A stretch of DNA of 64,000 bases from Chthoniobacterales bacterium (GCA_038207335.1 JBBQZX010000004.1:64001-128000), one strand, 5' to 3'. Shown: positions 1 through 64,000, counted from the stretch's first letter. Notes: generated by a model from the letters alone, not told the origin. Made by a program: numbers and translations.

Positions 1-1601
1 GCGGGATCGAGAGCGAGGGCGGCGTCAAGTTTTTCGAGCGCGGAGTCGAAGTGCTGGAATCTCGCTTCGCTCTCCGCGAGCTGGCGCAGGGCGGGTGCGG
101 TCTTTTTCAAATCAGCAAGCGCCTGCGTGGCGCGGTGGCCTTGGATGACTGCGGTGCTGCCAAAGACGAGGCCGACGAGGAGGACGGCGGCGGCTCCGAT
201 GGAGGCGGCTTTATTGCGCTTGATGGCGAGGAGGGCGCGCTGGCTCCAGCCCGCTCTCTCGCCGCTGGTGGCGAAGCCGTTTTGATAGGCGGTGAGGTCG
301 GCTTGCAGGGCGGCGACGCTGGGGTAGCGGGCGGCGGGGTCGGGGGCCAAGGATTTTCGCACGATGGCGTCGAGGGAGGCGGGGACGACACCTCCGGGGA
401 GGTGTTTGGGGCGCTCGGCTTTGGGCTGCGCGGCGACGCGGGCGGCGGGCGGGGTGAAGTCGCCGTCGATGATGGCGTCGGTGAGCTGGGAGCTGGTCTT
501 GCCGGTGAAGGGACGGGCGAGGGTGAGGATTTCGTAGAGGATGATGCCGAGGGTGAAGAGGTCGCTGCGGGCGTCGAGGGTCTCGATCTCGCCGCGCGCC
601 TGCTCGGGGCTCATGTAGGCGGCGGTGCCCATGACGGCGCCGGCGCGAGTGGAGAAGGCGTCGGTGCTTTCGTCCCGCCGCGCGCTGACGATGCTGACTT
701 CGGGGTCGAAGGCGTCGCCTGCGGGCTGGCTGCGGCCGGTGCCGATGATTTTGGCGAGGCCCCAGTCCATGACCATGACTTCGCCGAATTTGCCGAGCAT
801 GATATTCGCGGGCTTCAGGTCGCGGTGGAGGACGCCGCGGCTGTGGGCGAAGGCGAGGGCGTCGCCGATTTTCTGAAAAGCGGTGAGGAGGGTGCCGAGC
901 GGATATTTGGCGACGGTGGCGGGGAGGCCCTGGCCGAGGAGGTCGATCACTTTTTTCAAGGTGATGCCAGCGACGAGCTTCATCGTGTAGAAAGGCTGGC
1001 CGTGCTCGTCGAGGCCGAGGTCGTGGACGGGGACGATATTTGGGTGCTCGAGCTGGGCGGTGACCTGGGCCTCCTCGATGAAGCGCAGCGTGCTCTTGGT
1101 GTCGCTGGGGCCGAGCATGACCTTCATGGCGACAGTGCGGCGCGTGGCGCTTTCGCGGGCCTGCAGGACGGCACCCATGCCGCCGCGGGCGACTTCTTTT
1201 TCCACGGCGTAGAGCTGTGCCTCGCGCGGCCCGAGTGCGAGGTGGCCGCGGATGAGGTGGGTGCCGTCGATGGTGACGGTGACATTCTCGGCGGCGGCGG
1301 ATTCGGCAGCGCTGAGGTGCAGGGTGACGTCGCCGATGCGCAAGGTCTGTCCGGGTGCCCAAGGCGTGAGGACGGCAAGCGGCGTGTCGTCGAGAAGGGT
1401 GCCATTGGCGCTGGCGAGGTCTTCCACCTGCACGCCGCCGTCTGCGCCGACGAGGATGCGCGCATGCTGTCGCGAGACGGGGCCGACTTTGATGGAAATG
1501 CTGGAGGACGAGGCGCGACCGAGGGTGTATTCGCCAGGCCCGAGCGTGTGGCGCGAGAGCTCGGTGCCGGCGTGGAGGACGATGATTTCGGGCTGAGGCA
1601 T
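1..1601 (-). CDS. FHA domain + Hanks-type Ser/Thr protein kinase, membrane-linked (3' end runs off window)
   Basis: Manual translation from ATG at 1601 (not in the ORF track because it is open to the edge): FHA motifs (LGR, VSRQHA, SANGT), ARGGMG, VAMK, HPNIV, HRDLKPAN, DWGLAK, followed by a hydrophobic segment. Confidence 0.9.
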   Translation of the reverse strand, partial: MPQPEIIVLHAGTELSRHTLGPGEYTLGRASSSSISIKVGPVSRQHARILVGADGGVQVEDLASANGTLLDDTPLAVLTPWAPGQTLRIGDVTLHLSAAESAAAENVTVTIDGTHLIRGHLALGPREAQLYAVEKEVARGGMGAVLQARESATRRTVAMKVMLGPSDTKSTLRFIEEAQVTAQLEHPNIVPVHDLGLDEHGQPFYTMKLVAGITLKKVIDLLGQGLPATVAKYPLGTLLTAFQKIGDALAFAHSRGVLHRDLKPANIMLGKFGEVMVMDWGLAKIIGTGRSQPAGDAFDPEVSIVSARRDESTDAFSTRAGAVMGTAAYMSPEQARGEIETLDARSDLFTLGIILYEILTLARPFTGKTSSQLTDAIIDGDFTPPAARVAAQPKAERPKHLPGGVVPASLDAIVRKSLAPDPAARYPSVAALQADLTAYQNGFATSGERAGWSQRALLAIKRNKAASIGAAAVLLVGLVFGSTAVIQGHRATQALADLKKTAPALRQLAESEARFQHFDSALEKLDAALALDP

Positions 1602-1663
1602 GGCGGGAAGGTTCAAAAATACTGCCCAGGAAGTCCGGCGTCCCGCCTGAACGGTCCGGGCGG

Positions 1664-3999
1664 CTATTTTCGTGCGTCGCGTTGCTTCCAGAAATCCGCG
1701 ACCGGCAGCGTCTGGCGCCCGCGCTGCGATGTGCCGAAAGTGAAGCTCTGGAGGCTTGGATGTTTTCGCAGCGCGTCGATGTTGCGGTATTCAGGCGGAA
1801 GGACGACCTCCTCGATGTTTGGGCAATCGAGGAGCGGGGCGAGGTCGGGATTGATCGTCCCGTCGAGGATGGCACGTTTGAAGGGCATTCCGCGCAGCGG
1901 CTCGAGGTCCGCGACTTTCGTGCCGATCGGCGCCGGGGTGTTGAGATCGCGCACGCCGAGCCCGAGCCACCCGAGCTTCATCCCAGCAATCGACGAGAGG
2001 TCGCTGACGGGGCAGCCATTGACGTTGAGATCGGTCAGCGCCATGCCGCGCAGCGGGGAGAGATCGGTGATGTCGGTGCGCGTAAGCGATAGCCGTCGCA
2101 GTGGCATCCCACGCAGCGGGGCGAGGTCGCGAATCTTCGTGTCGTCGAGGAGCAGGATGGAAATCGGCAGGCCGGAGAGCGAGGTAAGATCGCTGATCGG
2201 CTGGCCTTTGAGATCGACGGAGAAAGTTCCGTCTTCGAGATCGGCGACGTTGATCTTGAAACCTCCCGCCCGCCCCGTTTCCTCGATCTTTTGCCTGAGG
2301 CTTGCCAAGACCGCGCGCTGCTGAACTCCGGCCGCTGAATTCCATTCCGTCCAGAATTCTGCGACGGTCTGTGCAGGGCCCTCGCGGCTGTTGTCCCAGC
2401 GAAAGGAAAGTTCCTTGAGCGCCGCGTGTTTTTGCAGAAGCGGGATGTTCGTTGCGCGGGTCGGAACGGTGGCGCGCTCGAGTTCGAGACATTCCATTAG
2501 CGGCGCGATGTCCAACACGTCGAGATTGTCGGCGGAGAGAAAACGCAGCGGCATGCCGCGCAGTGGCGCGAGATCACGGACATGCGAGCGCCCGAGATCC
2601 AGATGAACGAGCGGAAGTCCGCTCAAGGGACGAAGATCTTCGACCTGCGTGCCGGAGATGGCGAGCAAGGCGAGTTCGCTGCACTCGGCCAGCGGCGCGA
2701 CGTCGCGGATAGCTGTCCAACGTAAACTGAGCCGGGTGAGGGGCATCCTGCGCAGCGGCTCGAGGTCGGCGACTTTGGTCGACTCGAGATTGAGATCGCG
2801 CAGCGGCATCCCGCGGAGCGGCGTCAAGTCGGCGACTGGAAGGTGCTGCAGGTCGAGATCCTCGAGCGGCATGCCTGCGAGTAAGCTGAGATCGAAGGAC
2901 GCGTTGCTCCCCGCGACCGAAAGTTTTTTCAGCGCGAAGTTTTTCAGAATGCTGAAATCTCGCGCGCGGACGTTGCGCAGCGAGAGATCCTCGAGCGGCA
3001 GGCCGGCGAGCGGCGCGAGGTCGGTGACGGGCGTGTCGTCGAGGATCAGCGAGCGGAGCGGGAGGCCGGCGAGCGGGCGCAGATCGGCGATTTTCGTTCT
3101 GGAAAGGTTCAGCGACTTTACAGGAAGACCCGCGAGCGGCGGCAGCACCGTGAGGTTGCTCTCGCTGAAATCGAGAGAGAGGCCTCCATCCGCATCGGCT
3201 TTCGCGTGGTCGATCTGGAAGCGGGTGAGACCGGCGCGCTTGAGCTGCGCGCGCCACGAGGTAGATGCATCGTCGGCCAGCGCCTCCGCGGAGCGCGTGT
3301 ATTTCCCCACGCCGGCGATGAAGCTCATTTTCGGCGGCCCACGGAAGCCGGTCTGACGAACGTGGATCGCCTTCGCGAGCGGCAGGCGCGTGCCGGGAAA
3401 AAATTCGCGGTCGTCATAATCCAGCGCGAACCCGATCTCGTTTGCGCCGCCGAACCAGCCGCGCATCTCCAAGATCGTCGAGCGCCGCCGGTCGATGGTG
3501 AACCGGCAACTGCGCAGGTTTTTCGACATGAAGCGCTCGCCGATTTCGTCGAACTCGACCACCGCGATGTCGTCGTCCCATTGCAGGACGTCAGCGCTCG
3601 CGCTCGGATCGATCGACTTGATGAACGCGCCGAAAAGCGTCCAGCCGACTTCGCGAAAAGCCGTCACCGCGTCGATGCTTTCGGCTTCCTTTTTCGCGCG
3701 CTCTTCGGCCTTGCTGCGCAGGATGTCGGGCAGGTCGGGAAAGGAAAAGAGCAGCGTGTTCACCAGCCCGCTGCGCTGTATATGTATTTCCGGCGGTCCG
3801 AGGAGGCCACCGGTCTTTGCCTGGATGAGGCTCTCGACTTCCGGCACCCGGATCGGCACGTCGTAATCGACCGCATCGAGCGATTCGTAAAGCGCCGAAG
3901 CCGCGCGGATCAACTCCCAGACTTCCTCTCGCGTCGGTTCGCTCTCCGCGCGGGCGGAGAGCGCGGACAGCGCCAGGAGCAGGCTGGCAAGGCGCGCCT

Positions 4000-4003
<4 letters not shown>
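1664..4003 (-). CDS. Secreted leucine-rich-repeat protein (two blocks of 21-aa LRRs)
   Basis: GTG at 4003 overlaps the kinase stop (GTGA); signal peptide MKARLASLLLALSALSARA; repeats such as DLRPLAGLPLRSLILDDTPVT. The ORF-track start at 5161 is over-extended. Confidence 0.85.
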
Positions 4004-6681
<2,678 letters not shown>

Positions 6682-6834
6682 TGCGGCGCAGACGCTAGGC
6701 CAACCCCCGATGCGTTGTCGAGTGGACGCCGGGCTTTTGCCGCTCGTCATTCATACGCGGTTTTCGCCGTAGCAGCAGTGCCCGGCTTTCCGCATCCTTT
6801 ACTCACTCCCCTGCCCTTCGTTACCCATCTCTAA

Positions 6835-7710
6835 ATGCGTCTCCCTATCATCTTCCTCGCCCTCACCGCCACAGCCGCTTTTGCCGCCGAGGAGTATCCA
6901 CTCGGCCCCGACTCCCAACCGCAGTCCGGCGTGCCGCACGGGGTGCTGAAACAGATGCCGCCCTTCACCGAAAGCAGCGTCTTCCCCGGCACCACTCACG
7001 ACTGGCAGCTCTACATCCCCGCGCAGTACGACGCCGGAAAGCCCGCGTGCGTCACCATCTTTTTCGACGGCGGCGGCTACGCGAAACCGGACGGCGCGAT
7101 CCGCGTCCCCGTGGTCTTCGACAACCTCATCGCAAAAAAAGAAATGCCCGTGACCATCGCGATTTTCATCAATCCCGGCGTCGTGAAAGCCGTCGAGCGC
7201 GAGGAGAAAGATCGCAGCAATCGGAGCTTTGAATACGACAGCCTCGGCGATGCGAACGCGCGCTTCGTGCTCGATGAAATCATCCCGCTCGTGGCGAAAG
7301 ACTACAACCTCACGAAGAACCCGGACGGATGGAGCACCGCCGGGCTCAGCAGCGGCGGCATCGCGGCGTTCACCGTCGCGTGGGAGCGACCCGAGCAGGT
7401 GCATAAAGTGATTAGTTGGATCGGCAGCTTCACGAATATCCGGGGCGGATACGTCTATCCCGCCGCGATCCGCCAGACCAAAGACAAGCCCAAGCCGATC
7501 CGCGTTTTCCTCCAGGACGGCTCGACCGACCTCGACAATCTCCACGGCAACTGGCCGCTCTCGAATCAAGACATGGCCGCCGCGCTGAAATTCGCGGGCT
7601 ACGATTACGACTTCAAATTTGGCGACGGCGGACACTCGCCAAAACAAGGCGCATCCTTGCTGCCCGACACATTGCGGTGGATGTGGCGGGATTGGCCGAA
7701 GGGTGAGTGA
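6835..7710 (+). CDS. Exported alpha/beta hydrolase (enterochelin-esterase-like)
   Basis: Signal peptide; nucleophile elbow GLSSGG; DGGGY; C-terminal GGH. Confidence 0.8.
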   Translation: MRLPIIFLALTATAAFAAEEYPLGPDSQPQSGVPHGVLKQMPPFTESSVFPGTTHDWQLYIPAQYDAGKPACVTIFFDGGGYAKPDGAIRVPVVFDNLIAKKEMPVTIAIFINPGVVKAVEREEKDRSNRSFEYDSLGDANARFVLDEIIPLVAKDYNLTKNPDGWSTAGLSSGGIAAFTVAWERPEQVHKVISWIGSFTNIRGGYVYPAAIRQTKDKPKPIRVFLQDGSTDLDNLHGNWPLSNQDMAAALKFAGYDYDFKFGDGGHSPKQGASLLPDTLRWMWRDWPKGE

Positions 7711-7713
7711 ACG

Positions 7714-9246
7714 TCACTTTTTCGCCTCGCGCTCGATCGCGATCAGTCTGCTCATCGTCCCGACGTACACCACCCCATTCGCCACCGTCGCCGTCGCGCT
7801 GATCGGCTCCTTCAGCTCGATCGTGCTCAGCACGCGCTTCTCCTTGCTCGCCGCGAGGATCCAGAAATCCCCCTTCCGCGTGCCGACGAAAACCTTCCCA
7901 TCCGCGACCAGCGGCGACGCCCAAAACTCCCCCTTCATCTCCTGCGTCCAATACTCCGCGCCCGTCTCCGCATCGAGGCAGTGCAGCTTGCGCGCCGTGT
8001 CCGTGACGAAGACCAGCCCCTCCGAAACCGCAGGCGTGGACATCGTATGTTTCTCCAGCGGGCGCGACCACAGCTCGCTCGCCGAGTCCGCCGGTTTCGT
8101 GATGTCCACGCACTTCAGCCACGCCTCGTTTTTGCCCCACCACAGATCGCCCCCTCCCGCGACATACATCCGGTCGCCGAGCAGCACCGGCATTCCGTAG
8201 ATGTTGCTCGGCCCCTGCTGCCGGTTCTGCGTGAAGCGATGCACGTCCTCCTTCGGCGCGGTCGGGTCGATGTCGTACTGCCAGACTTTCTTGAGCTTCA
8301 GCACCTCGCCGGGCGGCGGCGCTTTCGTCAGCGGCTCAAATGCGCGCACCACGCCGTCGCCACCCGCAAAGTAAATCAGCTCGCGCCCATTCACCTTTCC
8401 GATCGCCGGAGAGGACCACGTCGCGTGGAAAATATTCGGCGCGATGTGCTCCTCGTCGCGCGCCACGAAGCGCCCCGTCGCCTTCTCGATCACGATGAGA
8501 CTCGGCGCATCCGGCGTGCGGATTTTGCGGTGCGAATCGTCCACGCCCGTGCCCGTGTTCACATAGAGAAAATCGCCGTGTACCAGCACCGAGCTGTGCG
8601 CGCCATCGTGCGGCCAGGTGCCCGCGCTCCGCGGCATGTCAAAGAGCCAGACGATGTCCGCATCCGTCGCCCCGGGTGCCGGCGCATCCGTCACAGCCAC
8701 CGGCTCGAAGCTCGGCGGCGGCGCGGCGTGCGGCGTGAGATGCGCGCCTTCATCCACAAAAGGCCCGTCGTTTCCATCCGCCATTCCCTTCACGTCGAGG
8801 CACACGACCTCGCCGCGATTATCCACCAGATACGCGCGCTCCCCCTCGACCGTCACCGGCGACGACATCCCCGTCTTCGGCCAGTCGAAATACTGATCCT
8901 CGTCCCGCTTCGGCACCACGAATTGCCACAGCAAATGCCCGTCCTTTTCATCGAGACAAAGCATCACCCCACGGTCACCCGTCTCCTTCAGATCGCGCGG
9001 TACCTCGTTATTCGTCCCGATAAAAACACGCCCGCCTGCCACGATCGGCGTCGAGTGCGACTGCGTCCCCAGCGGCGCGATCCACTTGATATTCCTCCCC
9101 GTCTCCGGGTCGAAAGAATCCGCCAGCCCCGTCTCCCCCGACACCATATTCCGCGACCACGCCGCGCCCCACTGCGGCTGATCCGCCGCGACCGCGAGCG
9201 CGGCTGAAGAAATCAAAACGAGCATGGGGAGAAAGCGGTGATTCAT
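7714..9246 (-). CDS. Exported PQQ-binding-like (BamB-type) beta-propeller protein
   Basis: Signal peptide from ATG 9246; repeated STP/SSP-x-V-x-x-G-x-V and CLD-x-x-TG-x-x-x-W propeller blades. Confidence 0.8.
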   Translation of the reverse strand: MNHRFLPMLVLISSAALAVAADQPQWGAAWSRNMVSGETGLADSFDPETGRNIKWIAPLGTQSHSTPIVAGGRVFIGTNNEVPRDLKETGDRGVMLCLDEKDGHLLWQFVVPKRDEDQYFDWPKTGMSSPVTVEGERAYLVDNRGEVVCLDVKGMADGNDGPFVDEGAHLTPHAAPPPSFEPVAVTDAPAPGATDADIVWLFDMPRSAGTWPHDGAHSSVLVHGDFLYVNTGTGVDDSHRKIRTPDAPSLIVIEKATGRFVARDEEHIAPNIFHATWSSPAIGKVNGRELIYFAGGDGVVRAFEPLTKAPPPGEVLKLKKVWQYDIDPTAPKEDVHRFTQNRQQGPSNIYGMPVLLGDRMYVAGGGDLWWGKNEAWLKCVDITKPADSASELWSRPLEKHTMSTPAVSEGLVFVTDTARKLHCLDAETGAEYWTQEMKGEFWASPLVADGKVFVGTRKGDFWILAASKEKRVLSTIELKEPISATATVANGVVYVGTMSRLIAIEREAKK

Positions 9247-9334
9247 GATGCGAGAGATACCGGACAACCCGCGCGCGGCCAATTGGCATCTCGCTGCGCT
9301 TGCCCCTTCGCCACGCGAGTGCTCTCCTCGCGCC

Positions 9335-10159
9335 ATGAAACACCTCTTTGCCAGCATCACCGCTGCAGCGCTCCTCAGCTCCCATCTCCTCGCCGCCGAC
9401 GCGTCGCCTGTGACGGGCGAACTCGAAAAGATCGTCCACGCGGTCCAGGCCAAAGCTCAGGCGGGCAAAAACGCCGAGGCCGATTACGCGGACGAGATCA
9501 AGCAATTCGACGCGCTGCTGGAGAAACACAAAGCCGAGAAGACCGACGCCACGGCCGAGATCCTCATGGCCGAGGCCGGCATGTATGCGCAGCTTTTCGA
9601 GGATCCTGAAAAAGCGAGTGCGCTTCTCCAGAAGCTCAAAAGCGACTATCCCGACACCACTCCCGGCAAGCGCGCCGACAGCCTCATCACCATGCTCGCG
9701 CAGCAGGCAGAGGCCACGAAAGTCCAGCGCGGACTCATGCCCGGCAAACCGTTCCCGGACTTCTCCGAGACCTCGCTCGACGGCAAGCCGCTCTCGCTCG
9801 CGTCCTACAAAGGCAAGGTCGTTCTCGTCGATTTCTGGGCGACATGGTGCGGCCCGTGCGTGGCCGAACTGCCCAATGTCCTCAAGGCCTACGAGAAATA
9901 TCACGACAAAGGATTCGAGATCGTCGGCATCAGCCTCGATCAGGAAAAAGACGCGCTGACCAAATTCACTGCCGACAAGAAAATGCCATGGCCGCAGTAT
10001 TTCGACGGGCAGGGCTGGAAGAACAAACTGGCTGGAAAATACGGGGTGAACAGCATTCCCGCGACCTACCTCCTCAATAAGGACGGCGTCATCATCGGGA
10101 AAAATTTCCGCGGTCCGGCGCTCGATGAGGCTCTCGAGAAGGCACTCGGCACGAAGTAG
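9335..10159 (+). CDS. Exported TlpA/ResA-type thiol:disulfide oxidoreductase
   Basis: Signal peptide; KGKVVLVDFWATWCGPC; YGVNSIPATYL. Confidence 0.9.
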   Translation: MKHLFASITAAALLSSHLLAADASPVTGELEKIVHAVQAKAQAGKNAEADYADEIKQFDALLEKHKAEKTDATAEILMAEAGMYAQLFEDPEKASALLQKLKSDYPDTTPGKRADSLITMLAQQAEATKVQRGLMPGKPFPDFSETSLDGKPLSLASYKGKVVLVDFWATWCGPCVAELPNVLKAYEKYHDKGFEIVGISLDQEKDALTKFTADKKMPWPQYFDGQGWKNKLAGKYGVNSIPATYLLNKDGVIIGKNFRGPALDEALEKALGTK

Positions 10160-10199
10160 AGCGTGCTATCGGAGCGCGCTCGGATAGGCTCCGCCGTTC

Positions 10200-11504
10200 A
10201 TGCCATTTCGCACGCTGGGCCTCGGGCCCAATTTAATCAAAGCCGTCCAGGAATCCGGCTACACCGAACCGACGCCGATCCAGACCGAGGCCATTCCGCT
10301 CATCCTGCAGAATCACGACCTCATCGGAATCGCGCAGACCGGCACCGGAAAAACAGCGGCATTCGTGCTGCCGATCCTGACGAAAATCGGCGAGATGATC
10401 GCCACGCCCGGCAACCGTCGCTGCATCCGTGCGCTCGTCGTTGCGCCCACGCGCGAGCTCGTCGTGCAGATCGAGGAAAATGTGCGCGCCTACGCGAAAC
10501 ATGTACCGATCAAAGTCGCGACGGTTTTCGGCGGCGTCGGCGAACGGCCACAGATCGAGGCGCTACGCGCTGGCGTGGATATCGTAGTCGCCACGCCGGG
10601 CCGGCTGATCGATTTGATCCGTCATGCGCGCTTCGACGGGCTCGCATTTCTCGTCCTCGATGAAGCGGACCGGATGCTCGACATGGGCTTCCTCCCGCCG
10701 ATTCGTCAGATCGTGAAGGCGCTGCCCGTGAAGCGCCAGACGCTGCTCTTCTCCGCAACGCTCTCGAAAGAGATCGAAGGCCTCACGCACGAATTTTTGC
10801 GTTCGCCGAAAAAGGTGGAAATCGGCCGCCGCTCGAATCCCGCGGAGACCGTCGCGCAATTCGTGTACGAGGTGCCGAAGCACCTGAAGCCCGCGCTGCT
10901 CGCGCATCTGCTGCGCGATCCGAGCCTAGATACCGTCCTCGTTTTCACCCGTACGAAACACGGCGCCGACCGAGTCGCGCGAAAGCTCGAAAGCTGCAAA
11001 ATCACCACCGCCACGCTCCACTCGAATCGCTCGCAAAACCAGCGTCTGCGGGCATTGCGCGACTTCAAGTCTGGCGCGGTGCGCGTGCTCGTCGCAACCG
11101 ACATCGCCGCGCGCGGCATCGACGTGGACGGCATTTCTCACGTCGTAAATTACGACTTCCCCATGCACTGCGAAGACTACGTGCATCGCATCGGCCGCAC
11201 GGGCCGTGCGAAAGCCGTGGGCGACGCGATCAGCTTCGTGACTAGTGAAGATCACGCCTCGCTGCGCACGCTCGAGCGATTCATCGGTCGAGGCATCGTT
11301 CGAAAACGCGCGGATGATTTCGACTACGCGAGCGCCGCTCCGCCGATGGAGCCGCAAGGCGAACGCCGCCACATCCCAGGCCGGACCGGCGCAAACGACC
11401 GCAACCGCCCGCCGCGCGGAGGCGCGCCCCGCCCTGGTGGCGACCGGCGCGGTGGAGGGTCGGTCGGCCGAGGTGGCCGCAGCGGCGGCAGTGGTCGCCA
11501 CTGA
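10200..11504 (+). CDS. DEAD-box RNA helicase (RhlE-like)
   Basis: Q motif PTPIQ, AQTGTGKT, PTREL, TPGRL, DEAD, SAT, ARGID, HRIGRTGR, RGG-rich tail. Confidence 0.95.
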   Translation: MPFRTLGLGPNLIKAVQESGYTEPTPIQTEAIPLILQNHDLIGIAQTGTGKTAAFVLPILTKIGEMIATPGNRRCIRALVVAPTRELVVQIEENVRAYAKHVPIKVATVFGGVGERPQIEALRAGVDIVVATPGRLIDLIRHARFDGLAFLVLDEADRMLDMGFLPPIRQIVKALPVKRQTLLFSATLSKEIEGLTHEFLRSPKKVEIGRRSNPAETVAQFVYEVPKHLKPALLAHLLRDPSLDTVLVFTRTKHGADRVARKLESCKITTATLHSNRSQNQRLRALRDFKSGAVRVLVATDIAARGIDVDGISHVVNYDFPMHCEDYVHRIGRTGRAKAVGDAISFVTSEDHASLRTLERFIGRGIVRKRADDFDYASAAPPMEPQGERRHIPGRTGANDRNRPPRGGAPRPGGDRRGGGSVGRGGRSGGSGRH

Positions 11505-11537
11505 TAGGCAGGAGAAGCCGCGGACGAGGAGCATTCT

Positions 11538-11636
11538 CTCGGTTGGAGAACTCCAACCGAGCGCCGTTTACGTGTCCGCCACACGTCAAACTTTGTGAGT
11601 CCCGGCGGTGTTTGGCCCATTCGGCCAGTGGCCGAA
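11538..11636. repeat. Cluster of perfect inverted repeats between convergent genes (terminator/REP-like)
   Basis: CTCGGTTGGAG-AA-CTCCAACCGAG (11538-11561), ACGTGT-CCGCC-ACACGT (11570-11586), TTCGGCCA-G-TGGCCGAA (11620-11636). Confidence 0.55.
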
Positions 11637-11687
11637 CGCGGTACTTCGGTCGAGTGCTTCACGCAAACGCCCCGTCCGCCTCTCGTG

Positions 11688-13313
11688 TTACTTCTTCGTC
11701 TCGACTAGCACTGTCGCCGCCGCGGGGGCGTGGAATGCGTGGCACGCCTGGCAGTCGCTCTTCACCCCGCCGGTGCGCCTTTGCGCAGCGGCGAGTTCGT
11801 GAGTCTCGGGTGCGAGCACGGCTTTCAGTTTCAGCGTGTCCACGGTCGCATCCACCTTCTCGTGCTCACGCGGGCGGTGGCACTCGGCGCAAATCTTCTG
11901 CGGCGGCATCAGGATGTCGCTCGTCAGTTTGCTCGTCTGCGCCGCGCCGTGGCAGTCGATGCAACTCATATGCTGGTGCGGTACATGCGTGAACGGCCCG
12001 TGCTGAATCCAGCGATCCGTCACTTTTACGGGCGCAATCGAAGGCGCGTTATTCGCGTTGCCGGGCCCGACGGTGTGACACTTCGCGCACTCCGTGAGAA
12101 ATTTTCGCGTTGCACGTTTCGTCAGCAGGTCGCCTTCATCGCCGCTCGGATCGCCGGTGAAAAACACGCGCTGCTCAAGATCATTGATCGTGTTCAAGCC
12201 CCGCTGTTGGAGCTTCTCCAATTCGCGCGTCGTCTGCCGGTCGAGGTCCACCGGATCGCTCACACCATCCGCGCGGAGCGCCTCGGCGAATGACAGCTTC
12301 AAGCTCGCGAGAAAGTACCGCACCTTCTGCGGATCACCGTGCGGAATCAGCACCTTCGGCAGACTAGGTTGAATCTGCAGCGTGTGGCACGGTTGGCAGC
12401 TTTGCTCGTAGGTGACCCGCTGATAAAACGTCCCACCCGCACCCGGCTTGTGACAGTCCGTGCAGGTCATTTTCCGCCCGTTGATCTTCGGCAAATCGCC
12501 TCGCTCGTGTCGCGCATGATTGAATTTCAGGGTGCCCGGATCGCGCAGATTGGGAGTCTCGTATTCAAATGGCGGATGCCCCTCGACATAGCTCGCGAAC
12601 GGCTTAAGCGCGGGCGTCGTCGGAGTGATGTAGTGCAGCAGCCCGTCCCCGAGATCGCGCGATTCGCCGACCGCGGCGATGGGCGGATTGTCCAACTTAA
12701 GCATCTGATGGGTACTCTCGAGCCGTTCGGCGTTGTTATGGCAGGCGGCACACGTCTGGCTCGAGGGGAGGGCCATGCGTTCGTGGCCGACATGCTCGCG
12801 GTGACAGAGCGCACAATTCGTCGCATGAACGACCGACAATTCGCTTCGCACTGTGCGCAGCGCCAACCCGGCGGACTGTGGTTGGTGCAGCCCCATCGCG
12901 CCGTGGCATTTCAGGCACGCCTGATCCATGAGCGAGAGCGACGTGAGCGCGAGCCCCTTTTCCACGATGCCCGCGTCGTTGCTTTTGGGCGTGAAGGCGA
13001 CTGGCTCTACCCCGCCTGCGTTCTCGCCGGATTTGTGCGATTTCAGCAGCGCGAGCACGTCGGGATCGGCACCGATGTGGCAGACGCGGCAGTCATTCGC
13101 GATGCGCGAGTGGTTCTCAGAGATTGGTCCGGTGGTGAGAAAATCCGACTTTCCCCAAAACCGAAAGCTAAGCACACCGACAATGCTAACCACCGCGACG
13201 ACGAGAAAGGCCCAGGCCCGTGCGTTCCGCAGGTAGTGCCCTTTTTTGAAGTAATCGAGATTCCCCTTATACTTCTCGGCGATCTGCTTTTGCGTGAATT
13301 TCTGGCCTGCCAT
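11688..13313 (-). CDS. Membrane-anchored decaheme c-type cytochrome (cytochrome c3-like family)
   Basis: N-terminal TM helix; ten CxxCH motifs: CRVCH, CLKCH, CALCH, CAACH, CTDCH, CQPCH, CAKCH, CIDCH, CAECH, CQACH. Confidence 0.9.
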   Translation of the reverse strand: MAGQKFTQKQIAEKYKGNLDYFKKGHYLRNARAWAFLVVAVVSIVGVLSFRFWGKSDFLTTGPISENHSRIANDCRVCHIGADPDVLALLKSHKSGENAGGVEPVAFTPKSNDAGIVEKGLALTSLSLMDQACLKCHGAMGLHQPQSAGLALRTVRSELSVVHATNCALCHREHVGHERMALPSSQTCAACHNNAERLESTHQMLKLDNPPIAAVGESRDLGDGLLHYITPTTPALKPFASYVEGHPPFEYETPNLRDPGTLKFNHARHERGDLPKINGRKMTCTDCHKPGAGGTFYQRVTYEQSCQPCHTLQIQPSLPKVLIPHGDPQKVRYFLASLKLSFAEALRADGVSDPVDLDRQTTRELEKLQQRGLNTINDLEQRVFFTGDPSGDEGDLLTKRATRKFLTECAKCHTVGPGNANNAPSIAPVKVTDRWIQHGPFTHVPHQHMSCIDCHGAAQTSKLTSDILMPPQKICAECHRPREHEKVDATVDTLKLKAVLAPETHELAAAQRRTGGVKSDCQACHAFHAPAAATVLVETKK

Positions 13314-13325
13314 GTCGCTTGAAAA

Positions 13326-14315
13326 TTACGGCTGCGGGAGGATGACGAGGTATCGGACAGCCACCCAAGCGTGCCATGCGGTGAAGATCAGTAGTGCGAA
13401 TGACGTGGGCACATGGACGATGAGCCACCCGTGAAGCCAGTGGTGAAACTTCAGCTGCAAGTCGAGAAGACGCCGGTCATCGCACCATTTTTGCATCTCG
13501 GAAATCTTCGGCTCCCATTCGTCCGCAATGTTCAGTTTGAGCAGGCGAAACATGTCGCCAGCTGTCCGCGCATCGCCGAGACGATGCCGGTCGCCGCGCT
13601 TCGCGTAGAGATACGGGAGGCATTCGTCGTCGAGAAATTCGCCGAAGATTTGCAACGAGGGATCTTCGACCGCCACCGCAGGAATGGCTTCGGTGCTTGA
13701 TCCCGGGACGGTTTTTTCCGCCGCGACCGCGGCTGGCTCGGGCTTTTCTCTCGCCGCCTTTTCGAGGTCGGTGATTTCTTTCCTCAGCTTCAGTGAAGCC
13801 TCGAAGAGAAGCCCACGGATGTGCGGCACCTGCTCAAAAACGACCTCACGCGGGAGCCGTTCTTTCATCAGCCGCGGCATGAACTGCTGCAGCGCGAGGC
13901 CAAAAAAACCGCTAACCATGACGATGCCGTAGAGCACGAGCAGCCATGAAGTGTGTGGCCCGCCGGTGCGGAAGCCACAGTGAAACAGCACGAGAGGCAC
14001 CGTAAAAAGCGTGAGCCAGATGTGCGCTCTGAGCCAAAACTGCACGCTTCCGATGCGCCAGAGCCGCTTCTTTTTCCGAATGCCGAGTGCTGAGGCGAAG
14101 AGAAAAATCAGAAACGCGATGCTGCCAAAAACGAGGCCGAGCGGCGTGCCGCCGAATGTATTTCGAAGTGGTGGGACCTCACCGAAAAATGCGGGAAGCG
14201 TGAGGTCGAACGGTAGGCGCTGCGGGAAGAAATTCGCGATGTAAAGCACCGCCGAGCCAATCGTGGCCAGAACGACAAAGATGAGCCAGGGGGTATGGGA
14301 GCGGTCGATTCTCAT
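13326..14315 (-). CDS. Polytopic membrane protein, putative di-heme b (ferric-reductase-like) subunit
   Basis: About 5 TM helices; two helices each carry H-x13-H (WLRAHIWLTLFTVPLVLFH; WLIVHVPTSFALLIFTAWH). Start at ATG 14315. Confidence 0.7.
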   Translation of the reverse strand: MRIDRSHTPWLIFVVLATIGSAVLYIANFFPQRLPFDLTLPAFFGEVPPLRNTFGGTPLGLVFGSIAFLIFLFASALGIRKKKRLWRIGSVQFWLRAHIWLTLFTVPLVLFHCGFRTGGPHTSWLLVLYGIVMVSGFFGLALQQFMPRLMKERLPREVVFEQVPHIRGLLFEASLKLRKEITDLEKAAREKPEPAAVAAEKTVPGSSTEAIPAVAVEDPSLQIFGEFLDDECLPYLYAKRGDRHRLGDARTAGDMFRLLKLNIADEWEPKISEMQKWCDDRRLLDLQLKFHHWLHGWLIVHVPTSFALLIFTAWHAWVAVRYLVILPQP

Positions 14316-14328
14316 GCGGCAAAAATAC

Positions 14329-16368
14329 TCAGTGGGTCGTGCGATCCACCGGTTTGTCCAGCCAGCGCACGCGGCGTTTTCCGAGCGCGGCACGTCCGAT
14401 TTGGCGCGCGAGAAATTCGGTGGGATCGACGCGCTTCGCCGCGTCGTGCGGGCACGCATACACGCAACTCGGCACGCTCAATTCCGTGCACAGATCGCAG
14501 GTCGTGGCTTTCTGCACCGACACGAGTTTGCGCTCCATTTTCTTCGGCGCAGCAGGCGCGGCGGGCGGCTTGGCAGCAGCGGGCGCAGCGGGTTTAGCGG
14601 CTGGTGGCTTGGCTTCGGCAACTGCGGTGGCGGGCGCGGCTTTCGGGTCGCCGACAGAAACGGCAGGCTCAGCCGCAACCGGGGCCGCAGGCACCGCAGT
14701 CTCGGATTTTTTCTCTGGCTCCACGACAGCGGCAGGTGCGGGCGATGGAACGGGCGCGCTCTTTTCCACTGGAGCCGAAGCCGCGGGAATTGGCTTGTCT
14801 GCTGGCTTCGCGGTCGGTTTCGCAGCTGCGGGCTTTGCGGCCGCTGCGGGCTTTTTCTCGACCACAGGCACATCCTTCATCATCTCGAAAGCGTGCATGT
14901 TGATGTTCCCGTACGGACACAACTCCGCGCATTTGCTGCAGCCGATGCACCAGTCTTCAATGATGATTTCGAGGCTCTCCTTTCGCCGGATCGAGCCGAC
15001 AGGGCATTGCGTCATGCAGAGCGGGTCGCGGCACGAGCGGCACGCAGTCGCGACGAGGAAGCGGTCGTAGCGCAGCCCGTCGCGCAGGAGGCGCGTGACG
15101 CCATCGTGCGCGTCGGCGCAGGCGTTCACGCACGCGTCGCAGCGGGTGCAGTTATCGAGGTCGATGAGCAGGAGATTTTGCGCCTCGAAAAGCCCCTGGT
15201 CGATGAACTCGTCGAGTTGCAAAGCCATCGGCATTTTTCCCGCCTGGTCCGCCTTGACGCGCGCCGATGCAATCTGCTCCAGCGTCGCACGCACGATCGG
15301 AAATTTGTCGAGCATGGTCTGGAAATCATCGCGCCCGATTTTCACGAGATCGACGACGTCGAGCGCCGAGCAGGTCGCGTTTCGCGGGCTGTCATTCAGC
15401 AGCCCGATTTCGCCGAAAAATTCGCCACGTTTGAGATAGGTGCGGACGAGTTCGTCCTCGACGGCATTGCCATCGGGCGTGAGCCAGAACTCTTTTCCGT
15501 TCGCCTTGTCTGTGAGGTAGGTGCGCTGCACGCCCGGAACGAGTGGCATTTTCTGCGAGACGCGCACGAGACCGGTGCGGATGAGATAAAACGCATCGGC
15601 GGGCGCGCCCTGTCGGCAGATGACCTGCCCTTTTCCAAATGAAACGAGTTCCGCCTTGTCCTTGATGTAATTGAAAAACTGCAAGTCGAGCGTTGCGAAA
15701 ATCGGGACGCTCCGAAGATGGCTCACGAGCGAACGCTCGCGATAAGTGTCGTCGATCTGCTTTTTGAACGAGGTGCCTTTGAAAGTCGGCGCCTTCACTT
15801 TCGTCGTCGCCTTCGTCTTCGGATCCACGTCCCGCGTGCCGATCAGCATGTCGAGGATCACGCGCAGCATCTCGACGATCACGCAGTCCTCGGTGGCGCG
15901 CACCGTGGCGGAGCGCGGCTGGAAAGTGCGGCACGTCATTTCACCCAAAAGCTCGCCCGGCCCGAGCAAAGCGATGGGCGTAGTGCGCGGCAGGTCGATC
16001 GACGCATCGATCGGGATGAAACCACGCGCCGCGACATCCGCAGCTTCCAACTGCGTCGTGACGAGTGAACTCGTCATGCGACTCATGAAGGAAAAAAGCC
16101 CCCCAAGTTTCGGCTTAGTCGAGAGATGAGCGAGCGGGTTGTTGATGTAAATTTCGACCTGTCCCTCGACCAAATAAAACGCGGTCGATCCGAAATCACC
16201 CTCTTCGCAGATGATGTCGCCGTATTTGAAAGTGCGTTTCACGGCAGCTCCGAGCGCATACTGTTTGAGGAGTGTCGCAGGCACCTCCTTCAGCGCCGGG
16301 AGCAGCTTTAGCATCTCCTCCACGCTCAGTGGCTCGCCGGTCGTGAGCTTTTCGGGAATTTCGTCCAT
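14329..16368 (-). CDS. Tandem cyclic-nucleotide-binding domains + DmsB/NrfC-type 4x[4Fe-4S] ferredoxin
   Basis: cNMP cassettes LLGEMTCRTFQPRSATV and FFGEIGLLNDSPRNATC; Cys groups CTRCDACVNAC, CRSCRDPLCMTQCP, CIGCSKCAELCP, CDLCTELSVPSCVYACP. Confidence 0.9.
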   Translation of the reverse strand: MDEIPEKLTTGEPLSVEEMLKLLPALKEVPATLLKQYALGAAVKRTFKYGDIICEEGDFGSTAFYLVEGQVEIYINNPLAHLSTKPKLGGLFSFMSRMTSSLVTTQLEAADVAARGFIPIDASIDLPRTTPIALLGPGELLGEMTCRTFQPRSATVRATEDCVIVEMLRVILDMLIGTRDVDPKTKATTKVKAPTFKGTSFKKQIDDTYRERSLVSHLRSVPIFATLDLQFFNYIKDKAELVSFGKGQVICRQGAPADAFYLIRTGLVRVSQKMPLVPGVQRTYLTDKANGKEFWLTPDGNAVEDELVRTYLKRGEFFGEIGLLNDSPRNATCSALDVVDLVKIGRDDFQTMLDKFPIVRATLEQIASARVKADQAGKMPMALQLDEFIDQGLFEAQNLLLIDLDNCTRCDACVNACADAHDGVTRLLRDGLRYDRFLVATACRSCRDPLCMTQCPVGSIRRKESLEIIIEDWCIGCSKCAELCPYGNINMHAFEMMKDVPVVEKKPAAAAKPAAAKPTAKPADKPIPAASAPVEKSAPVPSPAPAAVVEPEKKSETAVPAAPVAAEPAVSVGDPKAAPATAVAEAKPPAAKPAAPAAAKPPAAPAAPKKMERKLVSVQKATTCDLCTELSVPSCVYACPHDAAKRVDPTEFLARQIGRAALGKRRVRWLDKPVDRTTH

Positions 16369-16512
16369 GAGCTTTTTCGGAGCGAAAGCATTAGCTGCTC
16401 AGCGGCCCGCACGCCAAGAGCGAAAGCACCCCGGATTGCATCTTGCCCATTTTCTTAAAGGGCCTGTTTTCCGCAATCGACTTTTGTCCCGGCATTCGCT
16501 ACATCGCGCTCT

Positions 16513-17643
16513 GTGGCACACCCGAAATACTCTTGGATACTCATCGCAGCCTCGGCAGTCGGAACGCTGCTCACCACCACGCGCGCGGCGGACGACGCAA
16601 AAATCGCCAATCTTAAATTCGTCGGCGCGCAATCGTGCGCCTCCACGAGTTGCCACGGCGGTGGCATCGGAAAAGATCAGGCTGTCATTTATTATAAGAA
16701 GGATCAGCACGCACTCGCTTACGGGCTCGTCGCGAAAGGCACATCGATGCGCATGGCGGAGTCGCTCGGCATCACCGATCCAGTCAAAAGCGCACGCTGC
16801 AACGTCTGTCACTCGCCAATGCAGGGCGTACCGGAAAATCGTTTGGTAAAAGATTTGCACGCAGACAAAGGCGTGAGCTGCGAAGCGTGCCACGGCGCGG
16901 CGGATCTCTGGCTCCGTTTCCACACGCGACCCGACGTGACCTACCAGCAGACGGTCGCCGCCGGAATGCGCGACCTGAACGACCTCACCGTCCGCGCAAG
17001 CACCTGCGTCGCGTGCCACCTCAATATCGACGAAGACATCCGCAAATCCGGACATCCCGAACTTCATTTCGAACTCGACGGACAGACCATCGCCCAGCCG
17101 CCCCACTACCGTGACGAGCGGCCGTCGATTGGCCTTCGCTCATGGCTCACAGGCCAGGCGACCGCTCTCCGCGAGATCAGTTGGAAGCTCGCAAGCAAAC
17201 CCGAACCCGAACTTGAAGCACGCTGGAAAGGGCTCGTCTGGCTGCTGGAAAAAACCGCCGCAGGAAAGAACGCACTGCCTGAGAGCGGTGGATTCGCCGC
17301 GATGCAATCCGCCGCCGACCAGCTCGCCCATACTGCCGCGAAAGCCTTGTGGACGAAGGAATCCACGACCAAGCAACTCCGTGACTACATCTCTTCCAGT
17401 CCTGAGTTTACCGACGCGAAGGCGGATAAAATCGAGATGAGGCGCCGGGCTGAAGTGCTAATCCCATCGATCGAGCGGCTCTGGATCGCGCTGAAGAAGG
17501 AAGGTGGCGTGGACCCGGTCACATTCGAGCCCGCTCTCACCGTCGCCAGCGATCTTGCGCGCGAGCAGGCGGACTTTGATCCGGTGAAATTTGGCCGCGC
17601 GCTCGAACAGATCGAGGTGGCATTCGAGCGGATGCAGAAGTAA
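16513..17643 (+). CDS. Exported tetraheme c-type cytochrome (cytochrome c554-like) with helical C-terminal domain
   Basis: Signal peptide; CASTSCH (Cx4CH), CNVCH, CEACH, CVACH. Confidence 0.85.
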   Translation: MAHPKYSWILIAASAVGTLLTTTRAADDAKIANLKFVGAQSCASTSCHGGGIGKDQAVIYYKKDQHALAYGLVAKGTSMRMAESLGITDPVKSARCNVCHSPMQGVPENRLVKDLHADKGVSCEACHGAADLWLRFHTRPDVTYQQTVAAGMRDLNDLTVRASTCVACHLNIDEDIRKSGHPELHFELDGQTIAQPPHYRDERPSIGLRSWLTGQATALREISWKLASKPEPELEARWKGLVWLLEKTAAGKNALPESGGFAAMQSAADQLAHTAAKALWTKESTTKQLRDYISSSPEFTDAKADKIEMRRRAEVLIPSIERLWIALKKEGGVDPVTFEPALTVASDLAREQADFDPVKFGRALEQIEVAFERMQK

Positions 17644-17655
17644 AGCGGCGCGGCG

Positions 17656-18606
17656 TTGCGTCTCGCCTCGAACGCGGGCAACTTTCGCCCCGTTTTGCAA
17701 ACCGAGCCCGCGCCCCAGCTCTTCGATTCAGCGTTTCTCGCGAAGCTCGAGCAGCTCTACCTCGTCTCGAAAAAGCTCTTTCGCGGCGACCATCGCGCGG
17801 AGCGAAAATCGCGGCAACTCGGCTCCAGCCTCGAATTCGCCGACTACCGAAACTACACCGCCGGCGACGACCTCCGCAGCATCGACTGGAATATCTACGG
17901 CCGCCTCGACCGTCTGTTCATCAAGCTCTTCGAGCAGGAGCAGGACCTCCACATTTACTTCCTCATCGACGCCTCCGCCTCGATGCGCTGGGCCTCCCCC
18001 GACCCCCGGCTATCGACCAAACTCGACGCCGCGCTCCGCATCTGCGCTTCGCTCGCCTACATCGGCCTCGCGAATCTCGACCGCGTGAACATCCACTGGT
18101 TCGCCTCAGCACTGCACGGTGACCTCGGCCTCTCGCGTGGAAAATCGCAGTTTCACAAAGTTCTCGAATTCCTCCGGCGCGCGCCCGAGCTGCCCGGCGA
18201 AACCAGCCTCCTCGCGAGCATCCGCGGCTTCGTGCATCGCACAAAACGTCGTGGCCTCGTCTTCCTCCTGAGCGATCTTTTCGACCCGGCCGGCCACGAG
18301 GAAGCACTCGCGTTCCTGCGCCACAGCCAGTTTGAAGTCCACGTCATCCAAATCCTCGACCCCGCGGAAATTCGCCCGACCGCCAGCGGCGACCTGCGCC
18401 TCATCGAAAGTGAAACCGGCGCGGCATTCGAAGTCACCGCGACCGACGCGCTCCTGCGCCGATATCACGCGGAAATCGACGCTTTCCTCGACGGCATCGC
18501 CGCCTTTTGCCTCCGCCGCGGCATCAATTACGCCCGCGCCTCCAGCGCCGTGAATTTCGAGGAACTCGTGCTGCGCGTGCTGCGAGACGGGAGGCTTGTG
18601 GGATGA
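17656..18606 (+). CDS. DUF58 / VWA protein (MoxR-operon associated)
   Basis: GSSLEFADYRNYTAGDDLRSIDWN signature; MIDAS-like DASAS; alternative TTG start at 17695. Confidence 0.9.
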   Translation: MRLASNAGNFRPVLQTEPAPQLFDSAFLAKLEQLYLVSKKLFRGDHRAERKSRQLGSSLEFADYRNYTAGDDLRSIDWNIYGRLDRLFIKLFEQEQDLHIYFLIDASASMRWASPDPRLSTKLDAALRICASLAYIGLANLDRVNIHWFASALHGDLGLSRGKSQFHKVLEFLRRAPELPGETSLLASIRGFVHRTKRRGLVFLLSDLFDPAGHEEALAFLRHSQFEVHVIQILDPAEIRPTASGDLRLIESETGAAFEVTATDALLRRYHAEIDAFLDGIAAFCLRRGINYARASSAVNFEELVLRVLRDGRLVG

Positions 18607-18613
18607 AACGAAG

Positions 18614-20482
18614 ATGACATTTCTTGCTCCTTGGGCCGCATGGTTCGCCGCCGGCCTGCCCGTCATCGTCCTGCTCTATTTGCTGAAGCTAAAGCGGCGT
18701 CCGCTCACCGTTTCCACGCTCGTGTTCTGGCAGCGCGTGTTGCAGGAAAGTCGCCGCCGCGCGCTTTTCCAGCGGCTCCGAAATCTTCTGTCGCTGCTCC
18801 TGCATCTGCTCATTTTCCTGCTCATCCTCTGCGCTCTCGCCAAGCCGACATTCGACCATTTCGTGGCGACCGGTTCGAGCACCGTGATCGTCCTCGACAC
18901 CCGCGCGCGGATGCAGGCGCTCGACCCGGACGGCGTCTCTCGTTTCGAAAAAGCGCGCCTGCTTGCCGCGCGATATTTGCGCGATGCCAGCACCAGCCAC
19001 CAGCTCGCGATCCTGACTACTGGCTCATCTCCAGCCGTCTCCTCCCCTTTCACCGGCGACGAAAAAGCGCTACGTGAATCGCTCACCCGGGTTTCTGTCA
19101 GCGACCTTGCCGGAGAAATCGAACCCGCGATCCACCTCGCCGAGCAGCTCCTCGCATCGCGAAATGGCGAAGCCCAAATCGTCGTCATCAGCCCCTCGGG
19201 ATGCAAAATTCAAAATTCAAAATTCAAAATTCTCCCCGTCTCCGTGGGCTCTCCGCGCGACAACGTCGCGATCACGCGCTTCGCCACTCGACCGCTGCTG
19301 AGCGACCCGGAGACTAGCGAGGTACTGCTTGAAATTCGCAACTTCGGCACGAGCGCGTCGCGCGGAAATGTCGAACTCGCGCTCGACGGAAAACTGCTCG
19401 ACGTGAAGCCCTTCGACCTCGAGCCCGGCGGGCGCAGCTTCGAGACATTTTCCGCACTTCCCCGCTCCGCTCGCAACGCCCGCGGCTGGCTCACCGCGCG
19501 CCTTCCGACTCCCGACGCGCTCGCGCTCGACAACGTCGCATACGCCGTCCTGTCAGCACCGCAGCAGCATCGCGTGCTGCTAGTCACGCGCGGAAATTTC
19601 TTCCTTGAGAAGCTCCTCGCCGCCGACCGCCAAATCTCGTTCGAGTTGCTCGAGCCCGACGCATTTCAGCTCCCGATGGCGGCGAAATTCGACGCCGTGA
19701 TCCTCGATGACGCGCTCCCCCCGGGCTTTGACCTCGCGCAGACCGAGGGCAATTTTCTGTTCCTAAAAACGTCGCCTTTCACCACGCCCGGAGAGCCAAT
19801 CCAGCAGCCGCTCGTGAGCGACATCGACGCCGCAAATCCGGTGCTGCGCCTCGTGACGCTGCAAAACGTCACGATCGTCCGAGCCGCGCCCATGCAGCTT
19901 CCCGGCGCGATGCCCGGGTGGAAATTCAGCGCGCCGCTACGGTCATTCGAGCATCCACTGATGGCCACCGGCAGCGAACTCACTGGCTCTCATCGCACCG
20001 CCGCGCTCGCATTCGACCTCGCCGATTCCGACCTCCCGCTGCGCATCGCGTTCCCGCTGCTGATTACGAATACCGTGCATTGGCTCGCGGGAGCGGAAAG
20101 GGCCACGCCAATTAGTTTGCAGACGGGCGACGTGGTGCCGCTGGCACAGAATCAGACGGTCTGGATAGAGCCACAAACCGAGCCCACCGCGCCCGCAAAA
20201 CCAGACGCAAAGCAACTCGCACGGCAATTCTTCGAACCAACGCGCGATGGCTTCTATCGGCTAGACCAACCCGGCGGCTCAAGCTGGATCGCGGTCAACA
20301 CCTTCAGCGAAGGAGAGTCCGACCTGAGCGCCGCGTCGCCCGCATCGCTTAACGCCGCACCCGTTTCCCGCCAGTCGCTCGCGAATCTCGCCACGCGTCC
20401 GCTCTGGCAATACCTCGCCCTCGCCGCCCTCGCGCTGACGACGCTGGAGTGGTGGCTCTTCCACCGGAGGCGCACGGAATGA
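18614..20482 (+). CDS. BatA-domain / VWA membrane protein
   Basis: N-terminal MTFLAPW...PVIVLLYLLKLKRR...STL BatA motif; degenerate VWA (DTRARM); C-terminal TM ending LEWWLFHRR. Confidence 0.85.
   Translation: MTFLAPWAAWFAAGLPVIVLLYLLKLKRRPLTVSTLVFWQRVLQESRRRALFQRLRNLLSLLLHLLIFLLILCALAKPTFDHFVATGSSTVIVLDTRARMQALDPDGVSRFEKARLLAARYLRDASTSHQLAILTTGSSPAVSSPFTGDEKALRESLTRVSVSDLAGEIEPAIHLAEQLLASRNGEAQIVVISPSGCKIQNSKFKILPVSVGSPRDNVAITRFATRPLLSDPETSEVLLEIRNFGTSASRGNVELALDGKLLDVKPFDLEPGGRSFETFSALPRSARNARGWLTARLPTPDALALDNVAYAVLSAPQQHRVLLVTRGNFFLEKLLAADRQISFELLEPDAFQLPMAAKFDAVILDDALPPGFDLAQTEGNFLFLKTSPFTTPGEPIQQPLVSDIDAANPVLRLVTLQNVTIVRAAPMQLPGAMPGWKFSAPLRSFEHPLMATGSELTGSHRTAALAFDLADSDLPLRIAFPLLITNTVHWLAGAERATPISLQTGDVVPLAQNQTVWIEPQTEPTAPAKPDAKQLARQFFEPTRDGFYRLDQPGGSSWIAVNTFSEGESDLSAASPASLNAAPVSRQSLANLATRPLWQYLALAALALTTLEWWLFHRRRTE
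19204..19231 (+). repeat. Heptanucleotide tandem repeat (CAAAATT)x4 inside the BatA CDS
   Basis: Read directly from the sequence; encodes CKIQNSKFKIL. Confidence 0.95.
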
Positions 20483-20519
20483 ACGCGCTCCACTTAATAA
20501 ACAGACTCGTGCGCCTCCC

Positions 20520-23117
20520 ATGCTTGAACTGACGCACCCGCTTTTTCTGCTGCTCGCGCTTGCGGTGCTGCTGCTTGCGCTCGCGTTGCGACGGTCGCTG
20601 GCGGACCTCACGCCGGTGCAGCGGCGCGTCTGCTTCGCGGTGCGGACATTGCTCGTGCTGCTGCTCGTCGCCGCGCTGGCGGGAGTGCGAATGCTGCTCC
20701 CGTCGGAAGACCTCGCGGTGATTTTTGCAGTCGATGAATCGGCGAGCATCTCGCCGGAAGCGGAGAAGCAGGCGCGCGATTTCGTCGCCGCAAGTCTCAC
20801 AAAGCAGCGGGCACGCGACACGAGCGGAGTTGTCGGATTTGCGCGCAGCACGGAGTTACGGCAACCGGCGAGCGAGAATGCGCGGCTGGCGGCGGAGTGG
20901 GCGCCGCCCGCAGATCGAGCGTGGACGGACATCGGCGGGGCGCTGGACTTTTCCAGCGCGGTTTTTCCCGCGGAGAAAACGCAGCGGCTCGTGCTGCTCA
21001 GCGATGGCAACGACACGGGCGGACGCGCCGCGCAATCGGCTCAAATGCTTGCTTCGCGGGGCATCGAGCTTTTCACCGCGCCGCTGCGAAACGCCGCGAC
21101 GCCGGAGGTGCTCGTGGAAAAAGTGGAGGTGCCGCGGCGGTTGAAGACCGGTGAGCCGTTCGATCTCGTGGCGAATATCCGCAGCAACATCGCAACGAGC
21201 GCGAAGGTGAAACTTTACCAAAATCAATTCCTGCTCGAGACGCGCGAGGTGGAGTTGAAACCGGGAGACAATGAATTTCGCGCGCCGAATTTGAAGGCGG
21301 ACGGGAGCTTTATTTCATACGAAGTCGAGGTCGCGGCGGTGCGCGACACGGCGATCGAAAACAACCGGGCGCAAGCAACTGCTAGCCTTCGCGGGCAGCC
21401 GCGCGTGCTGATCGTGGAGGGCGACGATGGCAAGGCGCGTCCGCTCACGGAGGCACTACGAGGCGAGAAAATCGGTGTCGAAACGCGCGGGGCGTCCGGC
21501 GCGCCGAAGACGCTGGAGGATTTGCAGCAGTTCGATCTTTTCATACTGAGCAATGTCTCGGCGCTGGCGCTGGGCCGCGAGCAGATGGAGCTGTATCGCC
21601 GATGGGTCCAGGATTTCGGCGGCGGCTTTGTGATGCTCGGGGGCGAGAACAGCTTCGGAGTCGGCGGCTATTTTCGCACGCCGATCGAGCAGATGCTGCC
21701 AGTGCGAATGGAGCACGATGACCGGCAGGATATGCCGAGCGTGGCGCTGCTCGTGGTGCTGGATCGCTCAGGCTCGATGTCGGCGCTGGCGCAGGGACAG
21801 ACAAAGATTTCGCTCGCAAATCAGGGCGCGGTGCTCGCGATGAATGTGCTGCAGCCGCGCGATTATTTTGGCGTGCTCGCGGTGGACACCCGCGTGCATA
21901 CGGTTGCGCCTCTGCAGCAACACGCGTCGAAAGCGCCGATCGAGCAAAAGATTCTCACGGTTACGGCGGCGGGCGGCGGCATCTATATTTACACCTCGCT
22001 CGCGGAGGCGTTCGCGCAGCTCCGCGATGTGCCGGCGCGGATCAAGCACGTCATCCTTTTTTCCGACGCGACGGATGCCGAGGAAAAGAGTGCAGGTGAG
22101 ATGGGCGACGGAGCGTCGGGAGCGGGCTCGGCGCTCGATTTGGCGTCGGCGATGCTGACGGCGAAGATCACGACGTCGGTGGTCGCGCTCGGGCTTGAAG
22201 CAGACAAGGACACGCCATTTCTGAGGCAGCTCGCGGAACGCGGAAGCGGGCGATTTTACCTGACGAGCGACGCGACGAGTCTGCCGCAGATTTTCAGCAC
22301 TGAGACGATGAAAGTGGCGCAGTCGAGCCTCGTGGAGGAGCCATTCCTCGCGATAGCGACGAGCAAGAGCCCAGTGATCGCTGGGCTCGACTGGGCGCAG
22401 TCGCCGCTGCTGCTCGGCTACAACGCGACGAAGCCGAAACCGACCGCAGACGTGCTGCTCGCGACAGAACGTGGCGAGCCGCTGCTGGCGAGCTGGCGAT
22501 ACGGGCTCGGGCAGGCGGCGGCCTTCACTAGCGATGCGAAAAGTCGGTGGGCCGCCGAGTGGCTTGCGTGGCCGGGATACGGGAAATTTTGGACGCAGCT
22601 CGTGCGCGGGCTCATGCGGAAAAGCGATCAGTCGAGCTTCGCGGTGAGCACGAGTGAAATGGCGGATCGGCTGACGCTGAAGATCGACGCGATGAAGCCG
22701 GACGGGGCGTTTCGCGATCGGCTCCCGATCACGGTCAATGCGCGAAATCCGAGTGGCGAGACGCAGAAGGTGGAGGCGCGGCAGACCGCGCCAGGCGAGT
22801 ATTCGGCGGCGTTCGATCTGCCAAGTGAGGGGACGACGATCGTCTCGGTGACTTCCCCGGAATTGCCCGATGGCGGATACGTCTTCGGCCACACGCGGAG
22901 CTACCCGCGGGAGTTTTTGAGCAGTGAAACGAACGATGATTTTTTGAGATCGCTGGCAGAAGCGGCGGGAGGGAAATTCAATCCGACGGCTGAAGATATC
23001 TACGCGCGCCCTGCGCATCCTTCGCTACGGAAGCGCGATCTTACCGACTACTTCCTAATGGCCGCATTGGTGATTTTCCCGATCGATATCTGGCTGCGAC
23101 GCCGCACATGGAAGTAA
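20520..23117 (+). CDS. Double-VWA membrane protein with GATase-like central domain
   Basis: MIDAS motifs DESAS and DRSGS; GGGFVMLGGENSFGVGGY GATase-like segment; N- and C-terminal TM helices. Confidence 0.85.
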   Translation: MLELTHPLFLLLALAVLLLALALRRSLADLTPVQRRVCFAVRTLLVLLLVAALAGVRMLLPSEDLAVIFAVDESASISPEAEKQARDFVAASLTKQRARDTSGVVGFARSTELRQPASENARLAAEWAPPADRAWTDIGGALDFSSAVFPAEKTQRLVLLSDGNDTGGRAAQSAQMLASRGIELFTAPLRNAATPEVLVEKVEVPRRLKTGEPFDLVANIRSNIATSAKVKLYQNQFLLETREVELKPGDNEFRAPNLKADGSFISYEVEVAAVRDTAIENNRAQATASLRGQPRVLIVEGDDGKARPLTEALRGEKIGVETRGASGAPKTLEDLQQFDLFILSNVSALALGREQMELYRRWVQDFGGGFVMLGGENSFGVGGYFRTPIEQMLPVRMEHDDRQDMPSVALLVVLDRSGSMSALAQGQTKISLANQGAVLAMNVLQPRDYFGVLAVDTRVHTVAPLQQHASKAPIEQKILTVTAAGGGIYIYTSLAEAFAQLRDVPARIKHVILFSDATDAEEKSAGEMGDGASGAGSALDLASAMLTAKITTSVVALGLEADKDTPFLRQLAERGSGRFYLTSDATSLPQIFSTETMKVAQSSLVEEPFLAIATSKSPVIAGLDWAQSPLLLGYNATKPKPTADVLLATERGEPLLASWRYGLGQAAAFTSDAKSRWAAEWLAWPGYGKFWTQLVRGLMRKSDQSSFAVSTSEMADRLTLKIDAMKPDGAFRDRLPITVNARNPSGETQKVEARQTAPGEYSAAFDLPSEGTTIVSVTSPELPDGGYVFGHTRSYPREFLSSETNDDFLRSLAEAAGGKFNPTAEDIYARPAHPSLRKRDLTDYFLMAALVIFPIDIWLRRRTWK

Positions 23118-23186
23118 TGTGAATCGAACGTTATGAACTTGAATCCTTGAGCCGCGCTCTCGCGCGGTTTTTGCTCTCCACCCCAC

Positions 23187-24023
23187 ATGAAAGATTTTCG
23201 TCTCAACCGTCTTTTTCACGCCAAATCCAAACGCTGCTTCGATGTCGCGGTGGATCATGGATTTTTCAACGAGCGCTCCTTTTTAAATGGGATCGAAAAT
23301 CTGGATCGATGCGTCCGGACGCTGGTGGCGGCTGCGCCAGATGCGATCCAGCTCACGGTCGGGCAGGCGGAACTTTTGCAAAAAATCCCGGGCCGGCAGA
23401 AGCCGTCGCTCGTGCTGCGGACTGACGTGGCAAATGTGTATGGCACAGAGCTTCCGCGCGCGCTTTTCAGCCGCATGATCGGCAACGCGGTGGAGCAGGC
23501 GCTGCGGCTGGATGCGGTATGCGTGGTGGTGAATTTGTTTCGCATCCCGGGTGAGCCGGAGGTGACGGATCAGTGCATCGACAACATCCTGCGACTGAAG
23601 CCGGAGTGTGATCGCTATGCGATGCCGCTGATGATCGAGCCGCTCGTTTTCCGCCCGAATGCTCAGGCGGGCGGATACATGGTGGATGGGGAGCTGGAGA
23701 AGATTTTGCCCCTCGTGCGGCAGGCGGTGGAGCTCGGAGCGGACATCATCAAGGCCGATCCAACGGACGATGTGAGCGTGTATCATCGCGTGGTGGAAAT
23801 CGCGGGGCGCATCCCGGTGCTTGTGCGCGGCGGGGGGAAGGCGCCGGATGTGGAGATTTTGAAACGGACGCAGGACCTGATGGTGCAGGGCGCGGCGGGG
23901 ATTGTGTATGGGCGGAATATAATTCAGCACAACGACCCGGCGGGGATGACTCGGGCGCTGATGTCGATCGTGCATGAAGGCGCGACGGCGGCGGAGGCGG
24001 CGAAGCTGATCAAGGCGGCATGA
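23187..24023 (+). CDS. Class I aldolase, DhnA/LsrF family
   Basis: VAVDHG, ELGADIIKAD (Schiff-base Lys), VRGGG, GIVYGRNI. Confidence 0.85.
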   Translation: MKDFRLNRLFHAKSKRCFDVAVDHGFFNERSFLNGIENLDRCVRTLVAAAPDAIQLTVGQAELLQKIPGRQKPSLVLRTDVANVYGTELPRALFSRMIGNAVEQALRLDAVCVVVNLFRIPGEPEVTDQCIDNILRLKPECDRYAMPLMIEPLVFRPNAQAGGYMVDGELEKILPLVRQAVELGADIIKADPTDDVSVYHRVVEIAGRIPVLVRGGGKAPDVEILKRTQDLMVQGAAGIVYGRNIIQHNDPAGMTRALMSIVHEGATAAEAAKLIKAA

Positions 24024-25141
24024 AGACGCTGAAGGTCGGAATCATCGGCGGCGGGTTGATGGGGCGCGAGTTGGCGAGCGCGATCGGGCGCTGGTGCGCG
24101 CTGGTGGATTTTCCCGTGCGGCTGGAGTTGAGCGCGGTGTGCGATGTGCAGGAAAAAGTGCGCGAATGGTTCCGGCAGATTCCGAGCGTGGCGCTGCTGA
24201 CGGCGGATTATCACGAGCTTTTGCGGAGCGATGTGGATGTGGTCTATGTCGCGGTGCCGCATCATTTGCATGAGCAGATTTACCTCGATGTTCTGCGCGC
24301 GGGGAAAGACCTGTTCGCCGAGAAGCCTTTTGGAATCGACCTCGCGGCTGCGCGCAAGATTCGCGATGCGGCGACGGAACTCGGGCGCTTAGTGCGATGC
24401 AGCTCGGAGTTTCCGTTTCTGCCGGGCGTGCAGAAAGTGTGGCAATATCTGCGTGGCGCGGAGCTTGGGCGGGTATTGGAAATCCGCTCGGGATTTTGGC
24501 ACGCGAGCGATCTCGATCCGACGAAGCCGATCAACTGGAAGCGGCAGAATCAGTTCTGCGGTGAGATCGGAGTGATGGGCGATCTTGGGATGCACGCGGT
24601 GCACTTTCCCTTCCGGCTCGGCTGGCGGGCGACGAGCGTTTTTGCACAGCTTCAGAAAATCTACACGGAGCGACCGGATGGCAAAGGCGGGATGGCGCCG
24701 TGCGATACGTGGGACAATGCGATGCTGCACTGCGAGGTCGTGATCGCCGGGAATTCTGTGCCGATGCGGATCGAGATGAAGCGACTCGCGCCGGGCGAGA
24801 TGAATACGTGGTTCTTCGAGGTGCTCGGAACGGAGGGCGGCGCGCGATTTTCGACGAAGGAGCCGAAGACGGTTTGGGTCTTCGAACGGGGGAAGGAGCA
24901 GGTCTGGAAACGCTACGATGTGGGGCAGAGCTTCAATGTTTTCACGGCGGTGACAGGCGGGATTTTCGAGGCGGGATTTTCGGATTGTTTTCAGCAAATG
25001 TGGGCGGCATTCGTGGCGGAGCGCGAGGGTTTGCTCGGCGACCGCTTTGGCTGCGTGACGCCGGATGAGGCGGTTGCAAGCCATGAACTTTTCGCGGCGG
25101 CACTGCGTTCGCATTCAGAAAAACGGGCTGTGGAAGTCTAA
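24020..25141 (+). CDS. Gfo/Idh/MocA family oxidoreductase
   Basis: GIIGGGLMG Rossmann motif, VYVAVPHHLH, EKP, GDLGMH; ATGA overlap with the aldolase. Confidence 0.9.
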   Translation: MKTLKVGIIGGGLMGRELASAIGRWCALVDFPVRLELSAVCDVQEKVREWFRQIPSVALLTADYHELLRSDVDVVYVAVPHHLHEQIYLDVLRAGKDLFAEKPFGIDLAAARKIRDAATELGRLVRCSSEFPFLPGVQKVWQYLRGAELGRVLEIRSGFWHASDLDPTKPINWKRQNQFCGEIGVMGDLGMHAVHFPFRLGWRATSVFAQLQKIYTERPDGKGGMAPCDTWDNAMLHCEVVIAGNSVPMRIEMKRLAPGEMNTWFFEVLGTEGGARFSTKEPKTVWVFERGKEQVWKRYDVGQSFNVFTAVTGGIFEAGFSDCFQQMWAAFVAEREGLLGDRFGCVTPDEAVASHELFAAALRSHSEKRAVEV

Positions 25142-25219
25142 CGCGCGCGTCGTGCGGCGGGTATGCGATTCAGCACTTTGAACGGCGGATTCACAGTCGT
25201 GTCAGAACTCGCCACTAAA

Positions 25220-26824
25220 ATGATGAAAATCCCTGTCCTCTCTCAATCCATCGCAGCGCTCGCCGCTGCCGTTTTGCTCAGCGGATCGAGCACGCTGCTT
25301 TTTGCCGAAGACAACGCCGTGACTCCACCGCCGGCGAAAGTCGATGCGACGCCGCCGCCGGTGAAAATCGATTCGACCCCGGTGCAAGGGAAGCCGGGAA
25401 TGATCACGAGTTTTGCGCCGGTTGTGGAAAAGGTCTCTCCGAGCGTGGTGACGATCTCGACCTCGAAAAATGTCACGAAGAGCGCTCAGCGAAGCAATCC
25501 GCTGCTGAACGACCCGATGTTCCGCCGCTACTTCGGAATGCCAGACGAAGACACTTCCGATGAAGACGCGACACCGCAAGCGCCGACGAAGCGCGGCGGG
25601 AAATCCGGAAAGAATTTGAAGCGCGATGGCGGCGGGAAAGACGGTGAAGCACACAAGGAACCGCTCGGCCTCGGATCCGGTGTGATCGTGAGCGCGGAAG
25701 GCCACATTTTAACCAACAACCATGTGGTCGAGGGCGCGGATGACATCGAGGTGACGATCGGCAGCAGCCAGCACAAATACAAAGCCACGAAGATCGGCAC
25801 CGATCCTGGGACGGACATCGCAGTCTTAAAAATCGACGCGAAAAATCTGACGCCGATCGTCTTTGGCGATAGCGACAAAATCCGCGTCGGCGACATCGCG
25901 GTGGCAATCGGGAATCCATTCAACCTGACGCAATCGGTTTCGATGGGCGTCATCAGCGCGGTGGGGCGTGGCGGAATGGGGATCGTCGATTATGAAAATT
26001 TCATTCAGACCGATGCGTCGATCAACCCAGGGAATTCCGGCGGCGCGCTTGCGGACATCGAAGGGCGCTTGATCGGCATCAATACAGCGATCTTCAGCCG
26101 GACGGGCGGAAATCAGGGCATCGGATTCGCAGTGCCGGTGAATCTCGCGCACGGCGTGATGGACAACATCATCAAGAATGGGCGGGTCGTCCGCGGCTAT
26201 CTTGGAACGATCATTCAGCCGCTGACGGAGGAGCTTTCCACTGCATTCAAAACGACGGATCAGAGCGGGGCTCTCGTCTCGCAGGTGGAGCCAAAAGGCC
26301 CGGCGGGAAAAGCGGGCGTGAAGGACGGAGACGTCATCACGGAGGTCGCGGGGAAGAAGGTTGAAGGGCCACGTGAGTTGCGATTGATCGTCGGGGCGAT
26401 GGCGCCGGGGACGAAGGTTGATGTGAAAGTTTTGCGCGAAGGACAGAGTCAGGTGATCCCAGTTGTGCTCGGAGAACTGCCGTCGAAGACCGGCTCGCTG
26501 GCGGCCGCGGAGGAGCGGAAAGATGAAAATCCCGACGTGCTCGATGGCGTGACGGTTGCGGATGTGGACGATTCGCTGCGCAAGGAAATGGACCTTCCTG
26601 AATCAACGCAGGGAGTGGTGATCACTGCGGTTGCTCCCGATTCTCCGAGCGCCGTCGCGGGTCTGAAACGTGGCGACGTGATCCACGAGATCAACCGGAA
26701 GCCGGTCACCACTGCGAAGCAGGCGATCGATCTCAGCGAGAAAGTGAAGGCGGATAAAAAAGTGCTGCTACGCGTCTCGAGCAAGGGCCAAAGCCGTTAC
26801 GTGGTCGTCGTTCCGCAGGAATAA
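25220..26824 (+). CDS. degP: Periplasmic serine endoprotease DegP/HtrA (protease + 2 PDZ)
   Basis: GSGVI, TNNHVV, TDIAVLK, QTDASINPGNSGG; two PDZ domains; signal peptide. Confidence 0.9.
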   Translation: MMKIPVLSQSIAALAAAVLLSGSSTLLFAEDNAVTPPPAKVDATPPPVKIDSTPVQGKPGMITSFAPVVEKVSPSVVTISTSKNVTKSAQRSNPLLNDPMFRRYFGMPDEDTSDEDATPQAPTKRGGKSGKNLKRDGGGKDGEAHKEPLGLGSGVIVSAEGHILTNNHVVEGADDIEVTIGSSQHKYKATKIGTDPGTDIAVLKIDAKNLTPIVFGDSDKIRVGDIAVAIGNPFNLTQSVSMGVISAVGRGGMGIVDYENFIQTDASINPGNSGGALADIEGRLIGINTAIFSRTGGNQGIGFAVPVNLAHGVMDNIIKNGRVVRGYLGTIIQPLTEELSTAFKTTDQSGALVSQVEPKGPAGKAGVKDGDVITEVAGKKVEGPRELRLIVGAMAPGTKVDVKVLREGQSQVIPVVLGELPSKTGSLAAAEERKDENPDVLDGVTVADVDDSLRKEMDLPESTQGVVITAVAPDSPSAVAGLKRGDVIHEINRKPVTTAKQAIDLSEKVKADKKVLLRVSSKGQSRYVVVVPQE

Positions 26825-26850
26825 TCGGCTTCGCGACTAGGAAGGTTTCG

Positions 26851-26889
26851 AGAGGCGGCGCTCATGTGAGCGCCGCCTCTTTTGCTTTT
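26851..26889 (+). terminator. Rho-independent terminator after degP
   Basis: AGAGGCGGCGCTC-ATGT-GAGCGCCGCCTCT stem-loop followed by TTTGCTTTT. Confidence 0.85.
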
Positions 26890-27108
26890 GAAATTGCCGA
26901 ATCACTTCGCATCTCCAGAATTTCGCAATGCCGTTCCCGCCGACCTGCCAAGACCCAACTTTGGACGGGGGAATTCGCAGTGTTGAACAGTCATTGCGGC
27001 GAGAATGATGCAAAGGCCACGCGTCAGTCGCGCTCTTATAGCATGCGGGAACGCGCACTGCTCTCGTTCGCGTGAGAGACACGCAATAAACCGCTCCCCG
27101 ACTGAGCA

Positions 27109-30100
27109 ATGACACTAGGCAACATCCCGCACGAGCCGCATCTCCCGAGTTCAGCCTGCGATTTTCACCGCGGGATGATCGATGATTTCCCGACACCTGT
27201 GTGGATCAGCGATACCACTGCGAAGATCATCTATGTGAATCGGGCGTGGGTCGAATTCACAGGCTGCCCAATCGAGTCGCAGGTCGGACACGGATGGTTG
27301 GAGTGTGTGCATCCCGAGGATCGGGACTCGGTCGCGGAGCGGTGCCACAAGCATTTGCGCACGCGGCAGCCTAGCGAGGTCGAGTTCCGCGTGCGGCGGA
27401 ACGATGGAGTGTTTCGGTGGGTCGTCGAGCGCGGGAATCCGCTGCATCGCCCTGACGGCACGTTCACGGGATTCATCGGATTTTGCTACGATACGACGGA
27501 GCGACGGACGATGGACTCGGCACGACGCGAGATCGAGGAGCAGGCGCGGCTCCTGGGGCTCGCAACGCGCGATATGGTCTGGAGTTGGGATCGTCGGACG
27601 GATCGCGCGATCAACAATGCGTCGTTTGCGGCCACCCTCGGAGATCTTCCGGGGCCTTTCGGCGCGAGCGTGGCCTGGTGGAAAGCGCGTGTTCATCCCG
27701 ACGACGCAGAGCGCGTCCTCGCCGCACTCGGACGCACGCTGGAAGAGGGATCGACCGACGCCGCGGAGGAACATCGTTTTCGAAAACTCGATGGCTCATT
27801 TGCAACCCTCGAGGTCCGAGTTTGCCTCGAGTGGGACGTGAACGGCGAGCTCGTTCGAGTACTGGGCGCGATGCGAGACATCACCCAACGCAAGCGCGCG
27901 GAACAGGCGCAGGCGCGGCTCACGCGCATGCTCGAGGCTACCAGTGACTTCGTGGGGATGGCCGACATCCTCGGAAATGTCTTTTACATCAATCGCGCGG
28001 GACGACGAATGCTTGGCTGGCCGGTAGAGGGTCCGCTGGGGCCATGCACGCTGCAGGACATTCACCCGGACTGGGCTACCGCGATCGTGATGGAAGAGGC
28101 ATTTCCAAACGCGATCCGCGAGGGAATTTGGACAGGCGAGACTGCACTTCGCGGAACGGAGGGGTGTGAAATTCCGGTTTCGCAAATTCTCATCGCACAC
28201 TCGGCAGCGGATGGCACTCCCGAGTTCATGTCCACGATGATGCGCGACATCGGCGAGCAGAAGCGCGCCGACGTGGCGCGCATCGAGTGGGCCAATCGCT
28301 ACGACGCCGCGATCCGGGCAAGCGGACAGCTACTGTTCGACTGGAATACCGCTTCAAACGACATCACGTACGGCGGAGACAGCGAGGGAATCCTCGGCTT
28401 CACGATGAAGGAAATGGCTGGTGGCCTGCCGCGACTGCGTGAGTTAATCGTGCCGGACGACCGCGCGGCGTTCGACGAGGAAATCGCGCGCGCGACCGCC
28501 ACGCGCGATCCTTTTCACCTCGCACTCCGACTCCGGCGAAAAGACGAAGGCGTGGTTCCGATTGAAGCGAAAGGTTACTTCTTTCTCGATCGACAGGGCC
28601 GTAGCGGGCGCATGGTCGGCTTCCTCGCGGACGTGACAGAGCAGCAGCGGGCGCAGGAGGAACTCGCGCGCGCGCACGACAGCTTGGAGGCGCGCGTGAT
28701 CGAGCGAACCGCGGAACTCGCGCACAGTCACATCGTCATTCGCGACCGAGCGATGCAGCAGGAGACGGTTGCGCATCTGGGTCAGCAAGCCCTCGCGGGT
28801 GCGAAGCTGGAGGAGCTTTTCGACGAGGCCACCGCGCTCGTGCGGACCACGCTAAAGGTCGATCTTTGCTCAGTGCTCGAGCGAGGGCCGGCTGGAAGCG
28901 AACTCTTTGTGCGCGGGAGCGCGGGCTGGCCCGACGAAATGCGGCGCGGATCGGTCCCGGCAGGATACGGCTCGCAGTCCGGCTACACACTGCTCGTGGG
29001 CGAGCCGGTGATCGTTGAGAATCTGGCGAAAGAGACGCGCTTCCAGATTTCGCAACCGATCCGCGAAATCAGAGCGACCAGCGCGATCAGCGTTCCAATC
29101 CATTCGGAGGGAGATTCGTTCGGAGTCCTCTGCGCATGCTCCACGGATTTGCGCGCATTCACACAGGACGACGCGCATTTTCTCCAGTCGGTGGCAAATG
29201 TGCTCACTGCCGCGATCACGGGCCGTCGGGCGGAGGAGAGCATCCGTCTGGCGCAGGAACAAGCAGAGGCGGCCAACCGCGCCAAGAGCGACTTCCTCTC
29301 GCGCATGAGCCATGAGCTTCGCACACCACTGAATGCGATTCTTGGATTCACGCAGCTCCTCGAGATCGACCAACCCACGACGAGCCAAGCCGAGAGCATT
29401 TCGCATATCTCGCGCGCTGGGCAGCACCTCCTCTCGCTGATCAATGAAGTGCTCGACATCGCGCGAATCGAGGCCGGGCGGCTCGCGCTTTCGCCCGAGC
29501 CGATCGAGCTGTCGAAATTTCTCAGCCAGGCGATCCAGCTCATCCGTCCGCTCGCCGTGCGGCACAAAATCGAGATCGCGCTTCAGGCGAATGAACCCGA
29601 ATTTTTCTACGCGCTGGCCGATCGTCAGCGACTTCAGCAGGTCATTCTGAACCTGCTTTCGAACGCGGTGAAATATAACCGCCCGCGTGGCGAAGTGACC
29701 GTGAGTTGCAGCGCTTTCGGCGGCGAACGCGTGCGCATTAGCGTCGCGGATACGGGTGCGGGGATTTCTGTGGAAAATCGCGAACGACTGTTCGTGCCGT
29801 TTGAACGACTCGGTGCCGAGAGCACCGAAATCGAGGGCACTGGCATCGGCTTGGCCCTTTCGCAGCGCATCGCGCACGCCATGCACGGCGAGATTGGCGT
29901 CGAGAGCATCCCCGCCAGGGGGAGCACTTTTTGGCTTGAGCTTCCTTCCGCACCTGCGGCTCCACCTCACCCTGCCGACGCGATGGAGCCGGACACTGCG
30001 AAGACGTTTCCATTTCGCGAATACACCGTCCTGTATGTCGAAGATCAGGATCTGAATCTGCGCCTCGTCGAGCGAATCCTGCAGCATCGACCAGGCTTCA

Positions 30101-30390
30101 AGCTGCTCACCGCGATGCAAGGCAGGCTCGGCCTCGATCTTGCACGAGAACATCGCCCAGACCTCGTTCTGCTCGACCTAAATTTGCCCGACATGACTGG
30201 TGACGAAATCCTGCGCCAACTAAAACTCGATCCCGCGCTCCAGCAAATCCCGGTGATCATGATTAGCGCAGATGCGATGGGAGAGCGCGTGGAATCCTTG
30301 TTGAGCATGGGAGCCGCCGACTACCTCACAAAGCCATACCGTGTGGCCGATTTCTTCCGAGTCATCGAGAAAGCGCTCGCGGGAGAGTAG
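27109..30390 (+). CDS. Hybrid sensor histidine kinase (4 PAS, GAF, HisKA, HATPase, receiver)
   Basis: PAS motifs (VHPEDR, VHPDD); MSHELRTPLN; NLLSNAVKYN; DTGAG; GTGIGL; C-terminal LVLLDLNLPD...LTKP. Confidence 0.93.
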   Translation: MTLGNIPHEPHLPSSACDFHRGMIDDFPTPVWISDTTAKIIYVNRAWVEFTGCPIESQVGHGWLECVHPEDRDSVAERCHKHLRTRQPSEVEFRVRRNDGVFRWVVERGNPLHRPDGTFTGFIGFCYDTTERRTMDSARREIEEQARLLGLATRDMVWSWDRRTDRAINNASFAATLGDLPGPFGASVAWWKARVHPDDAERVLAALGRTLEEGSTDAAEEHRFRKLDGSFATLEVRVCLEWDVNGELVRVLGAMRDITQRKRAEQAQARLTRMLEATSDFVGMADILGNVFYINRAGRRMLGWPVEGPLGPCTLQDIHPDWATAIVMEEAFPNAIREGIWTGETALRGTEGCEIPVSQILIAHSAADGTPEFMSTMMRDIGEQKRADVARIEWANRYDAAIRASGQLLFDWNTASNDITYGGDSEGILGFTMKEMAGGLPRLRELIVPDDRAAFDEEIARATATRDPFHLALRLRRKDEGVVPIEAKGYFFLDRQGRSGRMVGFLADVTEQQRAQEELARAHDSLEARVIERTAELAHSHIVIRDRAMQQETVAHLGQQALAGAKLEELFDEATALVRTTLKVDLCSVLERGPAGSELFVRGSAGWPDEMRRGSVPAGYGSQSGYTLLVGEPVIVENLAKETRFQISQPIREIRATSAISVPIHSEGDSFGVLCACSTDLRAFTQDDAHFLQSVANVLTAAITGRRAEESIRLAQEQAEAANRAKSDFLSRMSHELRTPLNAILGFTQLLEIDQPTTSQAESISHISRAGQHLLSLINEVLDIARIEAGRLALSPEPIELSKFLSQAIQLIRPLAVRHKIEIALQANEPEFFYALADRQRLQQVILNLLSNAVKYNRPRGEVTVSCSAFGGERVRISVADTGAGISVENRERLFVPFERLGAESTEIEGTGIGLALSQRIAHAMHGEIGVESIPARGSTFWLELPSAPAAPPHPADAMEPDTAKTFPFREYTVLYVEDQDLNLRLVERILQHRPGFKLLTAMQGRLGLDLAREHRPDLVLLDLNLPDMTGDEILRQLKLDPALQQIPVIMISADAMGERVESLLSMGAADYLTKPYRVADFFRVIEKALAGE

Positions 30391-30426
30391 CTTTGGAGTT
30401 GCGACCTTTTTTTAACAGAACACGAT

Positions 30427-30523
30427 GCGACACAGTGGGACGTGTGTGCATCGTCGCGCGACAAAGTGTCGTCACACGCGACATCAGCACGTTGCCGGCA
30501 CGCTCCTATCCGGCGACAAAGTG
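30427..30523. promoter_or_regulatory. Repeated GCGACA(A/C)AGTG motif, candidate enhancer-binding-protein sites
   Basis: Copies at 30427, 30458 (dyad CGACA-AAG-TGTCG) and 30513; partial copy at 30478. Confidence 0.5.
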
Positions 30524-30566
30524 CGATTTCCCTCTGTAACCAGCCGGAAGATCGCCGAGAAGCGAG

Positions 30567-30582
30567 TGGCACATTCGGTGCT
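30567..30582 (+). promoter_or_regulatory. Sigma-54 (-24/-12) promoter
   Basis: TGGCAC-ATTCG-GTGCT, with GG-N10-GC spacing. Confidence 0.6.
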
Positions 30583-30764
30583 AAACTATTCATCACAATG
30601 AAGAAAGCGCACCGATGCCTCCTGCATTCAGCGTGCATCGCTATCAAGCTGATGCACGGGAAGAGTATTCGATGGCATTGGCAGCATATCCTTCGCGAAT
30701 TCAACTGCGGTGAACATTCTGACGGGGCAAACCGTCAAAATGGACACCGCTTGGAACCCCAAAA

Positions 30765-31262
30765 ATGTTGTACATAGCCAATCGTCATCGTGCTCAAAGC
30801 CCCGAGGCTCAACGCGCCCTCCACGCCGCGGATGGCTACCTCTACCTCAACATGGCGGATTATGCGCTGGAGGAACTCGAAGCGATCCCCGCTGACGAAA
30901 AAGCGTCCGCCTCTGTGCTGCTTGCGCGGACACGCGTGCTGCTGCATTTGCACAAATGGAAAGAGGCGGAAAAGCTTTCGGATCAAGGAACGAGGAGCCA
31001 TCCCGATGAGGATGAGTTCACGGTGCAGCGGGCATTTGCGCTGCATCAGATGCAGAAAGGCGAGCGTGCTGTGGAAGTGCTTTTAGCCGCGCCAGAGTGG
31101 CTGCGGCGAACGGGCATTTTGCATTACAATCTCGCGTGCTACGAGGCGCGACTCGGCGATCTTTCGACCGCTCGTGAGTGCATTGACGCGGCGATTCAGC
31201 TCAACTCCGCGATGAAAAAAAACGCACGCGTCGATCCGGATTTGCAGGCACTCTGGAACTGA
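30765..31262 (+). CDS. Small TPR protein
   Basis: Helical repeats; LHYNLACYEARLG...ARVDPDLQALW TPR-terminal motif. Confidence 0.8.
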   Translation: MLYIANRHRAQSPEAQRALHAADGYLYLNMADYALEELEAIPADEKASASVLLARTRVLLHLHKWKEAEKLSDQGTRSHPDEDEFTVQRAFALHQMQKGERAVEVLLAAPEWLRRTGILHYNLACYEARLGDLSTARECIDAAIQLNSAMKKNARVDPDLQALWN

Positions 31263-31305
31263 GCGGCTGATTTCTCCATTGTCGCACAGTGGTGGCAGTC
31301 CTCGA

Positions 31306-33122
<1,817 letters not shown>

Positions 33123-33126
<4 letters not shown>

Positions 33127-33947
33127 TCGGAATCGACCGGCTTCAGCTCGCGGATCCAGATGCTACGGTAGCGCTCTTTGTCGCCGTGATCCTGCAGGCG
33201 GAGCGGGCCTTTCTCGGGATGGACGTGGTACGTTCCGACCTGCTTGTGGGGCGTCTCGCCGGTGAGCTCCGTGTGGTTTTGAACGAGAACACCGTTGTGG
33301 AAGATAGTGGCGTAGGCGGGCGTCACCAGCTTCTCGCCGTCGAAGCGCGGACCGTTGAAAACGATGTCGTAGGTCTGCCATTGGCCCGGCGGCAGCGAGG
33401 CGTTCACGAGCGGCGGAGTCTGGCCATAAATCGCGGTCGCCTGGCCGTCGGGATAGGTCGGGTTTTCGTAGCAATCGAGCACTTGGATTTCGTATCGGCC
33501 GAACAGAAAGATGCCGCTGTTTCCCCTGCCCTGCCCCGAGCCTTTCGCAGGCACCGGTGCCGTCCATTCGACGTGAAGCTGCACGTCTGGACCGAACTCG
33601 TCCTTCGTCATGATGTCGCCGGTTTTGTTGATCTCCGCGTAGCCCTCCGCGACCGTCCACGCTGCTTCGTCACCGTTTCCCTTTTTCCATTTGGAAAGGT
33701 CTTTGCCATCGAAGAGCACGACTGCGTCGCTCGGCGGCGTGCCTGCTTTTTCCTGCGTCGGAAAGGTGCCGGGCGTGACGATTTTTGGCTGCGGCCGCTC
33801 GCCGTCGTGAACGTGCCATTTGCTGCCGGGAATGATCGGTGTGTCCTGGTAGCCGAGCGGGTGCTTGTCCTCCGCGAAGCCGCTTGGGATCAACGCTGCG
33901 GCGGATGTGGCGAGCGCGAGAAGGAGGGTTTTTGAATGAATTTTCAT
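33123..33947 (-). CDS. DUF1080 (3-keto-disaccharide hydrolase-like) exported protein
   Basis: Signal peptide; LFDGKDL, GNSGIF, YEIQVLD, GQWQTYDI, LQDHG. Confidence 0.88.
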
Positions 33948-33978
33948 GGCTTTGTTTTGAGGTTGAGAGGAGCGACGA

Positions 33979-34695
33979 TTACGCCGTTTCAGCCGCGGCT
34001 GGGGAAGCAGAATTCCGCGCGGTCTCGTGCAGCATCCGATTGATCGTTGCAGCTGCGTAGGCGGCTCCGAAGCCATTGTCGATATTCACGACTGTGACGC
34101 CGCTGCCGCAGCTCGTGAGCATTCCGAGCAAGGCTGCGAGTCCGTGAAAGCTTGCGCCGTAGCCGACGCTCGTTGGCACCGCAATGATCGGCCGAGTGAC
34201 GAGCCCGGCTACGGCACTGGGGAGCGCGCCCTCCATTCCGGCGATCACGATGAGCACGTTGCAGGCTTCGAGCCGCTCCCGCACCGCGAGCAGTCTGTGG
34301 ATTCCGGCGACGCCGACATCGGTGATGCGCTCGACGCGGTGGCCGAAGATTTCGAGCGTCACGGCGGCTTCGTCCGCGACGGGCAGGTCGGAAGTCCCCG
34401 CGCAAATCACCCCGATCGTGCCGTCCATTTTCGGCAGCGGTTGCTGCTCGACCGTGATGCAGCGAGCGCGCGCGTGCCACTGCGCGGCGGGAAATTTCAC
34501 TGCGAGGGCGGCGTGCTGCTCGGCGCGCGCTCGGCTCACGAGGAGCACATTTTCATGTTCTAAAATCGCGAGCCCGATCGCGGCGACTTCCTCAGGCGTT
34601 TTGCCATCGCCATACACGACCTCCGGAAAGCCGCAGCGGCGGCGGCGGTCGGTATCGACGCGCGCAAAACCGAGGTCGATGAACGGCTGCGGCAT
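33979..34695 (-). CDS. larB: Nickel-pincer cofactor biosynthesis carboxylase LarB (PurE-like)
   Basis: [55 protein letters not shown]. Confidence 0.9.
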
Positions 34696-35171
34696 TATTG
34701 CTGCGCGTCGCTTTTAGAAAAAATCAGGCGCATTGGGATCATCGCAGACTCGACAAAACCGTGGGTACGGAAGAACCGCAGACCGTCGGCATTGATGCGG
34801 TCTGTCAGCAGCGTGATGCGTTTAAAATCCTTCTTCTTCGCATACTCGACGGCGTGCGAGAGCAGCCGCGCGCCGTATCCGTGGCCGCGATGATCGCGAT
34901 TAATGATGACATCTTCGAGCAGCACGACGAAGCCGCCCTCGGCGGTGCTGATCGTGATCAATAAATTGATCATTCCGACCGCGATGCCGCCCTGCCGCAG
35001 CACGAAAATGCGACCGCGGCTCGGGTCTTCGAGGATCAGCCGCAGCCCGCGCATCTGCTTCGCGCGGTCGGGCGTAAAGTCCGCCTCCTGCGTAAAAAGA
35101 TCGAAGAGCAGGTCGGTGAGCTGCGGCAAGTCTTCGATCGTCGCTTGCTCGATGGAAACGTCGTCGGTCAT
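34695..35171 (-). CDS. GNAT family N-acetyltransferase
   Basis: LEDVII...[11 protein letters not shown] acetyl-CoA motif A. Confidence 0.88.
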
Positions 35172-35186
35172 GTCGCAGTGGGCGCG

Positions 35187-36839
35187 CTACTGGTCGAGCG
35201 CAGAGAGGATTTCCGCCTTCGGCACGCGGTCGGTGAATTCCGCAAACGTCTCGTCGCCGGTCTTCATGCGGTCATAGGTTTTCAGGAGCTTACCGATGAA
35301 AATGTGGACGTCTCTAGCGATGATCTTGCCTTTGAAAAGTTCGTTAAAGCGCCGCTTTTCGCCGAGCCGTCCGCCGATGAATGAGTCGTAAGCATCGACC
35401 ATGACGCCATCGACTTTTGTCCGCGCTCCGCGGAAGCCAATGTCGGCGATTTGATGCTGTCCGCACGAGCTCGGGCAGCCGCTAAAGTGGATGCGGATTT
35501 TGTTTTTATACCAGCCGCTCTGCGCCTCGAGTTGCTCGACGAGCAGCATCATCCGGTTCTTAGTTTCCGCGACGGCGAGGTTACAAAACTCGATGCCGGT
35601 GCAGCTCACGCAGCCTCTCCGGAAATTCGTCGGGCTATAGTCGAGCCCGAGCGCGTCGAGTTCGGTTTTCAGCGCCGGGAGGTTCATTTCCGGCACGTTG
35701 ATGATCAGCAGATTCTGCTTGTTCGTCAGTCGAATCGCGTCCCGACCGGGCGCGCAATATTTGCCGGCAAGCTCGCCGATTTTTCCGAGCACACCGTCGC
35801 GCAGTCGCCCGCCGGTGAAACAAATGCCGACCCAATAGAGATCGCCCTGCTTCTGCTTGTGGATGCCGAGATGATCGGCTTCCTGGTCACGCGGGATATC
35901 GGTGACGTCGTGACGATCGAGTTTGAAATCCAAGAACTCCTCGACCTTCTGCGCGAGGTGTTCGCCGCCGCCGTTCTCTTTCCCGCCGGCATTCCACCAA
36001 TCCTCGACGAGGAATTTGAACCGCGCGTTGTTGCGCTTCAGACGGTATCCGTGGTCACGGAAAATCGTACTCACTGCTTTGACGACGGGCCAGACCTGTT
36101 CCGGACGGATGAAGACTGGCAGACGTTTCGCGAGCTTTGGTGCGGAGGAAAGTCCGCCGCCGATCATGATTCCGTAGCCGCGTTCCTCGACGCCATCGAC
36201 GGTGCGCTTTTGTCCGAAAACCGAGCAGCAGTTGATGTCCGGTTGCGCGCAATTGATGCAGCAGCCAGCGATGCTGATTTTGTATTTCCGCGGCAGATTG
36301 GAAAACTCGCGATTGTCCGTCATCGCATCGGAGACCTCGTGAAGCTGAGGATTTCCGTCGATGAATTCCTCTGGATCGATGCCCGCGACAGGGCAGCCAA
36401 CGACGTTGCGCGTGTCGTCGCCACATGCGCCGCTGGTCGTCATGCCGACCGATTGCAACTCGGCGAAAATCACCGGGATGTCCTCGATTTTCAGCCAGTG
36501 AAACTGAATCGTCTGGCGCGTGGTGATGTCGCTGAATCCATGTCCGAAGCGGTCTCCGAGCTCACTGAGCTTCTGCGCCTGTGCGGCGTTCACCTGCCCG
36601 CCCGGCACCTTGATCCGCATCATGAAAAAGCCGCTTTCCTTCGGCTTCTGGCGATACACGCCGTACCATTTCATCCGGTCGAAATCGCCCGGATCGATCG
36701 AGGCGAAGCCCGTTTTCGCGTAGCGATAAATGTCGTGAATGACGTCGAGGCCGTCCTTGTCCATTTTGAGCTGCTCCATCGGCGTGATGGGAATGAGGCC
36801 CTGCTTGACGGCTGCGAAATTCGGCTGGATGTCGATCAT
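35187..36839 (-). CDS. Siroheme/[4Fe-4S] ferredoxin-type nitrite/sulfite reductase
   Basis: ITTRQTIQFH, LPRKYKI, CVSCTGIEFCNLA, SGCPSSCGQH; substrate cannot be decided by eye. Confidence 0.9.
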   Translation of the reverse strand: MIDIQPNFAAVKQGLIPITPMEQLKMDKDGLDVIHDIYRYAKTGFASIDPGDFDRMKWYGVYRQKPKESGFFMMRIKVPGGQVNAAQAQKLSELGDRFGHGFSDITTRQTIQFHWLKIEDIPVIFAELQSVGMTTSGACGDDTRNVVGCPVAGIDPEEFIDGNPQLHEVSDAMTDNREFSNLPRKYKISIAGCCINCAQPDINCCSVFGQKRTVDGVEERGYGIMIGGGLSSAPKLAKRLPVFIRPEQVWPVVKAVSTIFRDHGYRLKRNNARFKFLVEDWWNAGGKENGGGEHLAQKVEEFLDFKLDRHDVTDIPRDQEADHLGIHKQKQGDLYWVGICFTGGRLRDGVLGKIGELAGKYCAPGRDAIRLTNKQNLLIINVPEMNLPALKTELDALGLDYSPTNFRRGCVSCTGIEFCNLAVAETKNRMMLLVEQLEAQSGWYKNKIRIHFSGCPSSCGQHQIADIGFRGARTKVDGVMVDAYDSFIGGRLGEKRRFNELFKGKIIARDVHIFIGKLLKTYDRMKTGDETFAEFTDRVPKAEILSALDQ

Positions 36840-36965
36840 GTCTGGCAAAAAAAGTCGGCAATTTTAAGGACGGAACCTCGTTTTGCAATCCAAAAGCCAG
36901 AGGAAGAACATCCAGACAAACCCCAATTGGCACCCGCGCCGGTGCGCTTACACTGCCCCGAACGG

Positions 36966-37232
36966 ATGAGAATCTTTCGAACACGGGCTTACTGCCGGCG
37001 ATGCAAACACCAACAGATGTTCGTGCGGGTGAAGATGCGGCACGGATTGCATCTTTTGATCACGGTGCTGACGGGCGGGCTCTGGGCGGTGAGTTGGGTG
37101 TCGATGTGGTTGGGGACAATTTTTCGCCCGTGGAGGTGTGAACATTGTGGCTGGCACGATCCGCAGTTTGCCGCAAAGCCATCGCACGAATCCCGAGATG
37201 TTTTGGGGGACGAGTCGCGCCGAGTTTCGTAG
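36966..37232 (+). CDS. Small LITAF-like zinc-ribbon membrane protein (88 aa)
   Basis: CRRC...hydrophobic HLLITVLTGGLWAVSW...WRCEHCG; hidden at the 3' end of shadow ORF 35451-37232. Confidence 0.7.
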   Translation: MRIFRTRAYCRRCKHQQMFVRVKMRHGLHLLITVLTGGLWAVSWVSMWLGTIFRPWRCEHCGWHDPQFAAKPSHESRDVLGDESRRVS

Positions 37233-37238
37233 CGGTCG

Positions 37239-37868
37239 TCACCGGTTTTCGCCGGCTTTGTCGCGGAGAAAATCGGCGGCCATTTCGCGCACCTCGTGAT
37301 CGGGATCGCGGAGCGCTCCGCGGATAAGGGCGATCGCGCGAGGGTCGTCATCGTCGTCGAGTTGGGTGAGGGCGGATTCCCGCACGAGTTTCGGCTGAGG
37401 CGGCGCGACGGCGAGCGCGAGCAGCGTGAGCTTCTTTTCGCCGTGCAACTGCCCATCCATGTCGGCGAGCACTTCGAGCACCTTCATTTTGAAGTCGAAC
37501 CGCTTCTCCGTGCGAAAAATACGCATGAGCGAGTCGAGCGTATCAGGGGCATCCGACAAGCCGAGAAGGCGTAGGATTTCCATCCGATCGTCGAGCGTGG
37601 TGGCACTGGAAAAATAGCGGCGCTCAAGCGACCGCGGGCTTTCATCGACCTCGACGATAGCCATTTTCGGCAACGCCGCTGGGGTGGAAACGGGCTCGAC
37701 AATCTTCGGAGGAGATTGGGCCGGAGCGGGCCCAGGGGACGCGGGAGCGACTCGATCTTGCCGAGGAGTGGACGGCTGGCCTGGGGTCGCGATTTTCCTC
37801 TCGCAGCCGAACATGCAGATTGCAGCCGCAAGTGACAGGCCGGCGTATCGGGTGGAAAAGAAAGACAT
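37239..37868 (-). CDS. HEAT-repeat putative lipoprotein
   Basis: Lipobox-like MFGC; Pro-rich linker; VRESAL and LRDPDHEVREMAA HEAT repeats. Confidence 0.7.
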   Translation of the reverse strand: MSFFSTRYAGLSLAAAICMFGCERKIATPGQPSTPRQDRVAPASPGPAPAQSPPKIVEPVSTPAALPKMAIVEVDESPRSLERRYFSSATTLDDRMEILRLLGLSDAPDTLDSLMRIFRTEKRFDFKMKVLEVLADMDGQLHGEKKLTLLALAVAPPQPKLVRESALTQLDDDDDPRAIALIRGALRDPDHEVREMAADFLRDKAGENR

Positions 37869-37992
37869 GGACACAAATTTGGATTGACGCGCATCAGTCC
37901 CGTCGAGTTCAAAAGATACGTGGTTTCCCGGGCCCGGGGGGCCACTCAAAATGAACTCGCTAAGGCCAAGTGAAATGCAGTCGATTTACCTC

Positions 37993-39366
37993 ATGAAAAC
38001 CAAACGCATCTGTCAGTCGCTTATCTCCGCCGCAGCGCTTTCGCTCGGCGCCGCGCTCATCCCGGGCGCCACTGTCTTCGCCGCCGATCATGGCGACGGT
38101 CCCACGATCGCTTACGATCAGGCCGCCGACATCGCGGATGTTTATTTCTTCCTCGATCCGAACGACACTGCGAGGGCGGTGCTCATCGGCACTACCCACG
38201 GCTTTATCGTGCCCGGCGAGGCGTCGAATTTCGGAACATTCGATCCCGTCATCCGCTATCGCTTCGAGGTTTACAGCAAGCATGTGAACGTCGATCCGCC
38301 AGCTCCGACCGATAAGTCGGGGTTCAAGAAATACTTGAATACTGTCAAACCGGATAAATTCATCGACGTGACTTTTTCGCCACGGATCGCGAATCCTGGT
38401 CCGGCAGGCGCGGAAGCGCTTCAAGTTCTCGCGCCTCAAACAGCGACTCTGCAATTCACCGGCTTTTCGGGCATCAACAAAAAGACGAAATTCACGGCGG
38501 ATGCGACGAATCCGACCCTCGGATCGACGGAACTGCCGGCGACCATCACGCGAGTCGCGGGAGACGCTGCGGTGGACTTTTTCGCTGGAGAAACGGATGA
38601 CCCGTTCTTCTTCGATGTCCCGGCGTTCTCCGCGTTCATCAAGAGCGTCCGCGATGGCGCCCCGAACGGTGGAGTCTTCTCGCGGGGGCGCGACACGTTC
38701 GCTGGATACAATGTCATGACGATCGCGATCAGCATCCCCGCGGCTCTGCTGCGTGACGGTGTGACTGGGGACGACAAGGTCGGGCTCAACTTCCTGACGC
38801 AGCGGCATTTCATCCAATCGCCCACCAAGGACGGCACCGTGAAAGGCGTCGCGGGTTACAAGACGATTGATCGCGAAGGCAATCCCGCCGTCAACGCCGT
38901 GCTCATCCCGGCCAACCGGAAGAACAAATACAATGTCGCGACGCCGAAAGACGACGCGTCGCTGATCTTTGCACTTGATGAGCCCACCAAGAAGGGCGTC
39001 GCCGGCGAGCCGGGACTCCTCACAGTGTTTGCGAATCTCGGCGTTGTCGGCGGTCCATTCGACGGCTTCGGTGCCAGCAGTGCGGGAACCCTCGCGGCGC
39101 TCGCAGTCCTGCACGGCGACGTATTGACGCTCAACACGAATCCCGCAGCGGCACCCGGCTTCCCGAATGGCCGCCGTGTTCAGGACGACGTCGTCGATAC
39201 GCTGCTCTCCGTCGTCAGCAATGGCGCGCTGACACCGCAGACGTCGATGGCAGCCGGTGGCGACAATGTCCTCGGCAACGATGTCCCGTTCCGCACGGTG
39301 TTCCCGTTTGTCGCGCCGCCGCAGCAGCCGCGGGCCTCTGGAGTGGACGATAACACGCGCAACTAA
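37993..39366 (+). CDS. DUF4331 family exported protein
   Basis: AADHGDGP...DIADVY, DDPFFFD, DTFAGYNV, GFPNGRR..DDVVD. Confidence 0.85.
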   Translation: MKTKRICQSLISAAALSLGAALIPGATVFAADHGDGPTIAYDQAADIADVYFFLDPNDTARAVLIGTTHGFIVPGEASNFGTFDPVIRYRFEVYSKHVNVDPPAPTDKSGFKKYLNTVKPDKFIDVTFSPRIANPGPAGAEALQVLAPQTATLQFTGFSGINKKTKFTADATNPTLGSTELPATITRVAGDAAVDFFAGETDDPFFFDVPAFSAFIKSVRDGAPNGGVFSRGRDTFAGYNVMTIAISIPAALLRDGVTGDDKVGLNFLTQRHFIQSPTKDGTVKGVAGYKTIDREGNPAVNAVLIPANRKNKYNVATPKDDASLIFALDEPTKKGVAGEPGLLTVFANLGVVGGPFDGFGASSAGTLAALAVLHGDVLTLNTNPAAAPGFPNGRRVQDDVVDTLLSVVSNGALTPQTSMAAGGDNVLGNDVPFRTVFPFVAPPQQPRASGVDDNTRN

Positions 39367-39380
39367 CCGCCCGAAAATCC

Positions 39381-39416
39381 AGCCGCGCCGGTTGCCTCGC
39401 AGCCGGCGCGGTTTTC
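39381..39416 (+). terminator. Stem-loop (terminator or stabiliser) after DUF4331
   Basis: AGCCGCGCCGGTTGC-CTC-GCAGCCGGCGCGGTT (with G-U pairs) followed by a short T run. Confidence 0.55.
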
Positions 39417-39436
39417 ATGTACGCCCATCGCGTTCC

Positions 39437-40600
39437 GTGCAACAAATAACCTCAAAGCGACTCGTCGCTCTCCTCTTTCTCTTCTTTCTCCTCTTTTTCT
39501 CTCTGCGCGCATCGGCTCATCCAGTCGCGCAGGGAGCGATGGACCTCGTCATTCATCCCGATAAAATCACGCTCCATGCGCGCGTCGCGAATGAGCAGGC
39601 ATTCATCGCGGAGGTCTTCGCCACAAGTGCGCCGGAGGATGCGGGGCTCACGGATTTGTGGAAGCGGCACGGCGCTTACATGCTCGAGCATGTCTTCCTC
39701 GATGCGGACCGCACGCGGCTCTCCGGGCATCTCACCTCGGTCACGCCGCCCGTCAATACCACCGCCGCCGCGCGGGTTTCCTACGACTTCGATTTTACAC
39801 TGCCGCCCGGAAAGACGCAGCCCGCCGCGATCCATCTGGGCGAAGACGTGCTGAATGAAATCGAGTTCGCTCCCGGCAATCGCTGGGAAGCCAGCTACGT
39901 CGTCAGCATCACCACCGAGCGCGGCGGCGGCAGCGAAGCACTCCTGCTCACCTCGAAGCAGCCCATCGACTTTCACCCCGACTACGCTCCCACCGCCGCC
40001 GCGGCGCCGCGACTCGACCAACTCGCGCTCGCACGCGCATATCTCTGGCACGGGATCATGCACATCCTCACCGGATACGATCACCTGCTCTTCATGGCCG
40101 CGCTCGTGCTCGCCACGATCACCATCTGGGATTTGTTGAAAGTGGTCACTGCGTTTACGCTCGCGCACACGATCACGCTCACGCTTTCCGTGCTGAATAT
40201 CGTCCGGCTCCCGAGCCACATCGTGGAGCCGATGATCGCCGCCAGCATCGTCGTCGTCGCGCTGCAAAATGTCTTTTGGCCCGAGCGCAGCCGCGGCGCG
40301 GGACGGCTCGCCATCGCTTTCGGTTTCGGGCTTTTCCACGGCCTCGGCTTCGCAGGCGGGCTGCTCGACGCCATGTCCGACCTGCCCGGCGTCGCTGTCG
40401 CCACAGCTATCGTGGCCTTCAGCATCGGCGTTGAAATCGGGCATCAAGCCGTCGTGCTGCCGATCTTTTTTGGATTGAAATTCTGGCATCTCCCGGCTCC
40501 GAAACCCGGCGAGAGCCGCCTCGCGAATCCTGTCCTCCGCACCGGCTCCGGGCTCATCTGCGCAGCAGGCGTCGTCTATCTCGTCGCCGCGCTGCGGTAG
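39437..40600 (+). CDS. HupE/UreJ family membrane protein
   Basis: Signal peptide ending SAH; HILTGYDHLLF, TAFTLAHTITL, FGLFHGLGFA, GVEIGH. Confidence 0.88.
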   Translation: MQQITSKRLVALLFLFFLLFFSLRASAHPVAQGAMDLVIHPDKITLHARVANEQAFIAEVFATSAPEDAGLTDLWKRHGAYMLEHVFLDADRTRLSGHLTSVTPPVNTTAAARVSYDFDFTLPPGKTQPAAIHLGEDVLNEIEFAPGNRWEASYVVSITTERGGGSEALLLTSKQPIDFHPDYAPTAAAAPRLDQLALARAYLWHGIMHILTGYDHLLFMAALVLATITIWDLLKVVTAFTLAHTITLTLSVLNIVRLPSHIVEPMIAASIVVVALQNVFWPERSRGAGRLAIAFGFGLFHGLGFAGGLLDAMSDLPGVAVATAIVAFSIGVEIGHQAVVLPIFFGLKFWHLPAPKPGESRLANPVLRTGSGLICAAGVVYLVAALR

Positions 40601-40601
40601 C

Positions 40602-41180
40602 TCACTTCACCACCAAGTCGTCTTCGGTCCACATTTTGCGGTCGGGGCCGGCGGAGTGGATTTCCATTTCGGTGCCGCTCAGCTGGTGGAAAAAGTAGGG
40701 CGTGTTCCAGCGGTCGATCATCTCGCCAGCGGCGTTCAGGCTGCTGCCGGGAGGAAGCGGGAGTTTGAGTTGCTTCGGGTTATCGCCCAGCAGCGCATGC
40801 GTGATTTCGGCGTTGGTGCCGACGGGATTGAGCCGGTTGGCGGTGCGGAAGTCCCGGAATGTGGTCTGGATTTCGTCGAGGTCGGCTTGGACGACGGCGA
40901 GGGGGATTTGTTTCCCAGGCGGCGGCAGGAGATCGGCAGGTGCGGCAGGCGCGGGGTTTTGAGATATTTCTTGCGCATCGGAACCAGTCGCTTTCTCCCC
41001 ATCCGAAGCAGGGAGTGAAACGGGTGCCGGTGCAGATGATTGCCCAAGAACCTTGTCTGTCACAGCTTTCGCAGGCGGTTCGACGCGCGCAGGAGCGGGA
41101 GAACTCGGCTGAGCGATATACCAGAAAAGCAGCGTCGCCGCGGCGAGTGCGATTAGGATGGCGAGTTTGCGCGCGTCCAT
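40602..41180 (-). CDS. Membrane-anchored protein with GspG/pseudopilin-like C-terminal domain
   Basis: N-terminal TM; Pro/Ala linker; DRWNTPYFF...EIHSAGPDRKMWTEDD resembles the T2SS-G C-terminus. Confidence 0.65.
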   Translation of the reverse strand: MDARKLAILIALAAATLLFWYIAQPSSPAPARVEPPAKAVTDKVLGQSSAPAPVSLPASDGEKATGSDAQEISQNPAPAAPADLLPPPGKQIPLAVVQADLDEIQTTFRDFRTANRLNPVGTNAEITHALLGDNPKQLKLPLPPGSSLNAAGEMIDRWNTPYFFHQLSGTEMEIHSAGPDRKMWTEDDLVVK

Positions 41181-41189
41181 GCGCCGGGC

Positions 41190-42635
41190 TTAGAGCATGA
41201 AGCCGAGATTTTTCGTCGCGAAGCGCCCGACGTTTGGAAAGACTGCGTCGAGGTCGGAGGCACCGACTCCGAACCAACTGGCGAGCGTCGCACTGTATTG
41301 GTCGATGCTCGTCCGCGGAATCCACCGGCCTGTGCTCGTGTCATCGGGGCCGTTGATTTGCTGGACGGGGAATGTGCCGAACGTCCGCTTTCCATTCACC
41401 GCGCCTCCGACGATGAGGTGGTGGCTACCCCAACCGTGGTCGCTCCCCTGCCCGTTCGTCGGGAACGTGCGACCGAAATCGCTCGCGGTGAACGCCGTCA
41501 CTTTTTCGCCGATCGTGAGCTGCTCCATCGCGCGCTGGAATGCGAAAACGCTCTTGCTGATTTCGCCGAGAAGGTTCGCGTGCGAGCCGGTGAGCGGATT
41601 GTAGTTCGGGCCGTTCGGATCGGTGACCTGCGAGGTGTGCGTGTCGTACCCGCCGACGGAAACGAAGAAAATCTGGCGGCTCATGTTCAGCGCCGCGCGC
41701 GCCTGGATCAGCCGCGCGACCATTTTGAGCTGATTTCCGAGCGTCGTGTTGGGGAATGTGTTCGTCCAATAATTCGCGGCGGCGCTCGGCGCGATCGCAT
41801 TATTGAGCAGGTCGCCGGTGTCGATGGCGCGGCCGGTCACGTCGGCGATTGCCTGCCGCTGGAGATTCACGCTGCTCACGGCGAGCACGTCCTTCAGCGC
41901 CTGCAGCCGCGAGCCAGTCACACCGCTGACTGTAACCGCGCCGCCAGTCGAGACGTGGTATTGCTGAAAGACGTCGCCGACTTCAAAGGTGTTCGCGCCC
42001 GCCAGCGAGGTGCAGAGCGAGATTTTCGCGCTGTTCGCGGTCGGCGCGCCGTCGGCGGCGAGCTGGTATTGCAGCGGATGCAGACGGTCCGCGATTCGCC
42101 CGCCCCAGCCGCTTTTCGGCGGCTGATCGGGGATCGAGGTCTGCCACTGCGTGACTTGGTCGCTGTGGGAAAATAACTGCGGGGGAGTTGGGATGCTTTT
42201 CGCCTGATACTGCGCGCGAGTGATCGGGTAGAGCAGCGTGCCAGCATTGAAAAGGGTGGCGCACTTTTGCTCCGCGAAAAGGGTCTGAAGCTCAGTGCAG
42301 CTCGGGTGCAGGCCGTAGTCGTGGCCGTCGGGATTCAGCGACGGGATTGGCAGCAGCGCGCCCTGTGGGATCGCGAGATTTTGACGAATCGCGGAGTAGT
42401 TCGAGTAGTCGTTTGCGCCGATGGGGATGATGAGGTTGTTCGAGTCGTTGCCTCCGCTGAGGAAGATGCAGACGAGCGCCTTGTAGTCGGTGAACGTCGT
42501 CTGCGCGGCAGCGGTGCTGATGAGGCGCAAGTCCTTGAGCGCGGAGGTGAGACCGAGTGTGCCCAGCGCGGCGCATGAAGCCTGCCGGATAAATGCGCGG
42601 CGCGTGCCGAGATGGGAGAACTCTGTGGATTTCAT
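41190..42635 (-). CDS. DUF1501 family protein, Tat-exported
   Basis: TRRAFI twin-arginine motif; LVCIFLSGGNDS, FSHSDQ, GGYDTH, SDFGRT, GSDHGWG. Confidence 0.9.
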   Translation of the reverse strand: MKSTEFSHLGTRRAFIRQASCAALGTLGLTSALKDLRLISTAAAQTTFTDYKALVCIFLSGGNDSNNLIIPIGANDYSNYSAIRQNLAIPQGALLPIPSLNPDGHDYGLHPSCTELQTLFAEQKCATLFNAGTLLYPITRAQYQAKSIPTPPQLFSHSDQVTQWQTSIPDQPPKSGWGGRIADRLHPLQYQLAADGAPTANSAKISLCTSLAGANTFEVGDVFQQYHVSTGGAVTVSGVTGSRLQALKDVLAVSSVNLQRQAIADVTGRAIDTGDLLNNAIAPSAAANYWTNTFPNTTLGNQLKMVARLIQARAALNMSRQIFFVSVGGYDTHTSQVTDPNGPNYNPLTGSHANLLGEISKSVFAFQRAMEQLTIGEKVTAFTASDFGRTFPTNGQGSDHGWGSHHLIVGGAVNGKRTFGTFPVQQINGPDDTSTGRWIPRTSIDQYSATLASWFGVGASDLDAVFPNVGRFATKNLGFML

Positions 42636-42641
42636 GCGCGG

Positions 42642-45600
42642 TTATTTTTGAATGGTGAAGTCGGGGGACGTGACGAGCAGATGGACGACTCCGCGGACGC
42701 GGTCGCGGATTAGATCGGGGAAGCCGCCGACGATGTTCGCGACGGCATTCGTGTAGTTCACGCCGGTGCTGTTCGTGCGCGTCACGGGCACGAGGAAGGT
42801 GTTCGTCGTCGGGTTCACGATCGCGAACGTGCCGTTGATCGAGGGATTGAAACTGCCGCCGGTCACACCGGAGATGGTGACGGTTTGGCCATTGGGAAGT
42901 CCGTGCGCATTTGCCGTGACGGTAGTGAATCCGTTGAGGCTCACGATCGGGCGCGAATTGCCCCCGGAGGTCGCGGTCGCGCTTGTGAGTGTCGCGGCTG
43001 CGTTCGAGCAACTGACCGGGATCGTGAACGTATTAGTGCCAGTGGCGGTGAGAATGAAAGTGCCAATGATCGTGGGTGAAAATGTGCCCCCGCTGACGCC
43101 CGCGATAGTGACATTTTGCCCCGTCGTGAAGCCGTGATTATTTACGGTCAGGCTCGTGAGCGTGGCGCTGCCGAGGCTCGTGATCGCCTTGCCGTACGGG
43201 AGCGAAGATTGCACGTAGCTTTGCACCACGACCTTCGCCGCGGACGGGAGCTGCCCGGCGAGCAAACGCGTGTTCATCTTATCGATGAACGCGCCGAGAT
43301 TCGTGTCGTGAACCCACGGCAATCCGCCCGGCCCCGCACCCATCCACGGCCGCAGATCGACCATGATGTCGCGCCCGCCACTCTTGAAACTCGCGAGACC
43401 TTTCTGCCCGAGCGCGTCGTTGAAAATCCCGTTGTAGAGGAAATTCACCTGCCGGATGACGTTCGTATCCGACGTGAGCTGGAACTCCGGCGTGACGAGC
43501 CCCTCCTGCGAGAGCACGCCGGGATATTGGTAGTCGGGAAGGTAGAAGTTGAACACGGTCGGCGAACGAAGCGGCGTCTGCGCAAGATCGGTGTCGGTGG
43601 TGCCGACATTCCAATCGCTGTAGGTCACCGCCATCGGACCCGAGCGCGTGGCGGCGTCACTCGCGAGGCAAAGATTTCCGGTGCCACTCGTGGTCGGCAG
43701 CACATTCACCGGAAGCACGGCGAATACCGTGCCACTGCGCGAGACGTTTGCGTCCGAGACGTTCACGGTGAAGGTGTTTGCGGTCGGCGCGGGCACGGCC
43801 GCGACCGTGTAGTCGCCGCTCGTCGGCGTCGCCGCAGAGCTGCTGACAAAATCGAGCCGCACCGTCGCACCCGCCGCGAAGCCGTGAGCGGTGCTCGTGA
43901 CGGTGAGCGTGGTGCCGCCCGTGCCGGACTGGCTGTAGGTCGCGGTCTTCGTATTCGGCCCAGCGAAAACGATCGTGTAAATGTCGCTGGACCGGAACGC
44001 GATTGTGCCAGCGCCATTCGCTAGCGCACCTGTCAGGGCTTCCATATAGATGCTGTTGCCGACGCTGAAGTTGAAGCCATTCGTCGGCTGCGTGAACGAG
44101 ATGATCCCGCCGCCCTGCGTGTAGGCAACCGCAGGCTCAAACGATTTTACTCGGGCCGTGAACTGCGTCGGTCCGATCACCGTGAGGCCGTAAGTCGCGT
44201 CTGCTGGCTGGCCGGCGGTGCCGGACGTGGCCGCCTCGAAATCGAGAAACGCCGAATTTCCATCCGCATAAAGGTGATCCGCGCCGGTCGTGACCGTAAT
44301 AAGGCTGCCCGTCTGCGAGTAGCTGCCTGTCACCGGTGGCGGGGCGGGAAACGCGCGCGCTACCGCGGTCGTGCGCAATACTGGTTCGCGCTGTTTTCCA
44401 TACCCCTGAAACGCTGCCGCGATCGGACTGCGCGCCTCGTAATCGAGCAGGATCGCCTTCATCACAGCCTTCATGTCGCCACGCACCCCACTGCCGTTGT
44501 CGTTGAACGCCGACACGACCCGATACAAATAGCCGCGGCTCGGCGTGCTCGTCACGAACCGCTGGATGAGTTGCCGGCAGATGAACGGCGCGCACGTCGG
44601 GTGATTGAAGAGCGCGTCGTGCGCTTTCCCGAGTTCGACTCGAGTGAGCGCCTGATACGCGGGGTCGTTGATCTGCGCCGTGCTATGCGAGCCATATGGA
44701 TCGAGCGCGACACCACCGATGTTCGGCAGGCCAGGCAGCACGACGTTATTCAAAATGCGCTTCTGCCCTGTGAAGTGATGCGACGGCACCTCGGTCATCG
44801 GGTTTAGGTAATTCGAGCTCGGCGACCAGTTGGTCGGCAGCGGCGTCGTCGGCGTCTGGTAGTAGTTCCAGCCGGTGAAAACGTGAGCCATTCCGGTCAC
44901 GCCATCCTGGTCGTAGGTCGGCACCGGCAGGCCTTTCGAGTTCAGCACGAGCGAGCCGTCTGGGTGCAGTTTGTTCAGCCCGATCGAGAAAAGCTGCATG
45001 ATCTCACGCGCGTAATTCTCGTTCGGAATGAGACCCTTCGCCTTGTCCGGCTTGTCGTTTTTCCGCATGTCCAGGAAAATCCCCATCATCGGGTGCAGGG
45101 TCACGTTTTGCAGGACCGAGCGGAAGTTGCCGAACGCGTCATCGAGGAACATGTCGTAGTAATCCGCATGTCCATTCGCCAAATCCTCGAGCACGCCGGA
45201 CGATGAAATCACCGCGATCTGGCTCAGCGCAAATGCCACCCGCTGCCGGAGTTGATCGGGCGCGGTGACGGAGTTCTTCCACCACGAATTGATCTCCAAA
45301 CTCGTGCTGTAAGTCGGGTTCCCGCCGTTCGTCGTATTGCGGCTGGCGAAGACATAGTCGTAGTGATGCGTCGCGGGCGTCGCGAATTGCGCGTCGATCC
45401 AACCGGCGTATCCGAGCGCCTGAACCGCTGCGATGTCATCCGGCGACGGGCCAAAAGTCGATTGAATCAGGAAGCGCGCGGCTGCGTTTGGATCAGTGTG
45501 ATCGTCGGTCCAATTCGGCGCGGCGGGGGGCGGCGTGAATGTCTGCGAGCCGGCCAGAAGCTGGTAGTAGCCCTTGATTTCCCCGCCGATGTAATTCTCC

Positions 45601-48125
45601 GAGTGGACATTGAAATAGATGTGTCCGGTCTTGATGTCCGCCACGATGTCCGCCGCCGAACGCGAGCCTCTCGTGGTGATCGTCCAGCGGTAATTACCAT
45701 CCGGCAGCTTCGTGGCTTCACCCGGCTCATCGAGGTCGCAGACGACGTTCGCGAGGCCACCCGGCGGGTTCGGAATTAGGTCGTCGTGAACATGCATCCC
45801 CTTGAATTCAGAGGAGAGATTCGAGAAATGGACGGAGACGATCGCGAAGGTTTCATCGGCGCTGAGCGAAATTGAGCTACTGCCCGACGCGAGCGTGGAC
45901 GCGCCGTTTTGCGGCACGAGAGTGGCATAAAAGAGCGTGCCCTCAGTCGATGCGGATGGCGCGACCCACGGCGAGAGAACGTATCCCGGCACGACTTCGC
46001 TCGGTGCCGTACCGCTCTCGCCGGGCTTCAGCCAGCCAACAGAGACATGCCCGCTGCCCGCGCTGTCCTTGTGACGCACCTCCACGTAATAGCGCTGCGC
46101 CGCTTTCAAATAGAGTAGCGGAGAAATCGCCCCATTCGCCCATTGCCGATACGTCGTCGCTGCGGTGAGGTCCGCGCGTTTCAGCAAATTCACCGACTCG
46201 TCGTCATCCGAAATCCAGAGCTCCGCGGCGTCGTCGCCGGTCAGCCAAAATTGATACACACCAGTCGTCGGCGCGGTGATGTAACCGCGCAGCCGCGAAC
46301 CGTAAGGCGTGTTCGAGGTCTGCGGCCCCTCCAGTGCCGCGACTGTCCCCGTGCCGGTCGGTGCGCTGGAAAACGGCACATCGCCGAGCGTCGCATAGCT
46401 CGCCGACCACACATCGCGGGTGATCCCGCCGCCGGTAGCTATGACAGTCAAATCGAGGATCGCCGAGCCACTGCCGTTTGCGTTCGTCGCCGTTAGCGGG
46501 ATTTGCCAATTTCCCGCCACCGTCGGCGTCCCGCTGATCGCGCCCGTCCCCGTGTTGATCGTCCATCCGGGCGGTAAATTCACAGCCGCGTAGCTCGTCG
46601 GCGAACCGCTGGCATTGATTTGATAGGTGAAAAGCCCGCTGTCTTTGATCAGCAGCACCGATAGCGGATCGAGAATCTGCGGTGCAGAGTTCGCAAAAAG
46701 CCGTGTTTGCGGGATCACCTGCTTCGTTTGATTCGCGCTCGACCACGACAGCACCGCCTTCGCAGTCCCCGTCGTATCGTAATGCTCCACCACGATCGGA
46801 TACCGAACGCCCGCCTGCAGTTCGATCGTCCCCGAGTACTCCGCGCTGTTCACCGCCGCCGGGCCCCCCGGCCAGTTATTGATTAAAAGCTGCCCGTTCA
46901 CCCAGACGCGTCCCGCCCGGTTGACATCCGCGTAGATCGAGTAAATCTGCGAAAACTCCGGTAGAATCTCCCCCGTCCAGCGGCACGCGAAATAGTCCAC
47001 ATTCACACCGGCCGCCGGTGAATCAGTCCCCTGCACTGTACCGCTGCCCCACGAATAATTCACCGTCGCATCCACTCGCGACACCGCCGGCGCACCCGCA
47101 AATTTCGCCGGATTCGTGTCCGATATCACATTCCCCCCCGACGCCACTTCGTTCCAAAACTGCGCACTCAGTCCCGTTCCATTGGGCTGAACATTATCCC
47201 CGATCAACACCGCCACCACGCTCGGCGCTCCCACCGTGTAGCCTGCATCCGGCGAGATCGTCACGATCACCGACTCCGTCGATTCCACCAGCGCGTCCGC
47301 TTTCGGAGTCACCGGGAGCGTCGCGCTATTCACGCCGATCCCGAGCGTCACCGACCCACTCAGTGCCACATAATCACTCCCCGCCGTCGCGCCCCCGCTC
47401 ACCGAATAGTGCACCGTGATCGCGTTGAAATTTCCGCTCCGGGTGATCGTGAAAACCCCCACGTCCACCGCCGGAAAACCATTCGCCGGCTCAGTCGCCG
47501 TCGCATCCGTCGCCGCCACGCTCACCACATTTGCCGCCGCGAGCCCCTGCGTGATCGCCGTCAAATCATCCGGTGCGCCGGCCCCGCGCGAGTGCGAATT
47601 ATTCGGGTCGAATCCGAGCACGATCTCCTCCCAATCCGTCACCCCATCCCCATCTGAGTCCATGTCCTGCACCAGCACGCGAAAAAATTGACCCGCCGTA
47701 TCCGGCACCGTGGCCGTCATGTCGCCACCGATCCCCGTCACAACCCCACCGACCACATCCGTCCATTCCGCCTCATCCAGTGTCGCCTTGCTCTGCACCT
47801 GATACCGCTTCCCCGACTGTGTCTGGAAAGTGAGATGATAGCCGTAAACATCGACCGACATCGCCGTCACCTTGATCGCCGAATCCGGCTTCATCGGGTC
47901 CGTCCCCGCCGCCGCCTCCACCGCATTCGAGAGCCCGTCTCCGTCGGAATCCGCCGCCCTGTCGAGCGCCGCTGCGCCATATTTCATCGCCCACACATCC
48001 GGGCGTCCGTCGCTATTAAGATCGAGCACCGCGTGCGCGGGAGCCGTCAAAAGCAGGCTGAAAAACAGAGTGCAGACAAGCGCGTGCGCGAGGCTCCGCG
48101 GGGAGAAAGTGCGGGAGATTTTCAT
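42642..48125 (-). CDS. Giant DUF1800 family protein with Calx-beta-like, PA14 x2, Ig-like and CHRD domains
   Basis: AARFLIQSTFGP, DQLRQRVAFALSQI, PNENYAREIMQLFSIG, PTVFNFY; PA14 (FACRWTGEI, RLRGYITAPTTGVYQFW); CHRD (MHVH...YFNVHSENYIGGEIKG). Confidence 0.88.
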   Translation of the reverse strand: MKISRTFSPRSLAHALVCTLFFSLLLTAPAHAVLDLNSDGRPDVWAMKYGAAALDRAADSDGDGLSNAVEAAAGTDPMKPDSAIKVTAMSVDVYGYHLTFQTQSGKRYQVQSKATLDEAEWTDVVGGVVTGIGGDMTATVPDTAGQFFRVLVQDMDSDGDGVTDWEEIVLGFDPNNSHSRGAGAPDDLTAITQGLAAANVVSVAATDATATEPANGFPAVDVGVFTITRSGNFNAITVHYSVSGGATAGSDYVALSGSVTLGIGVNSATLPVTPKADALVESTESVIVTISPDAGYTVGAPSVVAVLIGDNVQPNGTGLSAQFWNEVASGGNVISDTNPAKFAGAPAVSRVDATVNYSWGSGTVQGTDSPAAGVNVDYFACRWTGEILPEFSQIYSIYADVNRAGRVWVNGQLLINNWPGGPAAVNSAEYSGTIELQAGVRYPIVVEHYDTTGTAKAVLSWSSANQTKQVIPQTRLFANSAPQILDPLSVLLIKDSGLFTYQINASGSPTSYAAVNLPPGWTINTGTGAISGTPTVAGNWQIPLTATNANGSGSAILDLTVIATGGGITRDVWSASYATLGDVPFSSAPTGTGTVAALEGPQTSNTPYGSRLRGYITAPTTGVYQFWLTGDDAAELWISDDDESVNLLKRADLTAATTYRQWANGAISPLLYLKAAQRYYVEVRHKDSAGSGHVSVGWLKPGESGTAPSEVVPGYVLSPWVAPSASTEGTLFYATLVPQNGASTLASGSSSISLSADETFAIVSVHFSNLSSEFKGMHVHDDLIPNPPGGLANVVCDLDEPGEATKLPDGNYRWTITTRGSRSAADIVADIKTGHIYFNVHSENYIGGEIKGYYQLLAGSQTFTPPPAAPNWTDDHTDPNAAARFLIQSTFGPSPDDIAAVQALGYAGWIDAQFATPATHHYDYVFASRNTTNGGNPTYSTSLEINSWWKNSVTAPDQLRQRVAFALSQIAVISSSGVLEDLANGHADYYDMFLDDAFGNFRSVLQNVTLHPMMGIFLDMRKNDKPDKAKGLIPNENYAREIMQLFSIGLNKLHPDGSLVLNSKGLPVPTYDQDGVTGMAHVFTGWNYYQTPTTPLPTNWSPSSNYLNPMTEVPSHHFTGQKRILNNVVLPGLPNIGGVALDPYGSHSTAQINDPAYQALTRVELGKAHDALFNHPTCAPFICRQLIQRFVTSTPSRGYLYRVVSAFNDNGSGVRGDMKAVMKAILLDYEARSPIAAAFQGYGKQREPVLRTTAVARAFPAPPPVTGSYSQTGSLITVTTGADHLYADGNSAFLDFEAATSGTAGQPADATYGLTVIGPTQFTARVKSFEPAVAYTQGGGIISFTQPTNGFNFSVGNSIYMEALTGALANGAGTIAFRSSDIYTIVFAGPNTKTATYSQSGTGGTTLTVTSTAHGFAAGATVRLDFVSSSAATPTSGDYTVAAVPAPTANTFTVNVSDANVSRSGTVFAVLPVNVLPTTSGTGNLCLASDAATRSGPMAVTYSDWNVGTTDTDLAQTPLRSPTVFNFYLPDYQYPGVLSQEGLVTPEFQLTSDTNVIRQVNFLYNGIFNDALGQKGLASFKSGGRDIMVDLRPWMGAGPGGLPWVHDTNLGAFIDKMNTRLLAGQLPSAAKVVVQSYVQSSLPYGKAITSLGSATLTSLTVNNHGFTTGQNVTIAGVSGGTFSPTIIGTFILTATGTNTFTIPVSCSNAAATLTSATATSGGNSRPIVSLNGFTTVTANAHGLPNGQTVTISGVTGGSFNPSINGTFAIVNPTTNTFLVPVTRTNSTGVNYTNAVANIVGGFPDLIRDRVRGVVHLLVTSPDFTIQK

Positions 48126-48278
48126 GGCGGGAGAAACCAATGATCGAGCTTAGGCCGTACCACGACCTTCCTTCTATCTGAGCGAAGTTCGCACCGTCCA
48201 CACGCTATTACAATGTTGAAATCGAGGGCGTTCCCCGCTGCGATTTTTTTGGGATAACCAATCGGTTGCGAGGCGCTC

Positions 48279-51200
48279 TCAAGGCGTCCAGCCGGCGCGG
48301 AGGCGAAGATAGCGGCTGGTCGAGAGCGCGGGGTCGCGGACGGTGACGGGGACGACTCCGCCCACAGCGGGATCGATGGTGACTGTGGCGGTGCCGGTCC
48401 ACGGGGTCGTGTGGGTCTTGGTCGCGATGGTCGTCCATGCCGCAAAGTCGCCGGTGGCCTCGACGGTGTAGGTGATCTCGGGAAGGCCGTGGAGCTGCGT
48501 GGCGAGGGTACTCGCGGGGATGGCGATGTGGAGCTCGAGGTGGCCGTCGGCGGCGACGGTGACGGTCGGGATTCCGATGGTCGCGGGCGTGGAGGGATCG
48601 AGGCCGAGGGCAAATTCGATGAGCGCCGGGATGCCGTCGCGATCGATGTCAGCGGTGGCGATGCCGGAGGCAAAGTGTGCGGTCCAATCGGCGAAAGTGC
48701 CGAACGGCGGGATGATTGCGCCGTCGGGGTCGCCGCCGTTGCTCGCGCTCGCAAGCCATGTCGCGCGGTCTCCCCACTGGATCGCGGGGAGCAGCAGATT
48801 GCCAACGACGAGCGAGCGGCCCGCGCCATCCGCACCGGCCTGCCAGGTGTTGTTGTAGGCGAAGTTCATCGCGTTCGCATCGAACGGCGGCGGGAGCTGC
48901 ACTGCGATGGTTTCGCCCGCGTTGTCGAGCTTGCCGGCGTAGGCGCCCGCGACATTCACGGTCGTGCCGTAGCGGCTGCGGAATTTCGCGAGATTCGAGA
49001 CGACCACAATGTTCTGCCCGGGCGCGAGTGTGCCGCCGGTGAAGGTGAAATCCACGCCGTTGGCGATCTTCACGCCAGTGAGATCGAGCGCGGTCGCGCC
49101 TACATTTCGCAGCTCGAGAAACTCGTACTCGGCGCCGCCGATGGGATTGAACATGATCTCGGTGATGCGCAGTCCCCGGAGGATCGCGAGCGCGTTCGCG
49201 TAGGCCGGATCGCTCGTGCCGTTCGCGAGGCCGCGCGTCGGGAGTTCGTAGAATTGATACGCACCCGTCGCATCGCGGCCCTGCGAGCGGTCAGTGGTCT
49301 GGGGGCCGAAGAAGACGACATCGAGGAGCGTCCCGGCAGCGTCGGCAAGCGCGACGCTCTCCTGCTGCGCGTCGAGCGTGAATGCGAGATGTCCCGGGCC
49401 GTTCGCCGGCTTGCCGTCGGCGATGAGTTTCAGGAAGCCGTTCGCCCCGATGAAGCTGAGCGGCGGGAATGTATGCGCGTTCGGGTCCCCGATGCCGTTG
49501 TTGCTCAAATGCACGCCGGAAATCGAAACCGGCAGCGAGCTCGGGTTTGCCAGCTCGATCCAATCGTTGCTGTAGAGCACGACGCCGCTGGTGAACCATT
49601 CGCTGATTCTCACGCCCGACGAACCGCCAACGGCAACCGGTGCATTCGCGGAGTCGAAGGTCGGCGAACATAGAGCCCATGAGCCATTCCGACCCACGCG
49701 ACCGATTGTGAGGTCGGGAATTTGCGGGCCGAATGTGACGGAATCGACAAGCGCGCCGGAGCGGTAAAGCCGAACATCGTCGCCGTCTCTATCGAGGCTG
49801 ATCGCCGTCTGCGAAGTGGTGACGGTGAGGTATCCGCCCGCGGCGATCATCGTGCCAGCGGGGAATGCGTATTTAAGCGGCTTGGTCGCGTCGTCGGTGA
49901 GCGTGTAGCCGCCGAGATCGACGGCGGCGGCGCTGCCGTTGAAAAGTTCGATCGCGTCTGGCAGGAGCGTGGCGCTGTCGGCTCGGACTTCATTGATTCG
50001 CACGAGCTGCGCGGCGGGATCGACGGTCCACGTCCGGGCGGTTGGAGTGAATTGCGGGAGCCCGAGATAGGCTTTCGCCGGATCGGCATCCTGCCAATTC
50101 CCCGCGAAGTCCTGACCCAGCACCTCGAGCGTGTGTGAGCCCGTACCGAGGCCGGTGAGGCTCAGCGTGGATTGCCGCAGTGTCGGGCCGGTGCGCGGGA
50201 AAGTCGCGCCGGAGCCGACCGGAAGCACCGCGCTCCACACGCCGCCATCGAGACGCCATTTGTAGGCGATGAGTCCGGGGCCGCCGATTTGGAATGTGGC
50301 GGTGTTCGAATTCGTCACGGGCACGGGGCCGCCGTCGATGTAGGCCCATTCCGGCGTGGTGAAGCCGAGGTCGAGTTCTGCCGGACCAGCGCCGCGCGCG
50401 GGCGAGCCGGGCTGCAGGTTGTAGTTCTTCTCCGCCGCATCGACAAAGAGCGGCGCGCCCTGCCAGTTCACGCCAAAGGCCGATGAATAGATGGTTCCCG
50501 GGTGGTTGGCCCCGATGCTCGTGTCAGTCACAGCATCGAGCAGATTCTGGTTGAACTCGATCTTCGTGGTGAAGCTGTTGTTGAACGTATTCGTCGCCGT
50601 CTGGACCAAATCCGCATCGCCGACGAGGCGCGGGACGCCGCTGATGATGTTGTATCCGAAATACGCGCCGTCGCCGTGGCCGGGCGTCGCGCCGTCGTTG
50701 CGCACGAGCATGTTGGCGACGCTGCAATTCACATTCTGGTCGATGAAATATGGCGCGCCCGCCACATAGTGAAAGTCGGGGTGAATGCTGGCGATCGTGT
50801 TGTGCTCGATGATCGCAGCCACCTGCGCCTTGCAGTTGATGACGTGGTCGATGTCGAAGAACAAATTCCGCGCGACCATGTTCGTCGTCGCGACGCCGGA
50901 GGTGCCGGTGCTGATCGCATTCGAGTAGCCGGTGTCGGAGGTATATTGGTCCTTGGTCCCACGCTCGATGATGTTGTTCGCGATGAGTGCGTCGCCCGCG
51001 AGATCGAGGTGCTCGTCGCCAGTCAGTCCGTGGAAATAATTATAGCGGCAATCGAGCGGGAAGGTGACCCCGGCGCGTCCGCCGTCGCCGTCGAAGACGT
51101 CGTTGTGCCCCTTGTTTCCGTAGAAGTCGTTGAAGTAAACGCGGAACCATCCGCCGATCGGAAAGCCGCCGTTGAACGCCGCATTTGCGACCTCCGGGTC

Positions 51201-54200
51201 GGTCGAGGGATACTCGACTTTCAGCGGCTCCTGGCTGTTGTCCGCACCGGTGATGAAATCCGCGGGCGGCGCTTCGGTCGCGTCGAACATGTCTTGGAAC
51301 GAGCAATTCGTGACGGTGAGTTTCACATTGCGGCCGTAGCACCAGCGCAGATGGGAGCCCGTCCACGAGCAATGATCGACCCAAGCCCACGAGCGGATGA
51401 CGCCCAGTCCGCCTTGATTTTCCACGCCCAGCGGCGAGGTGCCCTGCGCGTTCACGAAGTCGCAATACGCGATCATATTTTCCTGCGACATCGAGTCGAT
51501 GATCCGCAGCCCCCCCCACTTCGGCGGACCCGTTTGGACGCCGTTTTTGATCGGGTCGGCATCGCCCGCGGCGATCGTGCCGGGGACATGCGAGAAGACG
51601 ATGTGCTGATCCGCAGTACCCTGGGCGACAATCCGCCCGTTCACGGTCATGCGGACATTTTGATCGAGATAAACGTGCGCGCCCGGCTGGATCACGAGTG
51701 TCGTTCCGGCGGGAATCGTCGCGTTTGCGGTGACGCGATACGGCCCGCCCGCCGCGCTCCATGTGATCGTGCCGCCAGTCGTCGTGCCGGTGAAAGGCAG
51801 CGCGCCCATGTCCACGCGCGTGTTATCCGGGTCGAACGTCGCGGGGTCGCCAGTGTCGCGCGCGGGCGATGCGGCGGTGATGCGGTAGTTGCCGTTCGCC
51901 ACATTCGCAAAGAGCGGATCGGCCGTGATATTTCCCGTGCCGGGCCACGAAAATGCCGAGCCGTCCTCGAGTCGCAGGTCGCTGTAAGTGATGGTCGTAT
52001 TCGCGGAAGAGTAAGGCGAATCGACGAGCACGGGCACCTGCGCCTGCACGATGCAGTTCTTCACATTGAAGACGAGCGTCGCACCGGCGTTGCTCTGGCC
52101 CGCCTTGTTTTGTGTGTAAAAGCCGGTGCTCGCCGTATCGGGATCGCCGCCATTCACGCCGCCGGTATAGCCCCACGGCGCGAGCAGGCTGTCGTGATTT
52201 TCACTCACGATCGTGAGGTTTGTCGCGTTGACCGTGAGCGTGTTGGCGTTCTGGCTTTTGAGAGCGATGCCCTTGTCGCAGCGGATGATTTGCGTGCCGG
52301 AGATGTTCAAGTCGTTGTTCAGCAGCGAGATGCCTTTGTCCCAGCCCTCCCGCAGGATCGAGTCCCGCACGGTGAAAGGCCCGCCGAGGCAATCGATCAC
52401 GTCATCGCCGCAGCGCGCGAAGACGCAGCGGTCGAAGAGAATGGTGCGCGCGCTGCCATTGTGGATGTAAAAGCAATCCTCGTCGTCGGAGAGCAGCGAA
52501 TTGCTCTCGCGGAAATCGGGCAGGATTTGCTGGATATTGCTGTCCTCGACCAAAACGGTGCAGCCGTCCTCGACCTCCGGGCCGGTGATCATGCGCGTGA
52601 TGAGCGAGCGCTGGATTGTGAGGCTGCACGTCCCGCTCGTGTAGGCGGCTTTTGCCGGACCGTCGGCTAGGACGCTGTCGGAGAGGGTCACAGCGCTTCC
52701 GGCGATCCGCAGCATCGGCCCACGGCCGGTGTGCCCGACGCCAGTCGTATGACCGGCATGGTTGAGAAGTGTGTAGCTCAGCGTGCTGGGCTGCGCATTC
52801 GTGAAGACGAGCCCGCCCCAACGATCGGTCGCATTCGTCGCAGTGAAGGTGACGGGATTGGACGCGGTGCCTTGCGAGTTCAGCGCGCCGTTCACGACGA
52901 TGCGTTTGCCCGCGGTGCTGCCCGCCGTCGCATCGCCGTCCATGAGCACATGCGTCCCGGCAGAGATATTTAAAATCCCACCGACCGGCACCGTGACATC
53001 GCCAGTGACGTGGATGATCCCGCTCCAAGTCGTCGTGCCCGTCGCGAGCGCACCGCTCACATCGGTCATTGCGGGGCTCGCGCCGATCGAGGTGAGCGCC
53101 TTTTGCGCGCTGAATCCCGCGCCCGTCGCGGTGAGCGTGAAGTTGCCGGGATCAGCGGATGGATAGCTCGCGATGAGGTCGGTGTCGAAGCTGATGTCCG
53201 GGCTCGTGTCCGCCGTATTGTGGACTTCAACGGCGATCGTGTTGTCACCCGCGACGAGCAAATTGAGCGGGATCGAATACTCCTCGATCGTGTTCTCATT
53301 CGGCGTGGAGGTTGTGGACCGGTTGAATGTGCAGAGCGCGTTATACGCCATGTTGGCGGTCATGCCGCCGGTGATCGCGGCCTGGGTGCCATTGACGTAA
53401 ACGATGGCGCCGTCGTCGCACTTCATGTGGATTTTTACCGCCGCATACGCAGGCAGCGGAGTCGGCAAAGTAAAGTGCCGGCGGAAATAATACGTCCGAA
53501 ACGGCTGGCTCGTGGTCGTGTTTCTCGCGACGACCGTCGCCTCGTCTCCGTCGCCCACGCCCAGCTCGGCCGGGCCGAATTTCCACGGCGCGGCGCTCTC
53601 GGCGGCGAAAGTTTGCGCGCGCCACGCAGTGCCTTGGTTGCTGCCATCGTCGAGATAGAGCCACGTCGCGCCCCTCGCGATAATCGTCTGGTCTGGCTGC
53701 GACGATGAACCGCCCACTGTCACGAGCGCCGCACCCGTGCCGTTGTAAAGCTGCACGGGGGGCAGCGTCATTCCGCTCACGTTCGAGCTGAGAGCGATGT
53801 TCGCATCCCACACGCTGCGGTCCAAATTCCCCTGTCCATCGAGCAAATCGACGCGCGCTAGAAATGGCACTCCGGGGATGAAACTCGCCGGCGCAGTCAG
53901 CCGCAGCGAACCAGCAGTGAGCGAGCCAGCCACGCCGACGCTCGAGCCCGTATTGTAGTAAACATCGGCGTTCAGCGCGGTCAGCACCTTTCCCGCTCCC
54001 CCGGGCGCGTCCCAAAATTTCACGACGACCTTGTTCAAGCCGGGCTTCAGCACTAGGCCGCCCGCGGCGGGCACCGCGAGGCTCCACGTGCCCGCGGTCG
54101 CGACGGGCGATGTCGTCGTGCGATACGACAGATTCGCGAGTTGCCCATTGACCGTGATCGAGTACGTCTTCGCGACGTTGAACGTCCCGCTGAACGTAGC

Positions 54201-56483
54201 GCTGCCGTCATTCGTCTGCTTGTAGCCATCCGCGCTAGTTGCGGAGGTCGTCACGTTCAGCGAGTAAATCTGCTGAATCTGCGCAAGCACATTTGCCCGC
54301 CGCGCCATCACGAAATTCTTGATATCCGCAATGCTTCGATTTTGCGAAACTGCGTCCGTCTGTGGCACCCACCCCGCCATGATCCGGTCGATGATCGGGT
54401 CGATCGTCGCGTTGTTGAACCACGTATCCATCGCCTCAAGCAACGCCGAGTAATAGCGCGGCACGAGTTGCGGATGATTGAAAATTCGCGCGAGTCCGAG
54501 CACGCCCGTCCCCGGCGATGTGCCGCCGTCGTAGCTGAAAATGCTGCGCGAAACTCCGCCGGTCGTGTCGCCGATGTCAAAGATCGTATCGAGATCGTGC
54601 GGGATGAATTTGAACCGCGTATCGACCGTCCCGCGATACATGGACGCATCGTCGCCGCCGCCATTTTGCAAGCCGCCCTCCATGTTTCCAATGAGCGCAT
54701 CGACTGCGAAAAACTTATACGTTTCATCGAGATCGAGATGTGAGGAGAGCGCGGCGACGTAATCCACATCGGTGATCGCGGGCTGCGCGCCGGAGCCGCC
54801 CGTCTTCGGCGCGCTGATCACGCGGCAGAGTTCGATCAAGTCGCTGAAGTCGAATTGCTCGTAGTTCGACTCCTTGATGAACGTGTCCGCGTAGGCTAGC
54901 GGTTCCTCACCTTCGTAGCGGAATTCCCCGCTGCCGAGATTGCCCGGCGGCACCCCGACCTGACCGATGTAATGGTAGTCCAGTCGGTAAAAATTCCCGG
55001 CGCCGTCATTCGGAAAATGATGCTTCGCCCAAGCCGAGCCGCGCCCCTCGATCCGCGCGTAGCGGCCATACATCCGCCCGGTCGTGCCCGACGCAACGCC
55101 CGGCTCCGAAAGGTCTGCACCATTCAGGCGAAACTTTACCGCCGCCGCATCCTGCGGCGGGATGCCCGCGAGCTCGAACATCGCCGCGCCGAGCACCTGT
55201 CCGTAGCCGAAGCGGCAGTTCAGCCCGACAGTCCCGCGTCCGTTCCACGAGTCGTCCGCGCGGAAACCGATGTGAAAGTTATTGGGTGGCCCGAGCGCGG
55301 AACTCTGCCCGCGATTTCCCACGTCGATTAAATACCGCACCTGCAGGCCGGTGCCGTCGTGCGAGATGAAGGTTCCATTGAACCGCGCCCCGCTCTGCTC
55401 CTGGCCGCTCGTCGTCTGGAGCTGCACGAGTTCGGACCGCTCGGGCACCGTGAGCACCACGCGGTAGATCGGATTTTCGGCCGCAGTGAGAAAAGTCGCG
55501 GCGGCGGCGTAGCTGTTATCGACTTGGAAAAGCGCGTTCGTCACCTGCCCGAACGTCTCCGGCACCACGCCCGGATTGCTCGTCCGCGCCGGTGCCGGCC
55601 ACGTCCGCGCCTGCGCGCCATCCGTCGCTGAAATATACCACTCCACGATCGCGAGATTTGCCTGACTCGGGATCGTCGCCTCGACGCGTCCGTCGCCGTC
55701 CGTGTCACTCATCGGGAGCGGGTTAAAAGCGCCCGGCGACGCCGCACTCACGCGCCAGAAAAGCGTCGCGCTCGCTCCCGGCACTTCGTCCTCCAGCGCA
55801 CACGAAACCACGACCGGCTCCGTTGATTTCGGCATCAGCGGTGCATGACTCGCCGAGTGAATCAGTGGCGGCAGATCTGCGCTCGCCACCGAATTCGCCG
55901 CTCCCGGCGACCCGCCTGCCACCGCGCTCACGCCCCAGTTTTGTCCCGAACCCGTGCCAAGCAGCGGATTACGAAGCTCCAGCGTTTTCCCGCCGCCATC
56001 CGCCTCCAAAACCCACTCCCAGCCCTGGTGGGAAAACGTCGCCGCCGCCCGCGCACGCAACGCCCAATTCCCGTCCTTTGAATAAGTTACCTCCGACACC
56101 TTTTTCCCGGTCGCATCGTCGAGTTGAAGATGATCGCTCGAGTTGCTCAGCGTCCCCGTCCAGCCGCCCACCAGCGTGCCGGAAAAACCCGGATACCCAC
56201 TTTGAAAAATCGCCACATCCGCCGCTACGACCACGTATCCGCCCGCCGCAATCGACGTCCCCGCCGGGAAAGTGAACGTCACTCCCTTGCTGAATTTCCA
56301 CCCCGACAAATCGACCGCCGCAACCCCGCCATTGAAAATCTCGACCCACTCCTCGCGCACATCCTCACCCATCGGAACCGGTTTGTCCGGCGTGTGAAAC
56401 ATGATCTCATTGATCACCGGCGCGGCGAGCGTCGTGCAGGCGGTGGCGGCGAGGATGATCCACGAGAGGAGGGACTTGCGCAT
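48279..56483 (-). CDS. Giant secreted lamin-tail-domain / CotH-kinase / beta-helix protein (about 2730 aa)
   Basis: Signal peptide; LTDs (VINEIMFH...EWVEI, VRINEV, VRISEW, LRITEIMFNP); CotH-like region (YKFFAVDALIGN...FIPHDLD); pectin-lyase-like repeats (DKGIS, DPLF). Confidence 0.85.
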   Translation of the reverse strand: MRKSLLSWIILAATACTTLAAPVINEIMFHTPDKPVPMGEDVREEWVEIFNGGVAAVDLSGWKFSKGVTFTFPAGTSIAAGGYVVVAADVAIFQSGYPGFSGTLVGGWTGTLSNSSDHLQLDDATGKKVSEVTYSKDGNWALRARAAATFSHQGWEWVLEADGGGKTLELRNPLLGTGSGQNWGVSAVAGGSPGAANSVASADLPPLIHSASHAPLMPKSTEPVVVSCALEDEVPGASATLFWRVSAASPGAFNPLPMSDTDGDGRVEATIPSQANLAIVEWYISATDGAQARTWPAPARTSNPGVVPETFGQVTNALFQVDNSYAAAATFLTAAENPIYRVVLTVPERSELVQLQTTSGQEQSGARFNGTFISHDGTGLQVRYLIDVGNRGQSSALGPPNNFHIGFRADDSWNGRGTVGLNCRFGYGQVLGAAMFELAGIPPQDAAAVKFRLNGADLSEPGVASGTTGRMYGRYARIEGRGSAWAKHHFPNDGAGNFYRLDYHYIGQVGVPPGNLGSGEFRYEGEEPLAYADTFIKESNYEQFDFSDLIELCRVISAPKTGGSGAQPAITDVDYVAALSSHLDLDETYKFFAVDALIGNMEGGLQNGGGDDASMYRGTVDTRFKFIPHDLDTIFDIGDTTGGVSRSIFSYDGGTSPGTGVLGLARIFNHPQLVPRYYSALLEAMDTWFNNATIDPIIDRIMAGWVPQTDAVSQNRSIADIKNFVMARRANVLAQIQQIYSLNVTTSATSADGYKQTNDGSATFSGTFNVAKTYSITVNGQLANLSYRTTTSPVATAGTWSLAVPAAGGLVLKPGLNKVVVKFWDAPGGAGKVLTALNADVYYNTGSSVGVAGSLTAGSLRLTAPASFIPGVPFLARVDLLDGQGNLDRSVWDANIALSSNVSGMTLPPVQLYNGTGAALVTVGGSSSQPDQTIIARGATWLYLDDGSNQGTAWRAQTFAAESAAPWKFGPAELGVGDGDEATVVARNTTTSQPFRTYYFRRHFTLPTPLPAYAAVKIHMKCDDGAIVYVNGTQAAITGGMTANMAYNALCTFNRSTTSTPNENTIEEYSIPLNLLVAGDNTIAVEVHNTADTSPDISFDTDLIASYPSADPGNFTLTATGAGFSAQKALTSIGASPAMTDVSGALATGTTTWSGIIHVTGDVTVPVGGILNISAGTHVLMDGDATAGSTAGKRIVVNGALNSQGTASNPVTFTATNATDRWGGLVFTNAQPSTLSYTLLNHAGHTTGVGHTGRGPMLRIAGSAVTLSDSVLADGPAKAAYTSGTCSLTIQRSLITRMITGPEVEDGCTVLVEDSNIQQILPDFRESNSLLSDDEDCFYIHNGSARTILFDRCVFARCGDDVIDCLGGPFTVRDSILREGWDKGISLLNNDLNISGTQIIRCDKGIALKSQNANTLTVNATNLTIVSENHDSLLAPWGYTGGVNGGDPDTASTGFYTQNKAGQSNAGATLVFNVKNCIVQAQVPVLVDSPYSSANTTITYSDLRLEDGSAFSWPGTGNITADPLFANVANGNYRITAASPARDTGDPATFDPDNTRVDMGALPFTGTTTGGTITWSAAGGPYRVTANATIPAGTTLVIQPGAHVYLDQNVRMTVNGRIVAQGTADQHIVFSHVPGTIAAGDADPIKNGVQTGPPKWGGLRIIDSMSQENMIAYCDFVNAQGTSPLGVENQGGLGVIRSWAWVDHCSWTGSHLRWCYGRNVKLTVTNCSFQDMFDATEAPPADFITGADNSQEPLKVEYPSTDPEVANAAFNGGFPIGGWFRVYFNDFYGNKGHNDVFDGDGGRAGVTFPLDCRYNYFHGLTGDEHLDLAGDALIANNIIERGTKDQYTSDTGYSNAISTGTSGVATTNMVARNLFFDIDHVINCKAQVAAIIEHNTIASIHPDFHYVAGAPYFIDQNVNCSVANMLVRNDGATPGHGDGAYFGYNIISGVPRLVGDADLVQTATNTFNNSFTTKIEFNQNLLDAVTDTSIGANHPGTIYSSAFGVNWQGAPLFVDAAEKNYNLQPGSPARGAGPAELDLGFTTPEWAYIDGGPVPVTNSNTATFQIGGPGLIAYKWRLDGGVWSAVLPVGSGATFPRTGPTLRQSTLSLTGLGTGSHTLEVLGQDFAGNWQDADPAKAYLGLPQFTPTARTWTVDPAAQLVRINEVRADSATLLPDAIELFNGSAAAVDLGGYTLTDDATKPLKYAFPAGTMIAAGGYLTVTTSQTAISLDRDGDDVRLYRSGALVDSVTFGPQIPDLTIGRVGRNGSWALCSPTFDSANAPVAVGGSSGVRISEWFTSGVVLYSNDWIELANPSSLPVSISGVHLSNNGIGDPNAHTFPPLSFIGANGFLKLIADGKPANGPGHLAFTLDAQQESVALADAAGTLLDVVFFGPQTTDRSQGRDATGAYQFYELPTRGLANGTSDPAYANALAILRGLRITEIMFNPIGGAEYEFLELRNVGATALDLTGVKIANGVDFTFTGGTLAPGQNIVVVSNLAKFRSRYGTTVNVAGAYAGKLDNAGETIAVQLPPPFDANAMNFAYNNTWQAGADGAGRSLVVGNLLLPAIQWGDRATWLASASNGGDPDGAIIPPFGTFADWTAHFASGIATADIDRDGIPALIEFALGLDPSTPATIGIPTVTVAADGHLELHIAIPASTLATQLHGLPEITYTVEATGDFAAWTTIATKTHTTPWTGTATVTIDPAVGGVVPVTVRDPALSTSRYLRLRAGWTP

Positions 56484-56793
56484 AAAACGGGAGGGGGCAG
56501 ATACAAAGGGGGACACTCCCCCCCATCTAACATCACAATCCCCTCGTCTCATGCGGAATTTTACGAAATCACAATACAATCGTGACATTTGACGCCGAGC
56601 CAACCTGCCAACTCTCCCGCTCGAGGCGCTGCCGGCCACGGCTCAGGCGCGGCTCTCTCTCCCCGCGATCTGGACGCAAACAGCATCAAACTCTACTGAT
56701 GATCTCCCTACCCGAGCTGTGGCCCCAAAAGCCGGACTGCAAGCCCTCCACGTCCACACATTCGCTCGATCTCGGAAACCTCCTCGCCACCAC

Positions 56794-57291
56794 ATGAAGA
56801 CGCTACTCATCACGCTGCTCGTCCTCACCATCGCCGCATCAGCTCAAGACGACGCTGCGAAAGAACCCAAGCCCGGCGATGAATCGGCGACGCAGACCGA
56901 AGCAACGGCCAACGGCGAGCGCAAAGGTGCCGCGACCGTGCTCCATCGCGATGACATCCTGCACGACCGCGGCGGCGGGAAGCATCTCTGGCCCTTGTTG
57001 AGCACACCGGAGGCACGCGTGAACTACTTTGAAGTCACCAGTCGCGGCGCGCTGCATTTTCACCCGGATGCCGACCACCGGCTCTACGTGCTGGAGGGCG
57101 CCGTGCTCGTGACGTGCGGCGCGACCACCACCAAATGCTCAGCGGGCGATTTCATCATTATCCCCCGCGGCGTGCGCCACTGCTACGACGTCGCTGCACC
57201 GGGCGAAAAGGCGCTGCTGCTCACCTTCGACGCGCCACCCTACGACCCGAAGAAAACCGTGAACGTCGAGCCGAAGGCCACGGGGAAATAG
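56794..57291 (+). CDS. Exported cupin domain protein
   Basis: Signal peptide; LHFHPDADH..YVLEG and GDFIIIPRGVRH cupin motifs. Confidence 0.85.
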   Translation: MKTLLITLLVLTIAASAQDDAAKEPKPGDESATQTEATANGERKGAATVLHRDDILHDRGGGKHLWPLLSTPEARVNYFEVTSRGALHFHPDADHRLYVLEGAVLVTCGATTTKCSAGDFIIIPRGVRHCYDVAAPGEKALLLTFDAPPYDPKKTVNVEPKATGK

Positions 57292-57420
57292 CGTTGGGTA
57301 TCCCGCGTGAAGCACACGCCTCAGCCTGAATATCCGCGCAAGCGTTTACTGGCGCTTGCATTGAATTGATGCTCTTCGCTTCCGCGGACGCACCGAGTTG
57401 GAGGAAAATGCGCCCTTGAG

Positions 57421-58435
57421 GGCAGCTACAGATTTCACATCGAGAACCGGAAACTCATCGACTGGCTCGAATCCCCGTGCCGCGCGCTGAGTGTGCCGAT
57501 CACGGATGCAACGATGACTGGCGTGCAGCGATCCGACGCGGGGATCGGCGGGCTGGTGCTCGAAACCGGCAAGCGGATCCCGGGTGATCTTTTCGTGGAT
57601 GCGAGCGGCTTCCGGTCGGAAATGATCGGTCGCGCGCTGAAGGAGCCGTGGGTGCCGTTCGATGGCGCGCTCTTCACCGACCGCGCGGTAATTGGCGGCT
57701 GGGAGCGCACCGGCGAGCCCATCTCCCCAACACCACGGCGGAGACGATGGACGCGGGCTGGGCGTGGCAGATCGAGCACGAGCATTTCAGCAACCGCGGC
57801 TACGTATATGCGTCGTCGGAGATCACGGATGATGCTGCCCGCGAGGAATTTGCGCGCAAGAACCCGAAGCTCGGCAACACGCGGGTGGTGCGGTTCCGCA
57901 GCGGACGATACGCGCGGCTGTTCGTGGGGAATGTGGTCGCCGTGGGAAATTCGAGTGGGTTCGTGGAGCCGCTGGAGGCCACGGCGCTCGCGCAGCTCAT
58001 CCTGGAGCTGCGGCTTCTCGTGGACGTGCTGAAGGACTCGCGACTGCGTCCCTGAGGCTCGCTCGTCGCGCTCTACAACGGGATCGTGGCCGAGGCCTGG
58101 GAGGCGATCCGCGACTTTCTCGCGCTGCATTACCGCTTCAATACGCGGCTCGACACCCCGTTTTGGCGTCGCTGCCGCGAGGAGACGGACATCGGCGCGC
58201 TGGGCCCATTCCTCGATTTTTATCGCGAAAATGGGCCAAGCGGCTTCGGCCAGCGCCTGCTGCCACGCGGCAGCGAGCTCTTTCACATGGAGGGCTACCT
58301 CGCGCTGCTCATCGGGATGCGAGTGCCCTACCGCGGCGCTCGGAGCCCGTGCCGGAGGCTGAGTCGCGTATTTGGGGGGAATTTTGCCGGAGAAATGGGG
58401 CGTTCATATCACCGGAGTGGACGACCTTCGCGTAG
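57421..58435 (+). pseudogene. Flavin-dependent (tryptophan 7-)halogenase pseudogene
   Basis: FHIEN, DLFVDASGFRS, GWAWQI, GFVEPLEATA, HYRFNTRLDTPFW spread over several frames; frameshift near 57725; in-frame TGA at 58053-58055; N-terminal GxGxxG part missing. Confidence 0.85.
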
Positions 58436-58539
58436 GATTCTGATTTCGACGCTTTTGCCTGGCCCGCAGAGCCTCCGGGATTGACTCGAAAAGGAGAGCC
58501 CCTAGTTTCAACCGCTTTCGCGCAAACAACCTCTCTGGC

Positions 58540-59718
58540 ATGTCTCAAAAAATTCTGGTGATCGACGACAGCCTTGCGGCATCCCGACTGGCGGAGAGCG
58601 TGGCCGCGGAGCATTTCGGAGCCGTCGATGTCCTCGTTGCGCAGCGCGGTGCCGATGCTTTCGATCGCTTCGATATCGCGCTCCCCGACCTCATCCTCCT
58701 CGGCAACACGCTGCCCGACATGGATGCCGCAGTCATCTGCCAGCGCCTCCTCGACGACCCCGCCACCGCGCGCGTGCCCGTCGCCGTCATCGCGCAAAAT
58801 GGAACCGGTGACGCCCTCGCGGAGCATTATAGGAATATCATCCAGACACTGCCGAGGCCGCTCACAGCTGAGTCGCTGCTCGGCGTGATGACCACCGCGC
58901 TCGCGAAAACCAAAGGCGCAGCAAAAGCCGCGCGCCAGCAATTTTCCCACGACCCCGAGGCCATCGTCTTCAGTGGCCACACCGGATTTTTCCCCTTCCG
59001 CTCGGCGCTGCAAATGGCGCATGGCGACAAACTCACCGGCGTCCTCCGCTTCTTCATCGCGCGGCATCCCATCGAGGTCTTCATCAGCAAAGGCCGCTTC
59101 CTTTTCGCCACCACGCGCAACTTTCAGCTCTACTGCCGCGACTCCCCGGCCATCCTCTCCTCCACGAATCTCGGCACCCTCGTCGAAGCGCAAATCACGC
59201 AACAGGCTACCGGTTGCCCGTGCTTCCTTTTCCTATCGCAGCGCGGCGGATTTCCGCACGAGGACGTGATGCAAATCACGCGCGACCACGGACAGCGCGC
59301 ATTTTCAAATCTCTGGACGGCGGGCCGCGTCAGCTTCGAGTTTGAGGAGCTGAGCGAGTTTCCCGACTACGCGAAAAATTTCGCCCCCAGCAACGAAGAC
59401 CCCGACAACTGGACGCTCGCCAGCCTGCGGCATGTGAAATTCGAGAGCCTCATGGCCAGCCAGCGCCCCGACCCGAACGGCAGCCCCGCCTACTCGAGAA
59501 AAGGCTACGACCTCATCCAGCGGCTCAAGCTCAACGACGTCGAGGCTCGCTTCGCCACCGCGGTGAACGGTGCCGAGACCCTTCAATCCATCGCGCACCG
59601 GATCGGCGTCCCGCTCAACGACGCGCTCCTCATCGTATTCCGCTTCCTCGCGCTAGACCTCATCGACTACTGGAGCTCGAACGTACTTTCGCTCCCCGGC
59701 GCTCCGTCCGACCTCTAA
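58540..59718 (+). CDS. Atypical receiver domain + DUF4388/PATAN-like domain protein
   Basis: KILVIDDS...PDLILLGNTLPDMD; downstream LQMAHGDKLTGVLRF...G.F PATAN-like motif. Confidence 0.75.
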   Translation: MSQKILVIDDSLAASRLAESVAAEHFGAVDVLVAQRGADAFDRFDIALPDLILLGNTLPDMDAAVICQRLLDDPATARVPVAVIAQNGTGDALAEHYRNIIQTLPRPLTAESLLGVMTTALAKTKGAAKAARQQFSHDPEAIVFSGHTGFFPFRSALQMAHGDKLTGVLRFFIARHPIEVFISKGRFLFATTRNFQLYCRDSPAILSSTNLGTLVEAQITQQATGCPCFLFLSQRGGFPHEDVMQITRDHGQRAFSNLWTAGRVSFEFEELSEFPDYAKNFAPSNEDPDNWTLASLRHVKFESLMASQRPDPNGSPAYSRKGYDLIQRLKLNDVEARFATAVNGAETLQSIAHRIGVPLNDALLIVFRFLALDLIDYWSSNVLSLPGAPSDL

Positions 59719-59767
59719 ATCCGGGATCGCCAAATCCCCCGACCGTCGGTGCGCACGCCCGGTGAGA

Positions 59768-60349
59768 TTACCGGTCGTTGAGCCCCTTTCCATCGAGGAT
59801 CTGCGGCGTACATTTTTCGATCCGCGCCCCCCGGGTTTTCGATTGTTTAGGCGCGGAAAAATGAAGGAGATATGCGCGTTGCCGTCCCGGCGTCAGGGCT
59901 CGGAAAGCGGCTTTCAAGGCAGGGTCCTCATTCAGTTTTTTTTGGAGTTCATCAGGGACTGTGAACTCCGAAGGCTTTTTGTAAGTCACCTCCAACCCGG
60001 CCTTCTCCACTTCGACGGCTTCTTGAATATAGGATTTCAAGATGGGCTTCATCGCCACGATTTCTCGCAACGAGGTGAAAGGCACGCGGCGCGCCGCCTG
60101 CGTATTCTCCCCGGGCTTCTCCAGAATGCGCTCGGGGTCGTTCAACAACGCACCTTTGGCAAACAAGACCGAGCAGGTTTCCTTAAATCCCTGCAGGATC
60201 ACGATGTTACTTTCCTGAAAAGTGTAGCACGGCTTTCCCCACTTCAATTCTTCGACCAGTCCACAACCGAGAACGATCTCTCTCAGCCTCTCCATTTCCT
60301 CGCGCCACGTCGTGGCCTTTCTCAAAAACTCATCAACTTTGGGGTTCAT
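59768..60349 (-). CDS. YdeI/OmpD-associated (DUF1801) family protein
   Basis: EELKWGKPCY; AFRALTPGRQRAYLLHFSAPKQSKTR. Confidence 0.9.
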   Translation of the reverse strand: MNPKVDEFLRKATTWREEMERLREIVLGCGLVEELKWGKPCYTFQESNIVILQGFKETCSVLFAKGALLNDPERILEKPGENTQAARRVPFTSLREIVAMKPILKSYIQEAVEVEKAGLEVTYKKPSEFTVPDELQKKLNEDPALKAAFRALTPGRQRAYLLHFSAPKQSKTRGARIEKCTPQILDGKGLNDR

Positions 60350-60385
60350 TTTGCTTCGTGAATTGAGGTGTTCGAGCGCAGATCG

Positions 60386-61039
60386 CTAATACCTCCGCAG
60401 CCATGCCTCGGTCAAATATTTTTGGTCGGCGAGCCCTTGGGCGGCAGCGATCTCTTCGGGGGTTAGGAGGCGTGGAGATGAAGCGCTGCTCCAGGCGTTG
60501 GCAAGGACGGCAGGGAAGTCCGCGGCTGGGATATTTTGCACGCTCCCTTGGTGAAGCAGTCCGCCGCGGGTGCGACGCTGAGCGGCTCCTGCGATTTTCC
60601 GTCCGTCGGCTAGGAGGTCGTATTGCACGGGATTTTCAAAGCAAGCTTCGGAGGTCTTCGGAGACGCGATTTTCGCGACTGCGAACGCCCCCCCCAGCCA
60701 GCGCGCGAGGCCCTCATGGATTGCGCGGTAGGTATCGAGCGGAGGCATTTCGAAGATCGTGCGGCAAGTGCGGGGAATGATGAGCGAGTAGGTGAGATCT
60801 TCGCCGTGAGGGACCGCTCCGCCGCCCGTCCACCGGCGCACGATTTCGCGCTGAGGCCATCCTGCGGCGATGTCGCGATGTTTCAAAAAATAGCCAAAAG
60901 AGACGGCGGGCCGCGCCCATCGATAGATGCGCAAGAGTGGGCCGGTCGCAGCGTGCAGGAGTGTTTCGTCGATTGCCATGTTCAGCGCGGCGTCGTGGGG
61001 CTGCGGGTCGATCACTTCGGTGATGTGGCTGAAAAGCAC
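60386..61039 (-). CDS. Lipoate-protein ligase A / octanoyltransferase family protein
   Basis: NMAIDE, VRRWTGGGAVPH, CF, GRKIAGAAQRR, LHQGS. Confidence 0.88.
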   Translation of the reverse strand: MLFSHITEVIDPQPHDAALNMAIDETLLHAATGPLLRIYRWARPAVSFGYFLKHRDIAAGWPQREIVRRWTGGGAVPHGEDLTYSLIIPRTCRTIFEMPPLDTYRAIHEGLARWLGGAFAVAKIASPKTSEACFENPVQYDLLADGRKIAGAAQRRTRGGLLHQGSVQNIPAADFPAVLANAWSSASSPRLLTPEEIAAAQGLADQKYLTEAWLRRY

Positions 61040-61115
61040 GCGCAGAGGCTAATCCCGCAACTTTTTGCGGGCAAGATTGCCAATCATGGAGCGCGCCGAT
61101 ACGGTCGAAAATCTT

Positions 61116-62033
61116 ATGGCTAAAGCTGCACTTGGCAAAGGACTCAGCGCGCTGCTCAGCGCCCGGCCCGCCTCTCCGATCGTCTCCCCGACTCCCGCAG
61201 TGGAGCAGGGCGAACGCGTGCAACTCGTCGGGCTCGCGCAGATCGTACCGACGCCGCTGCAACCGCGCTCGGTGTTCCGCGATGAGAATTTGCAGGAGCT
61301 GGTGGACTCGATCAAAGAACGCGGGATCATCCAGCCGCTCATCGTGCGGCGGCGCGGCGATAAATATGAGCTGATTGCAGGCGAACGACGGTGGCGGGCT
61401 TCGCAGCGCGCGGGGCTGAAGGACGCGCCGGTGATCGTGCGCGAGGCGTCCGATCAGGAGGTGTTGGAGCTGGCGCTGATCGAGAACATGCAGCGCGAAG
61501 ACCTCAACGCGATCGAGGAGGCAAAGGCGTTTTCGAGATTGGCGAAGGAGTTCGGGCTGAAGCAGGAGGACATCGCGCAGAAGGTGGGCAAGAGCCGGGC
61601 GTCGATCGCTAATAGCATGAGGCTGCTCGATCTAAACGAGCAGGTGCAGAGCTGGCTGACGCAGGGACGCGTGTCGGTCGGTCATGCGAAAGTGTTGCTC
61701 TCGATCAAATCGACGGACGACCAACTCCGGCTCGCGGATGAGATCATCCGGCGTGCGCTGACGGTGCGGGCGGCGGAGAAATTGGTGGCGGACCACTTCA
61801 CGCAAAATGGCGAAACGAAGCCAACGCGCGGGAGTACCTCGACCGCCTCACACGCGCCGGCGTCGCTTTCACCCGCGCTGCAGCATGTGCAGAATCGGCT
61901 CCAGCAGCATCTCGCCACGCATGTCTCGCTGCACCACAACGAGAAGCGCGGGCGCATCGACATCGAGTATTACGGGAGCGACGACTTGAATCGCCTCCTT
62001 GCCGTGCTGGGCCTCGCGACGGAAGAAATCTGA
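61116..62033 (+). CDS. parB: Chromosome partitioning protein ParB/Spo0J
   Basis: ALGKGLSALL ParA-interacting peptide, QPR, GIIQP, IAGERRWRA, ENMQREDLNAIEEA, HTH. Confidence 0.93.
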   Translation: MAKAALGKGLSALLSARPASPIVSPTPAVEQGERVQLVGLAQIVPTPLQPRSVFRDENLQELVDSIKERGIIQPLIVRRRGDKYELIAGERRWRASQRAGLKDAPVIVREASDQEVLELALIENMQREDLNAIEEAKAFSRLAKEFGLKQEDIAQKVGKSRASIANSMRLLDLNEQVQSWLTQGRVSVGHAKVLLSIKSTDDQLRLADEIIRRALTVRAAEKLVADHFTQNGETKPTRGSTSTASHAPASLSPALQHVQNRLQQHLATHVSLHHNEKRGRIDIEYYGSDDLNRLLAVLGLATEEI

Positions 62034-63077
62034 GTGAGCCTGCGTCCTCGGAATTCTGTATTCATCGGCATCGCCGGGCTGCAGCTGCTCGCGCTGGCGT
62101 CGTGCAAACGGAGCCAGCCGGAGCCTCCGTCGGCACCTGTTCTCGCGGAATCGGGTGTCGCCGCGGAGCCCGACCAGACCGCGCCGAAAGTCGGAGTGCC
62201 GATCCCGCAACCGCGAAGCACGACGCCCCCGCCGACGGAAATCTGGAAGGAGTTTTCAGGCGACAATGCTTTCGACGAAGTGCGGAAACAAGTCGGGGTG
62301 GGACCGCGCCCGTCCGGCTCCGCGGAGCTTGAAAGCGCGCGGAAGCTGATTACAACGGCTCTCGCGGCGCATGGGTGGGATGTGGAACTCCAGCCTTTCA
62401 CAGACGAGACGCCGCGCGGCCCGGTGAAATTCGTCAACGTCATCGCGCGATTTTCGGCAACCACCGCGCGTCCCGCACCGACGAACACGCAGCGCACGAT
62501 TGTCTGCTCGCACTACGACACGAAGCGCTTCAGCACGATCCAATTCGTCGGCGCGAGTGATGGCGCATCGAGCACCGGCGCGTTGCTGGAACTCGCGCGC
62601 GTTCTCGCGCTCGACCCGGCGCTCGCGGCGAAAGTGGAGCTCGTGTTCTTCGACGGCGAGGAGGCGTTCGTGCAGTTCGACGAAAAGGACGGGCTCTACG
62701 GGAGCCGTTTTTATGCGCGCGCGCTGCACGAATCGCACCGCGCGGGGCAGTTCAAATTTGGCATCCTGTGGGACATGATCGGCGACAAAGACCTGACGAT
62801 CACGCTATCGCCCGACTCACCTCAGCCGCTCACGAAGCAGCTCCTCGCCACTGCCGACGCGCTCGGGCTGCGCTCGTATTTCGGATACCACTCGCTGCCG
62901 ATTTACGACGACCACATCCCGCTCATTCAGGCGAAAATCCCGACGGTGGACATCATTGATTTCGACTACCTCCCATGGCATTCCGCCGACGACAAGCTCG
63001 ACAAACTCAGCCCAGAAAGCCTTCAGAAAATCGGCGCAGTCACGCTCCGCTTCCTCTACGACACGCTGGGAAAATAG
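62034..63077 (+). CDS. M28 family zinc peptidase / glutaminyl-cyclase-like lipoprotein
   Basis: Lipobox LALASC; HYDT, GASDGASS, DGEE, DMIGD, DDHIP, WHSADD. Confidence 0.85.
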   Translation: MSLRPRNSVFIGIAGLQLLALASCKRSQPEPPSAPVLAESGVAAEPDQTAPKVGVPIPQPRSTTPPPTEIWKEFSGDNAFDEVRKQVGVGPRPSGSAELESARKLITTALAAHGWDVELQPFTDETPRGPVKFVNVIARFSATTARPAPTNTQRTIVCSHYDTKRFSTIQFVGASDGASSTGALLELARVLALDPALAAKVELVFFDGEEAFVQFDEKDGLYGSRFYARALHESHRAGQFKFGILWDMIGDKDLTITLSPDSPQPLTKQLLATADALGLRSYFGYHSLPIYDDHIPLIQAKIPTVDIIDFDYLPWHSADDKLDKLSPESLQKIGAVTLRFLYDTLGK

Positions 63078-63090
63078 CGCGCCACCGGGG

Positions 63091-63642
63091 TCAGGGAAGT
63101 CGTCGGATCACACGGCACGGATTCCCCGCGGCGACGACATCACCAGGAATATCGCGCGTCACCACACTGCCCGCACCTATCACCGTGCGATCGCCGATCG
63201 TCACACCGGGACAAAGGATCGCACCGCCACCGATCCACACATCGGAGCCGATCGTGATCGGTCGCGCAGCCTCCATCCATGTCCGCCGCTCGGCTGCCGC
63301 GATGGGATGGGTCGCGGTGTAAATTTGCACCGCCGGGCCGAAAAGCACATTGCTGCCGATCACCACCGGCATCACGTCGAGCACGACGCAGTTGAAATTG
63401 AAAAACACCTTCTCCCCGAGAGTGATGTTCGTTCCGTAGTCGCAATAAAATGGTGGCTGAATCCACGCTCCAGTCTCGCGCCCGAAAAGCTCGGCGAGCA
63501 GCCGCTGCCGCAGATCGGGCTGATCTTCGCGCGTCTCATTGAGCTGCCGGCAGAGTTCACGGCAGCGCGATCTTTCAGCAGAAAGCACAGCATCGAGCGG
63601 GTCGTAAAGCTCACCCGCGAGCATCTTTTGTTTTTCAGTCAT
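63091..63642 (-). CDS. Sugar (maltose/galactoside) O-acetyltransferase
   Basis: EKQKMLAGELY, PPFYCDYG, hexapeptide repeats, GNPCRV; alternative TTG start at 63660. Confidence 0.92.
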   Translation of the reverse strand: MTEKQKMLAGELYDPLDAVLSAERSRCRELCRQLNETREDQPDLRQRLLAELFGRETGAWIQPPFYCDYGTNITLGEKVFFNFNCVVLDVMPVVIGSNVLFGPAVQIYTATHPIAAAERRTWMEAARPITIGSDVWIGGGAILCPGVTIGDRTVIGAGSVVTRDIPGDVVAAGNPCRVIRRLP

Positions 63643-63656
63643 CGTGTCGGCTTGGC

Positions 63657-64000
63657 TCAATTCTTCTTCTCGTCGAGATCGAGCACGAGCAGCGACACAG
63701 CCTGCCGCGGGAGTGAAAATCGCACCGTCGCAGTGCCTTCAGCCACTTCGAGATTCTGAGATGGCGCGAGCGATTCGAGGTGACCGGCGCGCTCGAGTTC
63801 GGCGAATTGCTCGGGCGTCGGAGATGCCGGCGAGCCGAGGCGTTTCCATACCTCGAACGAATTGCTGTGTGCCGCGTCGATGCGGAAATGCGTGAGCCGA
63901 ACGGCTCGATTTTCAAACGGCAGACCCGCGACTCGCAGCTCGATCTCGGCATCAGGACCGGCGATGTCGTCGTCGTGATAATGCCACGCCAGCACGCACA
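63657..64000 (-). CDS. GH39 beta-xylosidase-like protein, C-terminal fragment
   Basis: WHYHDDD...RIDAAHSN...WKRLGSP..PT..Q...L...G.L...FSLPRQAVSLL; 5' part lies outside the window. Confidence 0.8.
   Translation of the reverse strand, partial: CVLAWHYHDDDIAGPDAEIELRVAGLPFENRAVRLTHFRIDAAHSNSFEVWKRLGSPASPTPEQFAELERAGHLESLAPSQNLEVAEGTATVRFSLPRQAVSLLVLDLDEKKN

Follow-up and report, generated by a model that had tools for sequence, protein, structure and literature searches.

The window examined here is a stretch of 64,000 nucleotides from a Chthoniobacterales bacterium (GCA_038207335.1, JBBQZX010000004.1:64001-128000). It holds three minus-strand open reading frames, A, B and C, with gaps of 13 bp between A and B and 12 bp between B and C (Table 1), and the gene calls bear out the spacing and common orientation given in the initial annotation, which had read the three genes as a candidate cyclic-nucleotide-gated electron conduit across the inner membrane, or else a redox sensor reporting to a nucleotide signal.

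Table 1. Features of the locus and of the unlinked genes; contig positions (C6, C7) refer to the genome of the window (G000).
Feature	Position	Strand	Remarks
Gene A (PtdE-like, head-less)	14329..16368	-	679 aa
CNB1 phosphate-binding cassette G142-E143-x7-P151-R152	15913..15945	-	four residues invariant in 69/69 aligned homologues
CNB2 phosphate-binding cassette G319-E320-x7-P328-R329	15382..15414	-	intact here
DmsB/HycB-type four-cluster Fe-S domain	14452..15150	-	Cys 407-484 and 624-639
Pro/Ala-rich stretch inside Fe-S domain, between last two Cys groups	about 14533-14877
Gene B (PtdF/PCC4 inner membrane protein)	13326..14315	-	329 aa
TM3 H98-x13-H112, W94 before	13980..14024	-
TM5 H301-x13-H315, W297 before	13371..13415	-
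Gene C (PtdG-like)	11688..13313	-	541 aa; N-terminally anchored periplasmic decaheme cytochrome c
Divergent intergenic region A/D	16369..16512	.	144 bp; presumed promoters
Gene D (PtdD-like)	16513..17643	+	secreted tetraheme, cytochrome c554-like, divergently transcribed
Ten-heme LVIVD-repeat cytochrome	G000:C6:83497-87684
Probable beta-barrel	C7:87151-89580
HbpS-like protein	C7:85382-87103

The product of gene A contains no hydrophobic segment and carries two cyclic-nucleotide-binding (CNB) domains (PF00027, E 2.5e-33), both with a canonical G-E-x7-P-R cassette, together with 16 cysteines in four groups of the DmsB/HycB type (407-417, 443-455, 474-484 and 624-639). Its earlier description as a cytoplasmic protein joining two intact cNMP cassettes to four [4Fe-4S] motifs is accurate at this locus, but two intact cassettes are not a general trait, as CNB2 is degenerate in ptd-type relatives; among 69 homologues its Glu is kept in 58 and its Arg in 57. 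All 16 cysteines align in 60 of the same 69, with Ser at one position in 9, and over residues 385-497 the best 119 non-self matches show 87-99% identity. Judged by its cassettes, A probably binds cAMP or cGMP. The N-terminus is devoid of a NuoG-type, FHA or flavin domain, no output domain is present, and the NCBIfam matches of A all fall far below cut-off. Head-less A proteins form a single clade of 10 spanning two families (SH-aLRT 100) in a quick IQ-TREE run that covered 66 of the 69 sequences, after removal of three near-duplicates and of the linker columns; three 'short' metagenome sequences in it may be truncated where their contigs end.

Gene B encodes a protein of five predicted TM helices, TM4 and TM5 being separated by a helical domain in the cytoplasm. 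The two H-x13-H helices noted at the outset are present, and all 73 aligned homologues keep H98, H112, H301 and H315; the protein also carries the PCC4 TM4 motif SGXXG as S135-G136-x-x-G139, and in a set of 175 homologues two WX3HX13H motifs occur in 172 and SGXXG in 162. Neither Pfam nor NCBIfam has a match for B itself, and its homologues give weak Ferric_reduct matches in 19 of 73 (E up to 0.1) and DUF4405 matches in 32 of 73. A fold search ranked helical bundles first (TorS, Z 9.6); CybB (Z 7.3, rmsd 3.4, 136 aligned), STEAP1 (Z 7.1) and SpNOX (Z 5.6) came out among unrelated rows and scored no higher than unrelated bundles; Foldseek returned nothing at E up to 0.001, and profile searches of solved structures gave no match. 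At E up to 0.001, 1751 clusters (50% identity) match B, while a plasmid match was not found. The motifs make B a probable di-heme cytochrome b of the ferric-reductase type, and very likely a binder of heme b. Like the ferric-reductase-domain cytochromes b (NOX, STEAP, MsrQ) and CybB, it has two H-x13-H helices (TM3 and TM5), although the Pfam and fold resemblance is weak. Unlike them, it has no fused FAD/NADPH domain, contains a large cytoplasmic helical insert, and has a four-cluster Fe-S protein and a decaheme as its partners.

The product of gene C has one TM segment (34-52) and, as previously counted, exactly ten CxxCH motifs; ten hemes are likewise found in 132 of the 140 complete cytochromes encoded directly downstream of B homologues. 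Its direct similarity to ptd-type decahemes is weak (30 bits to that of locus L024), it is without their Cys-rich N-terminus, and profile searches of solved structures gave weak matches only. A fourth gene of the system, D, was overlooked in the earlier reading. Its heme sites comprise one CxxxxCH and three CxxCH, all four invariant in 62 homologues, whose profile matches cytochrome c554 (1BVB, E 5.6e-21); D aligns with proteins in the PtdD position, and a homologue is present in 115 of 196 loci. In the A/D intergenic region only a short word is shared across six aligned copies, no sigma-70 match was found, and no promoter or terminator signal rose above shuffles. No RNA holder is listed, which has no bearing on expression.

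The order A-B-multiheme is kept in 100 of the 110 loci with room on both sides and, together with the invariant histidines, upholds the notion of a conserved trans-membrane redox wire; a physical A-B-C complex appears highly probable. Assigned by published descriptions, motifs and recovered full loci, with the papers' own proteins compared by description, the triad is ptdE-ptdF-ptdG, the inner-membrane core of the ptd/PCC4 cluster. That cluster is known from genomes through work of 2017 (PMC5566968) and 2023-24 (bioRxiv 10.1101/2023.11.21.568154), in which the same core was named PCC4 and ptdEFG, respectively, and the view that such a composition is undescribed had to be abandoned. In the ptd operon (ptdABCDEFG), PtdD is a tetraheme, PtdE a cNMP-binding Fe-S protein, PtdF ferric-reductase-like and PtdG a decaheme (bioRxiv 10.1101/2023.11.21.568154); D, A, B and C match these in composition, and the E-F-G order is the same. 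The same text gives PtdE two clusters, whereas A has four Cys groups, and the window's system further differs in that D is divergent, PtdA, PtdB and PtdC were not found in its genome, and the outer module is another one. The PCC4 membrane protein is described as having five TM helices, of which TM4 bears SGXXG and TM3 and TM5 each bear WX3HX13H; as in the window, PCC4 subgroup II places an Fe-S gene upstream of it and has 4- and 10-heme cytochromes (PMC5566968), but the window is without the pentaheme and the PCC4-type porin. The accessible PCC4 text makes no mention of cNMP domains.

Full seven-gene ptd loci were recovered (L024, L158, L164, L173, L182, L198, L211 and L221), in which the PtdE-position proteins are homologous to A; the D, E, F and G proteins of L024 match those of the window. 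The sole match of the L024 pentaheme is 5ZE8, cytochrome c552, which we take to be the structure behind the ptd preprint's citation for a PtdA homologue. The pentaheme fits the PtdA homologue described there (bioRxiv 10.1101/2023.11.21.568154). The accessible preprint text calls the function of ptd unknown; the literature found names the core and assigns it no tested function, and a search of that literature returned no biochemical test of the cluster, while Tables S7 and S8 of the preprint may list variants similar to that of the window.

Among the 196 loci, a NuoEF-like module occurs in 34 and an FNR-2Fe2S module (PtdC) in 78, never together; 112 loci pair the core with an NAD(P)H-linked flavoprotein module, one locus (L037) shows a flavoprotein-B fusion, and some relatives have an FHA domain fused to A, C or PtdC. 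DmsABC, FdnGHI and NrfCD are redox loops in which a DmsB/HycB-type four-cluster Fe-S subunit likewise adjoins a membrane subunit; unlike in these, the Fe-S subunit of the window is fused to CNB domains, and there is no molybdopterin or hydrogenase subunit. The earlier remark that the locus encodes no catalytic subunit stands, and the gene clusters that recur as neighbours in 116 loci likewise include no molybdopterin or hydrogenase catalytic subunit; cluster-specific ones were not found elsewhere in the genome.

In the window's own genome (94.7% complete), neither a cluster-type NuoEF nor an orthologue of the FAD/NAD(P) oxidoreductase PtdC was found, the best match to the latter being 23% identical (E 9e-7). 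The NuoEF at C13 was rejected as the donor, being that of the complex I operon and 33% identical to the cluster type. A CysJ-like FAD/NAD(P) protein (G000:C21:83357-84544) is near-universal (38 of 41 relatives) and was therefore dismissed as a specific partner; it adjoins the outer module in two genomes (G037 and G334) and could still be a donor. A second DmsB-like gene (C6:3652-5322) was set aside, its neighbours, judged from the starts of their sequences, looking like an assimilatory nitrate cluster. Congeners with orthologous B, C and D (B about 60-65% identical) have a NuoEF-fed A.

For PCC4, found in Fe(II)-oxidiser genomes and with a membrane protein read as quinone-active, He et al. proposed an inward flow to quinone (PMC5566968). 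On such a scheme outer and periplasmic cytochromes would take electrons from a donor outside the cell (Fe(II), reduced humics), and B would deliver them to the quinone pool, with A regulating or serving a side branch; the head-less form would require no NADH module if quinone were the sink. Inward uptake nevertheless seems unlikely in view of the NAD(P)H-linked modules that so often accompany the core, and of its spread over numerous bacterial phyla from soil, peat and the ocean, the named hosts being Planctomycetota, Verrucomicrobiota, Acidobacteriota, SAR324 and marine Alphaproteobacteria. Reduction of NAD(P)+ from Fe(II) or reduced humics is uphill, and most host groups of the core are, to our knowledge, not known as iron oxidisers.

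Neither the PtdA pentaheme (by tblastn and profile) nor the PtdB/PCC4 porin was found in the 94.7% complete genome. The claim that the triad is the system holds for the core and not for the whole: ptdD adjoins it, and three probable partners, a decaheme with LVIVD repeats, a probable barrel and an HbpS-like protein, lie on other contigs, which spreads the system over three. Of the 29 relatives whose completeness reaches 90%, 10 carry all three of B, the LVIVD decaheme and the barrel, and the other 19 lack all three, the count being one among kin; discordance is seen in 4 of the 12 relatives of lower completeness (G001, G008, G013 and G022). Of 301 genomes of the phylum, 20 have a B match, and the barrel is confined to 7 of these 20. 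Barrel, HbpS and LVIVD genes form one cluster in seven relatives and lie in the core's locus in 50 of the 196 loci, never (0 of 196) in one locus with ptdA/B; one genome has ptdA/B in the core locus and the barrel elsewhere. The unlinked module very probably partners the core.

The barrel has a C-terminal alternating hydrophobic strand with an aromatic last residue, an Alginate_exp match in 4 of 14 family members and a feature match of 0.95 to an alginate-export cluster; profile searches of solved structures returned nothing for it, and homology to PtdB was rejected (hhalign probability 0.4). The LVIVD protein has ten conserved heme sites in 28 of 28 members and weak matches only in the same searches. 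A verrucomicrobial cluster from Opitutus, 'Ca. Udaeobacter' and bog MAGs, for which reduction of humics was proposed, similarly sets a porin gene beside multiheme cytochromes (PMC5615132). Its periplasmic cytochrome has eight conserved hemes against ten in the LVIVD protein, and the barrel was not found in one MAG labelled Opitutus sp. GAS368, for which no completeness figure is given; compared by description, the two modules probably differ. No description of the LVIVD/barrel/HbpS set was found in the literature searched, including the accessible text of a Tenderiales preprint and a Limisphaera paper.

The resemblance of the barrel to alginate-export pores and not to MtrB, the c554-like character of D and the co-occurring HbpS-like heme protein would also suit a line supplying reductant to periplasmic chemistry (the handling of nitrogen oxides, heme or oxidative stress), the barrel moving a solute and the system not respiring an outside acceptor. 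Elbon et al. suggested a possible role in the nitrogen cycle and reported that ptdAB is transcribed in an oxygen-deficient zone (bioRxiv 10.1101/2023.11.21.568154). We regard such a supply line as improbable: neither D nor the LVIVD protein showed an identifiable catalytic signature, and in at least one locus (L104) an MtrB-type porin and a small decaheme lie beside the core, which points to electron export.

Class III cyclases occur in 21 of the 196 loci. In a control of 50 loci, chosen from the 80 named ones and including all 12 cyclase loci, these 12 compare with the 1.7 that the cyclase density of the same genomes predicts; over all 80 the 12 compare with 2.3 expected. They collapse to about seven lineages, and in the window's genome the nearest cyclase lies about 15 kb from the triad. 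This enrichment and the invariant CNB1 pocket bear out the suspected link to cNMP signalling, and the gene-neighbourhood survey, a check suggested at the outset, found the triad syntenic, with cyclases and NAD(P)H modules co-occurring in relatives.

The genes and their motifs, together with the observed conservation, synteny, co-occurrence, module swapping and cyclase enrichment, incline us towards an envelope-spanning electron conduit gated by cAMP or cGMP, with A-B-C as its inner-membrane core. Electrons would pass from the four [4Fe-4S] clusters of A to a cytoplasm-side heme b of B (H98/H301), then to an outer heme b (H112/H315) and on to the decaheme C; D would act as a periplasmic carrier to the outer module of LVIVD cytochrome, probable barrel and HbpS-like protein. 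Outward flow is the likelier direction, the ancestral one presumably running from NAD(P)H to the outside. No dedicated NADH module being found in this lineage, A would most likely be fed by a shared cytoplasmic carrier, or else quinol would feed B and A would be the switch. Binding of cAMP or cGMP at CNB1 would switch the flow, a gating that we hold to be evenly poised. Several observations weigh against the conduit: the missing donor, the degenerate CNB2 of ptd-type relatives, the inward reading of He et al. (PMC5566968), a fold search that singled out no cytochrome b for B, the few lineages behind the cyclase loci, the co-occurrence counted among kin with its discordant genomes, the genome with ptdA/B in the locus and the barrel elsewhere, and the distance to the nearest cyclase.

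The head-less clade, its extremely conserved Fe-S domain and the want of a dedicated donor could alternatively reflect a redox sensor, in which the heme chain would inform the Fe-S clusters of A about redox conditions in the periplasm or outside the cell, the CNB domains integrating these with cAMP or cGMP and a signal passing to a partner; FHA fusions and neighbouring cyclases would accord with this. Against it, A has no output domain, and about 24 c-hemes and a probable porin would be costly to keep for sensing, while congeners with the same B, C and D use a NuoEF-fed A; a sensor is accordingly doubtful. That the missing donor and the scattering over three contigs mark a decaying remnant whose input module was lost, as the frameshifted A of G008 and the split B of G007 might hint, is scarcely credible, given that all motifs are intact, the Fe-S domain is highly conserved among its best matches, the head-less form is kept across two families and the partners are present in every near-complete carrier.

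A broader version of the conduit, which we entertain tentatively, is a modular whole-envelope device switched by cAMP or cGMP at the Fe-S subunit, with exchangeable inputs (NuoEF, FNR, a fused flavoprotein or none) and outputs (pentaheme and PtdB, or LVIVD decaheme, alginate-export-like barrel and HbpS-like protein). In it the soil/freshwater-type verrucomicrobial clade without the NADH head might use a quinol- or carrier-fed wire, or a redox sensor. No electron-transfer chain is known to us in which a second messenger exerts direct allosteric control, and none was found in the literature searched; if cAMP or cGMP gates the core, electron export could be switched in seconds by a second messenger, with no change in gene expression. 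The second outer-membrane module would widen extracellular electron transfer to abundant hosts of the Chthoniobacterales and Acidobacteria type. Experimental handles are at hand in the invariant pocket residues E143 and R152, in the neighbouring cyclases as candidate sources of the signal, and in natural pairs from a single genus, one having the NADH module and the other lacking it.

A membrane protein (B) flanked by a cNMP/Fe-S protein (A) and a decaheme cytochrome (C) forms a triad that is real and conserved. The three reading frames of the initial annotation were all found again, together with their 13 bp (A-B) and 12 bp (B-C) gaps, the cassettes and Fe-S groups of A, the histidine helices of B and the ten CxxCH motifs of C; a further cytochrome gene, D, lies 144 bp from A.

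Coordinates of the triad, D and the unlinked outer genes (G000, source genome; C6 and C7, its contigs; other positions refer to the window, G000:C4:64001-128000)
Feature	Position	Strand	Description
A	16368-14329	minus	two CNB domains; 16 Cys as four DmsB/HycB-type groups; no hydrophobic segments
B	14315-13326	minus	five TM helices; H98/H112 and H301/H315
C	13313-11688	minus	one TM; ten CxxCH
D	16513-17643	plus	secreted tetraheme, divergent from A
LVIVD decaheme	G000:C6:83497-87684 (L154)		unlinked probable partner of triad
HbpS-like protein and probable beta-barrel	G000:C7:85382-89580 (L153)		unlinked probable partners of triad

No match came from a family search with B, for which the predicted model is confident (pLDDT 93), and the D-family profile matched cytochrome c554 (E 5.6e-21). 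In a fold search the scores of B against CybB (Z 7.3), STEAP1 (Z 7.1) and SpNOX (Z 5.6) lay no higher than those against unrelated bundles. By name, near homologues indicate Chthoniobacteraceae. B has 1773 homologues when clustered at 90% and 1751 when clustered at 50%; all of the 73 sequences aligned keep its four histidines. The 196 loci collected comprise 36 from Verrucomicrobiota genomes, 80 metagenome loci and 80 named-genome loci, the latter two sets each holding the top 80 of some 600 matches; the named hosts within that top 80 include Verrucomicrobiota, Planctomycetota, Alpha- and Gammaproteobacteria, Nitrospinota, SAR324 and Acidobacteriota. Among the 110 loci with room on each side of B, A is directly upstream in 103 and a cytochrome with at least seven hemes directly downstream in 107; both hold in 100. 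A survey of this kind was among the checks that the initial annotation named. Complete downstream cytochromes carry ten hemes in 132 of 140 cases. Decay of the system is a most improbable reading.

The same annotation knew of no characterised system with this composition, but the core has been named twice already, as the ptd operon and as PCC4, with no experimental test in the literature found. In the available part of its description, ptdABCDEFG encodes a pentaheme (PtdA), a porin (PtdB), an oxidoreductase (PtdC), a tetraheme (PtdD), a cNMP/Fe-S protein (PtdE), a protein resembling ferric reductases (PtdF) and a decaheme (PtdG), with a function given there as unknown (bioRxiv 10.1101/2023.11.21.568154). 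B carries all three motifs published for the PCC4 membrane protein in the accessible portion of that source (PMC5566968); two WX3HX13H motifs occur in 172 of 175 B homologues and SGXXG in 162 of 175. The published descriptions, these motifs, the recovery of complete seven-gene loci in ptd order, and the pentaheme of one such locus, which matches 5ZE8 only, identify A, B, C and D as counterparts of PtdE, PtdF, PtdG and PtdD. A search of G000, which is 94.7% complete, found no PtdA, PtdB or PtdC; the system shares its core and a similar working with ptd/PCC4 but is not a full member. The present analysis contributes the divergently placed ptdD, an NADH module whose presence and absence are matched, a second outer module along with its co-occurrence, and cyclase enrichment measured against a control.

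In the likeliest reading, which we favour with modest confidence, electrons would flow outward from the Fe-S chain of A to two b hemes of B, their pairing deduced from the predicted topology, then through C and D to the LVIVD decaheme and barrel, with cNMP acting as a switch at CNB1, the first cNMP-binding domain of A.

In relatives, NAD(P)H is the electron source of the core. Of the 196 loci, 34 hold a NuoEF-like gene together with an A that is fused to a NuoG-type domain, and 78 hold an FNR-2Fe2S protein; no locus has the two. Cluster-type NuoEF (64-100% identity) is present in 5 of 28 close genomes, exactly those whose NuoG-fused A is sited away from D-B-C; the 12 genomes whose A adjoins B, G000 included (7 at least 90% complete; a contig end cuts the start of A in G003), gave partial matches of at most 40% or nothing. 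In a quick tree, ten A proteins with no NuoG-type, FHA or flavin domain at the N-terminus group as a single clade (SH-aLRT 100). Inward uptake, with electrons passed to quinone, is an unlikely reading of the direction, though the foremost of the alternatives. A CysJ-like flavoprotein, considered as a substitute donor, is present in 38 of 41 relatives and is not a specific partner.

Related arrangements were also seen. In L037 (8137-11523), L038 and L039 a pyridine-nucleotide oxidoreductase with a BFD-type [2Fe-2S] domain is fused to a B-like membrane domain, with a decaheme next in line; this amounts to a one-chain version of the NAD(P)H-to-membrane route, lacking cNMP domains. L023, L035, L036 and L040 (about 9400-11300) hold a smaller sister system, in which a distantly B-like protein about 250 aa long is paired with a 7-heme cytochrome, A is missing and an FNR-2Fe2S gene adjoins. 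A pyridine nucleotide-disulphide oxidoreductase (L084:2996-4402, L111:222-1628 and related loci; its cluster covers 15 loci) resembles a soluble transhydrogenase.

On the output side, three genes recur near the core: an LVIVD-repeat cytochrome (1300 aa, ten heme sites conserved in 28/28), an HbpS-like secreted protein, and a protein of 650-850 aa that looks like an outer-membrane barrel, with no detectable homology to PtdB. At least one of them occurs in 50 of 196 loci and ptdA/ptdB in 42, the two sets never together; among five genomes checked, one carries the two sets at separate places. G000 carries all three on C6 and C7. Of 29 near-complete relatives, the same 10 hold B along with the barrel and the LVIVD protein, and the other 19 hold none of the three, with discordance in 4 of 12 less complete genomes; the barrel occurs in 7 of 301 genomes of the phylum, and the core in all 7. 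A supply line serving periplasmic detoxification would be another, rather unlikely, use of these parts. A literature search did not find the set described, and it is probably distinct from the verrucomicrobial porin-octaheme cluster, as far as the accessible text of PMC5615132 describes it. An MtrB-type porin and small 9-10-heme cytochrome adjoining a NuoEF-like gene and B-C (L104:1686-5027, L096) constitute a third outer module.

Turning to the proposed switch, 69 of 69 A proteins (overall identity 27-89%) share CNB1 residues G142, E143, P151 and R152; the second domain, CNB2, is intact here and degenerate in ptd-type A proteins. Of the 196 loci, 21 contain class III cyclases, whose architectures vary (CHASE2, 7TMR-DISM, FHA). 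Of the 80 named loci, 50 were given a genome-wide cyclase count, which predicts 1.7 cyclase-bearing loci against 12 observed; these 12 represent about seven lineages and all fall inside the chosen 50, and 2.3 would be expected over all 80. In G000 the nearest cyclase lies about 15 kb from the triad. CNB1 invariance and cyclase enrichment support real nucleotide binding by A, as judged from sequence. A redox sensor built from the same components is also unlikely, about on a par with the detoxification supply line. FHA domains fused to A, the decaheme or PtdC (L024, L061, L062, L188; by Pfam for L024 and L061) hint at added Ser/Thr phospho-control. Separately, an FHA-cyclase lies just left of the window (G000:C4:59440-60318; L152:7441-8319), and an FHA-Ser/Thr kinase-FGE-sulfatase protein within it (4000-6750, minus).

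DUF58, BatA-VWA and VWA/GATase1-like genes (17656-23117, plus) begin 12 bp past D and do not recur as neighbours across other loci. Two very long reading frames (1832 and 2786 aa) occupy 42642-56639 (minus). Among relatives, gene A is spread over several frames in G008 (L041:7254-9518), and G007 has a split B; assembly errors may be the cause. Two pentaheme genes elsewhere in G000 (C7:114107-117991 and C1:276140-279705), each adjoining a large Fe-S-containing gene, are by inspection probably two alternative complex III clusters.
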